In this document: in pieces, positions 1 through 64,000 of the stretch
Layout: the number at the start of each line of letters is the position of its first letter
Numbering within the stretch: position 1 is the stretch's first letter
Assembly (NCBI GenBank): GCA_946534285.1
Contig: CAMNCJ010000007.1
Span: forward strand, 23,219-87,218
Direction of reading: 5' to 3'
Length of the DNA stretch: 64,000 nucleotides
Source of the DNA: an uncultured Prevotella sp.
Lineage (GTDB): Bacteria > Bacteroidota > Bacteroidia > Bacteroidales > Bacteroidaceae
Translations under genes and position numbers: made by a program
Notes under the pieces: generated by a model
Database searches by the model: none
What the model was told of the DNA's origin: nothing
Seen by the model: only the letters and a program-made list of their open reading frames with translations

Positions 1-1
1 A

Positions 2-895
2 CCCATATGCGGCGAATCGAAAATTAAGTTCAACAAAAAACCATTTTCCATTCGACTCAACAAAATCAATATTGAACATACCAGAAAGACGTATGAATCT
101 CATCAACTTTTTTATGTTATTTGTAATGTCTTCATTTAAAGAAGGATTATTAACCCTACCAAAAGCAGATACGCCTTTATGCCCTCCATGACCACCATCA
201 ATCAACTCGACTATACTTGGAATAATAACATCATTCTGATTGCAATACCCTATGACTCCATATTCTCTATCAATATCTATAAATTGTTCAATTAATAACG
301 GGTTTGGATAACTACGGGACATTACTTCTAACCATTCTTTCAACTCAAGCCTTGAATCACATCTTTTTTGATATTGTTTTGCACTATGATAACAAAGATT
401 TCCTTTAACAAAACATGGATATCTAACACCTTCAGGAATAGTGTACTTACCATTTTCACAAGTTGTTGTCCAAGAATCCACAACATTTAATCCAAATTGT
501 TTTGCTAGTTCTTTTTGTTTTTGCTTATCCATTAATGCAGCAATTGCACCCGCCTGAAAATTAATGTGTGAATATAAGAAAAATGGTTTAAGCTGATCTT
601 GAATAATGTCAACCATACATGCAGAATCATCGTCAACTGACATTATAATTGGTTTATTATTCTCTTCACGTAAATGATTCAATAATAATTTTGCTAAACC
701 TTCAGGATCAAACTTCTTTGCATAATAAAAGCTATCAACATATTTCGAATAGGAATCGAATGGTCTATTATGCTTACCTTCATGTAAAACCAAGACAATC
801 AATTTCACTCTGCTATTTTCCAATTTACCGACAGAGCGTATTAATGCCAAGCGTGAAGCAGGATTACTACCTATTATGATAATACTCTGAAACAT
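2..895 (-). CDS. ATP-grasp (carboxylate-amine ligase-like) protein, truncated by window edge; paralog of 904..2100
   Basis: Not in the ORF track. Read manually from ATG at 895 (MFQSIIIIGSNPASRLALIRSVG); at the window edge it reads GMFNIDFVESNGKWFFVELNFRFAAYG, matching GVFDIDFFQSGNVFYFCEINLRYGGSG of the neighbour. Confidence 0.85.
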   Translation of the reverse strand, partial: MFQSIIIIGSNPASRLALIRSVGKLENSRVKLIVLVLHEGKHNRPFDSYSKYVDSFYYAKKFDPEGLAKLLLNHLREENNKPIIMSVDDDSACMVDIIQDQLKPFFLYSHINFQAGAIAALMDKQKQKELAKQFGLNVVDSWTTTCENGKYTIPEGVRYPCFVKGNLCYHSAKQYQKRCDSRLELKEWLEVMSRSYPNPLLIEQFIDIDREYGVIGYCNQNDVIIPSIVELIDGGHGGHKGVSAFGRVNNPSLNEDITNNIKKLMRFIRLSGMFNIDFVESNGKWFFVELNFRFAAYG

Positions 896-903
896 AAGAT
901 AAA

Positions 904-2100
904 TTAGCAAATTTTATGTTTTATCTTCAACAAAAACCTTTTGATTATTTGCTGCCAGAAAATTGACATATAGGCTCTTTGAGGACTCTTATCTTCCTCA
1001 TCTTTTATAAAAGAAACATCAGATTTTTTCTTAATTTCAAAATATTCCTTTATAGAAATATATCCATTATACAAATCTTCCATACACATTCTTTCATTGA
1101 CATATATGCCTTCACCTGTTATACTGTTGTTAATATTATCAATTGGTGTACCAATAAAAGACTTAACCATCATGGCAGGCAAGTTTACTCCCATTTTAGT
1201 AATAGCATATCCCGAACCACCATAGCGAAGATTTATTTCGCAAAAATAGAAGACATTACCACTCTGAAAGAAATCGATGTCAAAAACACCTATGAAACCC
1301 ATTTTCAGAACAAATTGCTTGAATTGTTCTACCAGTTTTTTTAAATCACCAACAGGCATAACCATTCCTTGACGGGCAATACCTGTATTTGATTCTGATA
1401 CCGCAAGAAATTTCAATATTCCCGGTATACAAACATACTTTCCATCAGAAAAACCCAACAAAGCAAACTCTTGGTCGATTTCCTTATAATCTTCAACAAG
1501 TACTTTAAGAGTTCTGCTTCTATGATGAATGAGATAATCAAGAGATTCTGCAAGTTCTCTCTCGTTGCAACATTTGCGCATACCTCCTTTTCCACCATTC
1601 ATAGTAGCCAACGGTTTGCAGAAACATGGATACTGAATAGACTTGGGTATCGAATAATGTCCGTCAACAATATCAATAGTCTTTCCATCCGCCACATTCA
1701 ACCCTACACTTTTTGCGAGTTTTTTTTGGTTTGTTTTATCCATCCAATATCTAATCGAATCAGGTTTGTTGATAATGTGAGGAAATAGGAAATGTTCATT
1801 TAAAATATCCCGAGCATCATCAATTGCAGCAACCGCATCGTCACTATCAGGAATCAAAACAACCTTCTGCAGTGGATCAGTACATTTATTTAAAAGAATC
1901 CGAATAAGAGACTCATTGTCTTTTCTTTGACAATAGTAAAAATGACTGACGTATTTGCTGAAACAATCTATTGGTTTTTTATGTTTTTTTCCAAAACACA
2001 TAACAATCACCGTCACCTCACATCCTATTTCTGCAACAGAACGGATGATTCCTAAACGAGACGTGAAGCTATGGCCGATGATGATTACTTTTTGTTTCAT
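904..2100 (-). CDS. ATP-grasp fold ligase (carboxylate-amine ligase-like)
   Basis: 398 aa; YPCFCKP...GGKGG, VLVEDY and FDIDFF...FCEINLRYGG ATP-grasp motifs. Confidence 0.8.
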   Translation of the reverse strand: MKQKVIIIGHSFTSRLGIIRSVAEIGCEVTVIVMCFGKKHKKPIDCFSKYVSHFYYCQRKDNESLIRILLNKCTDPLQKVVLIPDSDDAVAAIDDARDILNEHFLFPHIINKPDSIRYWMDKTNQKKLAKSVGLNVADGKTIDIVDGHYSIPKSIQYPCFCKPLATMNGGKGGMRKCCNERELAESLDYLIHHRSRTLKVLVEDYKEIDQEFALLGFSDGKYVCIPGILKFLAVSESNTGIARQGMVMPVGDLKKLVEQFKQFVLKMGFIGVFDIDFFQSGNVFYFCEINLRYGGSGYAITKMGVNLPAMMVKSFIGTPIDNINNSITGEGIYVNERMCMEDLYNGYISIKEYFEIKKKSDVSFIKDEEDKSPQRAYMSIFWQQIIKRFLLKIKHKIC

Positions 2101-2102
2101 TG

Positions 2103-3239
2103 CTATAAACTCAACAAATGTTCAATCCCCACTATTGCGGTTTCTCGATTTTGTTCAGAACGAAGTGTATGAAGTGTAAACATTAAATCTCGCTCATTGT
2201 ATCTGAACAACCATTTATTATAAGCACCAGGGAAAAAGCGCCTTAATCTCAACTTCAACTGAGATGGACTTTTAAATGCTTTTAAGTAAAGTCGGAGTTC
2301 TTTGTCACAAAAACTTTGTAATTGTTTGAACACATAATCATCGTCTAAAACCTTTTTTGAACGTTCACAGAAAGCTGATAAATCTTGATTCGATGCATAA
2401 CGAACGAAAAGGTTGTCAACTGATTCCACCAAATGTTTATTGATACGAATCTGTCCGTTTTCAATTATCAATTCTACAATCAATCCTGTATCCGTCAAAC
2501 CGGGGGCAAAGTTTTTTAACAAGAAGTCACCTTGTCCATAAAGCAAATAAGAGCCTTTATAATATTCTTCACAGCCAACACAATGTGTATGTTGAGCAAG
2601 AATCATATCCGCTCCATTATCTGCCATTCTGTGGAAACGTTTTTTCATTTCTGGTGATGGGTAAGGAAATTTTTCTATTCCACCATGATAGATTACAATC
2701 AAATAATCACATTCCGTTTTAAGTTGTTCTATCTCACGACAGACAATATATTCATCATATAACCATGCTCCTGCTTTATCTTTTGTTGGTTTGTTATACA
2801 TAGTCTCACTAACATTATAAAAACCAATGCGCAGTCCGCCTACTTTCTTTATAAGAGAATGGTCAATTACTCTCTCGTTCTTTCCTGCACCGATATAGTT
2901 GATACCCGCTTCATCAAGCGTTTGCATGGTGTCAATCAGGCCTTGATGACCTCCGTCAGTGGCATGGTTGTTGGCAAGCATACAATAGTCAACTCCTAGT
3001 TTTTTGTATGCCTCAACAGCCGAGGTTGTTGCCACCTTAACCGGACCTGTTTTTCTGCATTTGTCAGGATGGTCGGTCAAGGCTCCTTCAAGATTGCAGA
3101 CACAGAAATCTGCTCCAGAGAACAATTGCGTTATTTCTTTTCCGAACAATGAGTCAATGTCACCCTTTGAAAAGAATGAAACATTTTGTTCGGTAGGGAA
3201 AAAGTCGCCGACAATGATTATGTTATGGTTTTGTTCCAT
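2103..3239 (-). CDS. CapA/PGA_cap family metallophosphoesterase
   Basis: GDF, NLEG, LANNHATD, YHGG.E, QHTH, YGQGDFL motifs. Confidence 0.9.
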   Translation of the reverse strand: MEQNHNIIIVGDFFPTEQNVSFFSKGDIDSLFGKEITQLFSGADFCVCNLEGALTDHPDKCRKTGPVKVATTSAVEAYKKLGVDYCMLANNHATDGGHQGLIDTMQTLDEAGINYIGAGKNERVIDHSLIKKVGGLRIGFYNVSETMYNKPTKDKAGAWLYDEYIVCREIEQLKTECDYLIVIYHGGIEKFPYPSPEMKKRFHRMADNGADMILAQHTHCVGCEEYYKGSYLLYGQGDFLLKNFAPGLTDTGLIVELIIENGQIRINKHLVESVDNLFVRYASNQDLSAFCERSKKVLDDDYVFKQLQSFCDKELRLYLKAFKSPSQLKLRLRRFFPGAYNKWLFRYNERDLMFTLHTLRSEQNRETAIVGIEHLLSL

Positions 3240-3240
3240 A

Positions 3241-3825
3241 TTATTTTTTCAATAGGGTGCGCATTAAAGCTTGGAACTTGGATACCTGAAATTTTATCCA
3301 GCAGTAAAATGATGAATATGGACAACCATTTAACCATTTTGCCATCACTACACTATAATGGTCTTTGCTGGATGCACGGAAGAAGCGGACTGGTTTATAA
3401 CCATTTTTTTTTGCAATTTCCTGACGATGAACATTTTTCGAATGTGTGTCAAACACAAGTGTCTTATAACCAAGGTCTCTCGCCAATTGTTCTCTTTTAC
3501 TCTCTAATAGTTTAAATATCCCTCTGCCAGAATACTCTGGTATTACAGCATCAAAACAAATGTATGCGTAAGGGCCTCTATTATACCAAGTCTTTCCAAT
3601 CTTGTCTCCTATCGCCGCCGTACCGATCAATCTTTTACCATCTAAAGCCACCAACACAACACCTTTTTCTCCAAGCGAATCCTTAATTCTCTCCACTGGC
3701 CATTGATAGTGAGCCATATTGATTCCTTTGGCTCTATTTTCAGCATGGGCTTCAAACAAACATTGCTTGATATCATCCCATGTAACCCAATCGGGTTTTA
3801 CCATTATTTGAATGTTGTCCGCCAT
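3241..3825 (-). CDS. GNAT family N-acyltransferase
   Basis: 194 aa; VIPEYSGRGIFKLL acetyl-CoA-binding motif A. Confidence 0.8.
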   Translation of the reverse strand: MADNIQIMVKPDWVTWDDIKQCLFEAHAENRAKGINMAHYQWPVERIKDSLGEKGVVLVALDGKRLIGTAAIGDKIGKTWYNRGPYAYICFDAVIPEYSGRGIFKLLESKREQLARDLGYKTLVFDTHSKNVHRQEIAKKNGYKPVRFFRASSKDHYSVVMAKWLNGCPYSSFYCWIKFQVSKFQALMRTLLKK

Positions 3826-3848
3826 TCTACATTCGCTTAATTAGCACT

Positions 3849-4925
3849 TCAATCAGGGAACCAAGTATTTGGCCTTGGCCAAAGTTCACGAATAATCCTC
3901 TCTGTATATTCGCCCATGCCTGACTTAAACGCCGATTGGCTCAAGCCTGGATTGGTGTTAAATTCAATAAGCACAGGTTCTCCATCTTCTTGGATGGCCA
4001 CATCCCAACCCACAAGGTTGAAGAAAGGAAGCCTCAAATGAAGACGTTTCACCATCTCAATGGCTTTGTCGTATGACGGCAATTGATAGCCTTCTAATAC
4101 TATACCCGTGTCGGTCTTGTCAACATTATCTGTGCTAAAACCGCCAAAAGCTTCTTTTCCTAGTCTACCTTCCTTGTCGATTGTAGTGCTGATTCCACCG
4201 GCGCATTGGTTGTCGACCACCGAACCATTACGTCCAATGCGAACCACTGAATAGATAATTAGCACCTCCATACCAGAACGATACGACAGTATTCGCATAG
4301 TATTCACAGAGGTAGGATTCAACGCAGCCATTCCTTCATGTTGCCGTACCCAATCCTGTACTAAGAAATCTTTCTTGTACTCCTTAAACAATTGAGCTAC
4401 AGTTTTCCCATTAAGGTCTGTTACACCATTATTAGCACTAAACATCTGTACTCCGTGTCCTTCCGACTGACGCGAAGGTTTGATAATAACCTTTTCCAAA
4501 TTTTGACAAAGAGAAACGGCTTCCTCTTCCGAGACGGGCTTCCCCTCAAAATAATAATAGCCATTCATGTTTTTCAGAATGGAATGAACGATGTTCTCTC
4601 CCGGAAATAGGAAGTCGCACATGTTTTTGTCACCGAAAGCACTCTGAAGACGGTGTTGGTTGGCTTTCGGTACAAGTTCACAATGATAAATGTTGTTGGG
4701 AACATACTCCTTGGTAAAGTACCCAGTGCGCGAATAGAAATACTCATGGCAATAGAGCGGCACCTTCTTACCAATCATATCCATGTAAAAGTCTTGTATT
4801 TCCTTTACTTGTTCTTTCGTAAGTTTGCGGTGATGCTCCAAGTCTTTAAAGTTCTTGGTAATGCGCACCTCCCATTTTTTCATCTCGCGTTTTTTGGCGA
4901 GGCGGTTCATTAATTTACCAAACAT
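3849..4925 (-). CDS. Sugar-transfer-associated ATP-grasp protein (ATPgrasp_ST-like)
   Basis: IIKPS...G.GV, LNPTSVNTMRI, VDNQCAGG, VGWDVAI...PVLIEFN. Confidence 0.88.
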   Translation of the reverse strand: MFGKLMNRLAKKREMKKWEVRITKNFKDLEHHRKLTKEQVKEIQDFYMDMIGKKVPLYCHEYFYSRTGYFTKEYVPNNIYHCELVPKANQHRLQSAFGDKNMCDFLFPGENIVHSILKNMNGYYYFEGKPVSEEEAVSLCQNLEKVIIKPSRQSEGHGVQMFSANNGVTDLNGKTVAQLFKEYKKDFLVQDWVRQHEGMAALNPTSVNTMRILSYRSGMEVLIIYSVVRIGRNGSVVDNQCAGGISTTIDKEGRLGKEAFGGFSTDNVDKTDTGIVLEGYQLPSYDKAIEMVKRLHLRLPFFNLVGWDVAIQEDGEPVLIEFNTNPGLSQSAFKSGMGEYTERIIRELWPRPNTWFPD

Positions 4926-4937
4926 ATCAATGGTTTA

Positions 4938-6092
4938 TTAGTCTCTTTTATTTAATTTTATCGTCCACATCAGCAGATTCCGCCTTGCGTCATGGGTGAG
5001 CAGACGCAATAGTGAATAGTCATTGGTTTTATTCTTTCTTCTGATTTTGTTTTTCCAACAAGTAAGCAATAACTTGGTACATACTTTCAACGATTGAGGA
5101 TGTATCGTCTTGTCGATAATTGTCATCTCCTTCATACCCAAATCATTACATATCTTTTTCAGATATGAGTTGTATTTATCCTCGTTGGTCAAATACTGGC
5201 AAATGGTTTCATTGTGCTTGTTGCGTGCTTCGTCATGGTCGATTTCGATTCCAACATTATCCACATTCCTTGTATTCACCACATCCCAAGTCAGTTTCCC
5301 ACCGGCAATGGTCATCACCACGCAAAGGCCTTCGTACCAATGGGGACGATTGGTGGCGCGATAGTCATAGCCTTCTTTGCTGTTGAACAGGAAGTTGCCC
5401 AGACTATAGAAAATAGGCTTTCCATTGTATTCTTCCCATCCTTGCGGACAATGCGGATGGGCGGCAATTACACCGTCAGCACCATAGTCAATGAAATCGC
5501 GATAACGTGCTACGGTTTCAGGCATTGGGATATCAATATATTCAATACCATCGTGTGGCAGAATGAAAAGATAATCCACTTCCTTTTTTGCCTCTATGAT
5601 GACATGGTTCACTTTGAGGTCGTTAATGTAGGCGCAACCCAATCCATCGTGTTTGGTAATATCGTCAAAAACGCCTGTATAAGCAGCAAACGACAAGCCA
5701 AGGAATCCTATCTTTATCCCATCCACTTCCACTATCTTTGGTTTATAGGCTTCTTCGTATGAACCTGCGCCAAAGGCCTCATCACCCAATGCAGCTTTAG
5801 TTTTCTTAAAACCTTCGTCACCCCAATCGAAAGCGTGGTTATTAGCCAAAGAAAAAACATCGAAACCAAGTCCACGCAAAAAGTCGGGAACATCATCGTG
5901 TTGAAAAAAGCGTTCTCTGCCTTGTGGAGGCATTTTCATTTCAGGTTTCAAAGGCACCTCAAAATTTACCACTTTCACATCACAAGAATTTACCAGACTC
6001 TTCAAGTCATCTGATACACAAATTTTTGAAGTCGAGGGTTTGGAGCAGAAATCGCCTGCAAAAAAAAGACGTATGTTATTCATGAGCGACAA
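4938..6092 (-). CDS. CapA/PGA_cap family metallophosphoesterase
   Basis: AGDF, NFE.PL, LANNHAFDWG, HDG.EY, AHPH, FYSLGNFLF. Confidence 0.9.
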   Translation of the reverse strand: MSLMNNIRLFFAGDFCSKPSTSKICVSDDLKSLVNSCDVKVVNFEVPLKPEMKMPPQGRERFFQHDDVPDFLRGLGFDVFSLANNHAFDWGDEGFKKTKAALGDEAFGAGSYEEAYKPKIVEVDGIKIGFLGLSFAAYTGVFDDITKHDGLGCAYINDLKVNHVIIEAKKEVDYLFILPHDGIEYIDIPMPETVARYRDFIDYGADGVIAAHPHCPQGWEEYNGKPIFYSLGNFLFNSKEGYDYRATNRPHWYEGLCVVMTIAGGKLTWDVVNTRNVDNVGIEIDHDEARNKHNETICQYLTNEDKYNSYLKKICNDLGMKEMTIIDKTIHPQSLKVCTKLLLTCWKNKIRRKNKTNDYSLLRLLTHDARRNLLMWTIKLNKRD

Positions 6093-7245
6093 TCTTTTTC
6101 AAGTGGTTCAGCTTCAAATTGTTGGGCTGACGATACATCTTATATGTCTTTCCTGTTTTCAGCCATGCAAAATAGCAGTCACGAATCTCATTTCTCCACC
6201 CACGACGAATGAAATATTGCCCTGTCCTGTCCCAAAAGTCATTCACCTCAATGACAACAGGCCCTTCATCCGTAATGGCAATATCCCAACCTGCAGCCTT
6301 GCAGTACGGGAATGCTTGTTGGAATTTCTTAACTTCTTCCTTTATCGCTTGCCAATTCTCAATAACAACACCATTTAATTGGCTATCGCTGTCGGGGTGC
6401 TTCTCAATGTCCTTTATATTACGCCAGCCGTCGTATTGGATAGCGTACTTGATTTCACCTGTTTCTGTATCCACACACACGTCCACATTACCACCTCCAC
6501 CTGCGTTGTCGACACACTTGCCAGCACGTCCAATTTTAATAAAAGTGGCAATCACCCGTGCCGAACCATCAGGCCACAATGTGGTCATGAATCTTACTGT
6601 ATTGACCGAAGACTCATTGAATGCAGCAAATTGCTTGGTCTGCTTTACAACACTTTCAAAAATCAAAGCATCCGTACCTAAAACCGATGACAGCAAAAGG
6701 GTTTCACCATCAAAACGGGTCATAATGGCATCGTTATCTCGATATTCAATTGCATTAATAACCCACACATTATCGCCATGTGAACTTTCTGTGGTTTTAA
6801 TAACACAGGATTGCACATTTTTTTGTTTAAGGATGTACAACACGCTATTCAAATCATGTGCATTTTCTGTACAATCAGCATAGCGTGCCTCGGGTTGATA
6901 ATAGCAGTACAATTTCGACTTACGCACACCTGTGTTTTCCAGCAACTTATGGGCCATATATTTGTTTCGGGCAAGCGAGTAGTATTTGATTGGGTTGAGA
7001 TAATCCAAATAAAACCGTTGCTCGTTCAGGCCAAGAAAAGAATTGCGAAACTCCTCATCTCGCTTTTCGAACTCAAACTTGTAATACTCATCTCTTGTGA
7101 GACCTTTGGTCTTATACAATTGTTTGTAATCGCGCACAATAGCATGCCGGACATTTGTTGAATTGTCAATAGTTGCCGCCCATTGCAATAGCGAACGATA
7201 CTCCTGTATTGGTCGGATAAAACGCTTCAATAAATTTTTAAGCAT
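6076..7245 (-). CDS. Sugar-transfer-associated ATP-grasp protein (ATPgrasp_ST-like)
   Basis: FNESSVNTVRF, VDNAGGGG, AGWDIAIT..GPVVIEVN. Confidence 0.88.
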   Translation of the reverse strand: MLKNLLKRFIRPIQEYRSLLQWAATIDNSTNVRHAIVRDYKQLYKTKGLTRDEYYKFEFEKRDEEFRNSFLGLNEQRFYLDYLNPIKYYSLARNKYMAHKLLENTGVRKSKLYCYYQPEARYADCTENAHDLNSVLYILKQKNVQSCVIKTTESSHGDNVWVINAIEYRDNDAIMTRFDGETLLLSSVLGTDALIFESVVKQTKQFAAFNESSVNTVRFMTTLWPDGSARVIATFIKIGRAGKCVDNAGGGGNVDVCVDTETGEIKYAIQYDGWRNIKDIEKHPDSDSQLNGVVIENWQAIKEEVKKFQQAFPYCKAAGWDIAITDEGPVVIEVNDFWDRTGQYFIRRGWRNEIRDCYFAWLKTGKTYKMYRQPNNLKLNHLKKIVAHE

Positions 7246-7257
7246 AAGAGAATATTA

Positions 7258-8010
7258 TTATAGTCCTGTTCTTGGATAGTTGTATTTTTTATCTAATTCT
7301 TTCTCCTGTTTTTTATCATAAATTCGGCGCAACCCTGTCGCTTTCACGGTAGCAGGACAGCCCGCCAACATACTATAAGAAGGTTCATTTGAAAAATCTT
7401 TATTGACCAAACTGTTAGAGGCGACAATAGTATTATCAGGAATTACGGCTCCTTTAGAGACTGTAGAACGATTACCCAGCCAGACACGGTTACCTATAAT
7501 AACTGGTGAAGAAAGAGTCTTTATTTCATTGTTGCGATTCAAAAGTTCTATATAATGGAAACTTGTATCATATATCTGACAATCCCAAGCTATTCGACAA
7601 GCATATCCGATTCTGATATGTTCAAAGCAGAAGATCTTTGTGTTTGAACCAATCTTTGTTATGTTGGTTTCTTCTGGTTTAGAATTGATTTCCAGCAATG
7701 CATTCTTGGCAACAAGAATGTAACTGCCCCTAAAAATTCGAACAGGTGCATCAAATACTATAGTTCCATTAATTGTCCAAATATTGTTTTGAATACTGGT
7801 GTCAACATATATATCCTTAGGACCAACCTTAATCTTACCCGTATAAATAGATCCTTTTATTTCCACTTTCCCTTTCAACGAGCGGAAATCCGTCTTACCG
7901 TAAAACAAAATTGGCAGTTTTCTTGCTTGCTTAAAAGGCAGCATCTTGAAATTGAACTCGATGGTCTTTATCAAGTTGCACTTCAACAGTTCTTTTATCT
8001 TCTTTCTCAT
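7258..8010 (-). CDS. Hexapeptide-repeat (left-handed beta-helix) acyltransferase
   Basis: PVIIGNRVWLGNRSTVSKGAVIPDNTIVASNSLV. Confidence 0.85.
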   Translation of the reverse strand: MRKKIKELLKCNLIKTIEFNFKMLPFKQARKLPILFYGKTDFRSLKGKVEIKGSIYTGKIKVGPKDIYVDTSIQNNIWTINGTIVFDAPVRIFRGSYILVAKNALLEINSKPEETNITKIGSNTKIFCFEHIRIGYACRIAWDCQIYDTSFHYIELLNRNNEIKTLSSPVIIGNRVWLGNRSTVSKGAVIPDNTIVASNSLVNKDFSNEPSYSMLAGCPATVKATGLRRIYDKKQEKELDKKYNYPRTGL

Positions 8011-8015
8011 ATTAC

Positions 8016-9077
8016 CTAATGTAATAATCTGTTCTTTATCTTCCTGACAATTTGCAGGGACTTGTATTTTATCAACAACCGTCTTTTTGCCAAGTCTTTT
8101 TCCATCTTTCTCGGCAAATCACATTGCGAGACAATGTTTTCGGGGGATGAATGTACGTATCCAATGCCCGGTATTGTCTTTTCTCCATCAAGATTCAGTG
8201 TAACATAACATCCATAACGCGAAATCGGGTTCCACACCTGCCGAATGGGTGCCTCTATCGGGAACGGATAGCCGACAACATCTTTTATCTTCGACAAGTC
8301 CTCGCTTAACTCAGGATACCAGATTGGACGGGGAGGTTGCATATAAAAGTCTGGGAACAGGAAATTCCCCATACTGAAACATACGGGCTTGCCTTTGAGC
8401 TTCAAGAAAGGCTGAATCTGATGAGTATGGCTGCCCAAAATAGCATCAGCACCTGCTTCCACCATCTTTTTTGCCATAGAAACACATTCGGGCAACGGCT
8501 CATAGCGATATTCCCTGCCCCAATGGGGCATGACAATCACTTTGTCGTATTTTTGTTTGGCTTGCTTTATATCTTTAGTAACTCTATCAATATCCAACGG
8601 ATTGATTCCAGCCTTGTTTGCCTCAGCCAGTTCCACGTATCCCAAATATTTATTACCATACATACAATAGGCGAGAATCGCCACACTCAATCCGTCTTTT
8701 TCAATAACGGCAGGTCGAGAAGCTTCTTCTATATTCACACCAGCACCGCAATGCTTAATCCCGTTTTTCTCCAAAATGCTGATGGTGTTTTTAAGGCCTT
8801 CTTCTCCCAAATCCCATACATGATTATTGGCAAGTGAAACCACATCGAAACCCATCTCCTTCACTCTGAAAAAATCCTCGTTTCTCGCATATATTATATT
8901 TTGCCTTCCTGCAATTTTTACAGAATCATAAGGAAGGTTCGTGCCAATGGCCGATTCGAGTGTGCCAATCCTGAAATCGAAATCCTTCAAGAAAGATTTT
9001 AATTCTGCCGTAATATAATTGTCTTGATAAGGCAAAACGCCTCCAGGCATTATATCTCCACAAAAAAACAAATTCAT
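8016..9077 (-). CDS. CapA/PGA_cap family metallophosphoesterase
   Basis: CGDIM, TLES, LANNHVWDLG, PHWG.EY, GSHTH, FSMGNFLF. Confidence 0.9.
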   Translation of the reverse strand: MNLFFCGDIMPGGVLPYQDNYITAELKSFLKDFDFRIGTLESAIGTNLPYDSVKIAGRQNIIYARNEDFFRVKEMGFDVVSLANNHVWDLGEEGLKNTISILEKNGIKHCGAGVNIEEASRPAVIEKDGLSVAILAYCMYGNKYLGYVELAEANKAGINPLDIDRVTKDIKQAKQKYDKVIVMPHWGREYRYEPLPECVSMAKKMVEAGADAILGSHTHQIQPFLKLKGKPVCFSMGNFLFPDFYMQPPRPIWYPELSEDLSKIKDVVGYPFPIEAPIRQVWNPISRYGCYVTLNLDGEKTIPGIGYVHSSPENIVSQCDLPRKMEKDLAKRRLLIKYKSLQIVRKIKNRLLH

Positions 9078-10576
9078 GCTACAATTCTTTTATTGTCCTT
9101 TTTATCCCAAAACTTGAGTTTTGCAGGTATGATGCTTAAAAAATAGGTATATGATTCCGGCTTAAAGATTAAAGACCAGCCCATATATATCATCAAATAA
9201 ATGGCTGTTTTAAGTGCTCCATCAAGATACATATTCAAGTGCAGATAATGTATGCCGAAGAAAGCGATACCAGCCGCCAACAACGAAGCAACTCCCACAG
9301 GTAGAATATCCAACAATTGTTGCGTCCATTTATACCCAATATGCTTAGATACTAACGATATGTTTACAAAATACGAAAACCATGCATTAATGATAACACC
9401 AACCAGCAGTCCTTTCATTCCGAATACTAATAAGCCTCCTACCATAGCACATAGTCCTATTATCCGTTTAACAATGGTCCAAACCAGCATCGTTTTACTT
9501 TTTCCAATTGCTGAAATAGTCTGCAAATTTACTGATTGTAAACAAGCAGCAAGTCCAGCAACACATAACACCTGAAAATACGGAATACTTTGTATCCATC
9601 TATCTGAATATAATAGAATAAATAAAGGTTTAGCAGTCAACATGAGAATAAACATCATCGGAAATGTAATATAAGAAATTGTGGTCGTCAACCTTTTGAT
9701 CATATTAATCATTAATGTCTTGTTGTCTTGCACTTCAGCATACAGTGGATAAGTCACTTGTGTCATTATTGATGAAATTGTATGAGAAGCTAGCCTTTCC
9801 GTCCCTAAAGCCTTTGAATAATACCCTAAAGTTGATGGATTATAAACTTTGCCTATAACTAACCCAGTCAACTGAGTTGAAAAACGTTCAACTAAATGCG
9901 TCAAAAACATATAAAATCCAAAACCAAACAGTTCCTGGAAAGACTTCCAAGAGAAGACCCATTGCGGCCGCCATTTCACGTAGAACCAAAAAACCAGGGA
10001 AGGAATAGCGCCACCAATAAGGGTTTGAGCAACCAATGACCACACACCAAATCCATGGTAAGCCATAATAATTGTAACAGAAAGAGCAATGATAGCTGTT
10101 CCAACAGATACGATGGAAAGTAATTTGAAATTGAGTTTTTTCTTTAACTGGTTACGTTGTATGACATTAAGGGCATATATAAAGAGAATTAAGCCCTCAA
10201 CACGTAGAACATCACATAGCAAAGGAATTTTGTAAAAGCGAGATATAGCAGGAGCACTAACAAACAAAATGATATACATGAAAGCAGCCATACCGATATT
10301 CCACCAAAAGATGGTAGAATAATCCTCTTGTGTAGGTCTCTTTTTTTGTATCAATGCAGAACCAAAACCGCCATCAATAAAAGCATCGGCCAAGACAATA
10401 AAAATGGAAAGCATTCCGATACAACCATAGTCGTATGGAGTAAGCAAGCGTGCCAAAATTATACCCGAGATGAACTGTATGCCCATTCTCGAGTACTTTT
10501 GCAAGGCGGTCCATACCATGCCTGCTGCGGCTTTCTGCTTTAGATTGTTTTGTGGCATTTTACTTACCTTCTGCAA
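9074..10576 (-). CDS. wzx: Wzx-type polysaccharide flippase
   Basis: 500 aa, many hydrophobic segments; LARLLTPYDYG, D.GFGSALIQKK...EDYSTIFWWN typical of the WzxC-like family. Confidence 0.9.
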   Translation of the reverse strand: MQKVSKMPQNNLKQKAAAGMVWTALQKYSRMGIQFISGIILARLLTPYDYGCIGMLSIFIVLADAFIDGGFGSALIQKKRPTQEDYSTIFWWNIGMAAFMYIILFVSAPAISRFYKIPLLCDVLRVEGLILFIYALNVIQRNQLKKKLNFKLLSIVSVGTAIIALSVTIIMAYHGFGVWSLVAQTLIGGAIPSLVFWFYVKWRPQWVFSWKSFQELFGFGFYMFLTHLVERFSTQLTGLVIGKVYNPSTLGYYSKALGTERLASHTISSIMTQVTYPLYAEVQDNKTLMINMIKRLTTTISYITFPMMFILMLTAKPLFILLYSDRWIQSIPYFQVLCVAGLAACLQSVNLQTISAIGKSKTMLVWTIVKRIIGLCAMVGGLLVFGMKGLLVGVIINAWFSYFVNISLVSKHIGYKWTQQLLDILPVGVASLLAAGIAFFGIHYLHLNMYLDGALKTAIYLMIYMGWSLIFKPESYTYFLSIIPAKLKFWDKKDNKRIVA

Positions 10577-11771
10577 AATCTTTCAAATAGGCAAATCTCG
10601 ATGTCAAATGGCCTTCCTTCAAAATCATGGAACGATCAATCACATCGGAATGTTCACCCTTAAGCATAGGCTCAAACACATGTTTGGTCAACATTTCACC
10701 AAAATAGGCACTGGTATCAATGGCCAAGGCGTTCGGGCATGTGTCCACAGCCATTACTGTGATGTTGTCGGGCGAAGAGAATGCTGGCTCTTCTTTCTTA
10801 CTGACAGGATTGAAATCATAGTAGGGTTCAGCATGCGTTGCAGGACGGACTGTTGATTTAACACTTCCACAAATGTCGCATGTGATATCTCCTATCATTT
10901 TAATAGGTAAATCGTATTTGGTGAAATCGCCTTGTTCAAGATAAACGGGAGCCTTGGGATCCCAATAGTGACATGGGATATAAATATCAGTATGTTTCGC
11001 AAACTTTATGAAATCACTTACGTATTCCTCTGGATGCTCACGGAAATGTTTTCTAACATACGGTTTTCCATCCTTGTGCTTGACAAGTTCTTCTGGCGAC
11101 GCACGATGAAAAGAAATATAATCGATAGGTTCATTAGACAAGAACTCATCCATACTTAGTTCCTCTGCCCGACAACATTCCCTCATCACATAGGTTGCTC
11201 CTTGCGCCACCCTACCATTTCCTGTTATCAGTATCTTCACTTTAGGTAATTTTACAACAGTCAGTATGTTTCTCAATTCTGACAATGTAAATGATTTCGT
11301 GGGTTTCGGCAAAATATCCTTGCCTTCCCTCAGGAAATATCCCCGAAGCGTATAATAAACCCCAACGACTCCAGCCCACCAACCAAAGGCACAAACACGC
11401 TCATTATTCTCATCTACAAGATATTCGTAATCTGAGAATGTTATGCTTTTATTCATGAAAGCCTGCAACAAAGGGCGGTTGTATTCCTGCATCTTGGCAA
11501 TATGGCCGAAGAAGAAATAGTGTTTGTTCGGTATCAGACTTTCAATCTTAGCTTCCTTGATACCAAAGAGAACATCAGCATCGCTGACATCATTCACCAC
11601 CTCTACGCCTTCCGCCCGATATTCGTCATCTGAGTATGCGCGGACATCGCTTGTCTGCACCATAATCTGGTGCTGGGGAAATTGTCTGTTCAACTCAGCC
11701 ACCTGCTTGGGGACAAGTGCCACACGGTTATCAACCGGGGTCTTGGTTTCTTTGATTAGAACTATTTTCAT
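10560..11771 (-). CDS. Lysine-ketoglutarate reductase / saccharopine dehydrogenase-like NAD(P) oxidoreductase (AlaDh/PNT fold)
   Basis: ETK...DNRVAL.P, FGIKE, YFFFGHIAK.Q.YN..LL, DYEYLVD....RV.AFG..AG, TGNGRVAQGA, DITCD..GS. Confidence 0.8.
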   Translation of the reverse strand: MKIVLIKETKTPVDNRVALVPKQVAELNRQFPQHQIMVQTSDVRAYSDDEYRAEGVEVVNDVSDADVLFGIKEAKIESLIPNKHYFFFGHIAKMQEYNRPLLQAFMNKSITFSDYEYLVDENNERVCAFGWWAGVVGVYYTLRGYFLREGKDILPKPTKSFTLSELRNILTVVKLPKVKILITGNGRVAQGATYVMRECCRAEELSMDEFLSNEPIDYISFHRASPEELVKHKDGKPYVRKHFREHPEEYVSDFIKFAKHTDIYIPCHYWDPKAPVYLEQGDFTKYDLPIKMIGDITCDICGSVKSTVRPATHAEPYYDFNPVSKKEEPAFSSPDNITVMAVDTCPNALAIDTSAYFGEMLTKHVFEPMLKGEHSDVIDRSMILKEGHLTSRFAYLKDFAEGK

Positions 11772-11777
11772 TGTATT

Positions 11778-12188
11778 CTACTTTATTTTGCTATACTCCC
11801 TTAGAAGTGTTGAAGAAATACCTTCCGTTCTGGGAACAACAACAACTTCCTTACCATGGTTCTTGCACCATTCAACAGCGCTTTGGAATCCAGCATGGTT
11901 TTGGTCAGGGCCTTTGGCAAAAACGTCGAAATCTATCCTTTGAATATCTTTGTCGATATCTTTATAAATCACAACCTCATCAACATACTTAATGGCACTT
12001 ACCATATACATCCTTTCGTCTGTACTATATACCATCTGAGTACCTGGCTTGTACTTGAGAATGCAATCTCCATCCTGGACAGCCACAATCAAATGGTCAC
12101 CAAGATCTTTAGCATGCTTGAACAAAAGAATATGCCCGATATGAAGCATGTCGTAGACCCCTACTGTTAGCACTTTCTTCATACTCAT
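11778..12188 (-). CDS. Cytidylyltransferase (TagD/glycerol-3-phosphate CT-like), first gene of operon
   Basis: G.YDMLHIGH (HxGH), YVDEV and RTEGISST motifs; 136 aa. Confidence 0.88.
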   Translation of the reverse strand: MSMKKVLTVGVYDMLHIGHILLFKHAKDLGDHLIVAVQDGDCILKYKPGTQMVYSTDERMYMVSAIKYVDEVVIYKDIDKDIQRIDFDVFAKGPDQNHAGFQSAVEWCKNHGKEVVVVPRTEGISSTLLREYSKIK

Positions 12189-12674
12189 ATCACTTAATTG
12201 TTATTTGAGAAAAACGGACCACTATTTTCACAAACCGCAGTCCTAAAAATAGAAACTTGATTATTAATATAAAATATAGATTTCTTTGAGATACTTACAA
12301 TTCATTTCTTTGACAGTGTATGTCTGCTTGAATGGAATTCTGACTGGAGGCTACGTCTTGCAGGGATATAATACTTTTCTTCCCTCCCAGTATGTAGAAC
12401 TTGGAGAGAAAAACAATCTGTGGCAGCAACGCCCACTAATCCCTAAAAGCCAGACTGCCTCCGCTTCAGGATACTCTTTAAGGAGCATCCGCAGATGGTT
12501 CTGCTTCTGATGAGAAAAGCAAATGGAGGTAATACGCCCACCCACTGTATGATTCCGAAAAAACGCTATTGTGCCACCTATTTCCCAGAAAACAAAGTGG
12601 ATTGGCACATATCACTGTTATTTTATATTAATTATAATCAATCTCCAAAATACTGCTTTTCTATTTTTGCGCTG

Positions 12675-12705
12675 CAAAATTATAAAAAAAGAATGAGAAG
12701 ACAAA
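12675..12705 (-). promoter_or_regulatory. Bacteroidota sigma-A promoter for the leftward ATP-grasp/CapA operon
   Basis: Minus strand TTTG (12702-12705), 19-bp spacer, TAATTTTG (12675-12682). Confidence 0.65.
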
Positions 12706-12845
12706 ATTTTTCAACTAATATCTTATTGAGAATCCTATAAGTCATCCTATATAAACGTGAGTTCGGGGTAAGAGAATGAGAAACAGGAAGAACTCACAGA
12801 CGGGTTTCCTTGACTAACAGAACAAGGAGAACCCTATCCCCGTAT

Positions 12846-13000
12846 CCCTGTGCTCTCTGTGGTATGGTAACATGCATTCATATATTTTTGTTTTAACCAC
12901 CGAGAACACCGAGTTCACAGAGTTTTTATTATTATTATAATATTTCTCTGTGTCCTCTGTGCACTCTGTGGTTGTTAATTTGTATATTTATTATTCATCT
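12846..13000. repeat. Palindromic 9-nt-period repeat (CACAGAGnn/CTCGGTGnn); inverted copy of 15709-15861
   Basis: AACCACCGAG-AACACCGAG-TTCACAGAG, AT-rich loop, CTCTGTGTC-CTCTGTGCA-CTCTGTGGTT. Confidence 0.9.
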
Positions 13001-13059
13001 AACTCTTGAGTTCTATACCTCTTATTATTTCGTGGCCAAAAATGCCATTTTTCGCCATT

Positions 13060-13480
13060 AAACGACATGCTGACGATTTGAAAAATTGCGACAAAAGCCT
13101 GTTCACATTTTCATTCAAAATAGAAATGGTTTTTGGGCGAAACGAGCATTGAAAACGAGAAAATGTAAAGAATCACTACCATGAGGCACATTTCTTCACG
13201 CAAAACCTATGCTTTTACATCTCAAAAGATATGGTTTTACCCTTCAAAAACTATGGTTTCACTGCCCAAAAACTATGGTTTTGCGACACAAAACCTATGC
13301 TTTTTTCAGCAGTAATGTGATTTCTTCGTTCAAGGGGAAACCGTTTTCATTGTAATCAATTATTAGTCAACAACTTGCAGGAAGTGCTTCAAAACTCGTG
13401 TATTTCGCCCCAGTTGCACGTTTGTCATCAGCACCGCCCGTATGAGAGGCTTTCATTCGGATTTTTCATGACAATATCAT
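13060..13480 (+). repeat. Dispersed ~420-bp non-coding element, copy 1, containing five 22-bp direct repeats (13201-13306)
   Basis: Colinear with the reverse complement of 59650-60071 (AAACGACATGCTGA...GAAAATGTAAAGA...CAAAACCTATGCTTTT...TGATTTCTTCGTT...CGTATGAGAG...ATGACAAT). Confidence 0.88.
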
Positions 13481-13612
13481 GCATAGGGAATGTTCTGTCC
13501 GCTGAGTACAGAACCCTTGGTCCAATAAGGCTATCGCGAAAATGAAACTGAATGTTTTCACTACCTTGTCAAGAAATATCAAATAATATTTTTATAAGTA
13601 GAAAAAAATGCG

Positions 13613-13620
13613 TATTTTTG
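13613..13620 (+). promoter_or_regulatory. -7 promoter box upstream of the GHMP kinase
   Basis: TATTTTTG about 50 bp before the ATG. Confidence 0.55.
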
Positions 13621-13671
13621 CAGAAAATATGATGAAAACAGGAATTTGTCAACATTATAGCATTAAAAAAT

Positions 13672-14898
13672 ATGACACAAATGAATGATTTGTTCCAGGC
13701 ATACCGTACGTTTTTCGGCACGGGCGATGCACTTTACCGCATGTTCTCACCCTACCGTATCTGCCCCCTCGGGGCACATGTGGACCATCAGCATGGATGG
13801 GTGACGGGCTTTGCCTTCGACAGCGGCATCGAGTTCTTGTTCTCTGAGACAGAAACGGGCAAGGTGGAAATGGCTTCCCTGTCGTTTGAAGGACTGATGA
13901 CATTTAATGTGCAGCGGCCCATTGACGAGCAACAGAGCAACTGGGGAGACTATTTGCGCGGTGCCGCATGGGCATTGCAGCAGGATTTCCAACTGAAGAA
14001 AGGGGTGCGCGGTATCGTGAAAGGCTCCATGCCTATCGGCGGTCTGTCGTCATCGGCAGCGCTGCTGTGCGGTTTCGTGATGGCACTGGCAAAGGTGAAC
14101 CATCTGGAACTGGACAAGATGCAAGTGATTCACTATGCATCGCGCGCAGAAAGGGAATACGTGGGACTGAACAATGGTATTCTGGACCAGGCTTGCGTGG
14201 TGCTCTGCGAAGCAGACAAACTGCTGTTTCTCGACACAAAGAGTCAGCAATACGAACTGATTCCTTTCGCTTCGGAGAAGGGGAAAGACGGAACGAGCGG
14301 TGACGGAACGAGCGTGCTGCCATTCAAATTCGGCATTTTTTTCAGCGGCGTGACACGCAAACTGACAGGAACGGACTACAACCTGCGGGTATCGGAATGC
14401 AAAACAGCCGCTTGGATCATGCAGGCCTATGAGGATATTCCACTGAAAGAACTGCAAGACACACGGCTGCGTGATGTGGAGGAGACCGTTTTCCTGAAAC
14501 ATGAGAAGGATATGCCGGAGCGTTTTGCACGCAGAGCACGCCATTTCTATACGGAATGTGACCGCGTGAAAGACGGGGTGAAAGCGTGGAAGGCTGGCGA
14601 CATCGAGCGTTTCGGACAGTTTGTCTTCGAGAGTTGCGAGAGTTCGATGAACAACTACGAATGTGGTTCTCCTGAACTGATTGCTCTTTATAAGATCATG
14701 AGGGAGACGGACGGCATCTACGGAGGACGTTTCTCGGGCGCAGGATTCAAGGGTGCCTGCATTGCCTTGGTAGATCCCAGCAAGGAAGAGAGTATCAAAC
14801 AGCATGTGGAGGAGGAATACCTGAAGCAATATCCTCAATATAAGGATAGTTTCCATGCGTATTTCTGTAGTCCGGCCCACGGAGTGGAATTTCTATAA
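13672..14898 (+). CDS. GHMP sugar kinase, galacturonokinase-like (galactokinase family)
   Basis: PYRICPLGAHVDHQ, GGLSSSAA, GLNNGILDQ, DYNLRVSEC, NYECGSPEL, GGRFSGAGFKG. Confidence 0.85.
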   Translation: MTQMNDLFQAYRTFFGTGDALYRMFSPYRICPLGAHVDHQHGWVTGFAFDSGIEFLFSETETGKVEMASLSFEGLMTFNVQRPIDEQQSNWGDYLRGAAWALQQDFQLKKGVRGIVKGSMPIGGLSSSAALLCGFVMALAKVNHLELDKMQVIHYASRAEREYVGLNNGILDQACVVLCEADKLLFLDTKSQQYELIPFASEKGKDGTSGDGTSVLPFKFGIFFSGVTRKLTGTDYNLRVSECKTAAWIMQAYEDIPLKELQDTRLRDVEETVFLKHEKDMPERFARRARHFYTECDRVKDGVKAWKAGDIERFGQFVFESCESSMNNYECGSPELIALYKIMRETDGIYGGRFSGAGFKGACIALVDPSKEESIKQHVEEEYLKQYPQYKDSFHAYFCSPAHGVEFL

Positions 14899-14908
14899 CT
14901 CACTTATC

Positions 14909-15718
14909 ATGAAGAATATTGTCATTGCAGCAGGCTATGCCACCCGCTTGGGAGAACTGACAAAGAACTTTCCCAAGCCGCTACTCAGAATCGGCAACAC
15001 CACCATCCTCGACCGTTTGCTTGATGACGTGGATGGTATCGACTCGATTGACGAACATGTGATTGTGACAAACCATAAGTTTGCTCCGATCTTTGAAAAA
15101 TGGGCAGAGGAAAGGAAATGTGCCAAAAAGCCCATCCGCATCATTGACGACGGAACAACATCGAACGAGACACGACTCGGAGCCGTGCGCGACTTGCTGC
15201 TCGCCATCACGGGGGATCCTGACGGAAACACATCTGCCGAACTGGAATATGAGGATATCATGGTGCTGGCGGCTGATAACATCCTGAATTTCTCACTACA
15301 GGGATTTGTTGACTATGCAGAGGAAAAACAATCATCTGTGATTATGTGTCACCATGAGCCGGAACTAAAGAAACTACAACGCACAGGGGTTATCGCCGTA
15401 GATGAGAATATGAGGGTGACAGAGATGCAGGAGAAACCAGAAAAGCCTGTGAGCCACTGGGCTGTGCCGCCTTTCTATATCTACAAAAAGAAAGATCTGC
15501 CACTGATTGCTGACTGTATGAACCACGGATGCGGATTCGATGCTCCGGGAAACCTGGCACATTACCTCGTGGGAAAAACAACGATTCATGCATGGGAAAT
15601 GCCTGGTACGCGATTCGACATCGGATCACTGGACAGTTACCGCGAGGCACAACGAGTTTATGGTGGTGAATTGTGTTTTCCAAACCACAGTGTGCACTTA
15701 GAACATGGAGATGAATAA
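14909..15718 (+). CDS. Sugar-1-phosphate nucleotidyltransferase (NTP_transferase)
   Basis: AAGYATRL..LTKNFPKPLL, EKP, RFDIGSLDSY; the ATG at 14909 is preferred over the track start. Confidence 0.9.
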   Translation: MKNIVIAAGYATRLGELTKNFPKPLLRIGNTTILDRLLDDVDGIDSIDEHVIVTNHKFAPIFEKWAEERKCAKKPIRIIDDGTTSNETRLGAVRDLLLAITGDPDGNTSAELEYEDIMVLAADNILNFSLQGFVDYAEEKQSSVIMCHHEPELKKLQRTGVIAVDENMRVTEMQEKPEKPVSHWAVPPFYIYKKKDLPLIADCMNHGCGFDAPGNLAHYLVGKTTIHAWEMPGTRFDIGSLDSYREAQRVYGGELCFPNHSVHLEHGDE

Positions 15719-15971
15719 TAAATATACAAATTAACAACCACAGAGAGCACAGAGGACACAGAGAATAATTAAATAAAAACTCGGTGATCTCCGTGTACTC
15801 GGTGGTTAGAATAAAACAATGTAGGACATGAATCTATGTTAATACCACAGAGTGCACGGAGGACACAGAGATAGATTTAATACGGAATGATAGGACCACG
15901 CGGGTGGATAAAGACAAAAAACTCGGTGTCCTCGGTGGTTAATAATAAAATAACTCCGTGGACTCGGTGGT
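15709..15971. repeat. Cluster of 9-nt-period palindromic repeats upstream of the GxxExxY gene
   Basis: ACCACAGAG-AGCACAGAG-GACACAGAG...CTCGGTGAT-CTCCGTGTA-CTCGGTGGTT; further arms at 15844-15870 and 15922-15971. Confidence 0.9.
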
Positions 15972-15988
15972 AAAAAAACAGATATGAT

Positions 15989-16354
15989 ATGAATGAGGAT
16001 CAAGAGACATATAATATAATAGGTGCGGCGATTGAGGTACATCGACAACTTGGACCGGGGTTTGTCGAGTTCGTCTACGCTGACGCATTAGAAATAGAGT
16101 TGAAACTGCGTGGAATTCCCTTCCAAAGAGAAGTAAGAATCCCTGTTGAATACAAAGGAAGCACACTGAAGCATGTTTATGTTGCTGACTTCATTTGTTA
16201 TGAACATGTTATCGTTGAGTTAAAAGCGGTGGAGAAAATTCTACCCGTACACGAAGCACAAATCATCAACTACCTGAAAGCGACGAACTATCACTGCGGT
16301 TTACTATTGAATTTCAGTGATATTGTTCTGCAAAAACGAAGATACGTTAACTGA
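15989..16354 (+). CDS. GxxExxY protein (PD-(D/E)XK nuclease fold)
   Basis: IIGAAIEVHRQLGPGFVEFVY (GxxExxY), ADFIC...VIVELKAV, HEAQIINYLKAT. Confidence 0.93.
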   Translation: MNEDQETYNIIGAAIEVHRQLGPGFVEFVYADALEIELKLRGIPFQREVRIPVEYKGSTLKHVYVADFICYEHVIVELKAVEKILPVHEAQIINYLKATNYHCGLLLNFSDIVLQKRRYVN

Positions 16355-16435
16355 GAAAAACGTTTTCTGAAAAACAACAGAGCGTAAAGATTAATCCAAA
16401 ATGGCTTCTGTAGTTGAGAAAGAACAAGTATTCAA

Positions 16436-16647
16436 ACAACCACAGAGAGCACGGAGATAGGGAATAATAAGAGGTATAGAAAACTGGGGGCAGATGAATA
16501 ATAAATTCTCGGTGAACTCGGTGATCTCGGTGATCTCGGTGATCTCGGTGATCTCGGTGGTTAATAATAAATAACTCCGTGGGGGATGAATAAAAATCTC
16601 GGTGATCTCGGTGATCTCGGTGGTTAATAATAAATAACTCTGTGGTT
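16436..16647. repeat. 9-nt tandem/palindromic repeats downstream of the GxxExxY gene
   Basis: CTCGGTGAT-type units x6 (16508-16561) and x3 (16598-16624); left arm CCACAGAGAGCACGGAG at 16440. Confidence 0.92.
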
Positions 16648-16681
16648 AGAAAATAAATTGAATAAATAGAGAAGTACAATT

Positions 16682-17722
16682 ATGAAAATCTTAGTTACTG
16701 GCGCAGCCGGATTCATCGGCTCGAAACTTATGTACATGCTCGCCCTTCGTGGTGATGATGTGGTAGGCATTGACAATATCAATGACTACTACAATCCTTT
16801 GCTCAAGTATGGCAGGTTGGCGGAGTGCGGTATAGAACAGAAAGACAACCATTTTGAATGGAATGTTCCTGTTCAGAGCAGTCTGTTTGCCAACTGCCGC
16901 TTTGTGAGAATGGCTATCGATGACAAGGAGTCACTCGACCGCTTATTTGAAAAAGAGCATTTCGACAAGGTGGTGAACCTCGCTGCACAGGCTGGTGTGC
17001 GCTATAGCATCACCAACCCTTACAGTTACTTACAAAGCAACTTGGTCGGGTTCCTCAACATTCTGGAAGCCTGCAGGAACAACCAGATTCGTCATCTGAT
17101 CTACGCCTCGTCGAGTTCTGTCTATGGCATGAATACCAAGGTGCCCTACAGTGAAGCAGACAAGGTGGACTCCCCCGTCAGCCTCTATGCCGCATCGAAA
17201 AAGAGCAACGAACTGATGGCGCATGCCTACTCGAAACTTTACGGATTCGCAACAACAGGACTGCGTTTCTTCACCGTCTATGGTCCATGGGGCCGTCCAG
17301 ACATGTCTCCCATGCTTTTTGCCTCCGCCATTTCCAAGGGAGAACCAATCAAAGTATTCAATCACGGAGACATGATTCGTGACTTCACCTATATCGATGA
17401 CATTGCTGAGGGTACGATTCATGTAATTGATCATCAGCCCGTTGCTGAAGAATGTCCCAACAACGTTCCTTACAAGGTGTATAATATCGGCTGTTCGAAT
17501 CCTGTAAAACTGATGGATTTTATCAGCGAGATAGAACAGGCTTATGGCAAGGAAGCCGAAAAAGTGTTTCTCCCCATGCAGCCGGGGGATGTTTATCAGA
17601 CCAATGCGAATACGGAACGTCTGGAAGAAGAGTGCGGTTACAAGCCACATTGGTCGCTGCATGACGGTATCCAGGAGTTTATGAAGTGGTATAAGAGCGA
17701 CAAAAACCCGCTCCGCCCATAG
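16682..17722 (+). CDS. NAD-dependent epimerase, UDP-glucuronate 4-epimerase family (Uge/Cap1J/WbnF-like)
   Basis: GAAGFIG, LAAQAGVRYS, YAASKKSNELMAH, RFFTVYGPWGRPDM, QPGDV. Confidence 0.9.
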   Translation: MKILVTGAAGFIGSKLMYMLALRGDDVVGIDNINDYYNPLLKYGRLAECGIEQKDNHFEWNVPVQSSLFANCRFVRMAIDDKESLDRLFEKEHFDKVVNLAAQAGVRYSITNPYSYLQSNLVGFLNILEACRNNQIRHLIYASSSSVYGMNTKVPYSEADKVDSPVSLYAASKKSNELMAHAYSKLYGFATTGLRFFTVYGPWGRPDMSPMLFASAISKGEPIKVFNHGDMIRDFTYIDDIAEGTIHVIDHQPVAEECPNNVPYKVYNIGCSNPVKLMDFISEIEQAYGKEAEKVFLPMQPGDVYQTNANTERLEEECGYKPHWSLHDGIQEFMKWYKSDKNPLRP

Positions 17723-17740
17723 CACTCAAGCAACAATAGT

Positions 17741-17807
17741 AATCAAAACAGAAGCAGGCAACCATCGTCTTAAATCGTATTCGATGGCTGCCTGTTACTG
17801 TTTGATT
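17741..17807. terminator. Long hairpin between the convergent epimerase and phosphatase genes (probable bidirectional terminator)
   Basis: AATCAAAACAG..GCAGGCAACCATCG ... CGATGGCTGCCTGTTACTGTTTGATT. Confidence 0.6.
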
Positions 17808-17813
17808 CAGGTC

Positions 17814-18533
17814 TTAAATATCAGAAGACTCTATGATGTTTCGCACCGCCTTTACCCTGCTTTTAGATAATGTGCCTTTCAAGAAATAGTTGACAAAGCG
17901 AATGCTGTGGGTATCGGTACAGCAGAGGTCATAAAAACCATTGTCTAACAACATCTCTGCTTTTTGCTGGACTTTTTTACCATAGGCACCCACCAACGAA
18001 GGAACGTTCAACTGGAAGAGTATGCGTTGATCCTTCAAACGCTTATAGTCAGCAGATTCCATATAGTTATATCGCTCCGGATGGGCGAGAACCACATAAA
18101 AACCTTTGGCCAGCACGTCATGGATGGACTCATCCATGTCATAGGGGGGATTGAAATAGGAGGTCTCCACCAACAAATGGTTTCCTTGCTGTCCCAAAGG
18201 AAGGAGGTTGTCGTTAGCGAGTCGTTCTTTCAAGACATTGTCAATCATATTCTCGGCAGCCAGATGGAGTCTGATGCTGCCGTGATACTGACTTTTCAAT
18301 TCTTCAAAACACGACCTCAGGGTGTCCGGCTCATTGGGAATGTCTTCCATGATGTGAGGCGTCAGCCACACTTCACTGACATGTTGCTGTTCCCACAAGT
18401 CAAGAATGGAAAGCGTCTCACTGATTATCTGCACACCGTCATCCACTCCAGGAAGGAGGTGACAGTGAAAATCAACGAAGCCATCCAACAAACCGCTGTC
18501 GGCTATCGACACCTTGCTACTAAATGGCCACAT
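17814..18533 (-). CDS. PHP-family (CpsB/CapC-type) tyrosine-protein phosphatase
   Basis: DFHCHLLPGVDDG, TPH, LAHPERY, TDTH. Confidence 0.92.
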   Translation of the reverse strand: MWPFSSKVSIADSGLLDGFVDFHCHLLPGVDDGVQIISETLSILDLWEQQHVSEVWLTPHIMEDIPNEPDTLRSCFEELKSQYHGSIRLHLAAENMIDNVLKERLANDNLLPLGQQGNHLLVETSYFNPPYDMDESIHDVLAKGFYVVLAHPERYNYMESADYKRLKDQRILFQLNVPSLVGAYGKKVQQKAEMLLDNGFYDLCCTDTHSIRFVNYFLKGTLSKSRVKAVRNIIESSDI

Positions 18534-18539
18534 GTCAGA

Positions 18540-20963
18540 CTATTCCTCTTCGTGAGTATAAGAGCCGTAGCCCTTTCCATAGCCATAGCCATAACCATAG
18601 CCGTGGCGATGATAACCATAGCGACCAGTAGCAATCTCAGAACCGTTAAGCACCAATCCCATGTTCTTGAGTTTCTTGTCAGTGTAATAGCCTTCGATGG
18701 TCGGTATCATTTCTTTGCTTAACAAGCCAGTACGTATCACGAAGATGGTCATATCTGCCTGATCAGCAATGATGGCCGTGTCGGCAACGATATCAACCGG
18801 TGCACTGTCAAGGAAAATATAGTCGTACTGTTCACGCAAATCGGCAATCAGTTCTTCCAGTCTACCGTTAGACAGCAATTCTGCAGGGTTCGGCGGAATG
18901 GTACCACAGGGAAGGATATCCAACCGCGGACAGTCAGCACTATTGACAATCATCTTCTTCCAGTCTGTCTCCTGACCAGAGAGATAATTAGCAACACCCC
19001 TTGTCTTGGTACCTACATTGAGATAACGTCCTACAGAACCCTTTCGGATATCCAAGTCGAGCACGATGACTTTCTTGTCTTTCAAGGTAAACGAAGAGGC
19101 CAAGTTGATGGTGACGAATGTCTTTCCACTGCCAGGGTTGATAGATGTGACCATGAACACCTTGGCGTTGTCGTAACTGTTAGACATAAACTCGACATTG
19201 GTACGCACCACTCTGAATGCCTCGTTGATCATATTGCGTTTCTTGGCCTGTACTAAAATCTTACCTTCTGCCTCTAAGCGCTTCTTCTTGTCACCATAAA
19301 GAGGAATCTCTCCGATGAACGGAATGGAGACATTCTCAATATCTTTCTTTCCACGGATCTTGGTATCAAGACTCTCCACAATGTAAACGATGGCGGCAGG
19401 AATAGCCAAACCCAGCAGCAATGCCACCAACCAGATATTGCGGCGCACAGGTGCTGTAGGACGACGGCTTCCCATCGGAGGCGTAACGATACGGGTATTG
19501 TATGCCGTAAAGGCCTGCGACAACTGGTTTTCTTCACGTTTCTGTAAGAGATAAATATACAGGGCCTCCTTCACTTTCTGCTGGCGCTCAACAGAAAGCA
19601 ACTGCTTGGCCTGAATCGGGCTGGAAGCAATTTGGGCTGTGTTCTGATTCGCCTTTGCCTGCATACCGTTGATCTGAATGCGCACCTGATTGATGGTATT
19701 GTTCAATGAACCACTGACAGCAGTGCGCAAGGTGGCCAGTTGCTGATCCAGGTCTTTTACCAACGGGTTGCCTTCGCTACTGCTGGATGCCAGGTTATTA
19801 CGCTGCATCTGAAGTTCGTTGAACTTGGAAATCTGCGATTCCAGTCCTGCATTGTGTGACAGCATGCCTGACGGCAGCAACTGATTCTTCTTGGTGTTGT
19901 CCATCAATTGCTCCCTGATGAAAGTGAGCATGTACAATTGATTGTTGAGGTTCAGAAGTTCGTTGTTGGCCTGATTTGCATTGGTCATATACATTTTGGC
20001 GGCTTCTGACACATCAGGAACCAAATTGCGGCTCTTATATGAAGAAATGTCACTATCGACATTGCCCAATTCTTTTTCAATTACACTCAGACGCTCAGTA
20101 ATAAACCGGGAGGTACTAAGAGCAATCTGGTTCTTATCGTCCATCCATCCTTCCTGATACACTTTGATAATCATATTCAAGATATCCTCAGCACGCTGCA
20201 TCGATACATCATCATATTTCAAAGTGATGACAGAGGCCGTCTTACTGGTGAAGAATGCATCGAACTTGCTTTTACAAATCTGCGTTGCCGACAAAATGGA
20301 AGTTCGTACGATATTGATATCCAAGTCACCCTTCAACTTCGCATAAGCAGGGGTCGTGCTTATATAAAGTCGGCCGACAGGCGTCTTCATCGTTGTGTTC
20401 AACTTGCCAGAAACAGAGCCTTCCAAATCATATCCATTCTTGGAGAAGCCATCCATTTCGAAGGTTCCGTCTTTTTTTATCTTCACGTCAAAAGACACGA
20501 AATCATCGTCTTTGAGATTTGCAAAAGTAATCTTAATGGGATTTCTGTCGCCATAGAGCGTGTAATCACGATAACCGGGAACGGTATAGTTCACATCCAG
20601 ATTCATGCGGCGCACCACTTCCATGAGAAGGGCCGGAGATTTCATCACGATCAACTCGTTGGAAACGCTGGAAGATGCTGAGAATATACCCATCTCAGAA
20701 AGACCGCTGAGTTCGCTACTAAGCGAGCCCCCTCCACCCTTGGTGTTCTTAATCAGCACTTCTGCTGAACGCGTATAAATGGGTTGTTTCTTGGCTAAAT
20801 AGAGTCCGGCAAGAATCAATGCGATGATAACAGACAGAACAAACCATTTCCAGCGGAACAAACATGCCAACAGGAAATCTTTGATTGTCATGTTCACATT
20901 TGCCTGAGTATCATGTGTATTGGAATTCTCTTTATTTATTGCTGTAGGTATTGTGGTTTCCAT
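18540..20963 (-). CDS. wzc: Wzc polysaccharide co-polymerase / BY-kinase, copy 1
   Basis: Two TM segments, Walker A PGSGKT, DLDIRK, YDYIFLDSAP, C-terminal YGYGYG cluster (8 Tyr). Confidence 0.95.
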   Translation of the reverse strand: METTIPTAINKENSNTHDTQANVNMTIKDFLLACLFRWKWFVLSVIIALILAGLYLAKKQPIYTRSAEVLIKNTKGGGGSLSSELSGLSEMGIFSASSSVSNELIVMKSPALLMEVVRRMNLDVNYTVPGYRDYTLYGDRNPIKITFANLKDDDFVSFDVKIKKDGTFEMDGFSKNGYDLEGSVSGKLNTTMKTPVGRLYISTTPAYAKLKGDLDINIVRTSILSATQICKSKFDAFFTSKTASVITLKYDDVSMQRAEDILNMIIKVYQEGWMDDKNQIALSTSRFITERLSVIEKELGNVDSDISSYKSRNLVPDVSEAAKMYMTNANQANNELLNLNNQLYMLTFIREQLMDNTKKNQLLPSGMLSHNAGLESQISKFNELQMQRNNLASSSSEGNPLVKDLDQQLATLRTAVSGSLNNTINQVRIQINGMQAKANQNTAQIASSPIQAKQLLSVERQQKVKEALYIYLLQKREENQLSQAFTAYNTRIVTPPMGSRRPTAPVRRNIWLVALLLGLAIPAAIVYIVESLDTKIRGKKDIENVSIPFIGEIPLYGDKKKRLEAEGKILVQAKKRNMINEAFRVVRTNVEFMSNSYDNAKVFMVTSINPGSGKTFVTINLASSFTLKDKKVIVLDLDIRKGSVGRYLNVGTKTRGVANYLSGQETDWKKMIVNSADCPRLDILPCGTIPPNPAELLSNGRLEELIADLREQYDYIFLDSAPVDIVADTAIIADQADMTIFVIRTGLLSKEMIPTIEGYYTDKKLKNMGLVLNGSEIATGRYGYHRHGYGYGYGYGKGYGSYTHEEE

Positions 20964-20973
20964 AACTAAATGC

Positions 20974-21771
20974 TTATTTCAATCTGTTAATCAACGAGAC
21001 AAGTGAAATTATAATCGAGGAAATAGAAATCCAGAAAGAAGTAGACTGGAATGTATTTCCATTGACTTTCGATTGTCGTTTACGGTAATCATTGGGTACC
21101 ACATATACCACATCGTTTTGCTGGAGATAATAGGCAGGAGAGTTCAGCAGTTCCCTGCCATTGAGCATACTAACGACATGAGTGGTCTGCTTGCCATCCA
21201 CAGTGCGGAGCACATACACGCTATCACGCATTCCATGCAGCGTCAGGTCGCCAGCCTGCGCCAAAGCCTCCGGTAAGGTAACCCGATCCTGTCCAAATGA
21301 GTATTCACCAGGTTTTCCCACTTCACCCATTACTGAATAATGAAGGTTTAAGAATTCGACCGTTACAACTACATCGCGGGCCAAATCCTTTTCCTCTATG
21401 GTCTTTTTGACATACTCTGCCACCTCTTCCCTGCTCATTCCTGCAATATGCAACTTACCGGCCATGGGGAAGTCGATGTCTCCATGACGGTCGATGGTAT
21501 ACCCCGACATACCGCGGTTTGTCCTGTCACCAGTATATCCAACCACCTGAGATGACACAGGCAAATTCAACAGATTGGAAATTTCACTGTTTTTGCTCTT
21601 TACGACAATAGAGATTTTATCACCTTCCTTGAGTTTAATCCCGGCCTGGCTCGTAATGGTGTTCACCTGACCGTCTTTTAAGTCTTGAAAATAACTCACA
21701 TTGGAAGGCACCTTACACGAAGCCACCAACACTGAGGCGATGGCAAATGTGATTAACCTATTATATTTCAT
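20974..21771 (-). CDS. wza: Wza polysaccharide export outer-membrane lipoprotein
   Basis: Lipobox VASC, GDKISI, G.IDFP..G, VMGEV..PG, ALAQAGDL. Confidence 0.92.
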   Translation of the reverse strand: MKYNRLITFAIASVLVASCKVPSNVSYFQDLKDGQVNTITSQAGIKLKEGDKISIVVKSKNSEISNLLNLPVSSQVVGYTGDRTNRGMSGYTIDRHGDIDFPMAGKLHIAGMSREEVAEYVKKTIEEKDLARDVVVTVEFLNLHYSVMGEVGKPGEYSFGQDRVTLPEALAQAGDLTLHGMRDSVYVLRTVDGKQTTHVVSMLNGRELLNSPAYYLQQNDVVYVVPNDYRKRQSKVNGNTFQSTSFWISISSIIISLVSLINRLK

Positions 21772-21816
21772 ATATCCAGTTTGTTGTTTCGTTTGTTAAT
21801 AAATCATTTTAGGCTG

Positions 21817-21905
21817 CAAAGGTAGTTATTTTTTCGCAAACAACATCGGATTTAATGAAAAAGTTTCTAAATTGTTTCTCAAATCAGATTTTATTACTAC
21901 TTTTG
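21817..21905. promoter_or_regulatory. Divergent -7 boxes for wza (minus) and kdsA (plus)
   Basis: TACCTTTG on minus at 21817-21824; TACTTTTG on plus at 21898-21905. Confidence 0.55.
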
Positions 21906-21942
21906 CACGTCATTGGAAACAACAATTACAACAGAGAATCAA

Positions 21943-22713
21943 ATGAAACGGAAACACATTGACAATCCTATATTGATAGCCGGTCCTTGCGTCATAGAAT
22001 CAGCCGAACTGCTCGACATCGTGGCAGAAGAACTGGTGCGCATCAACCAGAAACTCCACACAGACATTATTTTCAAAGCATCCTTTGACAAGGCCAACCG
22101 CACCAGCATTCACTCGTTTCGAGGCCCGGGAATGGAGAAGGGATTGCAGATGCTGGCAGACGTGAAAAGCCGTTACGGACTGAAAATACTGACGGACATA
22201 CACGAAAGCCATCAGGCAAAGGCCGTCGGCGAAGTGTGCGACGTGATTCAAATACCCGCATTTTTATGCAGGCAGACAGACCTTTTGGTGGCAGCAGCCA
22301 GCACAGGCCGGATTGTCAACATCAAAAAAGCCCAGTTTCTGAGTGGAAAAGACATGAGGTATCCCGTGGAAAAAGCCAAAGATGCCGGTGCGAAAGAGGT
22401 ATGGCTGACAGAACGCGGCAACTGTTTCGGATACAACAACTTAGTTGTGGATTTCAGAAACATTCCTGACATGCTGGACATTGTCCCCACCGTGATCATG
22501 GACTGTACACATTCTGTACAACGCCCAGGCAGCGGCAGTGGAAAAACAGATGGAGACCGCCGGTTTGTTCCTTGCATGGCAAAGGCCGGAAAGGCGTTCG
22601 GTGCAACGGGATATTTCTTTGAGGTACACCCGGATCCCGACAAAGGATTGAGCGATGCGGCAAACATGATGGAACTGGCCCGTCTGGAATCGCTCATAGA
22701 AGAGTTATTATAA
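21943..22713 (+). CDS. kdsA: 3-deoxy-8-phosphooctulonate (KDO8P) synthase
   Basis: IAGPCVIES, FKASFDKANRTS, IQIPAFLCRQTDL, ERG..FGY, EVHPDP. Confidence 0.96.
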   Translation: MKRKHIDNPILIAGPCVIESAELLDIVAEELVRINQKLHTDIIFKASFDKANRTSIHSFRGPGMEKGLQMLADVKSRYGLKILTDIHESHQAKAVGEVCDVIQIPAFLCRQTDLLVAAASTGRIVNIKKAQFLSGKDMRYPVEKAKDAGAKEVWLTERGNCFGYNNLVVDFRNIPDMLDIVPTVIMDCTHSVQRPGSGSGKTDGDRRFVPCMAKAGKAFGATGYFFEVHPDPDKGLSDAANMMELARLESLIEELL

Positions 22714-22768
22714 CTCCCGACAGCAGCAGAACAATATTTTGACAATTATCCATAGATATCATATAAAT

Positions 22769-23719
22769 ATGTTTAGAATACTCGACACAGCAGCCCAATG
22801 TTTCAGAGACGAGGCAAATGCCATTCTCGGACTCCAGTCGCAACTGGATGAAAACTTCAGCAAGGCCGTTGACCTGATGTATCATTGCAAAGGGAAGATT
22901 ATTGTTACCGGCGTGGGAAAGAGCGGACATATAGGGGCAAAGATTGCCGCAACCCTCTCAAGCACAGGCACGCCGTCGTTTTTTGTCAACCCGCTGGATG
23001 TGTATCACGGCGACTTGGGCGTGATGACTCACGAAGATGTGATTATCGCCATCAGCAACAGCGGACAGACAGACGAGTTGCTCAGATTCATTCCCATGGT
23101 GCTGCACATGGATATTCCGATCATTGCCATTACGGGAAACAAAGACAGTCTGCTCGTGAAGTATTCAACCGTGCATCTGAACACCAAGGTTCCCAAAGAA
23201 GCATGCCCGCTTAACCTGGCACCTACCAGCAGCACCACGGCCCAATTGGTGATGGGCGATGCCCTGGCCATTGCGTTGATGCAACTGAGACATTTCGAAC
23301 CGAAAGACTTTGCGCAATTCCATCCCGGAGGAGAACTGGGCAAACGTCTGCTCACAACGGCACAAGACGTTATGCGCTCCAACGACTTGCCAGTGATTCC
23401 GAAAGAAATGCATCTGGGTGAGGCCATCATTCATGTGAGCAAAGGGAAGTTAGGACTGGGCATTTCCCTGAAAGACAATCGGGTGACAGGTCTGATTACC
23501 GACGGTGACATCCGCCGTGCCATGGAGAAATGGCAGGCACAATTCTTCAACAAGACCGTCTCTGACATCATGACCACAGAACCCAAATGCGTGCTGCCTA
23601 CAACAAAAATCACAGAAATACAGAAGATTATGCATAAATACAAGATACATACCGTCTTGGTGGTTGACGAGGAAAAGCATCTGTTAGGAGTGGTTGATCA
23701 TTATTCGTGTATGGTATAG
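22769..23719 (+). CDS. kdsD: Arabinose-5-phosphate isomerase, KpsF/GutQ family (SIS + CBS)
   Basis: GVGKSGHIG.KIAATLSSTGTP, EACPLNLAPTSST, HPGG.LG, CBS pair. Confidence 0.95.
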   Translation: MFRILDTAAQCFRDEANAILGLQSQLDENFSKAVDLMYHCKGKIIVTGVGKSGHIGAKIAATLSSTGTPSFFVNPLDVYHGDLGVMTHEDVIIAISNSGQTDELLRFIPMVLHMDIPIIAITGNKDSLLVKYSTVHLNTKVPKEACPLNLAPTSSTTAQLVMGDALAIALMQLRHFEPKDFAQFHPGGELGKRLLTTAQDVMRSNDLPVIPKEMHLGEAIIHVSKGKLGLGISLKDNRVTGLITDGDIRRAMEKWQAQFFNKTVSDIMTTEPKCVLPTTKITEIQKIMHKYKIHTVLVVDEEKHLLGVVDHYSCMV

Positions 23720-23757
23720 CACTGCTTTTTCTGTTTGAATATCTTGCGCAATCGTTT

Positions 23758-25029
23758 ATGAAAAAGATACTCTCATCACTGGTTTTCCTGCTTTTGCTGT
23801 CCCCATTCAGCAAGTCTTTAGCACAAGGTTCTGACTCACTGATTGTCAGTCAATTGCGGAATGCTGGCGTTCACTTCTCGACAAACAACAAAGTGACGCT
23901 GCTAATGAACGGACAGGAAAAGTTTGACGACATGTTTGCAGCCATACGTCAGGCGAAACATCATGTGCATCTGGAATATTTTAACTTCCGGAACGACTCC
24001 ATTGCCGACATGCTTTTCGACATTCTGGCCGAAAAGGTGAAGGAAGGAGTTGAAGTGAGAGCACTCTTCGACGGATTCGGAAACACATCGAACAACCAGC
24101 CGCTGAAAAAACACCACATCAAAAACCTACGGCAACGCGGCATTGAAATATTTGAATACAATCCCGTCAGATTCCCGTGGATTGACGACTTTTTCAACCG
24201 CGACCATCGTAAGATTGTGATTATCGACGGCACCATTGCCTATACAGGAGGCATGAATGTGGCCGACTACTACATCAAAGGCACCGACGTAGTGGGGTCA
24301 TGGCGCGACATGCACTGCAGAATTGAAGGAGACGAAGTGAGCACCTTGCAAAAAATCTTCTTGCAAATGTGGAAGAGAGTGACCAAGCAAGACATCTCTG
24401 GCGACCCGTATTTTCCGTCATCGTCCTCACAAACCCATTTCAACGGACTGAAGCCCGACACCTGTGAAACAGCAGGAAGGAAAATGGTTGGCATCATCAA
24501 CCGCGAGCCCAAGGTGACAAGAGGTATCATCCGGCAGTTCTATGTGAATGCCATCAATGATGCGAAAGACAGCATCAAACTGGTGAATCCCTATCTGACG
24601 CTGAACCATAAGTTGAAAAAGAGTCTGAGGAATGCCGTTAAACGCGGCGTGAAAGTGGAAATTATGGTATCGCAGAAGAGCGACATACCCCTGACACCCG
24701 ACTGCGTATTCTATAATGTGCACAAACTGATGAAAAAGGGAGCCAATGTTTGGATTTACAAACCTGGATTCCACCATACGAAAGTCATCATGGTTGACGG
24801 CAGTTTCTGCACTGTTGGCTCTGCCAACCTGAATGCCCGCTCCCTGCGCTGGGACTATGAGGAAAACGCTGTTATTATCGACCGCTGCACGACGAAGGAA
24901 CTTTCGGACATGTTTGACAACGATAAAAAGGACTCTTTTCCACTGACCAAAGACAGTTGGAACAGATGGCGCACGCCATGGAAGAAGTTTGTGGGATGGT
25001 TTGCCCACCTGCTCACACCTTTTTTATAA
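23758..25029 (+). CDS. cls: Cardiolipin synthase / phospholipase D family
   Basis: Two HKD motifs (HRKIVIID, HTKVIMVD) and GSANL. Confidence 0.88.
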   Translation: MKKILSSLVFLLLLSPFSKSLAQGSDSLIVSQLRNAGVHFSTNNKVTLLMNGQEKFDDMFAAIRQAKHHVHLEYFNFRNDSIADMLFDILAEKVKEGVEVRALFDGFGNTSNNQPLKKHHIKNLRQRGIEIFEYNPVRFPWIDDFFNRDHRKIVIIDGTIAYTGGMNVADYYIKGTDVVGSWRDMHCRIEGDEVSTLQKIFLQMWKRVTKQDISGDPYFPSSSSQTHFNGLKPDTCETAGRKMVGIINREPKVTRGIIRQFYVNAINDAKDSIKLVNPYLTLNHKLKKSLRNAVKRGVKVEIMVSQKSDIPLTPDCVFYNVHKLMKKGANVWIYKPGFHHTKVIMVDGSFCTVGSANLNARSLRWDYEENAVIIDRCTTKELSDMFDNDKKDSFPLTKDSWNRWRTPWKKFVGWFAHLLTPFL

Positions 25030-25032
25030 TAT

Positions 25033-27210
25033 TCAAGCCAGCGCCACAAGGTCGCACATCAACTGCATATCTGTTTCATTCAAGCCACGCTCTATCAAGA
25101 AGATACGATCTTTTTTCATTTCTTCCTCAAGAACCAACGTTGAGTCAGACTGCTTTTCACGGAGGAACGAGACGAAAAGAGTCACTGCGCCCGGTATCTT
25201 GCCTGCCAGCCACTGGCAATAACCAGCATTCAGATAGTCGGTTGCTGATTTCTTGTCGGCACCGAGCACCTTTTCATACATCTTTTCCGCCTGTTCATAC
25301 TTTCCAACTCCCATGAGCGACCATGCCAGACCGCGCAGGATGTTCTTAGATTCAGGCTGTTCGTAATGAAGTTGATAAAACAGCCTTGCTGCTTCCTCAT
25401 GTTTACCGGCATAGGAAAGTGCAATCCCCAGATGGATGGCATATCCCTTGTTTTCCGGGAACTTTTGTACCAGTTCTTCATAACAGGCACATGCGTCATC
25501 ATATCGGCATGATTCAAAATAGGAACGTGCCAAAAGTGACTTCGCCCGCTCGTTGTCAGGTTCCATCGACAGCAGTTTCTCGAAACGGGCGATGGCTCCC
25601 TGCACATCCATTTTCACCTCCAAGAGATAAATGCCATTATATAAGACAGCATGAGGATGCTGGTCTCCATCGTACAAGCCTGCAAGCCGTGCAAAGGCTT
25701 CCATGTTCTTATGCTTGCGCATGAACGAACACAAATCGGCAAAACACTCGTCCATGCCAAGTTCAAGATAAACAGGGTTGGCCACAAAGACATACTCGTC
25801 GTTTGAAAACGGATTCAACACGTCGGCGCAACGGTGATGGAGCCGGAAGAAACGATACAGATCCTGTAGATACATCCTCCGGATGAACGCGGCACTGTTG
25901 CTCTCTTCCTGTGGAACGACAGGCCCGAGAGATTCCGCATCGCCCAGCATCTCACGCATATTCTCCGGCAAACGGTCAACAACACTCTCCATGACCAGCG
26001 CAAAAGAATACTTGTCGCTGTCGCAAAAGGGTGCGGAAAGGAGCAGATTATCAAAAAATGAAGAACCTTTCAGTTTTTGCATCACCTTCGTCAACGACGG
26101 ATGATGCTTGCTGAACGGGCGGAACCAGTTGCAGAGATCATAGAAGAACGGGAAGCGCTTCATCTGAGAGAAGCCTCCGAAATAGATGTCCGATCCGGCC
26201 TTTTGCATGTTCATCATCTGCTGAATCGACTGTTCCACCTCTTCCATTTTCTTGTCGGCAGCATCTGGATTGAGAATATCTTCCAAGGAATCGTCTTCTT
26301 TCTCGGTGATGATGCCCTGGCGGTTGATATTGAAATTATTGTTTTTCATCAGCGTGGGGATGATCTCACGCTGAATGGTCTCGGTATCGTTCTCTGCATT
26401 CATGCAAAAGAGCACTTGCTTTTGCATGTCGGCCACTTCTTTCACTGTGGACTTGTCGGCGAACACCTCGTGCAGCAGCCCTCGCAACTGGGCATCCACC
26501 ACGGTCGTGGAATGGATGGCAAACACCCATCCCACCAAGGAACGCTGGCGCAAATGCTCGTCTTCTGCCTTCAGATAGACATGAGCGAGCATACTCACCT
26601 TCTGGAAATCATAGAAATTCATGGCAGAAAGCATAACTGCACTCACCATCACCAGGGCATCGTTTACATCGATGGTGGGGGAAAGCAGCAGTTGCTCGTA
26701 AAACAAACGGGTGCTTTCAGACCACTGCGATGCTGTTACGATGCTGTTGAACATGCGCGACATGGCACTGAAATGCAGGTTATTGATCGTCTGTTCCTGC
26801 GCCCCTCTTTCCTCTTCGGGCGACAGTGAGAGCATGGCCAAGTCGGTAACGTATGATTCGAGTTCGCTTTTCACGGCATCATTTGACAATTCGTCGCCAA
26901 AGCGATGACTCACGGCATCCACAAAGAAAGGCACATTCTTTTTACTATATGCCAGAAGGATGTCCTGAATGAGTTTGAAGACACGTTCCAACAGAATATC
27001 ATGGAGATGTTTCCGTTCAGGATCCACATAGCCGCTACGCATGTAATTGAGCATCAGCCTGTAGTCGTCATCAATGCGATAAAGCGCTTCTGGCGACATC
27101 AGTCCAGGGTTGTCGGCGAGGAAGCGCCGCACCTCGTTGATAGCATACAGCAACTGCCCGTCCCGCACATATTGCAATGCCTCTTTCAGTATGTTCTCTT
27201 TCTGCATCAT
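25033..27210 (-). CDS. Tetratricopeptide-repeat protein
   Basis: 725 aa with C-terminal TPR-like helices (LARSYFESCRYDDA, LAWSLMGVGKYEQA). Confidence 0.8.
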   Translation of the reverse strand: MMQKENILKEALQYVRDGQLLYAINEVRRFLADNPGLMSPEALYRIDDDYRLMLNYMRSGYVDPERKHLHDILLERVFKLIQDILLAYSKKNVPFFVDAVSHRFGDELSNDAVKSELESYVTDLAMLSLSPEEERGAQEQTINNLHFSAMSRMFNSIVTASQWSESTRLFYEQLLLSPTIDVNDALVMVSAVMLSAMNFYDFQKVSMLAHVYLKAEDEHLRQRSLVGWVFAIHSTTVVDAQLRGLLHEVFADKSTVKEVADMQKQVLFCMNAENDTETIQREIIPTLMKNNNFNINRQGIITEKEDDSLEDILNPDAADKKMEEVEQSIQQMMNMQKAGSDIYFGGFSQMKRFPFFYDLCNWFRPFSKHHPSLTKVMQKLKGSSFFDNLLLSAPFCDSDKYSFALVMESVVDRLPENMREMLGDAESLGPVVPQEESNSAAFIRRMYLQDLYRFFRLHHRCADVLNPFSNDEYVFVANPVYLELGMDECFADLCSFMRKHKNMEAFARLAGLYDGDQHPHAVLYNGIYLLEVKMDVQGAIARFEKLLSMEPDNERAKSLLARSYFESCRYDDACACYEELVQKFPENKGYAIHLGIALSYAGKHEEAARLFYQLHYEQPESKNILRGLAWSLMGVGKYEQAEKMYEKVLGADKKSATDYLNAGYCQWLAGKIPGAVTLFVSFLREKQSDSTLVLEEEMKKDRIFLIERGLNETDMQLMCDLVALA

Positions 27211-27213
27211 GCT

Positions 27214-28125
27214 CTACTTAAGCCATTTCACAGCCCTATCGATATCTTTCTGCCGAGGAGAAGAAGCATGCTGGAAATGCATCTTCGGCAGGGCCTTCAG
27301 CGTGCGATCATCAGCCTTTGTAAATTTCTTTACCAATTCTGAATAATGCAGCACACCATATTTATTAATACTGTCGCAGGCACTGTTGTATGCTTTCAGG
27401 AACACCTGATACTGCTTGCTGCGGTGCTGATCCTTCAAATCGTTCTCACGGAAGACCACCGCGCCCAGGCGAATGTCGCGCTGCTTGCTATCCATCAGCA
27501 CCGGATTCTTGAGCAGCCGGGCTGTAGTGGCCTGCGGCTCGGTGAGCAGCATCGCATCCATTTCGTTGTTCAGGAGCATCTGAAGCCTTACATTCGGGTC
27601 ATTGATCTGCACCCGAAACACGTTTTCTGACCTCATCTTCACGCTGTCAACGGCCAAGTCGCCCAGCAAATCGGTTGCCGAGAAACGCGTCATAGCCATC
27701 ATCTTGTCTTCCAACTGACGGATTTCACGAACTCGCGCCTTCCTGTTGCTAATCAATTGCCAATAGGCATTCGTGGCAGTGGCATACCTCAATGCCCTGC
27801 CCTGCCGCTTCATCCGCTCGGCTCTCACCACATCGGTCACACAGCCTTCTATGCTCCCCTTGGTCAGGGCAGCATCGCAGTCAATCTGAGAATTGAAAGG
27901 TTTCAGCCGCACATCGGCACCGAACTTTTCAAAAAGATTCGCCTGCCGCGCCACATAGAGCGGAAGACAATCGAGCGTAGGCAGTACGCCCACCTTCAGC
28001 GCCAGGGAGTCCTCCTTGGCAAGACGTGCTCGCTCGGCCCTGCTCAGCCGTTTCTTCTCTTCCACAGAATCGCCACACGAAGCGAAAATGGCCAGAATGA
28101 TTACGAAAGACAATATTTTTTTCAT
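27214..28125 (-). CDS. ABC transporter substrate-binding lipoprotein (NMT1/THI5-like)
   Basis: Lipobox FASC; LKVGVLPTLDCLPLYVA; EPQAT. Confidence 0.75.
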   Translation of the reverse strand: MKKILSFVIILAIFASCGDSVEEKKRLSRAERARLAKEDSLALKVGVLPTLDCLPLYVARQANLFEKFGADVRLKPFNSQIDCDAALTKGSIEGCVTDVVRAERMKRQGRALRYATATNAYWQLISNRKARVREIRQLEDKMMAMTRFSATDLLGDLAVDSVKMRSENVFRVQINDPNVRLQMLLNNEMDAMLLTEPQATTARLLKNPVLMDSKQRDIRLGAVVFRENDLKDQHRSKQYQVFLKAYNSACDSINKYGVLHYSELVKKFTKADDRTLKALPKMHFQHASSPRQKDIDRAVKWLK

Positions 28126-28226
28126 GTTCAATTCTTGAAAAAAAGGGCGCTCTACGCATGATACAAGAGTCGCCCTTCGGGTCATTATTAATGTGCGATA
28201 TTAGTCTCATGACCTTTTTCACAGTG

Positions 28227-28274
28227 CAAAAGTAATCATTTATTTTGGTATACCAAAAATAATTTGTACTTTTG
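28227..28274. promoter_or_regulatory. Divergent -7 boxes for the binding-protein gene and radA
   Basis: TACTTTTG on minus (28227-28234) and on plus (28267-28274). Confidence 0.55.
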
Positions 28275-28281
28275 TGCTGTT

Positions 28282-29673
28282 ATGGCAAAAGACAAGATAG
28301 CATACGTCTGCTCAAACTGCGGACAGGAATCGGCGAAATGGATAGGCAAATGCCCTTCGTGCGGCCAGTGGAACACCTTCAAGGAAATCAGGATTGCCAG
28401 CGACACCGGCTCCCTGGCAGCCAAATCGGCAGCCACCACGGTGAGGAAATCCATGAAGAACGACAAGAACAGGCCGCTGCTGCTGCGGGAGATATCCTCG
28501 AAAGACGAGCCAAGGATCAACATGAACGACGAAGAACTGAACCGCGTGTTAGGCGGCGGATTGGTTCCTGGCAGCATTGTGCTGTTAGGCGGGGAGCCCG
28601 GCATCGGCAAAAGCACACTTTCGTTGCAGACCATACTAAGGATTCCCGACAAAAGAATCTTGTATGTGAGCGGGGAAGAGAGCGCTCACCAACTGAAAAT
28701 GCGTGCACAACGGATTCCACACGAAGACCATGACAACGTGCAGATACTGTGCGAGACATCGCTTGAAAGCATATTTGAACATATAAAAGAGGTGAAACCC
28801 GAACTCATTGTGGTGGATTCCATACAGACCATCTCTACAGAAGACGTGGAAAGCAGCCCAGGCAGCATCACGCAAGTTAGAGAATGCGCCTCTGCCCTGC
28901 TCCGTTTCGCGAAGACGAGTGGCATTCCCGTCATCCTCATCGGACATATCACCAAAGAAGGAACACTGGCCGGGCCGAAAATACTGGAGCATATCGTTGA
29001 CACCGTCATTCAGTTTGAGGGCGACCAGCACTATATGTACCGCATTCTGAGAAGCATCAAGAATCGTTTTGGAAGTACTTCGGAACTCGGTATCTATGAA
29101 ATGCAGCAGAACGGACTGCGACAAGTGAGCAATCCTTCAGAACTGCTGCTCACGCAAGACCACGACGGACTGAGCGGTATTGCTATCTCTTCGGCGATAG
29201 AAGGTGTGCGTCCGTTCCTCGTTGAGACGCAAGCACTCGTCTCAACAGCCGCTTATGGCACCCCGCAGCGCAGTGCCACCGGCTTCGACCAGCGTCGTTT
29301 GAACATGTTGCTGGCCGTTTTGGAGAAGCGTGTGGGTTTCAAACTCATCCAAAAAGACGTTTTCATCAACATTGCAGGTGGATTGCGAGTGACCGATCTG
29401 GCCATGGATCTCAGCGTTATCGCCGCTGTGCTGTCGAGTAACGTGGACACCGCCATCGAACCGGGCTGGTGCATGGCCGGCGAAGTTGGACTGAGCGGTG
29501 AGGTGCGCCCAGTCAATCGCATAGAACAGCGCATTGCCGAGGCAGAGAAACTGGGTTTCCATCACATGATTATTCCCAAATATAACATGCAGGGATTCAA
29601 CCGCCAGCGGTTCAACATTGAGTTGCATCCCGTGCGGAAGGTGGAAGAAGCACTGCGTGCACTGTTTGGATAA
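28282..29673 (+). CDS. radA: DNA repair protein RadA/Sms
   Basis: C4 zinc finger CSNCG...CPSC, GGEPGIGKST, KNRFG, Lon-like C-terminus. Confidence 0.97.
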   Translation: MAKDKIAYVCSNCGQESAKWIGKCPSCGQWNTFKEIRIASDTGSLAAKSAATTVRKSMKNDKNRPLLLREISSKDEPRINMNDEELNRVLGGGLVPGSIVLLGGEPGIGKSTLSLQTILRIPDKRILYVSGEESAHQLKMRAQRIPHEDHDNVQILCETSLESIFEHIKEVKPELIVVDSIQTISTEDVESSPGSITQVRECASALLRFAKTSGIPVILIGHITKEGTLAGPKILEHIVDTVIQFEGDQHYMYRILRSIKNRFGSTSELGIYEMQQNGLRQVSNPSELLLTQDHDGLSGIAISSAIEGVRPFLVETQALVSTAAYGTPQRSATGFDQRRLNMLLAVLEKRVGFKLIQKDVFINIAGGLRVTDLAMDLSVIAAVLSSNVDTAIEPGWCMAGEVGLSGEVRPVNRIEQRIAEAEKLGFHHMIIPKYNMQGFNRQRFNIELHPVRKVEEALRALFG

Positions 29674-29844
29674 TCCGCCGACAGTGCGTTTCGCCCTTTT
29701 TATGCCATAGAGAAACGCAGAAAGGAAACCATCGGAATGGTTGCCAACAATAAGAAACAGAGTGGGCAACTACAAAAAAACAGAATGTGTCAAAACAGAA
29801 TCATCCTTATGATGACGATATTTTGACACACGCTGAAGAATGAA

Positions 29845-30219
29845 TTATCGTGCAGCAATGCATTCAATCTCTACCAAGGCACCCTTAGGAAGAGCCTTGA
29901 CAGCAAAGGCGGAACGTGCTGGATACGGCTGGGCAAAGAACTCGGCATACACCTCGTTCATGGCACCGAAATCGGCGATGTCGGCCAACAACACGGTGGT
30001 CTTCACCACATTTTTCAGGTCGAGACCTGCACTCTGCAAGATAGCCTGTGCATTGAACAGCGACTGACGTGTCTGTTCCTTAACGCCTCCCTCGGGAAAA
30101 GCACCGGTTTCTGGGTTGATTGGTAACTGTCCGGAAGCATAAACGAATCCGTTTGCTTCGATGGCCTGGCTGTATGGTCCTATTGCAGCAGGCGCTTTTT
30201 CTGTACTTAATGCTTTCAT
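29845..30219 (-). CDS. ridA: RidA/YjgF enamine deaminase
   Basis: APAAIGPYSQA, SGQLP, VVKTTV, PARSA..V..LP.G.LVEIE. Confidence 0.93.
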   Translation of the reverse strand: MKALSTEKAPAAIGPYSQAIEANGFVYASGQLPINPETGAFPEGGVKEQTRQSLFNAQAILQSAGLDLKNVVKTTVLLADIADFGAMNEVYAEFFAQPYPARSAFAVKALPKGALVEIECIAAR

Positions 30220-30256
30220 GATTCTTGTTGTTTTTGCAGAAACAATCTGCTCATTA

Positions 30257-30910
30257 TTAATATAAATAAACTGTCTGGTCTTCTATTCCTGCGTCGCGAA
30301 GGGCTTCCTTGCGCTCCACGCAGGTGCCGCACCGGCCACAATGTTTGTCGCCGCCCTTGTAGCAACTCCATGTTTTTGAATAGTCAATGCCCAACGACTT
30401 ACCTCTTTTGGCTATATCGGCCTTGCTGAGATGGGTATATGGAGCCAGCAACTCAATGCCAGGGAATGTTCCCAGGCGCATGGCTTCGCTCATGGCCTGC
30501 ACAAATTCCGGCCGACAATCGGGATAAATGGTATGGTCGCCGCCATGATTGGCCATCATTACATATTTGAATCCGCGGCTTTCAGCAAGTCCGGCTGCCA
30601 CGGAAAGCATGATGCCGTTGCGGAAAGGCACCACCGTAGATTTCATATTCTCTTCATCGTAACTGCCTTCGGGTATCGCTTCTGCCCCTTCAAGCAGACT
30701 GCTCTTGAAGTAATCAGCCATGAAAGCCAGAGGTAACACGATATGTTCTATCCCCAAATGGCCGCAATGCCATGCTGCTAAAGGGATTTCCTTGGCATTG
30801 TGATTGCCTCCGTAGTCGAAAGAAACGGCCAGGCCGATGCGCTCCTGATAATCATAGAGCATCGTGGTACTGTCCATACCACCACTTAAAATCAAAACAG
30901 AATCTTTCAT
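30257..30910 (-). CDS. queC: 7-cyano-7-deazaguanine synthase
   Basis: LSGGMDST, VPFRNGI, YPDCRPEF, WSCY......CG.CGTC. Confidence 0.96.
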   Translation of the reverse strand: MKDSVLILSGGMDSTTMLYDYQERIGLAVSFDYGGNHNAKEIPLAAWHCGHLGIEHIVLPLAFMADYFKSSLLEGAEAIPEGSYDEENMKSTVVPFRNGIMLSVAAGLAESRGFKYVMMANHGGDHTIYPDCRPEFVQAMSEAMRLGTFPGIELLAPYTHLSKADIAKRGKSLGIDYSKTWSCYKGGDKHCGRCGTCVERKEALRDAGIEDQTVYLY

Positions 30911-31137
30911 CAGTTATGTCATGGAGTTACTATCATCATTCTTTCTGCCCGCAAAGAGAAACTCTCTAAACGCTCGCAAAGATAAATCTTTTTATCCGCA
31001 TGCAAAGATAAGCATTTTATTCGACTCTACCATCATTTTACATTATTTTTGCTATCCCAAGTTGTCATTTGGCTTTCTGATATGCAAAAAAGATTGAAAT
31101 TCTTTTTTCGTTGTGCGCGTATGTCAATTTATTTACG

Positions 31138-31145
31138 TAATTTTG
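31138..31145 (+). promoter_or_regulatory. -7 box for pgk
   Basis: TAATTTTG about 50 bp before the ATG. Confidence 0.55.
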
Positions 31146-31191
31146 CACACGTGGAAAGGATAAAAGTTTTTATAATATAATTAAGGTAACT

Positions 31192-32442
31192 ATGACTATC
31201 AATCAATTTAATTTTGCCGGAAAGAAGGCAATCGTGCGCGTGGACTTCAATGTGCCACTCGATGAAAATGGAAATGTGACTGACGACACCCGCATCCGCG
31301 GAGCACTGCCAACACTGAAAAAGATTCTCGCCGACGGCGGAGCCGTTATCATGATGAGCCATATGGGAAAGCCGAAAGGCAAAGTGAACCCCAAGATGAG
31401 CCTCTCGCAAATCGTAAAACCAGTGTCTGAGGCACTCGGCGTGGAAGTGAAATTCGCTCCCGACTGCGCCAATGCCACTGCTGAGGCAGAAGCACTGAAG
31501 CCAGGAGAAGCCCTCCTGCTGGAGAACCTCCGCTTCTATCCGGAGGAAGAAGGAAAGCCCGTGGGTATAGAGAAAGACGCTCCCGAATATGAGGAGGCCA
31601 AGAAAGCAATGAAGAAGAGCCAGAAAGAATTCGCAAAGAAACTGGCTTCTTATGCCGATGCCTACGTGATGGATGCTTTCGGAACTGCTCACCGCAAGCA
31701 CGCTTCCACCGCTGTGATTGACGAATACTTCGATGCTGACAACCGCATGCTCGGTTATCTGATGGAGAAAGAGGTGGAGGCCGTTGACAATATCCTCAGC
31801 AATATCAAGCGTCCGTTTACTGCTATCATGGGCGGATCGAAGGTTTCCACAAAGATCGGTATCATTGAAAACCTGCTGGGAAAGGTGGACAACCTGATTC
31901 TCTGCGGTGGTATGACATACACATTTGCCAAGGCTCAGGGTGGAGAAATTGGTAATTCAATCGTTGAACTCGACAAACTCGATGTTGCCCTCGACGTAAT
32001 CAAGAAGGCAAAAGAGAACGGAGTGAACCTCGTGTTAGGCACCGACTGTATCGCTGCCGACAAGTTTGCCAACGATGCCAACACACAGGTGGTGCCAGCC
32101 AATGCCATTCCAGAGGGATGGGAAGGACTGGATGCCGGTCCAGAGACCCGCAAGGCCTTTGCAAGTGCTATCGAAGGAGCCAAGACAATCTTATGGAATG
32201 GTCCTGCAGGTGTATTTGAATTCGACAATTTCACTGGCGGATCGAAAGCCATTGCCGATGCAATTGCCAAGGCAACAGCCAATGGAGCGTTCTCTTTGAT
32301 TGGTGGCGGCGACTCAGTAGCCTGCATCAACAAATTCGGAATGGCCGACCAGGTGTCTTATATCTCAACTGGCGGTGGAGCCCTGCTCGAAGCCATTGAA
32401 GGAAAGGTGCTTCCCGGCGTGGCTGCCATTAAAGGAGAATAA
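31192..32442 (+). CDS. pgk: Phosphoglycerate kinase
   Basis: [37 protein letters not shown]. Confidence 0.98.
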
Positions 32443-32484
32443 ACGCAGAAAGCGCAGAGTAATTTCTGACTTATAGTATTATCG

Positions 32485-32518
32485 GAGAGCGAAACATGGT
32501 GTTCGCTCTCTGTTTTTT
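32485..32518 (+). terminator. Intrinsic terminator after pgk
   Basis: GAGAGCGAA/TTCGCTCTC stem followed by a T-tract. Confidence 0.75.
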
Positions 32519-32641
32519 ATATACGAATCATCTATTCTTCGCAAACGTTAACGGTAAAAAAGTGCATAAAAATGGAATAACGAATAAGATATTGTTGTAT
32601 TTTTGCATCATCATTCAAACATCAAATAAAAATTAATTGTT

Positions 32642-32893
32642 ATGGCAAAGACATTTGTAATCGGAGACCGTGTAAAAGACGAATGGATTTCTGTACTCGA
32701 TACAGAGAAAAAGAAACTTGAGTTTACAAACCATCTGGCAAGTGCAAAAGAATACAACAGCGATTATGCTGCCGACAAAGACCTGAAGAAGATTCAGGAG
32801 ACAGGATACTTTGGCGACTTGCTGGTTTACATGAAGGAAGACGGGAAGGCATACAGACCAGGTGAAACAGACAGTTTCCATCCCGTGAACTGA
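32642..32893 (+). CDS. Small hypothetical protein (83 aa), monocistronic
   Basis: Own TATTTTTG box at 32598-32605 and a downstream hairpin. Confidence 0.7.
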   Translation: MAKTFVIGDRVKDEWISVLDTEKKKLEFTNHLASAKEYNSDYAADKDLKKIQETGYFGDLLVYMKEDGKAYRPGETDSFHPVN

Positions 32894-32926
32894 ACGATAT
32901 AATTATAATTGACTCAAGACTATGGT

Positions 32927-32970
32927 AAAGACAGGCATAGGTGCTTCTGCATCGTGCCTGTCTTTTGTTT
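32927..32970. terminator. Hairpin terminator between convergent genes
   Basis: AAAGACAGGCA/TGCCTGTCTTT followed by a T-rich tail. Confidence 0.7.
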
Positions 32971-33131
32971 CATGAATAACCGCCGATTCACTTCCACCGA
33001 ACATACATGTCCGACGCGCCACCAGTAGTATTTGGTGAAAGAACAAAAAGCAAGCCACCACGCGCAATGCCGATGACTATCAGCGTTTGCAGCATGGTGG
33101 CTTGATACAGATTATTTCTTAAGATGAATGA

Positions 33132-35294
33132 TTATTTCTCCAACAGAATGTTCATCATCTCAACGGCTGCCTTGGCAACTGATGTTCCAGGACCAAAGAT
33201 AGCGGCTACACCTGCCTTATAGAGGAAGTCGTAGTCCTGAGCGGGGATAACACCACCGGCAATCACCATGATGTCCTCACGACCCAGTTTCTTCAGTTCT
33301 TCTATCAACTGCGGTATCAGAGTCTTATGACCAGCAGCAAGCGAAGAAGCACCAACGATATGCACATCGTTTTCAACAGCCTCGCGAGCAGCCTCGGCAG
33401 GAGTCTGGAACAACGGACCCATGTCTACGTCGAAACCACAGTCTGCATAACCAGTGGCAACCACCTTGGCACCACGGTCGTGACCATCTTGACCCATCTT
33501 TGCAACGAAGATACGCGGACGGCGTCCTTCCTTCTTGGCAAACTCCTCTGTCAACGCACAGGCTTTCTCAAAGTCTGAATCGTTCTTGCTTTCTGAACTA
33601 TACACGCCTGAAATTGTTCTGATTACTGCTTTATAACGACCTACGATTTCTTCGCAGGCATCTGAAATCTCACCAAGGGTACAACGCAGCTGGGCAGCCT
33701 TGACAGCCAGGTCCAGAAGGTTGTTCTCCGACTTGCGGCCCTCCTGGAAGTCACGCACACACTCCGTGATGGCCTTGAGGGCTGCCTGACATGCTGCCTC
33801 GTCGCGGGTGGCGCGAACCTGAGCCAGACTCTCTTCCTGCTGCTTGCGCACGGCGGTGTTGTCAACCTCAAGGATATCAATAGGATCTTCGTGCTCCAGA
33901 CGGTACTTGTTGGTACCCACAATGGTCTGCACGCCTGAGTCGATACGGGCCTGCGTGCGGGCAGCAGCCTCTTCGATACGCATCTTGGGAATACCGGTCT
34001 CGATGGCCTTGGCCATACCACCCAGTTTCTCAATCTCCTGGATGTGCTCCCAAGCCTTATGCACAAGCTCGTTGGTGAGCGTCTCCACATAGTAGGAGCC
34101 TGCCCACGGGTCAATCTGCTTGCAGACCTTGGTCTCATTCTGGATATAGATCTGGGTGTTACGTGCGATACGTGCGGAGAAATCGGTAGGCAACGCTATA
34201 GCCTCATCGAGCGCATTGGTATGGAGTGACTGGGTGTGACCCAACACGGCAGCCATAGCCTCGATACAAGTACGACCTACATTGTTGAAAGGATCTTGCT
34301 CGGTAAGACTCCAACCTGAAGTCTGAGAGTGAGTACGCAGCGCCAATGACTTAGGATTCTTGGCACCAAACGACTTCACAATCTTAGCCCAGAGCAGACG
34401 ACCTGCACGCATCTTGGCAATCTCCATGAAGTGGTTCATACCGATAGCCCAGAAGAACGACAGACGAGGAGCGAAGGCATCCACATCGATACCAGCATTG
34501 ACACCAGTACGCAGGTAGTCCATACCATCGGCCAGGGTGTAAGCCAACTCGATATCAGCCGTAGCACCAGCCTCCTGCATGTGGTAGCCGGAGATGGAGA
34601 TGGAGTTGAACTTAGGCATCTTCTGCGAGGTGTACTCGAAGATGTCGGCGATAATCTTCATGGAGAATGCAGGAGGATAGATATAGGTGTTGCGCACCAT
34701 GAACTCCTTCAGAATGTCATTCTGAATGGTTCCTGCCATCTCTTCCAACTTTGCCCCCTGCTCCAGACCTGCCACGATATAGAAGGCGAGGATAGGCAGC
34801 ACGGCACCGTTCATGGTCATAGAGACGGACATCTTGTTCAAGGGAATACCCGAGAAGAGCACCTTCATGTTCTCTTCGTTACAGATAGACACGCCAGCCT
34901 TACCCACGTCGCCTACCACACGGGCATTGTCAGGATCGTAGCCACGGTGGGTAGGCAGGTCGAAGGCAACAGAGAGACCCTTCTGACCAGAAGCCAGGTT
35001 GCGGCGATAGAATGCATTTGACTCCTCAGCAGTAGAGAATCCGGCATACTGACGGATAGTCCACGGGCGGAACGGATACATCATTGAATACGGACCACGG
35101 AGGAACGGTGGAATACCTGCTGTAAAATCGAGGTGCTCCATACCTTCAAGGTCTTCTTTCGTATATACAGGACGAACTTCAATATGCTCTGGAGTCTTCC
35201 AGTTAGGCGTAATGTTGTTCTCCTTCAGCCAGGCATTACCATCCTTGGCCTGAATGCCGGCATAAATATCGATGTCTTTGAATTGTTTTCTCAT
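33132..35294 (-). CDS. scpA: Methylmalonyl-CoA mutase, large (B12-binding) subunit
   Basis: [34 protein letters not shown] (DxHxxG). Confidence 0.98.
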
Positions 35295-35312
35295 CTTTCT
35301 TTCCTCCTAACA

Positions 35313-37160
35313 TTAAATACCTAACTTCTGATTGTACTCCTTCAAAGTTTCAAGCACATTGCACTTCACATGAATGAAGTTCTCAATGCCGGCAGCCTTC
35401 AAGTCTTCCATGCAAGCAGGTGCACCAGCAACAACAAACATGGCACGACCATTCAGATACTGGAAGGCAGGAACAGCATATTCAGCATACTCGTCATCGC
35501 TTGAGCAGATAACCACGATGTCGGCTTTAGCCTCAAGAGCAGCATCAACACCTTCTTCAACGGTCTTGAAACCAAGGTTATCAATCACCTTGTAACCAGC
35601 ACATGCGAGGAAGTTGCAAGAGAACTGTGCGCGAGCCTGGCGCATGGCAAGATTACCGATGGTCAACATAAATGCTGTAGGAACCTTGGTCTCCTCCGTA
35701 TGGATGCGCAGGTCTTCAAAGTCAGCAGCCAAACGAGTGCTTTCTATCTTCTTAAATGCCGGCTCCTCTTCTTGGTGACAGCAGCAGCATTTCTGTGCGC
35801 GCTTTCCTTCACTCTTCTCTGTAAAATTCGGGAACTGATTAGTTCCAAGCAGGAATTCCTTACGCTTGGCAGCATCACCGTGGCGCTTCACATTGGTAGC
35901 ATTGATGTCATCTTGAACACTTCCGGCCTTCACAGCAGCGAGGAAACCACCCTCTTCCTCCACTTTGAGGAAGATCTTCCAACCTTCAACAGCGAGGCTA
36001 TCGGTGAGATGCTCGATATAATATGAACCTGCTCCCGGGTCAACCACATTATTAAAATGGCACTCTTCCTTGAGCAAGAGTTGCTGATTGCGGGCAATAC
36101 GCTCCGAGAACTCTGTCGGCTCCTCGTAAGTAACATCAAACGGTGTAACCACCATTGAGTGAACGCCTCCAAGGGCAGCACTCATTGCCTCTGTTTGAGA
36201 GCGCAACAGGTTAACATAACTGTCGAACAAGGTCTGGTTGTACTTAGATGTAACAGCATTGACACACATCTTGCATGCACAGTCACACTTGGGCTCATAC
36301 TGCTTCACGATCTGTGCCCAAAGCATACGAGCGGCACGGAACTTGGCTAATTCCATGAAATAGTTTTCAGAAACGCCCATGTTGAACTTGATTTTCTTGG
36401 CTGCAAGATCAACATCAACACCTGCATCCACGAGTTGCTGCAGATATTCATTACCCCAAGCCAAGGCATATCCCAGTTCCTGAACGATGTAGGAACCTGC
36501 GTTGTTCAGAGAAACGGTGTTCACACTGATGCAACGGAAATTGGGATATTCCTTCCATGCTTCCACAAGTTGTGGACCGAATGCAAGTGCGGATGTAACA
36601 TCCTTACCCTTCATCACCATCTTTTCCATTGGGTCGAAGTTGACCGAACCAACCACTTTCTCCTTGTCATATCCCTTCTTCTCGAAATAGGCAGTGAGGA
36701 TCTGAGTCAGTTCCAGAACATGGCTCTGGCAAGTGTGGAAGTTAACTTCAACAACATCGCAAAGAATACCATCAAGCAGTTGATCAACGAATTCAGCACT
36801 GACCTTATTACCCGGAATACGGAATCCCAATGAATCAATACCCTTGTTCAGGATATCCAAGGCTTTTTTGTTTGCCTCCAGAGCATCCTCAGCGACTACT
36901 TCCTGGCGGATGTACCACGTGTTGTCATCCTTTTTGTTACCTCGTACGAAGGGGAACTCTCCCGGAAGTGAATCGGGAGTCTTCAGTTTCAGCACATCTT
37001 CTCTACGATAGAAAGGCTGTACGTTAAAACCTTCATTGGTTCTCCATACCAGACGTTTGTTGAAGTCAGCGCCTTTGAGGTCCACTTCAATTTTGTCCAA
37101 CCACTCTTGGGTGGTAGGAGCCTTAAACTCGGTAAAGAGTTTTTCCTTACTGTTAGACAT
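35313..37160 (-). CDS. mutA: Methylmalonyl-CoA mutase, small subunit
   Basis: GEFPFVRG, DPGAGSYYIE, C-terminal domain lacking DxHxxG. Confidence 0.93.
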   Translation of the reverse strand: MSNSKEKLFTEFKAPTTQEWLDKIEVDLKGADFNKRLVWRTNEGFNVQPFYRREDVLKLKTPDSLPGEFPFVRGNKKDDNTWYIRQEVVAEDALEANKKALDILNKGIDSLGFRIPGNKVSAEFVDQLLDGILCDVVEVNFHTCQSHVLELTQILTAYFEKKGYDKEKVVGSVNFDPMEKMVMKGKDVTSALAFGPQLVEAWKEYPNFRCISVNTVSLNNAGSYIVQELGYALAWGNEYLQQLVDAGVDVDLAAKKIKFNMGVSENYFMELAKFRAARMLWAQIVKQYEPKCDCACKMCVNAVTSKYNQTLFDSYVNLLRSQTEAMSAALGGVHSMVVTPFDVTYEEPTEFSERIARNQQLLLKEECHFNNVVDPGAGSYYIEHLTDSLAVEGWKIFLKVEEEGGFLAAVKAGSVQDDINATNVKRHGDAAKRKEFLLGTNQFPNFTEKSEGKRAQKCCCCHQEEEPAFKKIESTRLAADFEDLRIHTEETKVPTAFMLTIGNLAMRQARAQFSCNFLACAGYKVIDNLGFKTVEEGVDAALEAKADIVVICSSDDEYAEYAVPAFQYLNGRAMFVVAGAPACMEDLKAAGIENFIHVKCNVLETLKEYNQKLGI

Positions 37161-37242
37161 AGTTTGTGTATTATTAAAAAGTTGAATAAGTTAATGTCAT
37201 AAAAAGAATAAAGTCTTTTCAGGTATATTCGTTTAAACGCTG

Positions 37243-37383
37243 CAAAGTTATACTATTTTTTTGAGATAAACGCATCTTCCATGAAGAATTTTACAAGAAA
37301 ACATTAAAAATTCAAAAACTTTAGGATTGCAGAAAAATAATCGCCAAAAAATTCGTTGAATGGGTATTTTATGCGTACCTTTG
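37243..37383. promoter_or_regulatory. Divergent -7 boxes for the mutase operon and the transporter/decarboxylase operon
   Basis: TAACTTTG on minus at 37243-37250; TACCTTTG on plus at 37376-37383. Confidence 0.55.
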
Positions 37384-37433
37384 CACCCAAATTCGGCTGT
37401 TGCAAAGCAGCCGATTCATTTGCGTTAAAAGTT

Positions 37434-39122
37434 ATGAATTGGTTAACAGACATATTTACGAGCACCGATTCTGTGGCACACATCGTGCTGCTCTACTCTA
37501 TCGTCATCGCTACAGGAGTATTATTAGGAAAGATAAAGGTTGGAGGAATCTCGCTGGGAGTAACTTTCGTACTCTTTGCAGGAATTTTAGCCGGCCATAT
37601 CGGTTTTACCGCTCCTACAGACATTCTCACATTCATACAAGAATTCGGTCTGGTTCTTTTTGTTTTCATGATTGGTTTACAGGTGGGACCAGGATTCTTC
37701 GAGAATTTCGGAACAGCCGGTGTCAAGTTGAACGTGTTGTCCATCATCGGTATTATCTTGAATATAGTTGTCATGTTTATCTGCTATTATTCATTCTTCG
37801 ACACCTCCGACCCGCGCAACTTGCCCATGATGATAGGAACATTGTTTGGTGCCGTTACCAATACCCCCGGTTTAGGTGCCGCCAACGAGGCTCTTGACAG
37901 TCTGCCCTTGTTCAACGGCGACACACCTCAGATTGCTTCAGGTTATGCGTGTGCCTATCCACTCGGAGTGCTGGGTATTATCGGAGCCACCATTGCGATA
38001 AGGTATATCTGCGGTGTTAAACTGGAAAACGAAGAAAGACGCCTTCAAGCGCAGGAAGCGGACAACGCCAATGTGAAGCCATACCGATTGAGACTGAAGG
38101 TAACAAACACATATCTGGAAGGAAAAAGCATGCTTCAAGTGCATAATTTTCTGAACCGCGACTTTGTCTGTTCACGTATTCTTCATGACGGTCATGTAAG
38201 CATTCCTAACAGAGACACCATATTCCATATAGGAGATCAACTGAACATCGTTTGCGCAGAGGCAGATGCGGAAGCCATCATTGCTTTCATCGGTCCAGAA
38301 ATAGAGATTGACTGGGAGCAGACAGACCAGCCTATGGTGAGCAGACGCATTGTCATCACAAACCCATCGATTAACGGAAAAACGCTGGGGAAGATGCATT
38401 TCTCAAGTGTTTATGGTGTCAACATCACCCGTCTGACCCGCCAAGGCATTGATCTTTTTGCCAGTGCAGGACTGCCATTGCAGATTGGAGACCGCATCAT
38501 GGTAGTGGGACAAGAGGATGCAGTGAATCGTGTTGCCGACCTAATGGGTAATTCCTTACGCCGTCTTGATGCCCCGAATATCGCAACCATTTTCATTGGC
38601 ATTATCATCGGCATCATTTTCGGCTCACTTCCATTCACCATCCCAGGCATGCCAGTACCTCTGAAACTGGGTATTGCCGGTGGACCGCTCATCATTGCCA
38701 TTCTGATTGGACGCTATGGCTACAAGATACATCTGGTTACTTATACCACCACCTCTGCCAATATGATGCTCAGGGAAATCGGTCTGGTACTGTTTCTGGC
38801 AAGTGTTGGCATCAAAGCAGGTAATGGATTCTGGGAAACGATCGTCGCCGGAGACGGACTTCTATATGTACTATCAGGATTCTTGATAACGACCATTCCA
38901 GTGTTCATCATAGGAATCATCGCAAGAAAGCGTTACAGGTTCAACTATTTCACCATCATGGGTATGCTGGCAGGAACATACACCGACCCGCCTGCACTGG
39001 CTTACGCCAATAGCGTATGTTCCAAGGAAGCCCCGGCACTTGGTTACAGCACGGTATATCCCTTGTCTATGTTCCTGCGCATATTCACAGCACAGTTGAT
39101 TGTGCTGCTCTGTTGCGGATAA
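37434..39122 (+). CDS. AspT/YidE/YbjL (AAE) family transporter with TrkA-C domains
   Basis: [40 protein letters not shown]. Confidence 0.9.
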
Positions 39123-39148
39123 ATTAAAAACAATATTATATAATAATC

Positions 39149-40078
39149 ATGAAAAGAATCCTTTTATCACTGACTGTATTGCTTGGCACTACGACGATGT
39201 TTGCACAAGGAGCAAAGAACATCAAGATCAACGAAGTGCTGACCAACAATACCGCCAGTATGCAGGATGAATTTGGAGTGCATCTGCCATGGGTGGAACT
39301 TTCCAACGTGTCGTACACAACGTACAACATCAGGGGAATGTTCATAACAACCGACCGCAGTGTGCTCGACAATTCTCTCTCTGCCCCCAAGCGCATTAAA
39401 AAGATGTGTCCCATTCCCAACGGGGATGAGCGCACATTAATGTCTGGACACGCCCATTTGCTCCTATTCCTTAATTCTAATCCCGCTAAAGGTGCTATGC
39501 ATCTTAGCGTTCCCGTCGATGCGGAGAAGCCCTTATGGATTGCGCTCTACGACGGAAACGGTGTCGATCTGATTGACTCTGTCACAGTTCCCGTGCTTGC
39601 TGAAAACAAATCGTTTGCAAAAACGAAAAAGGACTGGACCGTAAAAGCCCCCGAGGCCGTAACCCCTGGTATCAGCAACTTTATTGAAGTGAACGAGTCG
39701 AGAATCGCAGAACTTAAACGTGACGACCCATACGGATTTGGTATTACGCTTCTCTCTATGGGCATTGTGTTCGCTTGTCTGGCACTTCTCTACGTATTCT
39801 TCAGCATTCTCGGAAAGTTCATGGCCAAGAAAGACAAAGAAAAGAAAAAGTCGGGCAATCCGGAAGGCTGGGTGAAGAAGGCACGTATGCCGATTGCCGC
39901 CAAAGACTCCAAGATAAAACTGGAAAAAACTTCCGAGCAAGAAGACATGGATATCTACATGGCAGTGATCAGTATGGCTCTGAAAGAGTATCTGGACAAC
40001 ATCCACGATGACGAGAGCGGTATCATTACCATTCGTCCGCACCATACGATGTGGAACAATGAACTGAATAATAAATAA
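39149..40078 (+). CDS. OadG/MmdD-like decarboxylase subunit with N-terminal lamin-tail-like domain
   Basis: Signal peptide, IKINEVLTNN...WVEL (LTD-like), single TM (LLSMGIVFACLALL), C-terminal AVISMAL...HD.ESG. Confidence 0.75.
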   Translation: MKRILLSLTVLLGTTTMFAQGAKNIKINEVLTNNTASMQDEFGVHLPWVELSNVSYTTYNIRGMFITTDRSVLDNSLSAPKRIKKMCPIPNGDERTLMSGHAHLLLFLNSNPAKGAMHLSVPVDAEKPLWIALYDGNGVDLIDSVTVPVLAENKSFAKTKKDWTVKAPEAVTPGISNFIEVNESRIAELKRDDPYGFGITLLSMGIVFACLALLYVFFSILGKFMAKKDKEKKKSGNPEGWVKKARMPIAAKDSKIKLEKTSEQEDMDIYMAVISMALKEYLDNIHDDESGIITIRPHHTMWNNELNNK

Positions 40079-40100
40079 TGTATCAATAATAAAAAGAAAA

Positions 40101-40550
40101 ATGGACAAGTATCAATATAAAGTGAACGGCATCGACTATGACGTGGAAATAGAAGATGTTGATGGCAGCATCGCAAAAGTAAAAGTGAACGGAAAATCGT
40201 TCGAAGTAGAACTCAAAGAACCTGTAAAGGCCAAGCCCAAGGTGAGCAAGGTTACTCCAGTTGCTCCTGCTGCAGCCGCTGCTGCTACAAGCACACCGGC
40301 TCCAGTCCAGGCCAAAGCGACTGCCAATCCTGGTTCAGGAACAAAGGTATCTGCCCCGCTACCCGGTACGATTACAGAGATTAAGGTGGCCGTTGGACAG
40401 GCTGTGAAGGCTGGCGACACCGTTGTCATCCTGGAAGCCATGAAAATGCAAAACAACATTGAAGCAGAAAACAGCGGAACCGTTACATCCATTCTTGTCA
40501 ACAAAGGCGACACAGTTATGGAAGGCACTGCCCTGCTCACCATCGGATAA
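40101..40550 (+). CDS. Biotin carboxyl carrier subunit of Na+-translocating decarboxylase (MmdC-like)
   Basis: EAMKM biotinylation motif, Ala/Pro linker. Confidence 0.93.
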   Translation: MDKYQYKVNGIDYDVEIEDVDGSIAKVKVNGKSFEVELKEPVKAKPKVSKVTPVAPAAAAAATSTPAPVQAKATANPGSGTKVSAPLPGTITEIKVAVGQAVKAGDTVVILEAMKMQNNIEAENSGTVTSILVNKGDTVMEGTALLTIG

Positions 40551-40572
40551 AATATAAAAACGACATAGGAAA

Positions 40573-41730
40573 ATGACTTTTGCAGAATTTATCATATCCA
40601 ACTTCAATGAGTTCCTCACGTATACTGGCTTTGCCAATCTTACGATACCGAACCTCATTATGATAGCAGTAGGTGCTTTCTTCATCTGGCTTGCCATCAA
40701 GAAAGACTTTGAACCACTGCTGCTCGTTCCCATCGGACTTGGAATCATCCTTGGCAACATCCCGTTTCGTGCCGATGCCGGACTTGAAATAGGCCTCTAT
40801 GAAGACAACTCCGTGCTGAATATCTTCTATCAAGGTGTGAGACAAGGATGGTATCCCCCACTCATCTTCCTTGGAATCGGTGCTATGACCGACTTCTCCG
40901 CACTGATTGCCAACCCAAAACTGATTCTGATTGGTGCAGCAGCCCAGTTTGGTATTTTCGGAGCATACATGCTTGCACTTGCATTGGGATTTGAACCGAA
41001 CCAGGCAGCAGGTATTGCCATCATCGGTGGTGCCGACGGACCAACGGCCATCTTCCTTTCTTCAAAGACGGCTCCCAACCTAATGGGTGCCATTGCGGTT
41101 TGCGCTTATTCGTATATGGCACTGGTTCCTGTAATCCAGCCATTCGTAATGCGCATGATGACTACCAAGAAAGAGAGGCTTATCCGTATGAAACCAGTTA
41201 GAAATGTCAGCCAGACAGAACGCATCCTGTTCCCGATCATCGGTCTGCTCATGACAACTTTCATCGTTCCTTCTGGTCTGCCACTGCTTGGAATGCTCTT
41301 TTTCGGCAATCTGCTGAAAGAATCTGGTAAGACCACACGTTTGGCAAAGACTGCTGGCAATGCCTTGAACGACATCGTCGTGATGCTGCTGGGTCTGACC
41401 GTAGGTTGCTCCACACAAGCCAGCGAATTCCTTACGCTGAACACCATCTATATTTTTGCCATCGGAGCAGGTGCCTTCTTCGTTGCCACGATGAGTGGAG
41501 TCGGCTTCGTGAAAATCATGAATCTGTTCTTGCCGAAAGGAAAGAAGATTAACCCGCTGATTGGTAATGCGGGTGTGTCAGCCGTACCAATGGCTGCCCG
41601 AATCTCGAACAATCTCGGTCTGGAATATGACCGTCACAATTTCCTGCTCATGCACGCCATGGGTCCGAATGTGGCAGGTGTTATCGGTTCAGCAGTAGCC
41701 GCAGGTGCTCTTCTCGGATTCCTGCAATAA
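40573..41730 (+). CDS. oadB: Na+-translocating decarboxylase beta subunit (OadB/MmdB)
   Basis: FLGIGAMTDF, IAIIGGADGPT, HAMGPNVAGVIGSA. Confidence 0.95.
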   Translation: MTFAEFIISNFNEFLTYTGFANLTIPNLIMIAVGAFFIWLAIKKDFEPLLLVPIGLGIILGNIPFRADAGLEIGLYEDNSVLNIFYQGVRQGWYPPLIFLGIGAMTDFSALIANPKLILIGAAAQFGIFGAYMLALALGFEPNQAAGIAIIGGADGPTAIFLSSKTAPNLMGAIAVCAYSYMALVPVIQPFVMRMMTTKKERLIRMKPVRNVSQTERILFPIIGLLMTTFIVPSGLPLLGMLFFGNLLKESGKTTRLAKTAGNALNDIVVMLLGLTVGCSTQASEFLTLNTIYIFAIGAGAFFVATMSGVGFVKIMNLFLPKGKKINPLIGNAGVSAVPMAARISNNLGLEYDRHNFLLMHAMGPNVAGVIGSAVAAGALLGFLQ

Positions 41731-41767
41731 GCAATACGGGGACAGTACCCTGTAAAAAACAACCGGC

Positions 41768-41831
41768 GCGGCATTCAAAGAGAATAACACATTCTTATCT
41801 TTGTGTATCTCTCTTTGAATGCCGCTTTTTT
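41768..41831 (+). terminator. Intrinsic terminator after oadB
   Basis: 16-bp stem GCGGCATTCAAAGAGA/TCTCTTTGAATGCCGC plus T-tract. Confidence 0.8.
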
Positions 41832-41967
41832 ATGGCTAAAACTCCATACAATCCGGTCACGAAAGAACAGGTTGAATAGATATGAAAACGCAAATAGTGG
41901 CCTCAGAATGCTCTGATATTAAAAATTAATTGTATCTTTGCAAAGAATTATCAGAAACCACGTGGAA

Positions 41968-42564
41968 ATGAAAATGATGCAAGGAAGGCCCAAAATGGCA
42001 ATTATTGATTCCAACACACTCAGCGTGATGGGATTGAGAAGTTTATTGCAGGAAGTAATGCCCATCGTCACTGTGGACTATTTCAACACCTTTGACGAAC
42101 TGCTGGAGAATGAGCCAGAACAATATTTTCATTATTTCGTTGCCATGAACATCCTGCTCGACAACCTGCCTTTCTTCCAGGAACACCAACGAAAAACCAT
42201 CGTGCTCATTGCTTCCCATAACACACAGATATGCAATTTCCACTGCCTGCGCATCAATGTTCCCGAAAAGGAATTATTGAAATCTATTCTCGCCATGGTG
42301 CAAGGCGCCCATCCCCATGGAAAGAACATGCCTTCTATGCCTCAAGTATTGCAGAAAAAGATATTGTCAAACCGAGAACTTGAAGTGCTTTCGCTCATTG
42401 TGCAAGGCTTCATCAACAAAGAAATTGCCGACAAATTAAATATTGGACTGGCCACAGTCATCACACATCGCCGCAACATCATGGACAAATTGGGGATGAA
42501 AAGCGTAAGTGCCCTCACCATCTATGCGGTGATGCACGGCTATGTTGACATCAACAAGATATAG
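41968..42564 (+). CDS. LuxR-family HTH regulator with degenerate receiver-like N-terminus
   Basis: LSNRELEVL..IVQG..NKEIA.KL.I...TV.THRRNIM.KLG; -7 box at 41933-41940. Confidence 0.9.
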   Translation: MKMMQGRPKMAIIDSNTLSVMGLRSLLQEVMPIVTVDYFNTFDELLENEPEQYFHYFVAMNILLDNLPFFQEHQRKTIVLIASHNTQICNFHCLRINVPEKELLKSILAMVQGAHPHGKNMPSMPQVLQKKILSNRELEVLSLIVQGFINKEIADKLNIGLATVITHRRNIMDKLGMKSVSALTIYAVMHGYVDINKI

Positions 42565-42622
42565 GAAATACTGCTTTAAAACGAGATTAGGCGCAGCCCA
42601 AGCACCACTTACATATCTTTCC

Positions 42623-43579
42623 TTACAGTTTTACGGAACTGATGTCCACCAAATTGTTCACAATAGCATAAATCGTGAGACCAGCCGGACTGTGTATCTG
42701 CAGTTTCCGTGCGATATTCCGGCGGTGAGTAATCACTGTATTGGTCGAGATGCACAGATGATCGGCTATCTCCTTGTTCGTCATTCCCTGAACAAGACTC
42801 ACGATGACATCCTTCTCCCGGTCGCTGAGCGCCTCACTACTTTCAGGAGTCTGGTTTATCATTTTGGAAATATTCACTGAGACATCGTTCTGCCGCAACT
42901 TTTTCTCGAGCATTCTAATCGTCGGAATAAAAATATAATCTTCCACTTTTGCATGTTGACCAAGCCACTCTTCATTCTTGTAGAGATCGTACAGCACTGC
43001 CATCAGGCGATTGTTGCGTTGCGGGTCAGAGGGCAGATACTTGATAATGATATTCTTCAGTTCTCGCAGTTTCTGCGTTGTTTGCCCATGGTGCTTGGAG
43101 AAAGTCTCAATATCATAGTCACCCGTAGATTCTCCTTTCAGCAGTTTATCTACGTAAGGAAACACATTGTGCTCCTCATATTTCATGTGGCTTCTGATTT
43201 CCTGCGCATAACGATCATACATTTTCATGATTAACCGTGCAAGATTATCATTCTCGTCCAGTGCCTCTTGCAGTTCCTCTCGAATCTCTGACAATTGGAA
43301 ATTCAGGAAATACTCATGAGATGCTTTCAGATAATGCAGCAACGTCGGAACCGACATGCGGCTTGTATCTTCTGACACACTATAGCCATTAACGGAAAAA
43401 TTCACAATCGCAAGGAATGTATAAGCATCCACTCCCTGATCTTCGCAAACCTCTCTGACGCTTTTGTCGCCAAAACCGAGATTGATCCCGAAACGTCCCA
43501 AACTCTCCAGCAAACTGTAGTTGTCTGCAATCAAATGAACCATTTTATCCTCTGGCTCATACAATTTCTGATTTCTCAT
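42623..43579 (-). CDS. Hemerythrin (RIC/ScdA-like) domain + LuxR HTH regulator
   Basis: H-x-Y, HMKYEE...FP and HAKVED..FIP di-iron motifs; C-terminal LSDREKDV...HRRNI. Confidence 0.85.
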   Translation of the reverse strand: MRNQKLYEPEDKMVHLIADNYSLLESLGRFGINLGFGDKSVREVCEDQGVDAYTFLAIVNFSVNGYSVSEDTSRMSVPTLLHYLKASHEYFLNFQLSEIREELQEALDENDNLARLIMKMYDRYAQEIRSHMKYEEHNVFPYVDKLLKGESTGDYDIETFSKHHGQTTQKLRELKNIIIKYLPSDPQRNNRLMAVLYDLYKNEEWLGQHAKVEDYIFIPTIRMLEKKLRQNDVSVNISKMINQTPESSEALSDREKDVIVSLVQGMTNKEIADHLCISTNTVITHRRNIARKLQIHSPAGLTIYAIVNNLVDISSVKL

Positions 43580-43775
43580 CGCACTGTATTTTATTTTGCA
43601 AAAGTACGAAAAAGAAATGAAAGACAAACAGAATGGTGCGTTTTTTTATGCAATTTAAAACTCCCACATGCAATTAATGATACTTTTGAAAACCAATAGT
43701 GCCCCTTCACTGGTGACACAGACACCCACTACAGATGACAGAGAAAACGGCTGTGCTACGCATACATTATATATT

Positions 43776-43811
43776 ATTAATGCCTGTGAACGGATGTCCA
43801 CAGGCATTAAT
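43776..43811 (-). terminator. Hairpin downstream of rny
   Basis: ATTAATGCCTGTG/CACAGGCATTAAT 13-bp stem. Confidence 0.65.
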
Positions 43812-43844
43812 ACATAAAAAATATTCTTTTTTTACGCTTGCTGT

Positions 43845-45380
43845 TTATTTTGCATAGGCAACTGAGCGTGTCTCGCGAATCACGGTAATCTTAACTTGTC
43901 CAGGATAAGTCATTTCATTCTGAATCTTTGTTGCGATTTCTCCAGACAGTGCTTCGGTCTCTTTGTCATCCATCTTGTCTGCACCTACGATTACGCGGAG
44001 TTCGCGTCCAGCCTGGATGGCATACGTCTTCGTAACACCAGGATAACTCATGGCTATCGCCTCCAAGTCATTCAGTCGTTTGATATATGCCTCCACAATC
44101 TCACGACGTGCGCCGGGACGTGCTCCAGAGATAGCATCGCATACCTGCACAATAGGAGCCAGCAGCGTGTTCATCTCCATCTCATCATGGTGGGCTCCGA
44201 TTGCATTGCAGATATCAGGCTTCTCCTTATACTTCTCTGCAATCTTGGCACCATAGAGAGCATGAGGCAACTCGCTCTCCTCGTCTGGCACCTTACCAAT
44301 ATCGTGCAACAGACCGGCACGCTTGGCTTTCTTGGGATTCAATCCCAGTTCTGATGCCATGACAGCACAAAGATTTGCCGTCTCACGAGCATGCTGCAAC
44401 AAGTTCTGTCCATAACTGCTGCGATATTTCATCTTACCAATGATGCGAATCAACTCTGGATGCAACCCATGGATACCGAGGTCAATGGCGGTACGCTTAC
44501 CCGTCTCCACCACTTCATTCTCAATTTGCTTCTTCACCTTGGCCACAACTTCCTCAATGCGGGCGGGATGTATACGACCGTCAGCCACCAACTGGTGGAG
44601 TGCCAAGCGGCAAACCTCACGGCGAATAGGATCAAATGCCGAGATAACAATTGCTTCAGGAGTGTCGTCAACCACGATTTCCACACCTGCCGCAGCCTCC
44701 AATGCTCTGATATTTCGTCCTTCGCGTCCGATGATTCTACCCTTCACCTCATCGTTGTCGATATGGAAAACACTCACGGAATTCTCTATTGCAGTTTCGG
44801 TGGCCACACGCTGAATGGTCTGGATAACGATTTTCTTTGCCTGTGCATTTGCATTCAGTTTGGCTTCGTCAACAATCTCGTTGATATAACTTGCTGCATC
44901 CGTGCGTGCCTCATCTTTCAAACTCTCTACAAGCCGGTTTTTAGCCTCCTCTGCGCTCAAGCCAGACAATTCCTCCAACTTAGCACGCTCCTGCAATTGC
45001 ATTTTCTCCAGTTCCTCCTGCTTCACTTGCAGCAGTTTCTTCTCGTTATCAACACGCTGTTGCTGCTGTTCCACATCCTGCTTTCTGCGCGACAATTCAT
45101 CCTGACGCTGGTTAAGGCTTATCTCGCGCTGCTTCAGGCGATTTTCGTTCTGCTGAATCTTCTGGTTTCGCTGTTGAACTTCTTTTTCAAGTTCCGATTT
45201 TTTATTAAGGAATTTTTCCCTGACTTCCAAAAGTTTTTTCTCTTTCAGTACTTCTGCTTCCTTATTTGCTGCGGCTAACATTTCATTATACTTGCCAGTT
45301 GCAACATAACGGAAAACCAAATATCCGCAAACACCGCCTATAATCAGGCCTGCCACTGCGATAATAATCATTAAACTCAT
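43845..45380 (-). CDS. rny: Ribonuclease Y
   Basis: N-terminal TM, coiled coil, KH domain ([12 protein letters not shown]), HD domain (GLLHDIGK). Confidence 0.97.
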
Positions 45381-45409
45381 TGTTGTTCTTTATTGTATGT
45401 TAATATTCT

Positions 45410-45703
45410 CTATAATACTGCCTCGATTTCCTTTGTCAGCCTCTTGAGAATATCATCATACTCGCTCGTGTCGTTATGCCCTTTTTCACTTTCATACTTC
45501 AGGGCGATTACCAACATGGCAGCATACAGTATTTCCTTTTCGCTCTTCTTTCCTTTCAGAAGCCCGGAATAGGTGTTTACTGTATCATTGATAAGTTTCG
45601 CAGCGTTACGATAATAGATTTCTTCATCGCGGTTTACCTTTACCGCCATGTCAGTATCGTAAAGATGCAATCTTATGTGTAATTTGTCGTTCTCTTCAGC
45701 CAT
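45410..45703 (-). CDS. zapA: Cell division protein ZapA
   Basis: 97 aa, EEIYYRNAAKLIN; conserved position upstream of rny. Confidence 0.8.
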   Translation of the reverse strand: MAEENDKLHIRLHLYDTDMAVKVNRDEEIYYRNAAKLINDTVNTYSGLLKGKKSEKEILYAAMLVIALKYESEKGHNDTSEYDDILKRLTKEIEAVL

Positions 45704-45744
45704 TGCCAGGAATTGTTTTCACTTCTGCTGCCATGCAGCATCCG

Positions 45745-46038
45745 TCATTTTTCACTCAGCAGTGTAATACATTTGTCAACCTCTTTAATCATGGATGCCA
45801 GCCGTTTTTTTGCCGAATCGACGTCGCCGTCGGTGATTTCCACCATCCTTGCCATTTTGAGGCTGTTATAGTCCTTCTGAGCCTGATCCAATTTTTCCTT
45901 TAACTCTTTAATCTCCGCATCACGCGAATCCACCATTGCATAAAGATCCTCATTCTCCTTTTTCACCTCTTGGTGTTGGAGAATCATCTGCCTCATGCGG
46001 GTAGTGAAAAGGGTTAATATCTTATTGTCTTCGCCCAT
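45745..46038 (-). CDS. Coiled-coil hypothetical protein (ZapB-like position)
   Basis: Heptad-rich sequence, upstream of zapA. Confidence 0.65.
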   Translation of the reverse strand: MGEDNKILTLFTTRMRQMILQHQEVKKENEDLYAMVDSRDAEIKELKEKLDQAQKDYNSLKMARMVEITDGDVDSAKKRLASMIKEVDKCITLLSEK

Positions 46039-46109
46039 CCGGAAATAATTTGTGGCAAAGTTAATAAAATATTCTGATACCACAAAATTTATCCAACGAA
46101 AAACGCTAA

Positions 46110-46733
46110 TTATTTATCAGCAACGGGCTTTGGCTCCTTTTTTGCGAGCATTACCACCTGATATACGAAATCGGTCACCCACTTTTGAGAGAAGCCGAGC
46201 CGCTTGTTATATTGACGGATGGCAGCCACGGTCTTCAAGACACCGGCATCGGTGAAATCATTCTTTGTGAAGATGTCGTTCACGGTCTTCTCCGTCAGTG
46301 TATAGATTACTTTCTTGAAGAATGAAGGAACACGGAGTTTGAATTTCATCAAATTGCCCGTGAGCATCATAATGTCCTGAGAAAAGTTCTGGAACTGAAT
46401 AAGATATGTCTGCACATCCTGCATCTTCCGGCAGTTCTTATTCACGCTCTGGTCTATCTCTTTGAAGAACAGGTCGTCAACCTTATACAAATCGCGCAAC
46501 ATTTTGCGGCAATGGACTTTTTCGCCTACACCAAGTTTATTCTTTACGGTAGGAACCCGCAATGTGGTTTTAAACATCCTCAAGTCAGGCAACATGGCCA
46601 GATTCGTGATGCTGGCACTTTCTGCAATTGCAGCCTGAAAATATACCCTTACGAGTGTCATGAAATCCTCCATGCCACCAGTTTTCTGTTCACTGGAATT
46701 GTTACGTCTGAAAATCTTGTCAAATATTCCCAT
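46110..46733 (-). CDS. Hypothetical protein
   Basis: 207-aa ORF with -7 box TACTTTTG at 46763-46770 (minus). Confidence 0.7.
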   Translation of the reverse strand: MGIFDKIFRRNNSSEQKTGGMEDFMTLVRVYFQAAIAESASITNLAMLPDLRMFKTTLRVPTVKNKLGVGEKVHCRKMLRDLYKVDDLFFKEIDQSVNKNCRKMQDVQTYLIQFQNFSQDIMMLTGNLMKFKLRVPSFFKKVIYTLTEKTVNDIFTKNDFTDAGVLKTVAAIRQYNKRLGFSQKWVTDFVYQVVMLAKKEPKPVADK

Positions 46734-46848
46734 TTCTTGTATAATCTTAAATAAAACGTTTGCAAAAGTACACCTATTTTGTCAAAAAACAAAATAATTT
46801 TTGATTATTATGGATATTCTTATTATCTTTGCATAAAATTTTGCAATT

Positions 46849-47739
46849 ATGAAAGGAATCGTATTAGCAGGAGGAAGTGGAACGCGCCTCTACCCGATTA
46901 CGAAAGGTATCAGCAAGCAGTTGATACCTATCTTTGATAAACCTATGATTTATTACCCGATTTCTGCATTAATGTTGGCAGGAATCAAAGACATACTCAT
47001 CATCTCAACACCATACGACCTGCCCGGCTTTAAGCGGTTGCTTGGTGACGGATCAGAATTGGGTGTTCATTTTGCATATGCAGAACAACCCAGCCCCGAC
47101 GGGCTTGCTCAAGCATTTATCATTGGCGAGGATTTTATCGGCACCGACGCCTGCTGTCTGGTCCTCGGTGACAACATCTTCCATGGCGCAGGCTTTACTT
47201 CTTTGTTAAAACAAAGCGTAATCGATGCTGAGCAACATGGAAAAGCAACAGTCTTTGGCTATTGGGTTAACGACCCGGAACGCTATGGTGTCGCCGAGTT
47301 TGACCAAGAAGGGAAATGCCTTTCCATCGAAGAGAAGCCAAAGAATCCCAAAAGCAACTATGCTGTTGTGGGCCTTTATTTCTATCCCAACAGTGTAGTC
47401 AGCATTGCCAAGCAAATCAAGCCGAGTGCTCGAGGTGAGTTGGAAATTACTTCCGTGAATCAAGAGTATCTCAAAAAAGGAGAATTGCAAGTAAAACCAT
47501 TCCAGCGCGGCTTTGCGTGGTTGGACACTGGAACTCATGACAGCCTGTCAGAAGCAAGCACATTTATTGAAGTTATTGAAAAGCGCCAAGGACTGAAAAT
47601 CGCCTGTTTAGAGGAAATAGCCTTCAAACGCGGGTGGATTACCGCAGACAAATTGCGGGAAGTGGCAGCGCCGATGGCAAAAAACGATTATGGGAAATAT
47701 TTATTGATGCTGGCCTCCAAGTTTTCAAACGGACAATAA
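46849..47739 (+). CDS. rfbA: Glucose-1-phosphate thymidylyltransferase
   Basis: [36 protein letters not shown]; -7 box at 46824-46831. Confidence 0.97.
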
Positions 47740-47824
47740 ACAAACATAACACGTACAATTATAAATATATAGAAGTGCCATCAAGACACGAATTTCTTAA
47801 GGTGTAATTAAACAAAACAAGAAT

Positions 47825-50389
47825 ATGATTGAAGAAGCAAACAACATTCAAACCGAGATTATCGAAGAAGAAACCTCGTCATTTAATTTTGGATCCATTT
47901 ACAAAGCGCTAATCCTGAACTGGTATTGGTTCTTGCTGTCGCTCATCATCTGTATGGGAGCGGCATTCTTATACTTGCGCTACACCACCCCCAACTACAA
48001 TGCATACGCCAAGATGCTGATCAAAGACGATGATGGCGGACGCAGAAGAAGCACGGGACTTCAGAGTATGGAAAACCTGGGACTAATGACACAAAGCCTT
48101 GGCATCCAGAATGAAATGCAGGTTCTTTCATCAAGTATTCTGGCAGCAGATGCCGTGCGCGACCTGAAACTTTATGTCAACTACTATCTGGAAGGCCGCG
48201 TAACTGGCAACATACTTTATAAGGACCAGCCGATTACCGTGGATATTGATCCCGAACACCTGGAGAGACTCAACTCCCCCGTCAATCTTTCAATCACCAG
48301 GGTGGGCAACAAATATGAGGTAACAGGCGTATACAATGTGCCGTTAGACGAGTACAACATGCGTGGTCCGTACGGAATCAAGCGCACCATCACGCAGTTT
48401 CCTACAATGATTCGCACCAATGCTGGATATATCACGTTTAATGCCACAGGAAAGAACCTGTTGCCCGAAGGCAGAACTATGCGTGTCAGCATCTGTTCTC
48501 CGCGCATGATGGCTGGCAAATATGCCGGATCACTTTCTGTTTCTCAGAAAACGGAAGAGTCTTCCGTGCTCACTCTTTCTCTTGTTGATCAGGTTCCACG
48601 TCGTGCTATGGATTACCTGAACCAATTGGTTGTATGCTATAACCGACAGGCTAATGCCGACAAGAATGAAGTTGCCGTGCGTACAGAAGAGTTTATCAAT
48701 GAGCGTCTGACCAAGATCAATGGAGAATTAGGTAGCACAGATGGTGCTTTGGAGAGTTACAAGCGCCGCAATCGTTTGGTGGAACTGAAGACCGATGCTC
48801 GCGAATCATCCGCCAACGCATCTGCCTACGAGCAAAAACTCAATGATATCAACACTCAAATCGCATTGATTGACGACGTATCAAGTGCCGTCAACACATC
48901 TAATCGCTCTCAGTTGCTCCCAACAGTGGGCTTGCAGGATGCTTCTGCCAATCAGTTGATCAACGAGTACAACAAAATCGCGATGGATCGTAACAGGTTA
49001 TTACGTACTGCGGCAGAGAACAGCCCAATCGTTGAACCACTGACTGAGCAACTTGATGAAATAAACAGCAGCATAAAACAATCGCTGGCGCAGGCACGTC
49101 GCAACGCCATCATTCAGCGCAATGCCATTGCCACTCAGCACGGGCAATACACAGGAGAAATCAGTCGCACGCCAGAACAAGAGCGTATTCTGACACAGAT
49201 CGGTCGTCAGCAAGAAGTGAAGAGCGGTCTTTACCTGATGCTTCTCCAGAAACGTGAGGAGAACTCTATTTCACTGGCAGCGACTGCCGACAAGGGAAAG
49301 TTAATTGAATTGCCAAAGTTCGGAGGTAAGGTCAGCCCTAACAACCGGATGATTTATATTATAGCCCTGGCAATAGCACTGTTGCTTCCAAGTCTTATCA
49401 TCTTCCTCATCAGTTTCTTCAGGTATCGCATTGAAGGTCATGAAGATGTTGCCAAACTTACACCGCTGCCCATTCTGGCTGATGTGGCCGTTGCCAGCGA
49501 TTCCGCAAAGTCAAAGGCAGACATTGTGGTTCATGAGAACAAGAACAACCAAATGGAAGAGATTTTCCGCTCTATGCGTACCAATCTGCAATTCATGCTT
49601 TCAGAAGGACAGAAGGTTATCATGTTTACATCGAGTACCTCTGGTGAAGGAAAAACCTTCAATGCGGCAAACATTGCAGTCAGTTTTGCATTGCTGGGAA
49701 AGAGAGTCATTCTGGTGGGACTGGATATCCGCAAGCCACGTTTGGCAGAACTGCTGGAAATCAAAGACCATCATCACGGTATCACCCCACTGCTCACTCA
49801 CAGTAATCCCACGGTAGATGACGTGAAAGCACAGATATTGTCTTCTGGCATTAACGAGAACCTCGACACACTGATGGCAGGTCCGATTCCCCCCAACCCT
49901 GCTGAGTTGATTGCCCGTCCTTCATTAGACATCGTAATGAATATTCTTCGCGACCTCTACGACTATGTTATCGTCGACACCGCTCCTGTTGGATTGGTAA
50001 CCGATACGCTTCAGATATCACGTGTTTGTGATGTCACCGTATTCGTGTGTCGTGCTGACTATACGCCAAAGAGCAGTTTCCAACTGGTTAACAGTCTGGC
50101 TGCAGAGAAGAAACTTCCCAACATGGCTGTCGTTATCAATGGCATTGATATGTCTAAGAAGAAATACGGCTATTACTATGGATATGGAAGGTATGGAAAA
50201 TACGGACGATACGGATACGGCAAGTATGGTTATGGAAAATATGGGCGATACGGCTCCTATGGACGTTATGGTTACGGACAATATGGCCACGGTGGATATG
50301 GAGCCGGCCAGTACGGCAACTATGGCCAATATGGTAACTATGCCAACAGCCGTTATGGAGAAAAGAACGACGACAGTGTAAAAAGATGA
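47825..50389 (+). CDS. wzc: Wzc polysaccharide co-polymerase / BY-kinase, copy 2, with very long Tyr-Gly tail
   Basis: Walker A SGEGKT, GLDIRKP, YDYVIVDTAP; C-terminal tail with 23 Tyr. Confidence 0.95.
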   Translation: MIEEANNIQTEIIEEETSSFNFGSIYKALILNWYWFLLSLIICMGAAFLYLRYTTPNYNAYAKMLIKDDDGGRRRSTGLQSMENLGLMTQSLGIQNEMQVLSSSILAADAVRDLKLYVNYYLEGRVTGNILYKDQPITVDIDPEHLERLNSPVNLSITRVGNKYEVTGVYNVPLDEYNMRGPYGIKRTITQFPTMIRTNAGYITFNATGKNLLPEGRTMRVSICSPRMMAGKYAGSLSVSQKTEESSVLTLSLVDQVPRRAMDYLNQLVVCYNRQANADKNEVAVRTEEFINERLTKINGELGSTDGALESYKRRNRLVELKTDARESSANASAYEQKLNDINTQIALIDDVSSAVNTSNRSQLLPTVGLQDASANQLINEYNKIAMDRNRLLRTAAENSPIVEPLTEQLDEINSSIKQSLAQARRNAIIQRNAIATQHGQYTGEISRTPEQERILTQIGRQQEVKSGLYLMLLQKREENSISLAATADKGKLIELPKFGGKVSPNNRMIYIIALAIALLLPSLIIFLISFFRYRIEGHEDVAKLTPLPILADVAVASDSAKSKADIVVHENKNNQMEEIFRSMRTNLQFMLSEGQKVIMFTSSTSGEGKTFNAANIAVSFALLGKRVILVGLDIRKPRLAELLEIKDHHHGITPLLTHSNPTVDDVKAQILSSGINENLDTLMAGPIPPNPAELIARPSLDIVMNILRDLYDYVIVDTAPVGLVTDTLQISRVCDVTVFVCRADYTPKSSFQLVNSLAAEKKLPNMAVVINGIDMSKKKYGYYYGYGRYGKYGRYGYGKYGYGKYGRYGSYGRYGYGQYGHGGYGAGQYGNYGQYGNYANSRYGEKNDDSVKR

Positions 50390-50392
50390 TGA

Positions 50393-50815
50393 ATGACGAT
50401 TGCAGTAGACTTTGATGGTACCATAGTAGAACATGCGTACCCTAAAATAGGGCGTGAGATACCATTTGCGGTAGAAACGCTGCACATGCTCCTGAAGGAT
50501 CATCACAAACTGATTCTCTGGTCAGTAAGAGAAGGAGAATTGTTGGATGATGCTGTCAATTGGTGTCGCGATCACGGCATAGAGTTTTATGCCGTGAATC
50601 GCGATTATCCAGAAGAGGAGCAGGAAAAGAACAACCATTTCTCAAGAAAGTTGAAAGTTGACCTGTTTATTGATGACCGCAATGTGGGCGGATTACCTGA
50701 CTGGGGAGTCATCTACGACATGATAAAACATGGCAGGACATGGCAGGACATCATGCACGACAGGCAAGGAACCAACAATCAACCTCCAAAAAAGAAGCAC
50801 TGGTGGTCACGCTGA
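50393..50815 (+). CDS. Minimal HAD-superfamily phosphatase-like protein (BT0820-like)
   Basis: IAVDFDGTIV, LILWSVR, RK..VDLFIDDRN. Confidence 0.8.
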   Translation: MTIAVDFDGTIVEHAYPKIGREIPFAVETLHMLLKDHHKLILWSVREGELLDDAVNWCRDHGIEFYAVNRDYPEEEQEKNNHFSRKLKVDLFIDDRNVGGLPDWGVIYDMIKHGRTWQDIMHDRQGTNNQPPKKKHWWSR

Positions 50816-50918
50816 CCCCAGTGCTTCTTTTTTTATCTCAACATTTGCTTATTACAGCAACACGCTATAAGGAATTGTGATGAGGAACACCATCACGCGT
50901 GCAACCAAGAAGAAACCA

Positions 50919-52298
50919 TTAATATGCGTTATCATCACCTTTGACAACATCACGTATGGTTTTCAGGATAATGGACACATCCAGCCACATACTCCAGTGT
51001 TCGATATACCAAATGTCCATCTCTACCCTTCGGGCCATATCATCAACGGTCTTCGTTTCGCCCCTCAATCCATGGGTTTGCGCCCATCCGGTAATACCAG
51101 GTTTCACGTAATGCCGAACCATGTAATCCCCTATTCTGGCACTGTAGTATTCCGTATGTGCCAACATATGAGGGCGAGGGCCTACAACACTCATCTCCCC
51201 TTTCAGCACATTGATAAACTGTGGGAGTTCATCGATATTCGCATGTCTGAGTATTTTCCCCCATTGCGGAACACGCGGATCGCCTTTCGTTGCCTGCAGG
51301 TTGTCTGCATCGGCATTCATTTTCATGGAGCGGAATTTATATACCCAGAAATCTTTTCCGTCATATCCAGTCCGTTTCTGCTTAAAGAACACCGGACCAG
51401 GCATTGTTATTTTCGTCACAAGAGCCACAATCAGATAGACAAACGGGAAAACCAGGCAGAGGAAAGGAATCGTAATAACCAGATCGAAGACTCGTTTCTT
51501 AATGCGATTCATCACATTCATCAATGGTTCATTATACTGAGCCAGCACATAAGCATTGCCAAATTCCATGGGTACGGTATGCCTCTCCTTGCTTGAATAA
51601 CTCTCTGGAACATAGTAAACCCTCACCACCTGCTGTTCGCATTCTGTTAGCAACAGGTTAAGCCAGTTGTCATCGTATTTCTCCACCATGGACAGGAACA
51701 ATTCATCAGTCTGCCGATTCTGAATAAAAGGCAACAGGTTTTCCAAAGGCATCACGCCGTCCTTTACAGTATTTCCGAACTCTCCTACTATCTCATAACC
51801 ATTCCATCCGTCTTTCATCTCTGCTTTTACAGAATCCATCATCACGCCATGACCCACTAGTACGGCACGCGAAATGTCATGCCCGGATTTTCTGATATAA
51901 TGCAATATCTTTCGCAGGAACATTCTTTCTATGGTAAGACACACAAAGGCGATGGCAAACACAGTCATAGAGCGGAAGAAACCTGGCACGAAAGCATGTG
52001 TCATACCTAATAGTGCGTCATACACTAATATATATAATAAGGTGGTCTTGAAAGCATTCTTCATCACCGTGGCAGGATTTACCATTCGATGGTGTAAGGT
52101 TATGGGCTCATAAACACGTGCTATCAGATAAGCCACATTGGCTAATAACAAATCGTCAATAACGCTGAATTCCGTTAAGGGCTGCATTGGCCACCAGCCA
52201 AAGAAAGCAGATATAACCAGTGAAATGTCCAGTACCACCCAGTCAATCAGTGATATGGATAAAAGAATCCATGATGATTTATTCGAAACCGACCTCAT
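50919..52298 (-). CDS. wcaJ: Undecaprenyl-phosphate hexose-1-phosphotransferase (WcaJ/WbaP family)
   Basis: KRVFD, F.QKRTG, YKFRSM, DELPQFINVLKGEMSVVGPRP, KPGITGWAQ. Confidence 0.93.
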   Translation of the reverse strand: MRSVSNKSSWILLSISLIDWVVLDISLVISAFFGWWPMQPLTEFSVIDDLLLANVAYLIARVYEPITLHHRMVNPATVMKNAFKTTLLYILVYDALLGMTHAFVPGFFRSMTVFAIAFVCLTIERMFLRKILHYIRKSGHDISRAVLVGHGVMMDSVKAEMKDGWNGYEIVGEFGNTVKDGVMPLENLLPFIQNRQTDELFLSMVEKYDDNWLNLLLTECEQQVVRVYYVPESYSSKERHTVPMEFGNAYVLAQYNEPLMNVMNRIKKRVFDLVITIPFLCLVFPFVYLIVALVTKITMPGPVFFKQKRTGYDGKDFWVYKFRSMKMNADADNLQATKGDPRVPQWGKILRHANIDELPQFINVLKGEMSVVGPRPHMLAHTEYYSARIGDYMVRHYVKPGITGWAQTHGLRGETKTVDDMARRVEMDIWYIEHWSMWLDVSIILKTIRDVVKGDDNAY

Positions 52299-52350
52299 TC
52301 TTTTGTTAATTTTCCCTTGTCACCTAAGTTAATCATGATATTTAGCGATG

Positions 52351-52382
52351 CAAATATATAACAAAAAAAAATATCAGCCAAA
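52351..52382 (-). promoter_or_regulatory. Promoter for wcaJ overlapping the upstream terminator
   Basis: Minus strand TTTG (52379-52382), 20-bp spacer containing a T9 tract, TATATTTG (52351-52358). Confidence 0.55.
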
Positions 52383-52399
52383 TTTTCGGCTGATATTTT
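52363..52399 (-). terminator. Intrinsic terminator ending the Wzy operon
   Basis: AAAATATCAGCC/GGCTGATATTTT stem with a T-tract on the minus strand. Confidence 0.7.
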
Positions 52400-52409
52400 C
52401 AATATTGTC

Positions 52410-53552
52410 TCATGATTTTGGCCTATGATTCATCCTCCATAGCCAGTGCCATACCCTGAAGACAGGTTCCCACATACATTCCGAAGGATACATTCTCATC
52501 AACCGCAAATCTCGCTTTACGCGCTGTATGTTCCTTCCTAAACCAGAATCTCTCATCTTATCGCTGACACGAGAATCATATTTCCCGAAATTGCCCGACT
52601 GCATGATTTCTTCCAAGAGGAATCTTCCCTGCTTTTCGTTGGCAGCCACAATCATCCATTCTTCTGGCATGGCAAGAACTTCATGCAACACCCACATCAC
52701 TGCTGTTGCAAATTTATATATACCTAAGTGTCTGAACAGCCTCGTCGTATCTTCCTTACGCCCTGCCTCGAAACTCTTTTTCAACAAATAGTAATAGTCT
52801 ATCACCTGCCGAAGGCCCAGACCTTCGTTGAAGAAATGGTTTGACAAGTGAACCATCTGGTAGGTTATATTAAAATCCAGAGTCGGAACAATGATAAACC
52901 GCCCTTCTTCTGAAATAGGTTCTGCATGAGAGAACTGGAATGGAGTCTGTTCTTTGAAATACTGTTGAAGCCTTTTATTATGAATCAGATTGTTCATAAA
53001 GGCCGGCCTATAGTGAATCTCCACGGGTGTTCCATTCATATTTGATCCATCCACATGGTGGTAACAATAATGAGTGTTCCCGAGATATTTACGTGAGAAA
53101 GCCAATATAGCATCATCATCAATCCTCAACTCACCATCATCTCCACAGACCACCATCCATAAATCAATGTCTCCAGGGGTTCGCTGCATCATTTCTGGAT
53201 ACATCAAAGCATTACCCTGTCCTTTTAAAATGCACGCCTTATACCCCAACTTGTCAATTCTTCTGCAAGCACTTGCCGCACGATAATTGATTATATGATT
53301 CAACCTTTTCAGTTCGTTTATATCTGCGTACCATCTGAAAAGCAACTCTTTGGGAGGGCGCAACTCATCAGGAAGCCTGCTTATCCCCACAAAACAGACC
53401 CCTATGACAGTCTGCTGAATGCAAATGCCGTGTATGCCCCACCAATCTTCATCCGTAATCGTAAGTTTTTCAAACTCATCACTTGCTCCGACAGAGAACC
53501 TCAATAGTTCGAAAAACTTCTCGTATATATCTTTTTTCATAATATCAATCAA
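52410..53552 (-). CDS. Nucleotidyltransferase family protein (NTP_transf_5-like)
   Basis: ILKGQGNA..YP...R..GDIDL, EIHY, GLGLRQVIDYY. Confidence 0.8.
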   Translation of the reverse strand: MIDIMKKDIYEKFFELLRFSVGASDEFEKLTITDEDWWGIHGICIQQTVIGVCFVGISRLPDELRPPKELLFRWYADINELKRLNHIINYRAASACRRIDKLGYKACILKGQGNALMYPEMMQRTPGDIDLWMVVCGDDGELRIDDDAILAFSRKYLGNTHYCYHHVDGSNMNGTPVEIHYRPAFMNNLIHNKRLQQYFKEQTPFQFSHAEPISEEGRFIIVPTLDFNITYQMVHLSNHFFNEGLGLRQVIDYYYLLKKSFEAGRKEDTTRLFRHLGIYKFATAVMWVLHEVLAMPEEWMIVAANEKQGRFLLEEIMQSGNFGKYDSRVSDKMRDSGLGRNIQRVKRDLRLMRMYPSECMWEPVFRVWHWLWRMNHRPKS

Positions 53553-53607
53553 TCACACCTAATCCGAAACCGCTCCTAACAGATGTCCCGATGCATTACT
53601 GACAAGA

Positions 53608-54366
53608 CTATTTTCCCATCACCTCATGGAAAAGAATGTTCCATACAAACAAAGCATTTCCCACCAAATATCGCTTCCACATCCTTCGCGGCTCTTTCAC
53701 CAGTCGGTATAACCACTCTAATGAATGTTCCTGCCACCATTTGGGGGCTCTTTTGGCAGTGCCTGCAAAGAAATCGAATACGGCGCCTATCGTTCCTACA
53801 TGACAGTCTATGTCCAGTTCGTCCCAGTGAGCATACGTCCATTTCTCTTGCTTCGGGGCAGTCATACCTATCCACAGCAAATCTGGCTGTTCACGGTTTA
53901 CCGCTGCCACCATTGCCTCATTATCCTCCTTAGAAAACACTTTTTTGTATGGAGGAGAATAAGTCACCACATTCAAATGTGGATACACATCCTTCGCCTT
54001 GCGCTTAATCAATGACAGCACATGCTCCGAACTGCCTAAGAACATCACTTTGGGTAATTCTTTCTTTTCTTTATTCCCAGCCGCGGCCTGCGTATTCAGC
54101 CGTTCCATTTCAAAAGCAAACAGGTCCCAACCTGCAATCCGTTCCTTCGGTTGACTCTTGGCATGAATCCATCTGCAGACCTTCACGATACTTGCCCCAT
54201 CAGGAATCAGAGCATCCCCCATCATTAAAGCCTCTGCAAACTGCTCATCTTTCAAGGCCATGTTATACGAATGGGCATTGATGGTGTTGATCAGCAACTT
54301 GCCTTGGGGCAAACTGCTTAAATCTGCCTTACATGACAACACATCGACATCACGGAGTTTTAACAT
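53608..54366 (-). CDS. WecB/TagA/CpsF family glycosyltransferase (GT26)
   Basis: INAHS, PDG, GMTAPKQEKW, GAVFDFFAG...RAP.W....LEWLYRL. Confidence 0.93.
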   Translation of the reverse strand: MLKLRDVDVLSCKADLSSLPQGKLLINTINAHSYNMALKDEQFAEALMMGDALIPDGASIVKVCRWIHAKSQPKERIAGWDLFAFEMERLNTQAAAGNKEKKELPKVMFLGSSEHVLSLIKRKAKDVYPHLNVVTYSPPYKKVFSKEDNEAMVAAVNREQPDLLWIGMTAPKQEKWTYAHWDELDIDCHVGTIGAVFDFFAGTAKRAPKWWQEHSLEWLYRLVKEPRRMWKRYLVGNALFVWNILFHEVMGK

Positions 54367-54910
54367 ACCCTTTTTCCTTTAATAATGCCAGATGCCGTCT
54401 GAGTTCCTCATCTGAGTTGAAACGGTTTTTTATCTTTTTTGCAGGAACACCAGCATAAATACAATATGGATCCGTATCCTTAGTCACTACGCTGCCGGCA
54501 GCAACTATACAACCGTCACTAACAGTCACCCCGCCCATAACAATCGCGCCATACCCTATCCACACATCATTCCCTATTACGGTCATTTCTTCTACGCCTT
54601 TCCATGAATAGTCTTTATCGCGAATCGATTTTGCTAATCGTACTGGTGTTCCAATCTCTTGATAACAATGGTCATGCCTACCAACAATACCCACGTGGTT
54701 AGCCAATATTACCCCATTGCCAATCTTGCAATTTGTCTCTATAACAGAATACTTCCCAATGTAAAAATCATCGCCAATTTCAATGCCATCCCTTGCCCAC
54801 ATAAACACACCTCTCCCACAATGGAAATTCTTTCCAATTTGATATCTGTGCCAAACAACATGTTTCATCCACAGATCACGAATCCTTTTTACGGCAGATA
54901 CCAGTGTCAT
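54350..54910 (-). CDS. Hexapeptide-repeat O-acetyltransferase
   Basis: IGNDVWIGYGAIVMGGVTV.DG.IVAAGSVVTKD. Confidence 0.88.
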   Translation of the reverse strand: MTLVSAVKRIRDLWMKHVVWHRYQIGKNFHCGRGVFMWARDGIEIGDDFYIGKYSVIETNCKIGNGVILANHVGIVGRHDHCYQEIGTPVRLAKSIRDKDYSWKGVEEMTVIGNDVWIGYGAIVMGGVTVSDGCIVAAGSVVTKDTDPYCIYAGVPAKKIKNRFNSDEELRRHLALLKEKGYVKTP

Positions 54911-56082
54911 TTTGAATCTAATACTTCAAGTAAATCTTTCTTTAGATATCTGATTGCATATTTTTCAAATCTCTTGTCATATTCAACGACATTGTTCCTA
55001 TTCAACTTCAATGCCTCAGACATCTTTTCTGCGAAGGTCACTTCATCTCTATTCTCAACAACAAAGCCATTTACACCATTTTTAACCATTTCTTTAGCAC
55101 TGCTGAAATTAGTGACTACGCAAGGTACTCCACATGCACATGCCTCTACCAATGTTGTTGACCATCCCTCCACTAAAGATCCCATGATAAATAAATCTGC
55201 TGCATTCAGGTATAAGGCAATCTCAGAGGGATCTTTCTTTCCTACCAAGATAACAGAATGCTCAAGATGACACGATTCTATGTAGTTCTTGATTTTGTCT
55301 TCATCCTCTCCGTCACCAATGAAATAAAGTTTGGAATCTTCATTTGTACCATGATATATCTGAAATGCATCTACCATTAGTTTCCAACCTTTAAACCATC
55401 CCAAGCGCCCTACCGTAACAAAGATATTTAAACGGTCTTCAATACCGAGTTGTTTCCTACATTTGTCCTGATCTTGATGTTTGTAATACAAGTCATTGAA
55501 ACGTGTTGGGAAAGGTGTCACATCACTTGTCTTAATTCTTCCTTTGCTCCTTTCTGAAAAACTCTTTCTTGCATCAAGGTCTGCCGCAGCAAGCAGCCAT
55601 CTCACTTTCTCTGCCTTCGGCATTAAGAAAAAGCGGTCATACACTCCAGCCAATCTTCTTGCCCAAGGATATCTCGATATAGAAAGCGGATTCTCAATCC
55701 CAGGCAAGATAAAACAAGTCCTGCTAAGATAATTCTTGGGAATAAAATAAGTCACCTCTGGTGCATGTGTCAGAATCACATCAAAATCCTTCCTTCTCAG
55801 TATCCTTTTAATATGCTTTTTTATATGGATGCAATTGGTTATTCGTTCAGGAATTAACGGGCGTTTTGAAGCAGGGGTTATGTGCGCCATCGTATAAAAA
55901 TCAAACTGACATCCATTCATTTCGCGCTTTTCCCATTCTCCGACTTCTCCAGTCCCGTCTGTGGTAATGCCAGCCAACAACAAATCATTTCCAAAAGCAG
56001 GCAACATGTTTCTATAGAAATTCATGATGCCCCCAGTAGGATAATCAGTAAAATTGACGTTATCAATGACTAGTATTCTCAT
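54907..56082 (-). CDS. GT4 family glycosyltransferase
   Basis: VGRLGWFKG, EGWSTTLVEACACG (Ex7E). Confidence 0.9.
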   Translation of the reverse strand: MRILVIDNVNFTDYPTGGIMNFYRNMLPAFGNDLLLAGITTDGTGEVGEWEKREMNGCQFDFYTMAHITPASKRPLIPERITNCIHIKKHIKRILRRKDFDVILTHAPEVTYFIPKNYLSRTCFILPGIENPLSISRYPWARRLAGVYDRFFLMPKAEKVRWLLAAADLDARKSFSERSKGRIKTSDVTPFPTRFNDLYYKHQDQDKCRKQLGIEDRLNIFVTVGRLGWFKGWKLMVDAFQIYHGTNEDSKLYFIGDGEDEDKIKNYIESCHLEHSVILVGKKDPSEIALYLNAADLFIMGSLVEGWSTTLVEACACGVPCVVTNFSSAKEMVKNGVNGFVVENRDEVTFAEKMSEALKLNRNNVVEYDKRFEKYAIRYLKKDLLEVLDSK

Positions 56083-57316
56083 CTGCATTACTAATTGATG
56101 CATGTTCCTTCCGAACCACGTCTCTATTTACAATAACAATCCTGCGTCTTTTCTTGATGTCATTCTCTCCTGCACGGATGCACATGGCTAACAACATGAA
56201 ATAGCCCATTCCTTTTCCTGAAAGATAAGATGTGTCTGCCGTACTCTCCAATGCCAATGCCAAGATACACATCAATCCTATCTTATAATAGACTCTTTCC
56301 TTCTTGCTGGCCACCTCCTTATATCTTCTCACCCAAAACCACAGGAAAAAGAAAATACCCACCAGCCCGAACTGAGCCAACGTGGGGTAATAGGCATCGG
56401 CCAAGAACATCGGGTTATCTGGAGACAAGCCCCAAACTTCATCCAGTTTGTACTTATAATACAATGGGGAATAATGCACTGCCGCAGCATTCGTGGCGAA
56501 AGAAGCGTATCCACTGCCAAAAGGTACATAGTCTTTCAAGATGATGTCTCCCGCCACGGTATAACTGGCAGGACGGGCATTCATCTGTCCGACCTCATCT
56601 TTCGAAAGCCCTTCTACATAATATGCATTAAACTTTGTCCAAGTAAAAAAGATAATTATCACGGCCAATGCGACCAATTGCAAGACACTCTTTGCTGATT
56701 TTATATTGAGTTTATTCTTTAAGAAAAAGAAGACACCGATGAATGCGAGTATCTCACCATATACTTTCGATTTTCCAGAAAGCAACCCCACAGCAACTAT
56801 TAACAATGCCACCCATCTGTTTTCCCCTCTATCACCATAGCAGAATAAGAACAACATTGCTAACATCAAAGATGCCTGTCCAATTACAGGAGTCTCTAAG
56901 CCGTATGTAGAAACACTTGAACCTATAAAACCCAATGCGACGTAAAGCACCAAACATGCCCCGAGAATCACTATCATTAAGTTCTTTTGCCAACGTTTGA
57001 ATATGGGAGCCAACAAATAAGTACAATAAAAAACGATGTAGGGCCTCACCTGTTGTTGAATATCTAACAAAATAGCATTTGTGGAATTGATTTTTAATGA
57101 CAAAGAATACGCAAAATATAATGCAACTAACACCACATACACAACAATTTCTTTTTGTGCTTTAGACGAACTTCTCTTATTCAGTTTTGTCAACGTAAAA
57201 GCGGCTAATATGAGAGTCATAACCTCATCCACATAGTCGTTCACCAGATCATAGAACAAAATGGAAAATGGAATATATAGAATCCAAAACCACGTAAAGA
57301 ATGTACTAATTCTCAT
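56063..57316 (-). CDS. Wzy-like polymerase / O-antigen ligase membrane protein
   Basis: Many TM segments, periplasmic loop with NARPASY and PFGSGYASF; position in operon. Confidence 0.7.
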   Translation of the reverse strand: MRISTFFTWFWILYIPFSILFYDLVNDYVDEVMTLILAAFTLTKLNKRSSSKAQKEIVVYVVLVALYFAYSLSLKINSTNAILLDIQQQVRPYIVFYCTYLLAPIFKRWQKNLMIVILGACLVLYVALGFIGSSVSTYGLETPVIGQASLMLAMLFLFCYGDRGENRWVALLIVAVGLLSGKSKVYGEILAFIGVFFFLKNKLNIKSAKSVLQLVALAVIIIFFTWTKFNAYYVEGLSKDEVGQMNARPASYTVAGDIILKDYVPFGSGYASFATNAAAVHYSPLYYKYKLDEVWGLSPDNPMFLADAYYPTLAQFGLVGIFFFLWFWVRRYKEVASKKERVYYKIGLMCILALALESTADTSYLSGKGMGYFMLLAMCIRAGENDIKKRRRIVIVNRDVVRKEHASISNADENTSH

Positions 57317-57326
57317 ATTATCTGTA

Positions 57327-58100
57327 TTACTTTATCCTATATCTATTTCTCTTATATTTATTCAACAACACAAGAACTGGCTCTGGCATATAATGGCGAA
57401 GGTAGTCTTTGACACTTTTTCCTTTTTTTTCATCCCATGACGCCATATACCGATGAATTGTTCTTGTATTCTCGGTTATATGTAGCCTTCCGGTAACAAC
57501 ACTAATCGGAGCAAAGTATTCGCTGGGGTATATTGTTATACCGCTAACTTCTTGTATTCCTTTAATATTCTGAAGACCAAATTCTTGCAACACTTCTGTT
57601 GTATATGCAACAATAGTTTTGGTATATGGATTCAATTCTTTTATTTCAAAAGAAAGGTCCTGGTAATAGTTTAGCAAACGTTCCATCACACGATTTCCTC
57701 TTTCCACTCCAAACCCCAAGCCTAAAGCAACAGAATATGCGAACCTTGGAGCATATTTAAGTGGACTGTTCTCCCCGTCAGGATCTAACTCGAATCCCAT
57801 GAATGGTCCTTTCGCAATAATATCATCCAACGGCCGGATTATTTCAACATCTGTATCGAAATACAGGCCTCCATGTTGATATAGAATCCAAAATCTGGCA
57901 TAATCACTCACAAATGCATACTTTTTTTGTTTATATGCCTCTGCCGTATAGGGAATGATGTTCACGTCAAAGTTATCTTCATTCCACTCCTTGATTTCAT
58001 AATCTGGCAGGAACTTTCTCCATGATGCGATGCACTTCTGTGCCAAAGGGGGCAATGGATTGCGTCCAAACCAGCAATAATGTATGATTTTGGGAATCAT
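57327..58100 (-). CDS. GT32-like DXD glycosyltransferase
   Basis: MIPKIIHYCWFG, AFVSDYARF, GGLYFDTDVE. Confidence 0.92.
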   Translation of the reverse strand: MIPKIIHYCWFGRNPLPPLAQKCIASWRKFLPDYEIKEWNEDNFDVNIIPYTAEAYKQKKYAFVSDYARFWILYQHGGLYFDTDVEIIRPLDDIIAKGPFMGFELDPDGENSPLKYAPRFAYSVALGLGFGVERGNRVMERLLNYYQDLSFEIKELNPYTKTIVAYTTEVLQEFGLQNIKGIQEVSGITIYPSEYFAPISVVTGRLHITENTRTIHRYMASWDEKKGKSVKDYLRHYMPEPVLVLLNKYKRNRYRIK

Positions 58101-59041
58101 AGGATATTATACTTCTTCAATTCTTGCAAACAATCCTGGACATAATTCATCCTTTTTGTCCAGTCAGACAAATTGATGGCCACATCCCAGTTTTTATCAA
58201 CGAGACTCTGATACGCTCCAATATTGGAAAGAATATCCATGATTTGGGTTTTCTCTCTCCCTTTTTCTAATTGTACCACAGGATCATAACCCATCAAGTC
58301 TGTCAATTCTTTCGGGGCTCTGCCGACCATGATACACCTTGAGAGCATGCATTCCCAATAACGTTGCGTCAGGGTTTCGATGTCGCCGGCTATTTCTGGT
58401 TGTGTATCGCAACGTGGAAAGGTGATGCATATTTTGGTATCAGCCAGTGCTGAACGAAACTCTTCGTCGCTTTCAAACAGATGCTTTCCGTCTCGGCTAT
58501 GCAAATGGTTCACGGTTTCTGGCAATTGCACATCAAAGACCTGCTTGTTCGCGCGTCCGAATTCCAAGATGTCAATAGTTCTTTCTGTTAAGGCTTTCCC
58601 TTCTGAATACAAAGACGAGTCTACTCCTTCCGGAACGTAGTAAATATTCATCTTGGGGAATCGGTTTCTCATTCTATCAGCCGTTTGAGAAGATGTGAAA
58701 AAGGCTGTCTTTACATCATGTTTGACAAACCACGCACAGACTTTCTCAAAATACTTCGGCCAGCAGTCCCAAATAAACGGGATGATTTCATAATGGCTGT
58801 AATCGGGAAATGTGTCGAAACTGATACTGACGGGTTCTACAAATCGCAGTCTGGCCTCCTTTTTATTCTTCCAGATGGTTGGCAACTCATATCGGTAAGC
58901 GAAATGATGCGCCCACCGCGGTGGATAATGGCTCTCAGCCACTTGTCCGCCTGCCTTTACCCACGCTTCAAATGCCTTCGTTTTGAAGTTGATGCCATGA
59001 GGATGGCGATATGGTTCTACTGCCCTTACGAGTTTTTTCAT
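58097..59041 (-). CDS. Putative glycosyltransferase (GT-B C-terminal-like domain), first gene of operon
   Basis: YYVPEGVD, TLTQRYWECMLSRC..VG; ATG at 59041 preferred. Confidence 0.55.
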   Translation of the reverse strand: MKKLVRAVEPYRHPHGINFKTKAFEAWVKAGGQVAESHYPPRWAHHFAYRYELPTIWKNKKEARLRFVEPVSISFDTFPDYSHYEIIPFIWDCWPKYFEKVCAWFVKHDVKTAFFTSSQTADRMRNRFPKMNIYYVPEGVDSSLYSEGKALTERTIDILEFGRANKQVFDVQLPETVNHLHSRDGKHLFESDEEFRSALADTKICITFPRCDTQPEIAGDIETLTQRYWECMLSRCIMVGRAPKELTDLMGYDPVVQLEKGREKTQIMDILSNIGAYQSLVDKNWDVAINLSDWTKRMNYVQDCLQELKKYNIL

Positions 59042-59287
59042 GTATTCTGTAACTATCAACTTGTGGAAGTGTTATGCGATATCACATTCCAGCAGGTGTT
59101 CTGCTTCATTCATGAAAAACGGACATAACGGTATCTGTATGATTATTACGGACATAACTACCCAATCCCACAAGTTGTGGAATCTCGGTGAAACGGGTAT
59201 CACGCACTTGAGTGATTAGGTATTTCCGCAGATGAGCATCCTATAAATAAATGCTCGCAGAATCGCACAATTACCGCTATGCATCTG

Positions 59288-59318
59288 CAAAGATACGAAT
59301 AAGCGAGAGAAATACAAA
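59288..59318 (-). promoter_or_regulatory. Promoter for the Wzy operon, formed by repeat unit 1
   Basis: Minus strand TTTG (59315-59318), 19-bp spacer, TATCTTTG (59288-59295). Confidence 0.6.
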
Positions 59319-59520
59319 ATAAAAAACATTTTTTTATTTTAATTTCCGAGCGAGAGTATCTTATTTAAAGATACGAATAAGTGAGAACAAAACAAAGGAA
59401 AACATCGTTTTTCTTTGATTTGTCGAGCGAAAGTATCTTATTTAAAGGTACGAATAAGTGAGAGAAATACAAAATAAAAATCATTTTTATTTCAAATTTC
59501 AGAGCGAGAGTATCATATTT
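59289..59520. repeat. Tandem array of three 77-78-bp hairpin-containing units; a degenerate fourth unit lies at ~60092-60150
   Basis: Units start at 59289, 59367 and 59444 with AAAGRTACGAATAAGYGAGA...GAGCGARAGTATCWTATTT. Confidence 0.9.
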
Positions 59521-59521
59521 A

Positions 59522-60090
59522 AAACGTGAATTCATCGCAAGACTTCTGCTATTTGCTTCCCCTTGTCGATGATATCAATATGCACTGACGGTTTCTCTGG
59601 CAGCAGATCCATATACGATGAAAAGCGCGGAAACGCGCTACTCTTGTGTATGAAATTGTCATAGAAAATCCGAGTTTGGGGCTCTCATACGAGCGACATT
59701 GGGCACAAACGATTAATTGGGCGAGAAATACGCGAGTTTCAAGATAATTCCTGCAATTCGCTGACAGACAATTAATTACACCGAAAACAGAATTTTCTAT
59801 AACGAAGAAATCAGATGTCTGCTGAAAAAAGCATAGGTTTTGGGTTGTAAAAACATAGGTTTTGAGGGGCGAAACCATAGTTTTTGGACAGTGAAACCTA
59901 TATTTTTGAAAGGTAAAAGCATAGGTTTTGCGCGTCGTAACATGTGTCACGGTAATGAATCTTTACATTTTCAAGTTTCCAACGCCCACTATTTCAAAAA
60001 TCGATTTCTATTTCGAAGGAAAACAGCAACATGATTTTGTCGTGTTTTTTCAAATCATCAGCATGTCGTTTCGCCGAACTCACATTATCA
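59522..60090 (-). mobile_element. MITE-like non-coding insert with imperfect terminal inverted repeats; core 59650-60071 is copy 2 of the 420-bp element
   Basis: Left end AAACGTGAATTC, right end (reverse complement) AATGTGAGTTCGG; sits at a junction of the 78-bp array; five 22-bp repeats at 59825-59930. Confidence 0.45.
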
Positions 60091-60205
60091 GAAGATACGA
60101 AGGAGCGAGAGAAAAGCATGATAAAAAACATTATTTATTTTCTTTTCCGAATAAGATACGCAAATAAATGATTACCTTTGCACGGAAAATACGAGAACAA
60201 GAAAC

Positions 60206-61342
60206 ATGTCAAAACAAAATAAGAGACTCAAAACGATTGTATTCCTGTTGCTGCTAACGAGTTTGAAAATGGTAGCACAGGACCTGCCCACCGACGGACC
60301 ACTGACCATACGGCCGCTTCTGCAACAATTGGGAAACAAATTGCTCAAAGGGAAGAAAGGCAGTATTGTGGCGATACGGCCACAAACGGGAGAAGTGATC
60401 TGCTTGGCAACGAATTCTCCAGAAGGATATAATCTGAATCTGGCCGTGGCAACTCCCTATGCACCAGGATCTACATTCAAAACGGCCCAGGCGCTCACTC
60501 TCCTTTCTGAAGGAATCATCACCCCCGAGATGACAATCCCATGCACCAACGGATTTACCGATGGAAATATCCACGTGGGATGTCACCAGCATGCCTCGCC
60601 TCTCAACCTGCAGAGGGCGCTTGCCATCTCGTGTAACACATGGTTTCTGATGACTTTCATGCAGATGATCAACGATACTTTCGTGTATGAAGACAAGGAA
60701 GAGGCCATCACCGTATGGAACGAATACATGCGAAGCATGGGACTTGGAGGCTCACTGGGTACGGACATCCCCGGCGAAAAGGGCGGTCTGCTGGCCAATA
60801 AGAACTATCTGAACCGCCGTTATAAAGACGGCTGGGACGGAAAAACCATCATGTGGGCAGGAATGGGACAAGGCGACGTAACGCTCACACCCCTCCAACT
60901 GTGCAATCTGGCTGCGAGCATCGCCAACAGGGGACACTACTACGTGCCACATATCCACCAAGCGACGGCAGAACATCCTCTTCCCCAGCGCTTTTTAACA
61001 CCCAAAAAGACGAAAGTAGAGCCCAGTGCCTATGCGCCAGTTGTGTCTGGCATGCGGCTTGCAGTGAAAAACGGAACTTGCTCAAGTATCAATACGCCGG
61101 CATATCCTATATGCGGGAAAACAGGAACGGTGGAAAATCCAGGCAAAGACCACTCTGCATTCATCGGCTTTGCTCCCATGGACAACCCTCAGATAGCCAT
61201 TGCCGTTTTCATTGAGCACGGCGGATTCGGTGCAGACCTGGCTGCCCCCATCGCCTCGCTCATCATTGAGGAGTATTTGAAAGGGTATTTGTCGCAACCG
61301 TCGCAGGCACTCGCCAAGCGGATTGAGGCAAAACGCACCTGA
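60206..61342 (+). CDS. Penicillin-binding protein, transpeptidase domain only (PBP2/MrdA-like), with signal peptide
   Basis: STFK (SxxK), SCN (SxN), KTG; GQG...TPLQ; -7 box at 60173-60180. Confidence 0.88.
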   Translation: MSKQNKRLKTIVFLLLLTSLKMVAQDLPTDGPLTIRPLLQQLGNKLLKGKKGSIVAIRPQTGEVICLATNSPEGYNLNLAVATPYAPGSTFKTAQALTLLSEGIITPEMTIPCTNGFTDGNIHVGCHQHASPLNLQRALAISCNTWFLMTFMQMINDTFVYEDKEEAITVWNEYMRSMGLGGSLGTDIPGEKGGLLANKNYLNRRYKDGWDGKTIMWAGMGQGDVTLTPLQLCNLAASIANRGHYYVPHIHQATAEHPLPQRFLTPKKTKVEPSAYAPVVSGMRLAVKNGTCSSINTPAYPICGKTGTVENPGKDHSAFIGFAPMDNPQIAIAVFIEHGGFGADLAAPIASLIIEEYLKGYLSQPSQALAKRIEAKRT

Positions 61343-61383
61343 CATACATACTGCATCCATCAACAAGACACGCTTACACCTAT

Positions 61384-63906
61384 ATGATATATCCGAAGAC
61401 TTTTGAACAGAAAATAGGATTCAACGAGATTCGCACACTGCTGAAGGAGAAATGCATGAGCACCTTGGGGAAAGAACAGGTGACACAAATGGCTTTCAGT
61501 CACGATGCGGCGACCATTCAAGAATGGCTGCAACAAACCCGCGACTTCAGGCGGCTGCAAGAGGAAACGGATGATTTCCCCATGCAATACTTCTTCGACG
61601 TGAGGGAGTCAGTGGCAAGACTGCGGCTGGAAGGTACCCACATGGAGGAGGACGAACTGTTCGACCTGCGCCGTTCATTGGAAACCATCCACCGTATGGT
61701 GATGTATCTGCGACGAGAACCTGAAACACCGGCCTACCCTTCTCTGTTCAAACTGACAGAAGAGATTATCACATTCCCACAACTGATACAGCGCATCGAC
61801 CAGATTCTCGACAAATTCGGAAAGATAAAAGACTCCGCCTCAACAGAATTGGGGAATATCAGACGCGAACTGGCTAAGACAGAAGGCAGCATATCACGCA
61901 CACTTTACAGCATTCTGAGAGCAGCGCAGAGCGAAGGCGTGGTGGAAAAAGACGTGAACCCCACTATCCGCGACGGCCGTCTGGTGATTCCCATCGCCCC
62001 AGGACTCAAGCGAAAGATAAAAGGAATTATACACGACGAGTCTGCCAGCGGCAAAACGGTATTCATAGAACCCACCGAAGTGGTTGAAGCCAACAACCGC
62101 ATCCGCGAACTGGAGGCAGAAGAGCGGCGCGAGATTATCAGGATTCTCACGGAATTCTCCAAGGAAGTGAGACCACATATCCACGATATTCTCAACTCCT
62201 ATCTGTTCCTGGCAAAAATAGACTTCATCCATGCCAAGGCGGAACTTGCCCAAAGCATGAACGGAATAGAACCTGAGGTGCATTCATACCCCTATATCGA
62301 CTGGATTCAGGCTGTGCACCCACTGCTGCAAATGTCGTTGGAAAAGCAGGGAAAGCGCATTGTTCCGCTTGACATCATGCTCACCCGAGAGAAGCGGATC
62401 CTGATTATTTCCGGCCCAAATGCAGGAGGAAAGTCTGTATGCCTGAAGACAACCGGTCTGCTACAGTATATGATTCAGTGCGGACTCTCAGTGCCGATGA
62501 GCGAGCGAAGCAAAACGGGTATTTTCCAAAATATTCTGATTGACATCGGCGACGAGCAAAGCATAGAGAATGACCTGAGCACCTACTCAAGCCATCTGCT
62601 GAACATGAAGAACATGATCAAGGCTGCCGACGCACAAACCCTGATACTGATTGACGAATTCGGCACAGGAACGGAACCGCTTATCGGCGGAGCCATTGCC
62701 GAAAGTGTGCTCATGCAGTTCTGCAAGCGCATGGCCTGGGGTGTCATCACCACACACTACCAGAATCTGAAGCACTTTGCCGACAAGAACCAGGGCGTGA
62801 TAAACGGTGCCATGCTCTACGACCGCAACGAGATGCGAGCGCTTTTCCAACTGCAAATCGGGCAACCAGGCTCATCGTTTGCCATCGAGATAGCCCGCAA
62901 GATAGGACTTCCCGAAGAGGTCATCCGCAATGCCAGCGACATCGTGGGAAGCGACTACATTCAAAGCGACAAATATCTTCAGGACATTGTACGTGACAAA
63001 CGATACTGGGAAAGCAAGCGGCAGAGCATCCACCAGCATGAGAAACAAATGCAGCAAACCATTGCCCGCTATGAGGAAGAGGTGAAAGAGGTGGAACGCC
63101 AGCGCAAGGAAATACTGAGACGCGCCAAGGAACAGGCAGAGGAACTGCTGCGCGAGAGCAACAAGAAGATTGAAAACACCATTCGTGAAATCAAAGAAAG
63201 TCAGGCGGCAAAGGAAGAAACACGCCGGATACGTGAGGAACTGAACACTTTCAGACAGGAAATTGAGGAGGTGGATGCCAGTGCCAACGACGAAATGATA
63301 GCACGAAAGATACGCCAGATACAGCAGCGCAAGGAAAGGAAGGAGAAAAAGAAACGGGAGAAAGCCGCCACTACAGCGGCACAACAGTCTGCCAACAGCA
63401 CACCGCAAACGACCAGCGGCACACATGAAGATAAAGCCCCGTCGCTCACCGTGGGCTCTATCGTGCGCATCAAAGGCCTAACAACCATTGGGGAAATAGA
63501 GTCTACAGACGGTAAAATGGCAACCGTTATCTTCGGAGATATGCGCACTAAGATGCGCATAGAGAGACTGGAACCCGCCACCCAGCCCAAGAAAGAGGAA
63601 AAACATGCATACGTGGAGGTCAGCAGAGAGACACGCGAGACGATAGACAACCGTAGACTGCACTTCAAGCAAGACCTCGACGTGCGTGGCATGCGCGGCG
63701 ATGAAGCCGTCAATGCCGTTACCTATTTCATCGATGATGCCATCTTGGTGGGCATGAGCCGCGTCAGGATTCTTCACGGAACAGGAAGCGGAATCCTTCG
63801 CCAACTCATCAGACAATACCTCTCTACCGTTCCCAACGTTCAGAGTTATCATGACGAACATGTACAGTTTGGTGGTGCTGGAATCACCGTCATAGACTTG
63901 GAATGA
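61384..63906 (+). CDS. mutS2: Endonuclease MutS2 (ATPase + Smr domain)
   Basis: ISGPNAGGKS, DIGDEQSI...LSTYSSH, DEFGTGT, LDVRGMR...HGTGSGILR. Confidence 0.96.
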   Translation: MIYPKTFEQKIGFNEIRTLLKEKCMSTLGKEQVTQMAFSHDAATIQEWLQQTRDFRRLQEETDDFPMQYFFDVRESVARLRLEGTHMEEDELFDLRRSLETIHRMVMYLRREPETPAYPSLFKLTEEIITFPQLIQRIDQILDKFGKIKDSASTELGNIRRELAKTEGSISRTLYSILRAAQSEGVVEKDVNPTIRDGRLVIPIAPGLKRKIKGIIHDESASGKTVFIEPTEVVEANNRIRELEAEERREIIRILTEFSKEVRPHIHDILNSYLFLAKIDFIHAKAELAQSMNGIEPEVHSYPYIDWIQAVHPLLQMSLEKQGKRIVPLDIMLTREKRILIISGPNAGGKSVCLKTTGLLQYMIQCGLSVPMSERSKTGIFQNILIDIGDEQSIENDLSTYSSHLLNMKNMIKAADAQTLILIDEFGTGTEPLIGGAIAESVLMQFCKRMAWGVITTHYQNLKHFADKNQGVINGAMLYDRNEMRALFQLQIGQPGSSFAIEIARKIGLPEEVIRNASDIVGSDYIQSDKYLQDIVRDKRYWESKRQSIHQHEKQMQQTIARYEEEVKEVERQRKEILRRAKEQAEELLRESNKKIENTIREIKESQAAKEETRRIREELNTFRQEIEEVDASANDEMIARKIRQIQQRKERKEKKKREKAATTAAQQSANSTPQTTSGTHEDKAPSLTVGSIVRIKGLTTIGEIESTDGKMATVIFGDMRTKMRIERLEPATQPKKEEKHAYVEVSRETRETIDNRRLHFKQDLDVRGMRGDEAVNAVTYFIDDAILVGMSRVRILHGTGSGILRQLIRQYLSTVPNVQSYHDEHVQFGGAGITVIDLE

Positions 63907-64000
63907 GAAAACTGAAATGAAAAAGACTGCGGGGGAAGAAAACCGGAATCTGTTTTTACAAAGGAAGCGTGGGCAAATCGCTTATTTAATAATATAGGTT

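Follow-up and report, generated by a model that had tools for sequence, protein, structure and literature searches.

Poly-gamma-glutamate (PGA) is made by the PgsBCA/CapBCA synthetase, which combines a PGA_cap protein with an ATP-dependent amide ligase. Deletion of PgsA shifts the D/L ratio of PGA from 75/25 to 5/95, leaving a nearly all-L polymer, which suggests in-line epimerization (PMC6029982). The only solved member of the PGA_cap family, MslH, is an L-to-D epimerase that acts on the C-terminal Trp of the lasso peptide MS-271 (PDB 8gq9; PMC10406935 and PMC8179263). It is Ca dependent, and the carboxylate of its substrate sits at the metal (PMC10406935). In the Campylobacter jejuni HS:2 capsule locus, the C-terminal TupA-like ATP-grasp domain of Cj1438, which is accompanied by Cj1435, has been shown to amidate C6 of GlcA, and this sugar-acid amide is formed before further assembly (PMC11800379). 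Known O-antigens contain uronic acids that are amide-linked to L-amino acids, to D-allo-Thr (which is L-Thr epimerized at C-alpha), or to N-epsilon-(1-carboxyethyl)-Lys. Providencia rustigianii O14 has N-epsilon-(1-carboxyethyl)-N-alpha-(D-galacturonoyl)-L-lysine, and the O-antigen of Hafnia alvei 1206 has a D-allo-Thr amide (PMC10609480). We found no paper that assigns the tailoring genes of these uronoyl-amino acid and opine O-antigens.

We analyzed a 64,000-nucleotide stretch of DNA (the window) that includes part of a gene cluster. This part is best read as the variable "tailoring" half of a Wzx/Wzy-dependent capsule or exopolysaccharide locus of an uncultured rumen/gut Bacteroidales bacterium, represented by a metagenome-assembled genome. 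Our literature search returned no paper on the pairing of ATP-grasp ligases with CapA proteins in capsule loci, and none that mentions ATPgrasp_ST. The features in the window are as follows:

1..910, minus strand, crossing the left edge: AG4, a second classical ATP-grasp ligase (CPSase_L_D2 above cut-off)
904..2100, minus strand: AG3, a classical ATP-grasp carboxylate-amine ligase (PurT/CPS/biotin-carboxylase-like), 398 aa (CPSase_L_D2 PF02786, 1.6e-05, above cut-off)
2103..3239, minus strand: CapA3, a PGA_cap/MslH-like enzyme, 378 aa (PF09587, 1.5e-47)
3241..3825, minus strand: GNAT N-acetyltransferase, 194 aa (PF00583, 2.6e-08)
3849..4925, minus strand: AGST2, an ATPgrasp_ST amide ligase, 358 aa (PF14397, 9.9e-42)
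4938..6092, minus strand: CapA2, a PGA_cap/MslH-like enzyme, 384 aa (PF09587, 1.3e-43)
6076..7245, minus strand: AGST1, an ATPgrasp_ST amide ligase, 389 aa (PF14397, 2.2e-39)
7258..8010, minus strand: LbH (left-handed beta-helix, hexapeptide) acyltransferase, 250 aa (Hexapep PF00132, 5e-07)
8016..9077, minus strand: CapA1, a PGA_cap/MslH-like metalloenzyme and putative epimerase, 353 aa (PF09587, 8.5e-62)
9074..10576, minus strand: Wzx flippase (MOP family), 500 aa (Polysacc_synt_3 PF13440, 2.8e-91)
10560..11771, minus strand: LKR-like (lysine-ketoglutarate-reductase-like/opine-type) dehydrogenase, 403 aa (AlaDh_PNT_N PF05222, 9e-21)
11778..12188, minus strand: cytidylyltransferase (TagD/RfaE-domain-II-like), 136 aa, the first operon gene (CTP_transf_like PF01467, 3.9e-17)
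12189..13671: leader/divergent intergenic region, 1.5 kb, with no open reading frame of note
13672..17722, plus strand: divergent cassette of a galactokinase-like GHMP kinase, a sugar-1-P nucleotidyltransferase, an inserted PD-(D/E)XK gene, and a GalE/TviC-like 4-epimerase (Pfam)
17814..21771, minus strand: export/regulation set of Wza (Poly_export), Wzc (Wzz+GNVR+P-loop kinase), and a CpsB/CapC-type phosphatase (Pfam)

All 12 minus-strand open reading frames from AG4 to the cytidylyltransferase gene are present at these coordinates, and a Pfam profile search agreed with every domain assigned to them in a preliminary description of the sequence. Gaps between the packed genes range from -17 to +23 nt. 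AG4 is 403 aa in full, with its N-terminal 303 aa in the window and its gene ending 301 nt left of the edge. The operon has 26 genes and extends from window position 12188 to 14,970 nt left of the window, inside a capsule locus of ~37 kb overall. Its next 15 kb, left of the window, encode LicD, a TupA-like ATP-grasp protein, Wzy, three glycosyltransferases, a priming transferase, and an amino-sugar set. The preliminary description had remarked on the lack of a glycosyltransferase in 12 kb and suggested that such genes lie beyond the left edge. Those 12 genes do contain none, but this is a truncated view because the operon continues to the left. GT4, GT2, and GT4 enzymes, along with a Bac_transf priming enzyme and Wzy, are encoded 2.0 to 7.4 kb left of the window. 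The content that defines the locus type is Wzx, Wzy, Bac_transf, three glycosyltransferases, and Wza-Wzc-CpsB, the last encoded upstream of the operon. There are five ATP-grasp genes in the operon, all intact. No UDP-sugar dehydrogenase is encoded in the operon, and the genome's sole copy lies on contig C42.

CapA1, CapA2, and CapA3 start 7 to 14 residues before their first strand and have neither a signal peptide nor a membrane anchor. They are soluble and cytoplasmic, like MslH. The other full-scoring CapA of this genome (contig C32) has a lipoprotein-type signal. CapA proteins had suggested a link to PGA loci, but membership in that class did not hold up. The CapAs here are unanchored, and no PgsB/PgsC-type partner is among the 26 operon genes by Pfam. 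In addition, the PgsBCA ligase is the Mur-ligase-like PgsB, whereas those here are ATP-grasp enzymes, and the expected product is a glycan decorated and exported via Wzx/Wzy/Wza rather than free PGA.

CapA1 matched MslH by sequence (1.2e-16). When its AF2 model (pLDDT 90.8) was searched with Foldseek, MslH was the top match (E 6e-19, TM 0.71) and CD73 was next (3.5e-8, TM 0.44). Residues D8, E41, N85, H86, D89, H185, and H219, which correspond to MslH D11, E44, N87, H88, D91, H259, and H295, are conserved in CapA1 to CapA3 and in each of the 14 CapAs from polysaccharide loci that we examined. The two catalytic His/Asp pairs of MslH are present, as are three of its four Ca ligands, and ligand His261 is replaced by Gly. 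However, identity is only 17 to 18% over the structural alignment, and the CapAs scored 77, 40, and 39 bits against an MslH equivalog model with a cut-off of 700. An alignment gap also indicates that they lack the ~90-residue G-domain insert with which MslH grips its peptide. Furthermore, MslH belongs to a RiPP cluster that includes a precursor peptide, whereas these CapAs are in a capsule locus with ATP-grasp ligases. Sequence and model together point to CapA1 to CapA3 as MslH-type epimerases, whereas the preliminary description had assigned them no role.

PGA_cap belongs to the calcineurin-like fold, and the CapAs might instead be metallophosphoesterases. They would then dephosphorylate an amine once it has been ligated or trim a phospho-substituent, with the ligases adding amino-alcohol phosphates instead of amino acids. 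C. jejuni provides a precedent, because it uses phospho-amines and the HAD phosphatase Cj1435 acts after Cj1438 (PMC11800379), whereas no HAD phosphatase is encoded in this locus. After MslH, the nearest structural neighbors are phosphoesterases, and there were weak NCBIfam matches to 5'-nucleotidase and cyclic phosphodiesterase (E 3e-4 and 3e-5). However, the canonical second-metal ligands (His of DxH and Asp of GDxxD) are missing, the paralogs having GD without the His, and there is a Glu at the position of E44, as in the single-metal MslH. By fold, MslH is a better match than any phosphatase by 11 orders of magnitude, and the PgsA genetics argue for a role in stereochemistry (PMC6029982). 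We consider phosphoesterase activity distinctly unlikely.

RimK, Ddl, and LysX are carboxylate-amine ligases, and for RimK and LysX the substrate is the C-terminal carboxylate of a protein. These three were the top Foldseek matches of the AGST1 model (pLDDT 84.8), with RimK and LysX as the nearest solved folds and a common Lys/Asp/Glu-x-Asn ATP-Mg site. The similarity is low (TM 0.37 to 0.55, 12 to 14% identity), AGST1 has an extra N-terminal helical region of ~100 residues, and its acceptor is presumably a glycan-borne carboxylate rather than a protein. K95, K150, R218, D321, E333, and N335 of AGST1 are invariant in an alignment of 27 ATPgrasp_ST sequences, and AGST2 carries the same residues. 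AG3 scored just below the cut-off for PF02222 (5e-06), and for both AG3 and AG4 the other ATP-grasp models were weaker than CPSase_L_D2. Its PDB matches were PurT and CPS (1.6e-07), and K162, E203, E211, D276, and E288-x-N290-x-R292 are invariant among 15 classical ATP-grasp sequences. AG4 is 33% identical to AG3. Retention of Lys/Asp/Glu-x-Asn(-x-Arg) across both alignments agrees with the ligase role proposed earlier for these proteins. The paralogs in the operon are old (28 to 33% identity). AGST1 relatives in metagenomes form >120 clusters at 68 to 90% identity, and the few that have names are annotated as "hypothetical protein." The TupA-like protein of this operon stands alone, whereas the one in C. 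jejuni HS:2 is fused to GT2. This locus also differs in having four more ATP-grasps of two other families, three CapAs, and a Wzx/Wzy rather than an ABC-transporter-dependent pathway.

On balance, we lean toward a pathway in which the ligases join amino acids to glycan carboxylates, the CapAs epimerize the new C-terminal residue, and the decorated unit is exported. Its substrates, ligation polarity, epimerase activity, and order of steps are those that we infer. The reactions would occur in the cytoplasm, on an undecaprenyl-PP-linked or nucleotide-linked repeat unit. Each ATP-grasp ligase would convert a carboxylate to an acyl-phosphate and then form an amide bond with an amino acid. The TupA-like enzyme probably acts first, on a sugar-borne carboxylate, which may belong to a uronic acid (C6) or to a dicarboxylic N-acyl or pyruvyl group with a free carboxyl. 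Amidation of uronic acids at the carboxyl, raised in the preliminary description, is plausible. Further residues would probably come from the RimK-like AGST1 and AGST2 and from the classical ATP-grasps AG3 and AG4, added onto the new alpha-carboxylate or elsewhere. CapA1 to CapA3, as metal-dependent epimerases of the MslH/PgsA type, would convert a newly added residue with a free alpha-carboxylate from L to D, which could set serotype-specific stereochemistry or ready the acceptor for another ligase. Further modifications would be an opine-type (N-carboxyalkyl) amino acid made or installed by the LKR-like dehydrogenase, caps placed on free amines by LbH and GNAT, and a phospho-alcohol from the cytidylyltransferase and LicD. 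The decorated unit would then be flipped by Wzx, polymerized by Wzy, and exported by Wza/Wzc. The capsule sugars probably carry short amino-acid chains with some residues in the D form. The products predicted by this gene set, amide-linked, C-alpha-epimerized, and N-carboxyalkyl amino acids, are those of the O-antigens described above. However, those are enterobacterial and carry single residues, whereas several per repeat unit are predicted here.

The CapAs might also act before ligation, racemizing free amino acids or epimerizing a soluble dipeptide, so that the neighboring ATP-grasp ligates a D-block by the logic of Alr and Ddl. This would use an identical catalytic apparatus. The CapA gene is upstream of its ligase in every pair, the locus has no racemase other than the CapAs, and AG3 and AG4 resemble Ddl and free-substrate ligases. 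However, MslH and, by inference, PgsA use peptide-bound C-terminal residues rather than free amino acids. Our observations fit either timing, and we consider action before ligation unlikely.

Ligation could instead have the opposite polarity, with the carboxylate of a free amino or acyl acid activated and joined to the amine of a 4-amino-6-deoxy sugar, or with a poly-amino-acid tail built in the fashion of RimK, the top fold match, which is processive. The operon does encode a PglF-like dehydratase, a DegT aminotransferase, a NeuD-like N-acyltransferase, a FemAB-like transferase, and two further acetyltransferases, and amino sugars of O-antigens commonly bear N-linked D- and L-amino acids (PMC10609480). 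The products would be N-aminoacyl sugars (amino sugar from PglF/DegT), then N-acetylated by LbH/GNAT. However, when an aminoacyl group is bound via its carboxyl, no alpha-carboxylate is left free to sit at an MslH-type metal site, and the sole characterized TupA-like member amidates a sugar carboxylate (PMC11800379). Related loci carry UDP-sugar dehydrogenase or pyruvyl transferases, suppliers of glycan carboxylates, and in one of them a UDP-sugar dehydrogenase gene adjoins the LKR-like gene. We regard this alternative, in either form, as unlikely.

The ligation and epimerization pathway that we favor involves repeated CapA/ligase modules, which the preliminary description had recognized and which also occur elsewhere. 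The cassettes CapA1-AGST1-CapA2-AGST2 and CapA3-AG3 reappear, shuffled, on related contigs from rumen/gut Bacteroidales, and CapA-AGST blocks with orthologous members are in L003, L004, L005, L045, L124, L125, L126, L107, and L108. CapA2 orthologues (64 to 65% identity) follow AGST1 in L125 and L126, and AGST2 orthologues (56 to 77%) are in L126, L128, and L130. A CapA3 orthologue (81%) is between two classical ATP-grasps in L130. L128 keeps the order AGST2-GNAT-AG3 but has no CapA3 in this otherwise orthologous block, which is what one would expect if stereochemical tailoring is optional. ATPgrasp_ST was found in only 18 of 301 genomes of the order. Even so, CapA was within 10 kb of it in 3 of the other genomes checked, against a rough chance estimate of ~0.1 sites. 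Across the order, however, the majority of ATPgrasp_ST genes lack a neighboring CapA, so CapA is not needed for ligation. A CapA-AGST fusion in L054 results from an indel of 1 nt within a run of A, and 158 relatives yielded no further fusions.

The leader at 12189-13671 contains five repeats of 22 nt in phase (13201-13310) and an AT-rich inverted repeat of 17 nt (12260-12276/12619-12635), and an Rfam search of it matched no family. All NCBIfam matches of the divergent cassette (13672-17722) were below cut-off, and a possible role is precursor (uronate?) supply. Wzx matched the NCBIfam MOP flippase and TuaB models, both below their cut-offs. The LbH acyltransferase had weak NCBIfam matches (WbbJ/maltose O-acetyltransferase-like), and its orthologues adjoin AGST1 in L003, L004, L111, and L126. 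The LKR-like gene overlaps wzx by 17 nt, and among PDB sequences its product best matches human AASS, in the LKR domain (1.9e-28). Its orthologues (69 to 77% identity) are beside Wzx in L124, L126, and L128, and Octopine_DH (PF02317, 3.6e-30) takes its place in L125, a swap that favors the opine-type reading. The cytidylyltransferase scored 73 bits against the NCBIfam glycerol-3-P cytidylyltransferase model, below the cut-off of 165. Its probable product is a CDP-activated alcohol phosphate that LicD would use, and in L128 the corresponding gene (78% identical) adjoins LicD.

Twelve closely spaced ORFs on the minus strand occupy positions 1 to 12188 of the window, with intergenic gaps of -17 to +23 nt. 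Pfam searches bore out every domain that the preliminary description had assigned to them. Pairwise identity is 29 to 32% among the three CapA paralogs, 30% between AGST1 and AGST2, and 33% between AG3 and AG4, and the paralogs are old. The 12-gene ligase/CapA arrangement is real and far above chance. The operon continues past the left edge of the window and has 26 genes in ~27 kb. The host genome is 3.3 Mb in 57 contigs, with the window at C7:23219-87218.

Genes of the operon and its surroundings (window positions)
17814-21771, minus, upstream of the operon: Wza, Wzc, and CpsB-type phosphatase (Pfam Poly_export, Wzz+GNVR+AAA_31, CpsB_CapC)
Between the operon and the Wza-Wzc set, plus: kinase, nucleotidyltransferase, and epimerase cassette (Pfam)
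11778-12188, minus: cytidylyltransferase (CTP_transf_like), first gene
10560-11771, minus: LKR-like reductase (AlaDh_PNT_N)
8016-9077, minus: CapA1 (PGA_cap)
6076-7245, minus: AGST1 (ATPgrasp_ST)
4938-6092, minus: CapA2 (PGA_cap)
3849-4925, minus: AGST2 (ATPgrasp_ST)
2103-3239, minus: CapA3 (PGA_cap)
904-2100, minus: AG3 (classical ATP-grasp)
<1-910, minus: AG4 (classical ATP-grasp), spanning the left edge; 403 aa at full length
Also within 1-12188, minus: Wzx flippase, hexapeptide acyltransferase, GNAT
Beyond the left edge, same strand: LicD; TupA-like ATP-grasp (PF14305, 2.8e-58); Wzy; GT4, GT2, GT4; Bac_transf priming transferase
Then: NeuD-like N-acyltransferase; MaoC hydratase and CitE/HpcH-like lyase; 343-aa protein; FemAB-like transferase; DegT aminotransferase; PglF-like dehydratase

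The preliminary description had reported 12 kb with no glycosyltransferase and had guessed that such genes lay past the left edge. The first statement holds for these 12 genes but not for the operon. The absence is an edge artefact because the operon runs on leftward, on the same strand, with GT4, GT2, and GT4 genes, which bears out the guess. Wzx/Wzy-class loci are defined by Wzx, Wzy, a polyprenyl-phosphate priming transferase, glycosyltransferases, and a Wza/Wzc export pair, and all were found here (PF13440, 2.8e-91; PF04932; PF02397, 9e-61; two GT4 and one GT2; and the Wza/Wzc pair). This is a Wzx/Wzy-dependent capsule/EPS locus. Its tailoring section is unusually large, with five ATP-grasp ligases, one FemAB-like transferase, three CapAs, and three acyltransferases. 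Pfam searches returned nothing useful for the 343-aa protein or for the unannotated ORFs of the related contig stretches L003, L124, and L125. GC content is 0.29 to 0.34 from AG3 through GT2 (C7:18008-25318, window -5210 to 2100), 0.38 to 0.43 in the CapA/AGST genes, and 0.49 to 0.51 in DegT/PglF (C7:8248-11482, window -14970 to -11736). The operon is a compositional mosaic.

We surveyed how often CapA and ATP-grasp genes occur together. Across 301 genomes of the order, PGA_cap is present in 157, mostly as a single copy, and ATPgrasp_ST in just 18. Relatives of CapA1 to CapA3 at 80 loci across bacteria had ATP-grasp neighbors in only 5, all in uncultured Bacteroidales/Bacteroidia MAGs, several of them from rumen. 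Around ATPgrasp_ST in other genomes of the order (17 stretches), CapA lay within 10 kb in three genomes and in none of the rest, against a roughly estimated chance expectation of ~0.1 sites. CapA is therefore optional, and an obligate partnership with the ligases is ruled out. Orthology assigned by BLASTP gave the following gene orders in related contigs.

L124: UDP-sugar dehydrogenase, LKR, Wzx, CapA1, two unknowns, CapA1, AGST1, AGST, aldo-keto reductase, AGST, TupA
L125: Octopine_DH, Wzx, one unknown, CapA1, AGST1, CapA2, one unknown, AGST, AGST
L126: TupA, LKR, Wzx, AGST, hexapeptide acyltransferase, AGST, AGST1, CapA2, AGST2, AGST
L128: Wzx, LKR, YdjC, AGST2, GNAT, AG3, AG, cytidylyltransferase, LicD; CapA absent
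L130: AG, CapA3, AG3, AG

The blocks that recur are CapA1-AGST1, AGST1-CapA2-AGST2, and CapA3-AG3, and CapA3 is present or absent inside a block that is otherwise orthologous. Related contigs carry shuffled blocks, and most ATPgrasp_ST genes of the order have no CapA nearby. A goat-reticulum MAG encodes PGA_cap and ATPgrasp_ST in a single 738-aa ORF (L054:9992-12208). However, we downgraded this fusion and dropped it as strong proof of coupling because comparison with the stretch L045 traces its junction to a 1-nt indel within a run of A, and a search with it found no further two-domain protein among 158 relatives. Some contigs carry additional genes. L003, an 88%-identical locus, has a 2.1-kb insert between CapA2 and AGST2 (L003:9324-11436) with three ORFs of 240, 208, and 169 aa that have no Pfam match. 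Its cytidylyltransferase and LKR-like genes are separated by an additional gene for a 596-aa BPL_N/PPC-domain protein (L003:722-2512), and a BPL_N protein precedes Wzx in L128.

CapA1, CapA2, and CapA3 belong to PGA_cap (PF09587) with 209, 150, and 163 bits, respectively, against a gathering cutoff of 27. The sole solved family member is MslH (PDB 8gq9; sequence match, 1.2e-16), a Ca-dependent enzyme that epimerizes a lasso-peptide precursor at its C-terminal Trp (PMC10406935). Catalysis relies on the dyads His88/Asp91 and His295/Asp11, and the metal, held by Glu44, Asn87, His259, and His261, receives the C-terminal carboxylate of the substrate (PMC10406935). In alignments, CapA1 to CapA3 keep seven of these eight residues (D11, E44, N87, H88, D91, H259, and H295), as do all 14 polysaccharide-locus CapAs collected. 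The position of His261 is Gly in CapA1 to CapA3 and in 75/75 other CapA-family proteins examined, so MslH is the exception there. An AlphaFold model of CapA1 (pLDDT 90.8) has MslH as its top fold match (E value 6e-19, TM 0.71). The second-best fold is 5'-nucleotidase CD73 (3.5e-8, TM 0.44). That the CapAs are phosphoesterases is a less likely alternative; both the better match and the retained residues point to an MslH-type enzyme. They are not MslH orthologues, because they score 77, 39.6, and 39.2 bits against a cutoff of 700 for the MslH equivalog NF038314. Unlike MslH, they have no peptide-gripping insert. A further, less likely alternative is that the CapAs racemise free amino acids. An epimerase role for CapA was proposed by the MslH authors (PMC8179263). 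B. subtilis poly-gamma-glutamate offers separate evidence for control of stereochemistry by CapA-type proteins: its D/L ratio is 5/95 with pgsBC alone and 75/25 with pgsBCA (PMC6029982).

Only 7 to 14 residues precede the first beta-strand of CapA1 to CapA3, with no transmembrane or signal segment, so these proteins are cytoplasmic. FastTree separated polysaccharide-locus CapAs into a CapA1-type clade (support, 0.82) and a CapA2/3-type clade (0.77), both pure; a single clade uniting them was rejected as unsupported. Elsewhere in the genome, a fourth full-scoring CapA (C32:~38050-39120, 355 aa) carries a signal peptide of lipoprotein type and lies outside any ligase context, and a fifth PGA_cap match, on C22, is weak (27 bits).

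AGST1 and AGST2 belong to ATPgrasp_ST (PF14397) with 135.8 and 143.5 bits against a gathering cutoff of 31.4. The preliminary description had named loss of key residues in the ATP-grasp proteins as grounds for refuting its reading. Such loss was not seen: K95, K150, R218, D321, and E333-x-N335 are invariant in an alignment of 27 ATPgrasp_ST sequences, as are K162, E203, E211, D276, and E288-x-N290-x-R292 in 15 AG3/AG4 relatives. An AF2 model of AGST1 (pLDDT 84.8) is nearest to RimK, Ddl, and LysX/ArgX, with probability 1.0 for RimK/Ddl/LysX at low TM, and has an additional N-terminal helical region relative to these matches. AG3 and AG4 are similar to PurT, CPS, and biotin carboxylase. The TupA-like protein matches ATPgrasp_TupA (PF14305) over model positions 1 to 239 of 241 (197.7 bits; cutoff, 25). 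One TupA-like relative in a capsule pathway has been characterised: the C-terminal domain of C. jejuni Cj1438 amidates GlcA C6 (PMC11800379). This precedent favors amide formation on a carboxylate over the alternative that the ligases N-aminoacylate amino sugars. They might also build poly-amino-acid tails, and the preliminary description had linked CapA to poly-gamma-glutamate loci. PgsBCA/CapBCA systems are defined by PgsB (Mur-ligase-like), PgsC, and membrane-anchored PgsA. Among the 26 operon genes there is no Mur-ligase or PgsC-type domain, and the CapAs have no membrane anchor. We therefore rejected a poly-gamma-glutamate-like system.

The LKR-like protein (PF05222, 9e-21) has the LKR domain of human AASS as its best solved relative (1.9e-28). 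Enzymes of the LKR/opine dehydrogenase type reductively condense an amine with a 2-oxo acid, which is the predicted chemistry here. The gene directly upstream of Wzx in L125 is an Octopine_DH (PF02317, 3.6e-30; L125:4934-6022), in the slot that the LKR-like gene has in the window, L124, L126, and L128. It is a non-homologous replacement by another predicted opine-forming enzyme, and its position argues that the slot makes an opine-type amino acid. No uronic acid supply was found within the operon, and none of its genes is a UDP-sugar dehydrogenase; the only UDPG_MGDP_dh of the genome is on C42. The CitE/HpcH-like lyase and MaoC hydratase (RipC/RipB-like) lie in this operon left of the window (L001:10471-11838), and such a pair adjoins AGST/CapA in another genome, G094 (L107:12279-13700; 383 and 229 bits). 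It may yield a dicarboxylic acyl-CoA whose free carboxyl is a possible ligase acceptor.

The best-supported model for the locus is epimerization after ligation (or before extension), with every activity predicted. ATP-grasp ligases would join amino acids, via their amine, to carboxylates on the glycan, and CapA paralogs would next invert the residue carrying the free alpha-carboxylate. The LKR-like enzyme would provide or install an N-carboxyalkyl residue, and acetyltransferases would cap amines. Candidate acceptors are a uronate, a pyruvyl ketal, or a dicarboxylic N-acyl group from the MaoC/CitE pair; the amino acids attached and the polarity of ligation are likewise presumptive. O-antigens offer precedents in uronoyl-L-amino acids, a D-allo-Thr amide, and an N-epsilon-(1-carboxyethyl)-lysine amide (PMC10609480). 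A bolder proposal, which we consider rather unlikely, is an assembly line that builds peptides on the lipid-linked capsule repeat unit with neither ribosome nor NRPS. The TupA-like ligase would begin at a sugar carboxylate, and the RimK-like ATPgrasp_ST and classical ATP-grasp enzymes would lengthen the chain N to C. Between these steps, soluble enzymes of the CapA/MslH type would treat every newly added C-terminal residue as NRPS epimerization domains do, and an opine residue would come from an enzyme of the LKR or octopine dehydrogenase type. Shuffling of CapA1-AGST1, CapA2-AGST2, and CapA3-AG3 between strains would then give a varied glycopeptide-like capsule with D-amino acids.

Amide tailoring of capsule sugars as such is already known. 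What is particular here is the presence of three CapA/ligase pairs in a single operon, a conserved LKR-like gene that an octopine dehydrogenase gene replaces in L125, and cassette shuffling. CapA/PgsA has for decades been a "function unknown" part of poly-gamma-glutamate synthesis, in part owing to its membrane attachment and instability (PMC8179263). Each of CapA1 to CapA3 is a soluble cytoplasmic protein with a ligase partner, which makes them tractable for testing the idea of in-line epimerization by CapA-family enzymes. The ATPgrasp_ST family is large: AGST1 alone has 965 relatives at an E value of ≤1e-5. Metagenomic relatives number in the hundreds for both AGST1 and AG3; few carry a source name, and those names are generic ("hypothetical protein" for those of AGST1). 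A literature search turned up no publication on ATPgrasp_ST, nor any on CapA-type enzymes or epimerases in glycan loci. If the model is right, rumen/gut Bacteroidales capsules would bear short peptide side chains, partly D-configured and opine-modified, made by stand-alone ligases. This would be a new origin of surface antigen diversity, relevant to recognition by phages and by the host immune system, and the enzymes would provide a simple toolkit for making glycan-amino-acid conjugates.

A 1.5-kb ORF-free leader separates the operon from the divergent kinase cassette. It contains five phased 22-nt direct repeats (CAAAAnCTATGGTTTT plus 6 nt) at window positions 13201-13310. Just upstream of the first gene, an AT-rich 17-nt inverted repeat (94% complementary; 12260-12276/12619-12635) encloses 342 nt; this may mark an invertible promoter like those of Bacteroidales capsule loci, or it may be a chance occurrence. 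The L003 contig stops 270 nt upstream of its own first gene. There was no Rfam match in window 1-20000, a promoter/terminator scan of the leader gave a signal no higher than chance, and NCBIfam matches for the kinase, nucleotidyltransferase, and epimerase cassette were all under cutoffs. A PD-(D/E)XK_3 nuclease-fold gene (2.3e-42; window 15989-16354) is inserted between the nucleotidyltransferase and epimerase genes of this cassette, and the same family is also present at the edge of L130.

Follow-up and report, generated by a model that had tools for sequence, protein, structure and literature searches.

The polysaccharide locus and its lysine-ketoglutarate-reductase-like gene

The window (the whole stretch of 64,000 nucleotides that was analysed, from an uncultured Prevotella sp., a bacterium of the gut or rumen) carries a polysaccharide operon on its reverse strand, in which an uninterrupted, ATG-initiated reading frame encodes P0001, a 403-residue protein resembling lysine-ketoglutarate reductase (LKR). 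The features concerned are listed in operon order, followed by an epimerase gene on the opposite strand.

11778..12188 (-): TagD-like cytidylyltransferase, operon gene 1 (CTP_transf_like, 3.9e-17; glycerol-3-phosphate cytidylyltransferase, 1.7e-20, below cut-off)
10560..11771 (-): LKR-like NAD(P)-dependent reductase P0001, 403 aa, member of a derived polysaccharide-locus clade
9074..10576 (-): Wzx-type flippase, likely true start ATG 10558
8016..9077 (-): CapA-like protein (PGA_cap) 1
7258..8010 (-): hexapeptide-repeat acyltransferase
6076..7245 (-): ATP-grasp ligase ATPgrasp_ST 1 (sugar-transfer-associated type), candidate amidoligase
4938..6092 (-): CapA-like protein (PGA_cap) 2
3849..4925 (-): ATP-grasp ligase ATPgrasp_ST 2, candidate amidoligase
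3241..3825 (-): GNAT acetyltransferase
2103..3239 (-): CapA-like protein (PGA_cap) 3
904..2100 (-): ATP-grasp ligase 3, carbamoyl-phosphate-synthase-like type
2..910 (-): ATP-grasp ligase 4, extending past the window edge
16682..17722 (+): NAD-dependent epimerase

The same locus continues on the contig beyond the window, with genes for LicD, a TupA-like ATP-grasp protein, Wzy, three glycosyltransferases, an initiating transferase, DegT and a PglF-like dehydratase. The GC content of the locus is 0.33-0.42, that of the region to its right being mostly 0.42-0.50. The stop codon of the cytidylyltransferase gene is separated by 6 nt from the ATG of the LKR-like gene. The wzx gene that follows has two possible start codons, i.e. 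a TTG at 10576 or an in-frame ATG at 10558, 1 nt past the LKR stop, so the two genes overlap by 17 bp or lie 1 nt apart; alignments with flippase profiles start from the methionine at 10558. The tight coupling of the two genes described in the earlier note thus stands, whereas the 17-bp overlap given there applies only with the TTG start.

P0001 contains the LKR-type blocks FFFGHIAK (at residue 86), DYEYLVD (114), AFGWWAG (128), TGNGRVAQGA (183) and DITCD (295), at the sequence level a match far beyond chance. TGNGRVAQGA (residues 183-192) is the glycine-rich dinucleotide-binding motif, in which G184, G186 and G191 are invariant. The protein matches Pfam AlaDh_PNT_N (PF05222; 9.3e-21), and among solved structures sequence searches rank the LKR domain of human AASS first (1.9e-28), ahead of yeast saccharopine dehydrogenase (SDH; 3.6e-8) and alanine dehydrogenase (AlaDH; only ~1e-3). 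The AlphaFold (AF2) model (pLDDT 95.1) has a two-lobe Rossmann fold, for which Foldseek gives TM scores of 0.85 with human LOR, 0.72 with yeast SDH and 0.65 with AlaDH. On the basis of sequence and modelled fold, P0001 is assigned to the LKR / saccharopine dehydrogenase (L-lysine-forming) family of the AlaDH/PNT superfamily, as the earlier note had proposed from the same five blocks. That it is a plain alanine dehydrogenase, an identity which the note had also considered, is ruled out by a score of only 32.4 bits with the alanine dehydrogenase model TIGR00518 (cut-off 391.85; alignment limited to the N-terminal 117 residues) and by LKR being closest in both sequence and fold. The C-terminal Octopine_DH domain (PF02317) gave no match in P0001 in Pfam; by its predicted chemistry the protein would be an opine synthase, one outside the octopine/nopaline dehydrogenase family.

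Active-site conservation and comparison with characterised enzymes

In human LOR, Lys93 and His111 are catalytic, Arg39, Arg146 and Gln116 are ligands of the saccharopine carboxylates, Lys114 is nearby, and Asp358 acts as a latch (PMC13763937). By alignment, the equivalent residues in P0001 are K72 and H90 (the catalytic pair), R16, R125 and Q95 (the carboxylate ligands), K93 (Lys114) and D343 (Asp358), all of which are invariant in 96 sequences (21 from polysaccharide loci, 62 from housekeeping genes and 13 that are distant or bifunctional). Thus, the saccharopine ligands R16, R125 and Q95, together with K93, are kept in 21/21 members of the polysaccharide-locus clade. Since the full LKR catalytic machinery is kept, P0001 should join a primary amine reductively to a 2-oxo acid, and the invariance of the three carboxylate ligands and of the Lys114 equivalent points to a dicarboxylic 2-oxo acid. 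A saccharopine-type product is therefore likelier than carboxyethyl-lysine, and the formation of N-epsilon-(1-carboxyethyl)lysine from pyruvate is not favoured by the same residues.

The polysaccharide-locus clade also has a signature of its own. At about nine positions (H84, G89, F112, Y140, H313, T344, C345, A348 and A350), some of which adjoin catalytic residues, it replaces residues that are conserved in every other LKR, which indicates a functional shift; its substrates may, as a consequence, differ from lysine and 2-oxoglutarate. On the cofactor side, N185 of P0001 occupies the place of human Thr224, which touches the 2'-phosphate of NADPH in LOR (PMC13763937), and clade members variously have S, C, L or D in the column where beta-strand B of the Rossmann fold ends, a place related to cofactor preference.

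The LKR domain of human AASS (EC 1.5.1.8; PDB 8E8U, 8DDA) shares its fold and all catalytic and saccharopine residues with P0001 at ~24% identity; unlike the human enzyme, P0001 stands alone, without a fused or linked SDH domain, and is encoded in a glycan operon instead of a catabolic context. The fold of yeast Lys1 (NAD+, L-lysine-forming; EC 1.5.1.7; PDB 2Q99, 3UH1) is also alike (~20% identity), and its residues K13, R18, K77, E78, H96, K99, E122, R131 and D319 are identical in P0001, with E16 being replaced by Asp (D14). Lys1, however, serves lysine biosynthesis, and its loop following D319 reads DHLPSLLP where P0001 has DTCPNALA. Closer in sequence are the uncharacterised LKR-like housekeeping genes of Bacteroidota (Cytophagales, Marinilabiliales and others), the products of which are 40-47% identical to P0001, with equal length and active-site residues. 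These genes have unrelated housekeeping neighbours, e.g. rpe, sigma-70 and rho, form clades separate from P0001, and have an ATP-grasp, Wzx or PGA_cap neighbour in 0/61 cases.

The classical saccharopine pathway, in which SDH is the partner, was rejected. No SDH domain is fused to P0001 in its 403 residues, its own genome yielded no recognisable saccharopine dehydrogenase of the glutamate-forming type, and Sacchrp_dh families are absent from the 25 commonest Pfam families of the 126 neighbouring genes in other clade loci. The genome's only Sacchrp_dh-type gene (Sacchrp_dh_C) is on another contig, where it adjoins recA, in agreement with the earlier observation that no partner saccharopine dehydrogenase is nearby; its sole NCBIfam match is to carboxynorspermidine synthase (390 bits, versus a cut-off of 800).

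Distribution, phylogeny and neighbourhoods of the clade

The LKR-like gene is an accessory gene, not a housekeeping one. P0001 is the single LKR homolog in its own genome, which is the only one of 151 sampled genomes of the family to have any, the other 150 being without. At the order level, LKR homologs occur in 230/401 genomes, of which only G541 scores within the range of the polysaccharide clade. A homolog 75% identical to P0001 is carried by the cultivable Prevotella sp. E9-3. In trees built by quick searches, with SH-aLRT as the only support measure, the polysaccharide-locus copies form one derived clade (SH-aLRT 99), from which the ordinary LKR-like genes of Bacteroidota are excluded; a single change of the context label suffices on the tree, which was equalled by 0/500 shuffles. 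Two ordinary LKR-SDH bifunctional proteins (P0250 and P0270) were taken as the outgroup, and a further LKR-like protein (P0166) is fused to a peptidase M3, which gives no hint of function. The phylogenetic comparison with housekeeping Bacteroidota copies, suggested in the earlier note, thus separates P0001 from them. The note had further envisaged that the gene might prove to be the genome's only LKR, cluster with housekeeping copies and occur in no other polysaccharide locus; it is indeed the only LKR, yet it belongs to a separate clade, with members in over 20 further polysaccharide loci.

The genomic context of the clade is similarly distinctive. Using proteins of the window itself as probes, an ATP-grasp gene was detected within 10 kb in 19/22 clade loci, versus 0/61 housekeeping loci (Fisher p = 6e-16); in three clade loci (L019, L023 and L025) no ATP-grasp gene is visible in the DNA examined. 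Over 20 polysaccharide loci besides that of the window have the LKR-like gene next to ATP-grasp genes, and the synteny of this gene with ATP-grasp and Wzx genes spans more than 20 species. Among the 126 genes around clade members elsewhere, a Pfam tally gives ATPgrasp_ST 15, Wzx 14, TupA 8 and PGA_cap 7, and in about 14 loci the LKR-like gene has a TupA-like neighbour. The independent genome G541 has the order Wzx-LKR-ATPgrasp_ST-TupA, and locus L013 the order UDP-Glc dehydrogenase, LKR, uronate-epimerase-like gene, Wzx, PGA_cap, TupA, an arrangement that links the clade to uronic acids. The epimerase of the window, 5 kb away from the LKR-like gene, is 61% identical to that of L013; some of its solved relatives are UDP-glucuronate 4-epimerases, and it probably supplies UDP-GalA. 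Other neighbours are less regular, e.g. in L002 and L003 the LKR-like gene is followed by one for a YdjC deacetylase-like protein, and a neighbour annotated as Octopine_DH in L003 and L004, at first sight another opine enzyme, has weak NCBIfam matches, to ketopantoate-reductase-type models only.

Homologs of ATPgrasp_ST are present in 16/151 genomes of the family, 15 of these 16 being without an LKR. The LKR is nearly always accompanied by a ligase, whereas the ligase mostly occurs without an LKR, as fits an optional, ligase-dependent addition. Since the neighbouring ATP-grasp families are broad and mostly act without an LKR, their co-location is no proof of their acting on the LKR product.

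A sister branch of the LKR-like clade is present in phage genomes, where the gene lies beside one for an Amidoligase_2/DAM-like/GNAT-like fusion protein, possibly DNA-modifying, in a block that also includes ParB_N. The phage proteins have the same clade signature as the polysaccharide-locus LKRs, with no sugar context.

A candidate opine synthase for glycan decoration

The fold, active-site residues, clade, synteny and accessory distribution described above suggest, with about an even chance of being correct, that an LKR-type enzyme of amino-acid metabolism has been taken over for the decoration of surface glycans, its product being an opine, probably saccharopine-like, that is amide-linked by a co-encoded ATP-grasp enzyme. 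P0001 would use NAD(P)H to convert a primary amine and a 2-oxo acid into a secondary-amine 'opine'; with the Lys/His pair and the three carboxylate ligands in place, the likeliest reaction would be that of L-lysine, or a close diamino acid, with 2-oxoglutarate, giving saccharopine or a near analogue. A co-encoded ATP-grasp amidoligase would join the opine moiety by an amide bond to the polysaccharide repeat unit, the acceptor most plausibly being the C6 carboxylate of GalA or GlcA, and the repeat unit with its opine would then be flipped by Wzx. The opine might be made and then ligated, or lysine might be ligated and then alkylated. The general idea in the earlier note, of an opine attached by an ATP-grasp ligase, is supported by the separate clade and the ATP-grasp synteny, the carboxyethyl-lysine product suggested there being the part that is not favoured.

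There are precedents for individual steps of this proposal. The N5-(1-carboxyethyl)-L-ornithine synthase of Lactococcus lactis (EC 1.5.1.24), another member of the AlaDH/PNT superfamily, joins a diamino acid to a 2-oxo acid, in that case pyruvate, to yield a free opine; it has ~313 residues and no known glycan link. The logic proposed for P0001 is the same, with P0001 being longer and encoded in a glycan operon. With respect to the ligation step, the amine substrates of the C-terminal, TupA-like ATP-grasp part of Campylobacter jejuni Cj1438 (Cj1438C) are ethanolamine phosphate and serinol phosphate. In the C. jejuni capsule the C6 carboxylate of GlcA is reported to be amidated by Cj1438C, a serinol amide being named (PMC11800379); unlike in the P0001 loci, no LKR-like partner is described. 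Opine substituents themselves are present in Providencia O-antigens, with N-epsilon-(1-carboxyethyl)-L-lysine being amide-linked to GalA in P. rustigianii O14 and alanopine being carried on an amino sugar in P. alcalifaciens O35 (PMC10609480). These provide chemical precedent for the proposal, but are from Enterobacterales and pyruvate-derived, whereas the ligands of P0001 suggest a dicarboxylic oxo acid. In the literature searched, neither the biosynthetic genes for the Providencia O-antigens nor any paper on a biosynthetic enzyme for opine substituents was found, and nothing was found on LKR/saccharopine genes in polysaccharide loci, on the genetics of carboxyethyl-lysine O-antigens, or on such substituents in this phylum, including any report of an opine on a polysaccharide of these bacteria.

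The order of the steps may be the reverse of that in a free-opine route, with an ATP-grasp ligase placing lysine on the uronic acid (of a UDP-sugar or lipid-linked unit) and the LKR-like enzyme then alkylating its epsilon-amine with a 2-oxo acid. The tight coupling of the LKR-like gene to wzx and the ligases fits such an order, as do the substitutions G89, T344, C345 and A348 by the catalytic residues, which could admit a bulky N-alpha-acyl group, and the retention of K93 and Q95, ligands for the alpha-carboxylate of lysine, which would be anticipated with that group left free; the signature is, however, also present in the phage branch, where there is no sugar context, and we consider this order unlikely. 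Distinctly less probable is that the amine is an amino sugar, e.g. a 4-amino-4,6-dideoxyhexose produced through DegT and the PglF-like enzyme, N-carboxyalkylation of which would give an N-(dicarboxyalkyl) amino sugar. The aminotransferase and dehydratase are encoded in the locus, and YdjC deacetylase-like genes occur downstream in two others, but DegT is outside the 25 commonest neighbour families and YdjC is seen just twice, whereas ATP-grasp genes are recurrent; the ligands of an amino-acid alpha-carboxylate (K93 and Q95) are, moreover, invariant in the clade.

The two remaining alternatives do without a glycan-bound opine. AlaDH/PNT superfamily members include ammonia-using dehydrogenases, such that P0001 might use ammonia, or run oxidatively, and so feed an unusual amino or oxo acid to the ligases; this is highly improbable given the score with the alanine dehydrogenase model (32 bits versus 392) and the invariance of the LKR-type ligands R125, K93 and Q95, which have no known counterparts in the AlaDH active site. 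An ordinary catabolic LKR merely adjoining a polysaccharide locus would explain why every LKR catalytic and substrate residue is retained and why the genome has no LKR homolog besides P0001. Its probability is, however, very slight when set against the distinct clade, the ATP-grasp and Wzx synteny across more than 20 species, the 6-nt and 1-nt junctions within the operon, the lack of a homolog in 150/151 family genomes and the lack of a recognised glutamate-forming saccharopine dehydrogenase in the genome.

If the preferred reading, i.e. opine synthesis for amide-linked glycan decoration, is correct, the capsules of gut and rumen Bacteroidales would carry opine amino acids, and a saccharopine-like group would bring several carboxylates and a charged secondary amine. 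Capsule charge, recognition by phage and antibodies and, possibly, host immune signalling could change with it; zwitterionic Bacteroides polysaccharides affect host immune signalling. The finding may also connect to the phage cassette that pairs a member of the LKR-like clade with an amidoligase. More tentatively, and with the chances rather against it, the LKR-derived proteins may constitute a new 'opine synthase' clade that always works with an amide ligase, acting on capsule uronic acids in gut and rumen Bacteroidales (with a saccharopine-like, multiply charged secondary-amine product that might amount to a new zwitterionic surface motif) and, in phage members that form a nested branch and have changed ligands on the amine side, contributing to DNA-base hypermodification jointly with the Amidoligase_2/DAM-like/GNAT-like fusion protein. 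The decoration proposed for the polysaccharide loci would, if true, be a clear case of a primary-metabolism enzyme turned glycan-tailoring enzyme, and the clade signature may be used to spot such loci in metagenomes.

Fold and active site of P0001

The protein under study, P0001, comes from a single minus-strand reading frame:

10560..11771, (-): LKR-like gene (lysine-ketoglutarate reductase, LKR/LOR), P0001, 403 residues

The five LKR-type sequence blocks claimed for it in the earlier note are all present, starting at residues 86, 114, 128, 183 and 295, and Pfam places an AlaDh_PNT N-terminal domain in the protein (9e-21). With P0001 as query, the closest solved structure by sequence is the LKR/LOR domain of human AASS (1.9e-28), with yeast saccharopine dehydrogenase (SDH) at 3.6e-8 and alanine dehydrogenases (AlaDHs) at ~1e-3. 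An AlphaFold2 model, made from 40 sequences (mean pLDDT 95.1), superposes best on human LOR (TM 0.85), followed by yeast SDH (0.72) and AlaDH (0.65). Identity as an alanine dehydrogenase was considered and rejected, the NCBI model scoring 32 bits against a cut-off of 392; together with the AlaDH superposition, this sets aside the plain alanine dehydrogenase that the earlier note had named beforehand as fatal to its proposal.

Active-site residues were mapped by HMMER alignments to the human and yeast enzymes, with roles taken from a substrate-bound human AASS structure (PMC13763937).

P0001 residues, human LOR equivalents and their roles (PMC13763937)
K72, H90: Lys93, His111; catalytic pair
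R16, R125: Arg39, Arg146; hold two saccharopine carboxylates
Q95: Gln116; ligand of the third carboxylate
K93: Lys114; near the third carboxylate
D343: Asp358; pairs with Lys114 as a latch

Of the yeast residues, K13, E78 and E122 are also matched in P0001, as is E16 (by Asp). In a 96-sequence alignment the active-site residues of P0001 are invariant in 21/21 polysaccharide-locus, 62/62 housekeeping and 13/13 distant or bifunctional LKR-SDH sequences, so the enzyme almost certainly condenses an amine reductively with a 2-oxo acid. Outside this core, the polysaccharide-locus copies have replaced a set of residues common to housekeeping and bifunctional LKRs.

Signature positions (clade residue; residue in other LKRs)
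84: H; T
89: G; S
112: F; L
140: Y; N, D or E
313: H; I
344: T; N
345: C; L
348: A; E
350: A; P

In P0001 numbering, G89 is next to the catalytic H90, and T344 and C345 come directly after D343; such substitutions argue for altered specificity or regulation in the clade, with an unchanged catalytic core.

Clade, distribution and a phage branch

Related loci were gathered by scanning one genome per prokaryote species (80 loci) and by look-ups of close metagenomic homologs (6 more), and proteins of the window's own locus served as probes for the flanks of all. Wzx, ATPgrasp_ST, TupA-like ATP-grasp or PGA_cap lies beside the LKR-like gene in every locus of at least 52% identity and in the related locus L027; with these window-derived probes, such neighbours were found in 0/61 loci at 40-46% identity. 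An ATP-grasp gene occurs within 10 kb in 19/22 clade loci versus 0/61 housekeeping loci (Fisher p = 6e-16), the exceptions being L019 (whose contig ends soon past wzx), L023 and L025 (gene at contig start). Housekeeping loci spot-checked with Pfam have unrelated neighbours, e.g. ribulose-phosphate epimerase, sigma-70 and Rho.

Of 126 genes lying no more than 3.7 kb from one of 21 clade members, Pfam assigns 15 to ATPgrasp_ST, 14 to Wzx-type, 8 to TupA and 7 to PGA_cap families, and no saccharopine dehydrogenase family is among the 25 commonest. The genome has a single Sacchrp_dh-type gene, next to recA on a different contig, whose sole NCBIfam match is to carboxynorspermidine synthase, so no route for saccharopine breakdown is recognisable in this genome; the earlier observation that a partner SDH is absent nearby thus holds.

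In quick maximum-likelihood searches, with SH-aLRT as the only support measure, the polysaccharide-locus copies form one clade (SH-aLRT 99), and the genomic-context label changes once on the tree. Grouping with housekeeping copies and absence from other polysaccharide loci, the outcome set beforehand as counting against the proposal, is therefore not what is found, given this separate clade and its ATP-grasp neighbours. The wzx gene directly adjoins the LKR-like gene in about 13 loci, and G541, a genome of the order reached by a separate route, has the order Wzx-LKR-ATPgrasp_ST-TupA; minimal arrangements are LKR-TupA (L018), LKR-TupA-TupA (L024, L027) and LKR-Wzx-TupA (L016, L021).

P0001 is not a housekeeping gene. 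It is the single LKR homolog of its genome (3.3 Mb, 93% complete), which is the only one of 151 genomes in the family sample to have one. In the order sample 230/401 genomes have a homolog, in identity tiers of 40-47% and 32-36%, G541 (56%) being the sole other genome in the identity range of P0001. The polysaccharide operon (window 1-12200) has a GC content of 0.33-0.42 versus mostly 0.42-0.50 at its right (14000-36000), and is in this respect consistent with a horizontally exchanged island.

Several individual loci are unusual. In Prevotella sp. E9-3 (CP091786.1; L002:8531-21209) three wzx genes lie within 12 kb, two followed directly by PGA_cap and only the first having an LKR-like gene, which looks like tandem or mosaic glycan modules. 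At L022:9992-11206 the LKR-like gene is broken into two ORFs (matches at 9992 and 10538) within an otherwise intact Wzx/PGA_cap/ATP-grasp locus, by either pseudogenisation or assembly error. The 1052-residue P0166, which the tree places with housekeeping copies, combines LKR-like and peptidase M3 domains, the cause being either a genuine gene fusion or an overlooked stop codon. At L003:8855-9976 and L004:8855-9976 a Pfam Octopine_DH/ApbA gene directly precedes the LKR-like gene, the two being followed by YdjC, PGA_cap and ATPgrasp_ST; its NCBIfam matches are weak and to ketopantoate-reductase-type models only, and the gene may add a second reductase to the same side-chain pathway.

Some relatives keep the clade signature with changed amine-side ligands. 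In the phage branch (SH-aLRT 99), nested inside the same derived clade as the polysaccharide-locus copies (32 rows, SH-aLRT 99), the catalytic Lys/His and both Arg residues are kept and the third-carboxylate ligands changed (K93E, Q95K in P0149). Three changed-ligand relatives, P0272, P0202 and P0211, lie in phage or prophage DNA within a conserved block.

Phage block
L094:5292-9218
L095:4780-9254
L096:4822-9215
Order: DUF488-N3a; ~672-residue fusion (Amidoligase_2, phage DAM-like, phage GNAT-like); ParB_N; LKR-like gene

Large terminase and portal genes follow the block in two of the three loci (L094, L096); L095 has its portal gene upstream instead, and no terminase could be recognised there. 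Since Mom of phage Mu, a GNAT-superfamily enzyme, acylates adenine N6 in DNA (PMC7824862), the block may, by analogy, be a new DNA-base hypermodification cassette in which an amidoligase again accompanies an LKR-like enzyme.

The polysaccharide locus of P0001

Followed along the contig past the window edge, the operon reads:

1: cytidylyltransferase, LKR-like gene, Wzx
2: PGA_cap, hexapeptide acyltransferase, ATPgrasp_ST
3: PGA_cap, ATPgrasp_ST, GNAT
4: PGA_cap, ATP-grasp, ATP-grasp
5: LicD, TupA-like ATP-grasp, Wzy
6: three glycosyltransferases, initiating sugar-phosphate transferase
7: PglD-like acyltransferase, MaoC, HpcH-like gene, unknown gene, FemAB-like gene, DegT, PglF-like dehydratase

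The TagD-like cytidylyltransferase gene stops 6 nt before the LKR ATG. The 17-bp overlap with wzx (9074-10576, (-)) reported earlier requires a TTG start at 10576; the in-frame ATG at 10558, 1 nt past the LKR stop, is more likely because flippase profiles begin aligning there, and the tight operon packing stands. The set makes up a complete Wzx/Wzy locus that includes five enzymes of amide-ligase fold, and its glycan therefore probably bears many amino acid decorations.

Each of the three CapA-like (PGA_cap) genes (2103-9077, (-)) has an ATP-grasp gene at most two genes downstream, and many related loci repeat the PGA_cap/ATPgrasp_ST pairing. In NCBIfam these CapA-like proteins show a weak match to MslH, a lasso-peptide C-terminal Trp epimerase, so they might act as epimerases on an amino acid that has just been attached. 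At the far end of the locus (G000:C7 ~12500-14700; L008:7550-9658) are HpcH/citrate-lyase-beta-like, MaoC dehydratase and FemAB-like genes and a 343-residue protein with no Pfam match; together these may constitute a branch of decoration that is acyl-CoA-derived or tRNA-dependent.

Proposed product and its ligation

The general reading of the earlier note, an LKR-type opine enzyme working with a ligase in a polysaccharide locus, is supported by gene context; a literature search returned no publication describing LKR-type genes in such loci. There are precedents for such substituents, including N-epsilon-(1-carboxyethyl)-L-lysine amide-linked to GalA in Providencia rustigianii O14 and alanopine, an amide-linked opine amino acid, in P. 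alcalifaciens O35 (PMC10609480), and for the ligation, in that the TupA-like ATP-grasp Cj1438C is reported to amidate the GlcA C6 carboxylate in a Campylobacter capsule (PMC11800379). The specific product of the earlier note, carboxyethyl-lysine from pyruvate, is less likely than a saccharopine-type opine, since all three carboxylate ligands are retained, which points to a tricarboxylate resembling saccharopine.

A uronic acid link is visible at L013, where the LKR-like gene lies between UDP-glucose 6-dehydrogenase and an epimerase 61% identical to the window epimerase (16682-17722). Solved relatives of the latter include 6ZL6 and MoeE5, which we take to be UDP-glucuronate 4-epimerases.

Building on the observed fold, residues, clade, synteny and distribution, we infer substrates, product, acceptor and step order, giving an even chance to a dicarboxylic-oxo-acid opine that ends as a uronic-acid amide. 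P0001 would condense a dicarboxylic oxo acid, 2-oxoglutarate or another, with lysine or a closely similar diamino acid, and the repeat unit would carry the opine in amide linkage to its GalA or GlcA. The diamino acid might be unattached, or might by then be bound to the uronic acid through N-alpha; the latter order, with the diamino acid ligated before P0001 acts, seems unlikely.

LKR-like genes of the clade almost never occur without a ligase, and ATPgrasp_ST often occurs without LKR (its homologs are in 16/151 family genomes, 15 of the 16 lacking LKR). Because this dependence is one-sided, it fits the LKR-like gene being an optional add-on with a ligase-dependent product.

Follow-up and report, generated by a model that had tools for sequence, protein, structure and literature searches.

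A predicted galacturonic acid salvage module with a relative of plant galacturonokinase in an uncultured Prevotella

Introduction

Which sugar is activated when a bacterial gene resembling galactokinase stands beside genes for a nucleotidyltransferase and a UDP-glucuronate 4-epimerase? The question is raised by a locus of an uncultured Prevotella sp. (assembly GCA_946534285.1), a Prevotella-like bacterium of the gut or rumen, in a window of 64,000 nt (contig CAMNCJ010000007.1, positions 23,219-87,218 of the forward strand; coordinates below are those of the window). A preliminary description had proposed that the locus salvages free D-galacturonic acid (GalA) by way of GalA-1-phosphate (GalA-1-P) and UDP-GalA, which interconverts with UDP-glucuronate (UDP-GlcA). 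Every part of that interpretation that could be tested computationally held, and we consider such a salvage route the probable function of the locus: the module most likely converts galacturonic acid from pectin by a direct route to UDP-sugars, for use in surface polysaccharides.

Results

Layout of the locus

Four genes follow one another on the same strand:

13672-14898, + strand: GalAK-family GHMP sugar-1-kinase, predicted galacturonokinase (408 aa; PF00288, PF08544, PF10509)
14909-15718, + strand: sugar-1-phosphate nucleotidyltransferase, predicted UDP-GalA pyrophosphorylase (269 aa; PF00483, 83.6 bits)
15989-16354, + strand: GxxExxY PD-(D/E)XK protein gene (PF13366, 144 bits; TIGR04256, 149 bits)
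16682-17722, + strand: UDP-glucuronate 4-epimerase (346 aa; PF01370, 185 bits)

The kinase ends in TAA (14896-14898) and, as had been described, the transferase begins 10 bp further on, at the ATG at 14909; its homologues all begin MKNIVIAAGY, and the in-frame ATG at 14855 given by the ORF finder is unused by them. The epimerase is on the kinase strand, also as described, but it is not adjacent: 963 bp filled by the GxxExxY gene and 9-nt-period repeats separate it from the transferase. The GxxExxY gene, present within only 5 of 80 related loci (tblastn), is an inserted gene that takes no part in the pathway. The consensus of the Bacteroidetes -7 promoter box is TAnnTTTG, and none was seen in the gap region directly upstream of the epimerase. 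Any co-transcription within the proposed module is presumptive, and a single transcript for kinase, transferase and epimerase is doubtful because of the intervening gene and repeats and the missing box.

Elements around the kinase and transferase

Non-coding elements surround the first two genes:

12886-13000, no strand assigned: left arm of an inverted repeat, a 9-nt-period repeat element flanking the kinase-transferase cassette
13060-13480, + strand: non-coding element 5′ of the kinase that contains five phased 22-bp repeats, at about 13201-13306
13613-13620, + strand: -7 box match TATTTTTG, read from the sequence, fitting TAnnTTTG and followed 52 bp later by the kinase ATG
15709-15816, no strand assigned: right arm of the inverted repeat, its first 10 bases lying within the transferase gene (end 15718)

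A second copy of the upstream element lies at 59650-60071 on the minus strand, co-oriented and upstream of the other polysaccharide locus. Pairwise alignment of 13040-13680 with 59450-60090 gave 80% mean column identity, the likeness being concentrated in the element, which suggests a regulatory leader in common with a CPS operon; TATTTTTG is a candidate promoter motif of the kinase.

The repeats also bear on whether the genes might be a recently mobilised or decaying passenger cassette between repeat elements, with no present role in this strain. The inverted-repeat arms around the kinase-transferase pair are 95% complementary over 63 nt (12938-13000 with 15709-15771) and 87% complementary further out (12886-12930 with 15772-15816), the pair is parted from the epimerase by the GxxExxY/repeat insertion, and the module is accessory (68 of the 301 family genomes) and patchily spread within the genus (4 of 17). 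Yet all three ORFs are intact and keep all family-invariant residues recorded in the kinase and transferase alignments, as well as those checked in the epimerase; a 90%-identical relative (L003) keeps the kinase-transferase-GxxExxY layout; and the -7-box-like motif and CPS-type upstream element stand 5′ of the kinase. A passenger cassette is therefore highly improbable.

The kinase is not a galactokinase

Automated annotation had been expected to call the kinase a galactokinase, and homologues are indeed so named by NCBI and JGI, one bacterial homologue appearing at JGI as ‘galactokinase/galacturonokinase’. If that name were right, the locus would hold a second galactokinase and the transferase product would be UDP-galactose or UDP-glucose, as the homologue annotation implies; galK models do match the kinase at E=1e-58 to 1e-63, as does PF10509. 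The score for TIGR00131, however, is 196 bits against a cut-off of 226.65, and every other curated NCBIfam galK cut-off is likewise missed, while a genuine galK (296 bits) is encoded on another contig of the same genome. At the site of galactokinase GRVNLIGEHTDY the kinase bears PYRICPLGAHVDHQ (residues 27-40), which departs from the signature GRxNLIGEHxDY, and the genes around it are for uronate enzymes instead of galT and galE. In a maximum-likelihood (ML) tree the GalK clade stands apart at 100/100, in line with the earlier claim that the kinase is no GalK. On the cut-offs, the separate galK and the tree we reject that identity, and a second galactokinase has very little chance of explaining the locus.

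Relationship to plant galacturonokinase

The sequence blocks reported for the kinase all occur in the 13672-14898 ORF, namely PYRICPLGAHVDHQ, GLNNGILDQ (165-173), YNLRVSEC (236-243), NYECG (328-332) and RFSGAGFKG (353-361). Alignment with P. furiosus GalK (1S4E) sets SPGRVNLIGEHTDY opposite SPYRICPLGAHVDHQ, so that the GalK Glu corresponds to Ala35, the exchange that had been claimed on the model of plant galacturonokinase (GalAK). In a library of 1.8 billion proteins, Camellia galacturonokinase matched at E=4.8e-61 (223 bits), which indicates homology rather than chance, with 39% identity in the search and 36% in a MAFFT alignment. It stands with the Tetracentron ‘galacturonokinase’ among the best 150 library matches, nearly all full-length proteins of which carry R[IV]CPLGAH[VI]DHQ, and the motif-bearing family at E<1e-30 comprises 573 clusters, plant galacturonokinase included. 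Signature residues C31, P32, A35, H39 and Q40 are common to the kinase and plant GalAK, and R29, D38, D172 and Y236 are kept from GalK. Of 31 alignment columns that tell plant GalAK and GalK apart, the kinase agrees with the plant enzymes at 16 and with GalK at 7; within residues 28-40, six of seven such columns are identical to plant GalAK and the seventh has V for I. In the ML tree the kinase groups with motif-bearing proteins at 97/97 and is not sister to the plant clade; the backbone is weak. Kinase and plant GalAK are related at the level of the family, and the match to plant blocks in the preliminary description stands as a family signature common to both.

From these residues and the gene context we infer that the sugar is GalA rather than another. 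Asp38 and Tyr236, which we take to be the GalK residues that read a galacto-configured ring, are kept, and their retention would argue for galacto over gluco configuration. The family lacks a universal carboxylate clamp, since the kinase has Lys opposite the plant Arg of GFRG and 18 of 50 family members have Gly there, and this counts against GalA. A genuine anomeric kinase and NDP-sugar pyrophosphorylase might instead salvage D-glucuronic acid or a galacto-configured C6-variant sugar (L-arabinose, D-fucose or GalNAcA), perhaps with a nucleotide other than UTP. The Glu-to-Ala exchange loses the O6 hydrogen-bond partner and would suit a 6-deoxy or C6-less sugar too; position 360 varies across the family (R, K, G or N); and the kinase, 36-39% identical to plant GalAK orthologues, is not their sister. 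Set against this, besides the galacto-reading pair, is that the plant enzyme, which carries the PLGAHxDHQ signature and has been characterised, acts on GalA (PMC8636097).

Transferase and epimerase

The blocks ascribed to the transferase (VTNHK, IIDDGTTSNETRLGAVRDLLLAI and DIMVLAADN) are present. It reached no NCBIfam equivalog (best AglF, at 75 of the 400 bits required), a further point for a sugar other than GalA, and belongs to an uncharacterised subfamily of PF00483 that is abundant in Lachnospiraceae and Oscillospiraceae. Homology does not reveal the nucleotide, which is most likely UTP: the top matches of known structure reach no more than about 80 bits, and among them are enzymes dependent on UTP, dTTP and GTP.

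The best solved structures for the epimerase are Klebsiella 5U4Q (380 bits) and then B. cereus UDP-GlcA 4-epimerase 6ZL6/6ZLA (147 bits). The latter, BcUGAepi, binds the carboxylate through T126/S127/S128/T178 (PMC7984243), to which our epimerase aligns S-S-S and T; the YxxxK motif is found, and the same alignment revealed no decarboxylase-type Glu. Judged by alignment, the predicted carboxylate-binding residues are intact.

Linkage across genomes

Among 80 Bacteroidales loci with the kinase, 72 have the transferase and 54 the epimerase, in at least nine gene orders, divergent ones included; the only other recurrent neighbour is ugd (12 loci). This gene-neighbourhood survey, a check named in the preliminary description, shows the three genes to be co-conserved across Bacteroidales although their order is shuffled. 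The kinase-transferase pair also occurs in candidate division KSB1 and in an Oscillospiraceae-labelled lineage, neither with an epimerase nearby, and further pairs were found on two metagenome contigs (kinases only ~40% identical) and with another diverged family member. Pairs in these other lineages often overlap by 4 bp, and their transferases are orthologous (33-43% identity). Fusions of transferase and SDR epimerase form more than 15 clusters from many lineages; one of them, in a Xylanibacter ruminicola isolate genome, lies directly 3′ of the kinase where a CPS operon ends. Transferases fused to an aldose-1-epimerase (mutarotase) occur too, sharing 4 bp with a kinase gene, and are consistent with a free reducing sugar as substrate; one kinase-family member is in an operon with the hexuronate isomerase UxaC.

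Sequence comparison shows what the genes are, which families they belong to, that they are conserved together and that fusions exist. Pairs lacking the epimerase in several lineages would fit a sugar other than GalA; the restriction of recurrent neighbours to ugd and a UDP-GlcA 4-epimerase with its carboxylate-binding residues, the transferase-epimerase fusions and the UxaC neighbour speak against it. We regard another sugar as possible but unlikely.

Discussion

Proposed pathway

Salvage of GalA would begin with the organism’s own pectin breakdown; the host genome encodes UxaC, nine GH28 genes and one Ugd. With ATP as donor, the kinase would place a phosphate on the anomeric hydroxyl of alpha-D-GalA to form GalA-1-P. 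The GalK catalytic pair Arg29 and Asp172 and the ring readers Asp38 and Tyr236 are kept in it and, within the family-specific PLGAHxDHQ pocket, Ala35 stands in place of the Glu for the 6-hydroxyl. The transferase would then join the sugar-1-phosphate to an NTP, UTP being the best candidate, to yield UDP-GalA. The epimerase would interconvert UDP-GalA and UDP-GlcA, joining salvage to de novo synthesis, in which Ugd, encoded elsewhere in the genome, makes UDP-GlcA from UDP-Glc. The UDP-uronates would supply surface-polysaccharide synthesis, plausibly that of the neighbouring polysaccharide loci. The route so predicted is widespread, and, as the preliminary description had it, the searchable literature yielded no characterised bacterial example.

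Comparison with known systems

The precedent is in plants, where GalAK (Arabidopsis At3g10700, EC 2.7.1.44) and the USP pyrophosphorylase SLOPPY (At5g52560) convert free GalA to GalA-1-P and UDP-GalA, and a GAE-type 4-epimerase links UDP-GalA to UDP-GlcA (PMC8636097). The kinases belong to one family, with PLGAHxDHQ and Ala for the GalK Glu, but the bacterial enzymes are known from sequence alone. Whereas plant USP is large, promiscuous and of the PF01704 type, the second enzyme here is a dedicated PF00483 protein of only about 245-270 aa whose gene adjoins that of the kinase, in an operon-like module that sometimes includes an epimerase or mutarotase fusion.

B. fragilis Fkp (L-fucokinase/GDP-fucose pyrophosphorylase) has the same logic of GHMP anomeric kinase plus nucleotidyltransferase, by which a bacterium of the gut Bacteroidales is reported to load diet- or host-derived sugar onto its surface glycans (PMC6468028, PMC8931616). 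Fkp is a single bifunctional polypeptide that acts on L-fucose and makes a GDP-sugar, whereas the present locus has two separate genes, its kinase comes from another GHMP clade, and its product is predicted to be a UDP-uronate. Zebrafish DrGKUP (glucuronokinase/putative UDP-GlcA pyrophosphorylase) likewise joins a short nucleotidyltransferase of bacterial type to a uronate-1-kinase; the transferase domain is reported to be closest to stand-alone transferases from Ruminococcus and Firmicutes, and its pyrophosphorylase activity was not demonstrable in that study (PMC3938481). The DrGKUP kinase belongs to the GlcAK rather than the GalAK clade, and the two domains are fused. GalK itself (EC 2.7.1.6; TIGR00131, Leloir) is alike in fold, in the ATP motif PIGGLSSSA, in the catalytic Arg/Asp pair and in the Asp/Tyr ring contacts, but differs in signature, model score and clade, and its partners are GalT and GalE instead of a pyrophosphorylase and a uronate epimerase.

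Locus Organization

Four plus-strand genes are flanked by two divergently oriented polysaccharide loci:

13672-14898, plus strand, GHMP kinase, 408 aa
14909-15718, plus strand, nucleotidyltransferase, 269 aa
15989-16354, plus strand, GxxExxY PD-(D/E)XK protein, 121 aa
16682-17722, plus strand, SDR epimerase, 346 aa

To the left, on the minus strand, lie genes for ATP-grasp and CapA-like proteins, a flippase and a cytidylyltransferase, and to the right genes for CpsB, a Wzc-like kinase and Wza, then kdsA and kdsD. The surface-polymer locus at 904-12188 (minus strand) encodes four ATP-grasp ligases, three PGA_cap (CapA-like) proteins, a GNAT protein, a hexapeptide acyltransferase, a flippase, an AlaDH/PNT-N-domain protein and a cytidylyltransferase; among its products no glycosyltransferase could be recognized. 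A second polysaccharide locus at 50919-59059 (minus strand) encodes a Bac_transf initiating enzyme, an NTP_transf_5 protein and three glycosyltransferases (WecG-family, GT4 and DXD), and its ORFs 56063-57316 and 58097-59059 had no Pfam match.

The kinase stop codon (TAA, 14896-14898) and the transferase ATG (14909) are separated by 10 bp, as claimed in the preliminary description, all of whose quoted sequence motifs were found; the genes are presumably co-transcribed. That description also had the epimerase following on the same strand, which is correct, but it did not mention the 963 bp between transferase and epimerase, an interval that contains the GxxExxY gene and 9-nt-period repeats. The GxxExxY/repeat block looks inserted, since the ancestral order, seen in most relatives, is a compact kinase-transferase-epimerase; the kinase-transferase-GxxExxY layout is also present in one 90%-identical relative. 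Inverted copies of one repeat element (63 nt, 95% complementary) bracket the kinase-transferase pair. The 9-nt-period arrays (CTCGGTGAT and ACCACAGAG types) occupy 15709-16680, enclosing the GxxExxY gene, and 12886-13000, where an inverted copy lies 5' of the kinase.

A TAnnTTTG-type -7 box is found at 13613-13620, 5' of the kinase, and further upstream (13060-13480) a non-coding element, about 420 bp long, contains five 22-bp repeats in phase (AAAAnCTATGGTTTT-like). A second copy of this element lies at 59650-60071 (minus strand), the two aligning at about 80% column identity. Both lie 5' of a polysaccharide-related operon and in its orientation, the second copy preceding the locus at 50919-59059, which hints that the element may be a regulatory leader shared with CPS operons. 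An Rfam scan of 12200-17800 returned nothing relevant (only a chance mir-137 match, E = 0.05), and a scan for sigma-70 promoters and terminators gave nothing above shuffled sequence.

The Kinase Belongs to the Galacturonokinase-Type Family

The kinase has GHMP N- and C-terminal domains (57 bits on PF00288, 35 bits on PF08544) and the ATP-binding GLSSSA motif, in PIGGLSSSAAL at residues 120-130. Its residues 27-40, PYRICPLGAHVDHQ, carry the signature of plant galacturonokinase (GalAK), PYRICPLGAHxDHQ, in which Ala replaces the Glu of the galactokinase (GalK) motif GEHxDY. This residue, Ala35, is shared by 49 of 50 family members; the Camellia, Tetracentron and Spirogloea proteins have it as well. 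The galactose-binding signature GRxNLIGEHxDY is absent from the kinase, which reads YRICPLGAHVDHQ and departs from it at all seven discriminating columns of residues 28-40; at these columns it is plant-type, six exactly and one with V for I. Alignment with Pyrococcus furiosus GalK places SPGRVNLIGEHTDY opposite SPYRICPLGAHVDHQ and the GalK Glu opposite Ala35, in agreement with the preliminary description on both the missing signature and the Glu-to-Ala replacement. Conserved between the two proteins are Arg29, Asp38, Asp172 and Tyr236 (kinase numbering), which we take to be the catalytic and ring-binding residues of GalK from the L. lactis and P. furiosus structures.

Assignment as a galactokinase was considered and rejected. 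The kinase does match galK models, yet it falls under every curated cut-off (TIGR00131, 196 vs. 226.65; PRK03817, 215 vs. 443; PRK05322, 211 vs. 385), its sugar signature is replaced, and the real galK of the same genome, on another contig, scores 296 bits. The kinase is 28% identical to this GalK and scores 223 bits against Camellia galacturonokinase.

When 1.84 billion representative proteins were searched exhaustively, 573 clusters matched at E<1e-30; of the 150 best matches, nearly all that are full-length contain R[IV]CPLGAH[VI]DHQ. Named members include the "galacturonokinase" proteins of Camellia sinensis and Tetracentron (39% identity, 223 bits), whose common signature bears out the earlier impression that the sequence blocks resemble the plant enzyme, and one bacterial member already named "galactokinase/galacturonokinase" by JGI. 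Homologues named "galactokinase" were also found, as predicted. A maximum-likelihood tree of 97 proteins sets the GalK clade apart with 100/100 support. The kinase lies outside that clade and groups with its Prevotella homologues in another, supported at 97/97, whose 28 proteins all bear the motif. Plant GalAK is placed with other bacterial members and is not sister to the window kinase. The backbone of the tree is weakly supported, and the relation between the kinase and plant GalAK is therefore one of family level only; at that level, the kinase belongs by sequence to the GalAK-type family.

Two further features of the tree concern the history of the family. Proteins P0216 and P0253 are intermediate, combining the GalK Glu with a GalAK-type DHQ (RLC[IL]LGEHVDHQ), and make up a 100/100 clade of their own between the GalK and GAH groups. 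The plant and streptophyte-alga GalAK proteins (P0186, P0230 and P0195) nest within bacteria, with P0180, P0223 and P0142, a placement which suggests that plants acquired GalAK from bacteria, or the reverse.

Of 31 alignment columns in which plant GalAK and GalK are distinguishable, the kinase has the plant residue in 16 and the GalK residue in 7. The main rival to galacturonic acid (GalA) as the substrate is a module of the same kind acting on another sugar, either GlcA or a C6-variant galacto sugar. Ala35, Tyr236 and Ala357 of the kinase align opposite Ala44, Tyr263 and Ala381 of the Camellia protein, which, allowing for a length offset, would correspond to Ala41, Tyr250 and Ala368 of Arabidopsis GalAK. 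In mutagenesis of the Arabidopsis enzyme by Yang et al. in 2009, these three residues reportedly set specificity.

An Uncharacterized Nucleotidyltransferase and a UDP-Glucuronate 4-Epimerase

The transferase matches PF00483 over its full length (83.6 bits, residues 2-249) and has the GxGTR-type loop, PKPLL Lys, DN and EKP motifs of that family. AAGYATRL, PKPLL, AADN, EKP and DIG show little or no variation in the family alignment, where DDGxxxN..RxGA, PPFY and DAPG are also invariant; the blocks listed in the preliminary description are all present. None of the NCBIfam equivalogs (GalU, RmlA, AglF, GlgC, ManC, MurU) was reached, the best being AglF (75 bits, cut-off 400), and the best solved structures matched the family profile at only about 80 bits. 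Because these distant relatives span UTP-, dTTP- and GTP-dependent enzymes, the nucleotide is not assignable by structure search, and the lack of an equivalog together with such low structural scores marks the subfamily as uncharacterized. It is nonetheless large: more than 7,900 proteins match the profile, with public names such as "nucleotidyltransferase family protein" or "glucose-1-phosphate thymidylyltransferase."

The epimerase is an extended SDR protein, with GAAGFIGS (GxxGxxG) and YAASK (YxxxK), and is of the UDP-glucuronate 4-epimerase (GAE/GlaKP/BcUGAepi) type. Its best PDB matches are Klebsiella 5U4Q (380 bits) and the Bacillus cereus UDP-GlcA 4-epimerase 6ZL6 (147 bits). In BcUGAepi the substrate carboxylate is held by Thr126, Ser127, Ser128 and Thr178 (PMC7984243); opposite these the window protein has Ser-Ser-Ser and Thr, within ASSSSVYG and FFTVYGP. 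UDP-GlcA decarboxylases typically have a Glu that the window protein lacks in the same alignment.

Conserved Linkage and Natural Fusions

Gene neighborhoods were compared across the best 80 genome loci with kinase relatives (51-90% identity, nearly all labeled Bacteroidales). The co-conservation anticipated in the preliminary description is evident: the transferase is present in 72 of the 80 loci, the epimerase (47-73% identical) in 54 and both in 49. The order varies, being kinase-transferase-epimerase in 31 loci, kinase-epimerase-transferase in seven, epimerase-kinase-transferase in five and divergent, with epimerase/transferase facing away from the kinase, in three. Linkage kept despite rearrangement is strong evidence for functional coupling of the three genes. 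A census of all neighboring ORFs found only one other recurrent neighbor, UDP-glucose 6-dehydrogenase (12 of 80 loci). Outside Bacteroidales, kinases of about 39-40% identity have an orthologous transferase (about 230-260 aa) directly 3', usually with a 4-bp overlap, in candidate division KSB1, on two unassigned metagenome contigs and beside a fourth, diverged family member. Reciprocally, searches from transferases named Oscillospiraceae or of unknown origin found a GalK-like GHMP kinase directly 5', in pairs that end or adjoin polysaccharide genes.

Six of the surveyed contigs (L014, L018, L041, L051, L069 and L071) are labeled Staphylococcus, Clostridiales, Acetatifactor, Anaerovoracaceae, Acutalibacteraceae and Lachnospiraceae, and their kinases share 51-77% identity with the Prevotella-type gene, which points either to mis-binning of MAG contigs or to recent horizontal transfer. 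The kinase family also occurs without the transferase. One member stands alone, and at L096:2186-4967 a kinase of a different subclade shares an operon with the hexuronate isomerase UxaC, a cupin, an Ldh_2 dehydrogenase and an IclR regulator, which may represent a catabolic use of the family.

Natural fusions were sought with a concatenated transferase-kinase query (region 1-269) under a widening length filter. Fusions of the transferase to an SDR epimerase form more than 15 clusters (580-615 aa). In a Xylanibacter ruminicola isolate such a fusion closes a CPS operon, directly 3' of the kinase, its SDR half 50% identical to the window epimerase. Other fusions join the transferase to an aldose-1-epimerase, or mutarotase (P0289, P0293 and P0294; L091:571-2187), and one of these genes shares 4 bp with a GalAK-like kinase gene. 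The first type implies that the product of the transferase is the substrate of the epimerase, and the second that the pathway begins with a free reducing sugar, which has to pass from one anomer to the other. Among proteins of 372-1185 aa, no fusion of transferase and GHMP domains turned up. No eukaryotic protein, the animal glucuronokinase/putative pyrophosphorylase fusion (GKUP) included, appeared among the matches listed for the concatenated query or for a profile search headed by a 538-aa fusion, the latter filled by stand-alone bacterial transferases.

Host Context and Distribution

The host genome carries genes for UxaC, for nine proteins of the GH28 family and for a dehydrogenase of the Ugd type (UDP-glucose 6-dehydrogenase). 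Given UxaC and GH28, the host releases and catabolizes GalA; given Ugd, it can also make UDP-GlcA de novo, a route that the kinase-transferase branch supplements rather than replaces. The module is accessory: it occurs in 4 of 17 genomes of the genus, 68 of 301 of the family (13 of 35 genera), 7 of 301 of the order and, in an even sample of the phylum, 1 of 401, the window's own genome.

A Candidate Uronate Salvage Route and Its Relation to Known Systems

The mechanism best supported by these data is salvage. The kinase would convert alpha-D-GalA and ATP to GalA-1-P, the transferase would combine GalA-1-P with UTP to give UDP-GalA, and the epimerase would interconvert UDP-GalA and UDP-GlcA, joining the Ugd route; the UDP-uronates would then feed surface glycans, perhaps those of the neighboring polysaccharide loci. 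Observed are the identities of the genes, their families, their co-conservation and the fusions, whereas GalA as the sugar, UTP as the nucleotide, joint transcription and the receiving glycan are predictions. A Leloir-like catabolic shunt for GalA was rejected, because the standard UxaC route is present in the genome and because no step would carry carbon from UDP-GlcA back to central metabolism.

A broader reading, which we hold to be possible but rather doubtful, is that the small PF00483 transferase is the missing dedicated UDP-uronate pyrophosphorylase, belonging to one family with the domain at the N terminus of animal glucuronokinase fusions, and that the pair is a self-contained, horizontally spread module placing dietary GalA intact into the capsules or LPS of hundreds of gut, rumen and environmental bacteria. 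Were this so, surface-glycan synthesis would depend in part on dietary pectin. The transferase domain of zebrafish GKUP is reported to have bacterial transferases as its nearest relatives, and its activity could not be demonstrated (PMC3938481).

No bacterial galacturonokinase or uronate salvage was found in the full-text literature searched, which leaves out most subscription journals and describes galacturonokinase from plants only; within that literature, the preliminary description's statement that it knew of no characterized bacterial example holds. If confirmed, the kinase, with its 573 clusters of relatives, would be the first galacturonokinase from bacteria, and the transferase would give a first function to a very large unnamed subfamily. 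Pectin intake would be linked directly to capsule composition, and a systematic mis-annotation ("galactokinase" and "glucose-1-phosphate thymidylyltransferase") would be corrected. There may be practical value as well: a study of UDP-GlcA 4-epimerase reports that GalA-1-P is no longer on sale and that the plant GalA kinase proved too unstable for use (PMC7984243), and a robust bacterial kinase-transferase pair would allow two-enzyme synthesis of UDP-GalA.

In plants, GalAK and the UDP-sugar pyrophosphorylase USP/SLOPPY provide a precedent for salvage of GalA to UDP-GalA (PMC8636097), and the window genes are proposed to follow a parallel two-step route. The second enzyme differs, however: USP/SLOPPY has a UDPGP domain (PF01704), whereas the window transferase has no match to it, only to PF00483, PF12804 and, weakly, IspD. 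In gut Bacteroidales, which use Fkp (L-fucokinase/GDP-fucose pyrophosphorylase) to decorate their surfaces with dietary or host sugars, the proposed route would, if confirmed, be the uronic-acid counterpart of fucose salvage. The likeness is in the way of working and the window pair is not a member of the Fkp family; Fkp carries kinase and pyrophosphorylase on one polypeptide, while here they are separate genes with a 10-bp spacer.

Follow-up and report, generated by a model that had tools for sequence, protein, structure and literature searches.

What is a small nuclease gene, framed by arrays of a short phased repeat, doing in a rumen bacterium of the Prevotella type, where it separates two capsule-sugar genes, and how do such packages spread? 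The window (the whole stretch of DNA analysed, 64,000 nucleotides) holds one insert of this kind. An earlier note on this DNA had proposed a REPIN/RAYT-like element in which a GxxExxY nuclease recognizes or propagates the repeats around it. The insert is one member of a large and apparently undescribed class of chromosomal cassettes; no description of the GxxExxY gene-plus-arms package was found in the literature searched. The explanation favored here, tentatively and with confidence just short of even, is that of a selfish nuclease-plus-repeat cassette which may spread by site-faithful, homing-like exchange. The insert and its neighbors are:

14909-15718, + strand: upstream flank, sugar-1-phosphate nucleotidyltransferase, with a gene tail that extends into the insert
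15671-16637, no strand: whole insert, arms and gene, about 0.96 kb, defined against a conspecific empty allele and the sister species
15671-15735, + strand: left junction piece, strain-specific, encoding the final 15 codons of the NTP-transferase and its stop codon (15716-15718)
15989-16354, + strand: GxxExxY gene, 121 aa, minimal PD-(D/E)XK nuclease (TIGR04256 and PF13366)
16638-16647, + strand: terminal unit CTCTGTGGTT, perfectly complementary to AACCACAGAG (15736-15745)
16682-17722, + strand: downstream flank, NAD-dependent epimerase, the protein being identical in occupied and empty alleles

The insert contains one intact GxxExxY gene, three imperfect hairpins and additional one-sided arrays. 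The gene is placed between complete hairpins at this locus, not inside the loop of a single hairpin. That the unit interrupts a run of genes was confirmed: in the closest other species (sister species L062) transferase and epimerase are separated by a 46-nt spacer without units, and in a conspecific strain without the cassette they lie 47 nt apart on one contig. In other strains the position of the left junction piece is taken by ATAAAAAAATAAC. The called transferase measures 274 aa where the cassette is missing; occupied alleles give products of 275, 287 or 290 aa. The two 10-nt units listed above form a perfect 10-bp inverted repeat that brackets the insert as terminal inverted repeats. As for a target-site duplication of fixed length, AT-rich ATAA...ATAAC stands at either end in an imperfect form and is shared with an internal spacer. 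On the favored explanation the cassette would be a selfish passenger of the capsule-sugar operon that alters the C-terminal tail of the transferase and parts this gene from the epimerase. For annotation, it matters that cassettes modify the ends of neighboring genes, as with the transferase tail in the window.

The encoded protein scores 148.9 bits against TIGR04256 (cut-off 35) and 144.5 bits against PF13366 (PDDEXK_3; cut-off 22), the sole family matched. The GxxExxY motif (G24-E27-Y30) and the catalytic motifs D67, E77-x-K79 and QxxxY (Q91, Y95) are all present. Across 37 homologues H18, E27, Y30, D67, E77, K79 and Q91 never vary, and Y95 is kept in at least 90% of them. The AlphaFold2 model has a pLDDT of 96.3 and its top Foldseek match is Cas4 SSO0001 (4ic1; E = 1.8e-4, TM 0.61). 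The best structural matches are Cas4, lambda exonuclease, RecE and MGME1, and I-Bth0305I is also in the fold list, while a sequence search of solved structures gave no match. By its family scores, catalytic set and confident model, the protein is a predicted PD-(D/E)XK nuclease of the Cas4/lambda-exonuclease fold with the enzyme intact. Tandem two-domain fusions are common among homologues, a hint that the protein may work as an oligomer.

The source genome has a single copy of the gene. At 50% identity the family counts 18,416 representatives with matches at E <= 0.001, a very large number. A 2012 survey of PD-(D/E)XK proteins listed its function as unknown (PMC3424549). No homologue was found among 50,697 phage records. 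On plasmids the gene is rare (8 records, none below 20 kb, five above 500 kb, none predicted mobilizable). PADLOC-DB models of known and candidate defence systems gave no match, and cassettes are located inside housekeeping operons, not defence islands.

The arrays of the insert are built from 9-nt units, CACRGAG opposite CTCBGTG. Together with the gene-free copy they are arranged as follows:

15736-15808, + strand: hairpin 1, three CACAGAG units, an AT-rich loop and three CTCBGTG units
15842-15972, + strand: hairpin 2, three A units (15846-15870) against 2+2 B units (15922-15937, 15954-15969)
16437-16561, + strand: hairpin 3, two A units (16441-16456) against six B units (16508-16559)
16533-16657, + strand: 63-nt super-repeat, two copies (Tandem Repeats Finder score 206)
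12894-13000, - strand: gene-free hairpin copy, about 107 nt, in all conspecific contigs covering the site

The observations that the earlier note had made about these repeats were confirmed. The TIGR04256 score and the arrays bear out a 121-aa GxxExxY gene amid arms of 9-nt period, since Tandem Repeats Finder placed 9-nt arrays at 15739-15765 (3.0 copies), 16507-16559 (5.9 copies, 95% matches) and 16596-16622 (3.0 copies, 100%). Up to six arm units had been seen near 16508-16561, which agrees with the six B units of hairpin 3. There are exactly three copies of the 30-nt block CTCGGTGGTTAATAATAAA(A)TAACTCYGTGG (15931, 16553 and 16616; none expected, 100 shuffles), the first of them in hairpin 2. 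The super-repeat is made up of three B units, an AT spacer, one B unit and a spacer. The gene-free copy upstream is also real, at 12894-13000, being an inverted copy of 15709-15808 with 87% identity over 107 nt, and such copies exist in congeners too. One of these, G132, has one armed gene and about eight hairpins with identical arms. The unit of G132 is CACGGATTA, which is non-cognate to the window cassette. When 12944-13000 is reverse-complemented, it agrees with 15709-15765 at 56 of 57 nt; gene conversion among hairpin copies is indicated. The gene-free hairpin was also considered as a recombination junction of the capsule locus; this was dropped, the break between variable and conserved sequence being at about 12213 instead.

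Folded as a single strand, hairpin 1 (15735-15810) reaches -12.9 kcal/mol (z = -4.7). The z values of hairpin 2 (15842-15975), hairpin 3 (16437-16565) and the gene-free copy are -5.4, -2.9 and -7.2. Nearly every unit of all folded hairpins, the gene-free copy included, contains a mismatch, and because of these mismatches and of non-complementary spacers the helices in the window are weak. At the central base the two arm types in the window consistently fail to pair (CACAGAG vs CACCGAG), which is accounted for neither by simple pairing nor by a single binding specificity. Rfam gave no match in the window at gathering score, and on ten related loci all matches stayed below threshold, nine of them being look-alikes of microRNA hairpins. 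A search of the cassette DNA in 100 related species returned no conserved match.

The gene-repeat link is real and general. Inverted arms enclose 99 of 120 GxxExxY genes within the genus and, across phyla, 32 of 75, compared with about 1% of controls (arms being called where the locus score exceeds the 99th percentile of shifted controls). The unit sequence is cassette-specific with a common YRC-N-R-A core, and it follows the protein clade. In genomes with several copies each GxxExxY gene has a distinct arm type, and there is no single genome-wide motif. Arms may outlast the gene in conservation: between L037 and L021 they are 96.6% identical over 29 nt, the gene 66%. A strict rule that places the gene in the loop was rejected, as the orientation of innermost-arm units relative to the gene is merely biased (23 vs 9). 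Genes for TIGR02436 four-helix-bundle proteins in congeners have the same architecture with 7-8-nt units (three loci, read by eye), so that the period goes with the cargo protein. The source genome has no TIGR02436 gene.

Other results do not support a REPIN-like system as the earlier note worded it. Genome-wide (3.3 Mb), arrays of at least two units were found at four loci, namely the insert, 12894-13000 and one sequence on contigs C8 and C22, and a REPIN-like population of repeats is therefore absent. Intact triple-unit arrays are present in 19 of 70 congeners without a GxxExxY gene. In G174 the most abundant hairpin family (68 copies) adjoins none of the four GxxExxY genes. These gene-less arrays also count against the favored explanation. 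Near-identical 24-mers are dispersed in G174 and G183, and some congeners have dozens of dispersed copies. The proposed REPIN/RAYT-like element is partly supported: the gene-repeat link, the gene-free copies and the existence of a cassette-free allele remain; the four loci and the arrays without a gene speak against it.

Comparison of strains shows how the cassette is lost. Empty-site alleles had been predicted; a cassette-free allele does exist, but it keeps one unit and derives by deletion from an occupied haplotype. The occupied allele (L047) and the empty allele (L049) differ by one 891-bp indel at the insert position, with 2 substitutions in 2.1 kb of flanks, and the retained unit is at the place of the terminal unit 16638-16647. 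Because it is on the haplotype of the occupied allele, the empty allele is a secondary deletion and not a naive site. The deletion ends in ATAA microhomology, as expected from passive slippage, which is a point against the favored explanation. The cassette is dispensable, being absent in this one strain. Its repeats also vary in number: hairpin 3 has six B units in the window and three to seven in other strains, which carry one to at least five copies of the 63-nt super-repeat. Conspecific GxxExxY genes differ at 0-5 positions in 366 nt, compared with 0.6-2.5% in the flanks; as the gene diverges no faster than its flanks, hypermutation is unlikely to be the source of cassette divergence. Further presence/absence polymorphism was sought at the kor site (two species) and at the araA-kinase and MatE-phosphoesterase sites, and every conspecific contig was occupied. 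One apparent empty site was actually an uncalled gene beside a run of Ns. The empty-junction pattern had 0 matches in JGI metagenome contigs. No cassette gain was seen in the alleles compared, and no transposition in the genomes compared. In practice, assembly gaps and structural variation from strain to strain are concentrated at cassettes.

Between species, arms and gene form a divergent island between conserved flanks. Flank identity is 90-98% as far as 100-200 nt short of the start codon and returns to this level 150-350 nt past the stop, and the borders are sharp, at the outer arm edges. In 67 of 115 same-site pairs the cassette gene falls more than 0.15 below the flanks in synonymous-site identity, and in 2 it lies far above them. 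Site labels are clustered on the protein tree (22 changes, where the minimum is 18 and shuffled labels average 47.9): each cassette lineage keeps to its chromosomal site and does not disperse. At the kor site, the one site tested, AU tests on groups named post hoc, after the trees had been seen, reject congruence of cassette and flanks both ways (p = 5.8e-8, 2.4e-7 and 6.3e-12). Among cultured strains, Xylanibacter ruminicola KHT3 has a cassette at the kor site (L157). Arms and gene are inherited, exchanged and lost as one unit. RAYT-like spread, as suggested earlier, does not agree with site-bound lineages or with a main hairpin family in G174 that lies apart from GxxExxY genes; homing-like or flank-mediated exchange fits the site fidelity better.

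A mechanism for the favored site-faithful cassette can be outlined. As a dimer or a still larger complex, the nuclease would attach to the phased units that make up its own arms, and would nick or cut at or near units, or at an unoccupied homologous site, giving recombinogenic ends. Through host recombination, arms and gene would then be copied to the equivalent site in related DNA, by homing-like gene conversion and not by transposition. It counts against the explanation that a hydrolytic PD-(D/E)XK enzyme is not known to perform strand transfer. The same process might duplicate hairpin modules locally and shed gene-free copies, and loss may follow from slippage between short AT-rich direct repeats at the arm base. 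Ordinary homologous recombination via the conserved flanks, with the nuclease uninvolved, could also give site-faithful exchange. A wider proposal, judged unlikely, is that GxxExxY genes are pan-prokaryotic minimal site-faithful homing cassettes, in which a Cas4-like nuclease of about 120 aa reads arrays of co-evolving phased 9-nt units and drives conversion of arms and gene at one and the same intergenic site in related genomes, with TIGR02436 cassettes (7-8-nt units) as a parallel class.

The alternative that survives best, on a par with that wider proposal and likewise unlikely, is that the arms act in RNA or via host factors, that the nuclease has an unrelated role and that exchange is passive, via the conserved neighbors. 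The arms would pair in the operon transcript and loop out or insulate the ORF, or be processed like 23S rRNA intervening sequences, and expression of the flanking genes would thereby be maintained. Compact cassettes in which arms abut the stop or start of the neighbors and the start and stop of the GxxExxY gene (L039, L025, L038, L085) suit such a role, as does a UUCG-type tetraloop stem in the loop of a widely shared gene-free hairpin. It would also accommodate the biased unit orientation and the arrays surviving in GxxExxY-free genomes, and site-faithful lineages are what flank-mediated recombination predicts. Against it, in the window hairpins nearly every unit is mismatched and the spacers do not pair, no Rfam family matched, and period and core are conserved although pairing alone tolerates any sequence. 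The period moreover varies with the cargo family (9 nt vs 7-8 nt), and the flanks remain 90-98% identical as far as the arms, where ordinary recombination would be expected to leave hitch-hiking tracts.

Somewhat less probable is a non-mobile gene for a sequence-specific single-strand DNA nuclease that has the unit arrays as targets and modulates transformation or recombination of unit-bearing DNA. The precedent is ssnA, flanked by its own targets (PMC11893778); Cas4, lambda exonuclease and MGME1, relatives of the protein, work on single strands or DNA ends, and dozens of dispersed copies in some congeners could serve as targets. The source genome, with just four target loci, and the distinct arm type of each gene copy in place of one genome-wide motif fit poorly, and neither cassette turnover nor site-faithful lineages would be predicted.

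We consider it improbable that a host-beneficial gene under diversifying selection, e.g. a restriction-like or self-recognition nuclease, produced the island by allelic replacement and the arms as by-products of break repair. Same-site cassette genes are far more diverged than their flanks, several copies per genome differ in their arms and the island borders are sharp, all in keeping with this idea; yet no PADLOC-DB model matched, the location is in housekeeping operons, the arms are organized and conserved as scars are not, and one strain does without the cassette. Least probable of all is REPIN/RAYT-like transposition, with the nuclease as transposase of an autonomous element spreading hairpin doublets to new genomic sites: terminal inverted repeats, an armed gene with gene-free hairpins of identical arms (G132; in the window, 12894-13000) and the scattered 24-mers of G174 and G183 are met by a hydrolytic enzyme without HUH or DDE chemistry, no clean target-site duplication, four loci in the source genome, site-faithful lineages, no cognate gene for the dispersed G174 families and the gene's absence from phage records and rarity on plasmids.

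If the nuclease does read its arms, the two kinds of nuclease-and-repeat partnership represented by RAYT/REP and Ssn/NTS would be joined by a third. Such cassettes would account for much of the phased palindromic repeat content of Bacteroidota intergenic spacers, and would provide a set of tiny nucleases whose specificity is legible from their flanks.

A close counterpart is Ssn with its NTS/SRM repeats, in which a small single-domain nuclease gene also lies between its own short hairpin-forming repeats (Chenal et al. 2025, PMC11893778). There, too, the repeat is found without the gene and specificity varies among homologues; in 42% of ssnA homologues the gene is bounded by repeats on either side, and cleavage specificity is homologue-specific (PMC11893778). 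Ssn differs in its GIY-YIG fold (cd10448), as opposed to PD-(D/E)XK, and in a single compact hairpin present in hundreds of copies, whereas GxxExxY arms are inverted 9-nt arrays with few copies in the source genome. Activity on repeats is demonstrated for Ssn and proposed for the GxxExxY nuclease.

REP/RAYT systems are reportedly treated in Nunvar 2010 and in Bertels and Rainey 2011. They resemble the cassette in having one enzyme gene within inverted palindromic repeats and gene-free doublets elsewhere (Di Nocera et al. 2013, PMC3733652). RAYTs are HUH Y1 (IS200/IS605-like) transposases, while the GxxExxY protein matches PF13366 only; REPs have a GTAG tag and copies in the hundreds, unlike the four repeat loci and site-faithful lineages found here.

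Free-standing homing endonuclease genes share site-bound lineages, exchange incongruent with host genes, sharp borders and occasional loss, and I-Ssp6803I is a PD-(D/E)XK homing enzyme. Their homing cycle is said to be set out in Goddard and Burt 1999. They are without phased repeat arms and reside mostly in phages, introns and inteins, whereas no phage copies of GxxExxY were found. The cassette is likened to them by its lineage pattern, the sole empty allele found being a deletion derivative.

ORF-bearing 23S rRNA intervening sequences have a small ORF between inverted arms and TIGR02436 genes of congeners lie between inverted tandem units, but their cargo is not a nuclease, their units are 7-8 nt long, and the window cassette is in an mRNA operon, not in rRNA. 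Cas4, lambda exonuclease, RecE and MGME1 share the PD-(D/E)XK core with the D...ExK and QxxxY motifs. The GxxExxY protein is half their size and has sugar-nucleotide genes as neighbors instead of a CRISPR or recombination-operon context, and where Cas4 has a four-cysteine Fe-S cluster it has only C70 and C103.

The GxxExxY gene and its arms (inverted arrays of 9-nt units) form a single unit of inheritance, exchange and loss. The source genome, from an uncultured rumen Prevotellaceae, spans 3.3 Mb in 57 contigs (49% G+C). The insert carrying this cassette (15671-16637) lies between a transferase and an epimerase gene, in a mostly non-coding spacer with a single ORF. The features of the locus are:

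14909-15718: sugar-1-phosphate nucleotidyltransferase gene, upstream neighbour of the insert
15736-15808, 15842-15972 and 16437-16561: imperfect hairpins of 9-nt units around the ORF
15989-16354: the ORF, a GxxExxY gene (TIGR04256, 148.9 bits; PF13366, 144.5 bits)
16682-17722: NAD-dependent epimerase gene, downstream neighbour of the insert
12894-13000: gene-free copy, inverted relative to 15709-15808 and 87% identical to it (outer part 56/57 nt)

On one side the 9-nt unit is CACRGAG and on the other CTCBGTG, each followed by two variable bases. Additional one-sided unit arrays are laid out as a 63-nt super-repeat, and a perfect 10-bp inverted repeat (15736-15745 / 16638-16647) brackets the whole insert. 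Single-strand folding of the hairpins beats shuffles (z = -2.9 to -7.2), although almost every unit of the stems contains a mismatch. In this species the two arm types mismatch at the central base (CACAGAG versus CACCGAG), in most copies and throughout the strains examined; no model explains this systematic mismatch. Family scores, arrays and folding bear out the earlier note, which had described a GxxExxY gene among 9-nt repeat hairpins, with the correction that the ORF sits among complete hairpins, outside the loop of any single one. The 30-nt block that it had seen three times has exactly 3 copies, none being expected by chance, and the gene-free copy that it placed at 12846-13000 is real.

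About twenty conspecific contigs from metagenome assemblies were gathered by lookup of the exact epimerase and GxxExxY proteins. The arrays are unstable: occupied alleles hold 3 to 7 units and anything from 1 to at least 5 copies of the 63-nt super-repeat, and their left junctions vary. The cassette also rewrites the C-terminus of the transferase (window 15671-15718; loci L041-L059). The reading frame runs into the insert in different ways, giving products of 275, 287 or 290 aa in occupied alleles against 274 aa in the empty one; orthologues end near ...YG(GE). In the window strain the left junction reproduces the gene-free hairpin's outer flank at 56/57 nt, so hairpin copies convert each other. 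Left of about 12213 in the window, conspecific strains differ in their capsule genes (AlaDh-like/cytidylyltransferase versus MurJ/Wzy), and right of it they have common sequence at 95-98% identity.

The cassette is dispensable. In one contig, L049, with one further similar place on record, the transferase gene is followed by 47 nt and then by the epimerase gene, with an identical epimerase protein. A single 891-bp indel separates it from the occupied allele L047, whose run has a nearby accession number; the left flank (1,036 nt) shows 2 substitutions and the right flank (1,050 nt) none, and four changes fall close to the junction, within 20 nt. All more distant haplotypes are occupied, with a cassette gene that diverges in step with the flanks, so the empty allele is a recent loss. 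One unit was kept and the deletion ends in ATAA microhomology, as slippage across a fold-back predicts. Empty sites sought in related strains thus exist as an allele without the cassette, but this allele is a recent deletion which keeps one unit. In the nearest other species, whose transferase is 86% identical, the spacer is 46 nt long and holds no units, and solo arms stand at the equivalent site in at least two other species. At four other sites, each checked in a single species, there was no empty allele.

Exchange between species was assessed with 130 GxxExxY loci of congeneric species, which gave 19 shared sites and 115 same-site pairs. Identity was scored at the third position of codons that encode the same amino acid in both sequences. 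In 67 of the 115 pairs the cassette gene scored lower than the flanking genes by more than 0.15, and in two it scored higher by more than this margin (L011/L012, 0.85 vs 0.47; L038/L274, 0.90 vs 0.60); cassette and flank values were barely correlated (rho = 0.18). In identity profiles the flanks remain at 90-98% up to the arms, and arms plus gene form a sharply bounded divergent island. Within this species the gene diverges in step with its flanks and is unlikely to be hypermutable, so the excess divergence points to replacement or exchange. Site labels are nevertheless strongly clustered on the protein tree, with 22 changes (minimum 18; shuffled mean 47.9). The eleven genes at the kor site, a recurrent chromosomal location of cassettes, are monophyletic; the gmd-fcl site, the isomerase-kinase site and two others have at least two origins. 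At the kor site, with groups chosen after data inspection, cassette data reject the flank-defined clade (AU p = 5.8e-8) and flank proteins reject the cassette-defined clade (p = 2.4e-7 and 6.3e-12).

The link between gene and repeats holds across taxa. Arms were called where the inverted-repeat score between upstream and downstream sequence exceeded the 99th percentile of controls shifted by 1.3 kb; this was so at 99 of the 120 scorable loci in the genus and at 32 of 75 loci from about twenty phyla. The prevailing period is 9 nt. Units vary by cassette (CACGGAT, CACAGAT, CGCAGAT, CACGAAT, CACAGAG and others, with a common YRC-N-R-A core), and their sequence roughly follows the protein clade. 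L037 and L021 share 96.6% identity over 29 nt of arm, against 66% for their genes. Three tandem copies of CACNGA-N3 occur in 64 of 151 genus genomes, with almost no matches to the reversed control pattern.

The earlier note had asked whether this is a REPIN/RAYT-like element. In the source genome the repeats are not a REPIN-like population: a genome-wide search found arrays of at least 2 units at only four places in 3.3 Mb, namely two in the window and one sequence on both contigs C8 and C22. The genome has one GxxExxY gene and no TIGR02436 gene. Units of 22 nt with a palindromic AAACCATAGGTTT core, four to five per array, lie at 13201-13304 and 59827-59930 in the window, at C8:89000-89150 and at C22:54690-54830. 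Those at 13201, C8 and C22 adjoin gene-free CACAGAG-type hairpins upstream of polysaccharide genes, and the arrays may be a regulatory or promoter module common to capsule loci. At 59289-59523 there is a tandem repeat with a 77-nt unit in 3.0 copies, which match at 75%.

Elsewhere in the genus, genome G132 gives the picture of an autonomous element with non-autonomous copies, having one armed gene and about eight gene-free hairpins with the same arms and a short loop. Triple-unit arrays also occur in genomes without GxxExxY (19/70, versus 45/81 GxxExxY-bearing genomes; odds ratio 3.4, Fisher p = 5e-4). Locus L087 (G002:C22:2700-4300) has about fourteen hairpin modules of ~100-nt period around one GxxExxY gene; hairpins are also amplified locally downstream of the gene in the window, and L087 takes this to an extreme. 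A ~110-nt hairpin with three CACGGATCT arms (L088:987-1098, L083:994-1107 and three copies in L018) has a conserved loop holding a CTCC-TTCG-GGAG tetraloop stem, and this loop is near-identical in three species (G036, G166 and G148). Its arm 24-mer is found in at least four more species, some without any GxxExxY gene. The hairpin has no Rfam match and may represent either a structured RNA or a non-autonomous element that has spread horizontally.

The GxxExxY protein is predicted with high confidence (AlphaFold2, pLDDT 96.3), and the closest solved folds are Cas4 SSO0001, lambda exonuclease, RecE and MGME1. Unlike Cas4, it lacks the four cysteines of the Fe-S cluster. H18, E27, Y30, D67, E77, K79 and Q91 are invariant in 37 homologues of many phyla, and Y95 is kept in at least 90% of them. 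The family comprises 18,416 representatives at 50% identity (E <= 0.001). Many members are tandem two-domain fusions of 250-295 aa (P0121-P0129 and others), a hint that the working unit may be a dimer. No GxxExxY match was found in a defence-system library and no homologue in 50,697 phage records; on plasmids the gene is rare.

The nuclease would recognise its own phased units and stimulate copying into the same site. In the main rival explanation the arms would be structures that act at the RNA level or are recognised by the host, and cassettes would be exchanged passively by recombination of the flanks. The 19 gene-less genomes with arrays speak against a simple cognate-enzyme model, as does a 68-copy hairpin family in G174 which adjoins none of its 4 GxxExxY genes. 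TIGR02436 four-helix-bundle genes are present in 7 of 10 array-positive, GxxExxY-negative genomes. At the three loci read (L297, L295 and L293, in G166, G036 and G054), these '23S rRNA IVS protein' genes lie between inverted tandem units, an architecture like that of GxxExxY cassettes. Their units (GTTGAAT, GGTAAAA, TTAAGGAG) are 7-8 nt and not 9 nt long, so TIGR02436 genes leave the 9-nt arrays unexplained. They show that the period of the arms follows the cargo protein, an indirect argument for contact between protein and arms. L081 (G187:C5:38000-44250), in a genome without a GxxExxY gene, has six one-sided CACAGATAACACAGATGGCACAGA arms in a single orientation among a run of small unrelated genes. 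The run adjoins an ORF taken by eye as UpxY-like, and the layout resembles a cassette array.

No account of GxxExxY genes accompanied by phased repeats turned up in full-text literature searches. The present analysis adds the within-species loss allele and the site-faithful horizontal exchange with tree-test support. The evolutionary pattern is that of homing endonuclease genes, with site-bound lineages, transfer between genomes and occasional loss; homing endonuclease genes are not known to have arms. The cassette is classed with nuclease-plus-repeat partnerships. Among the nearest published systems are Ssn/NTS (PMC11893778) and REP/RAYT (PMC3733652), both of which differ from it in enzyme fold and repeat anatomy.
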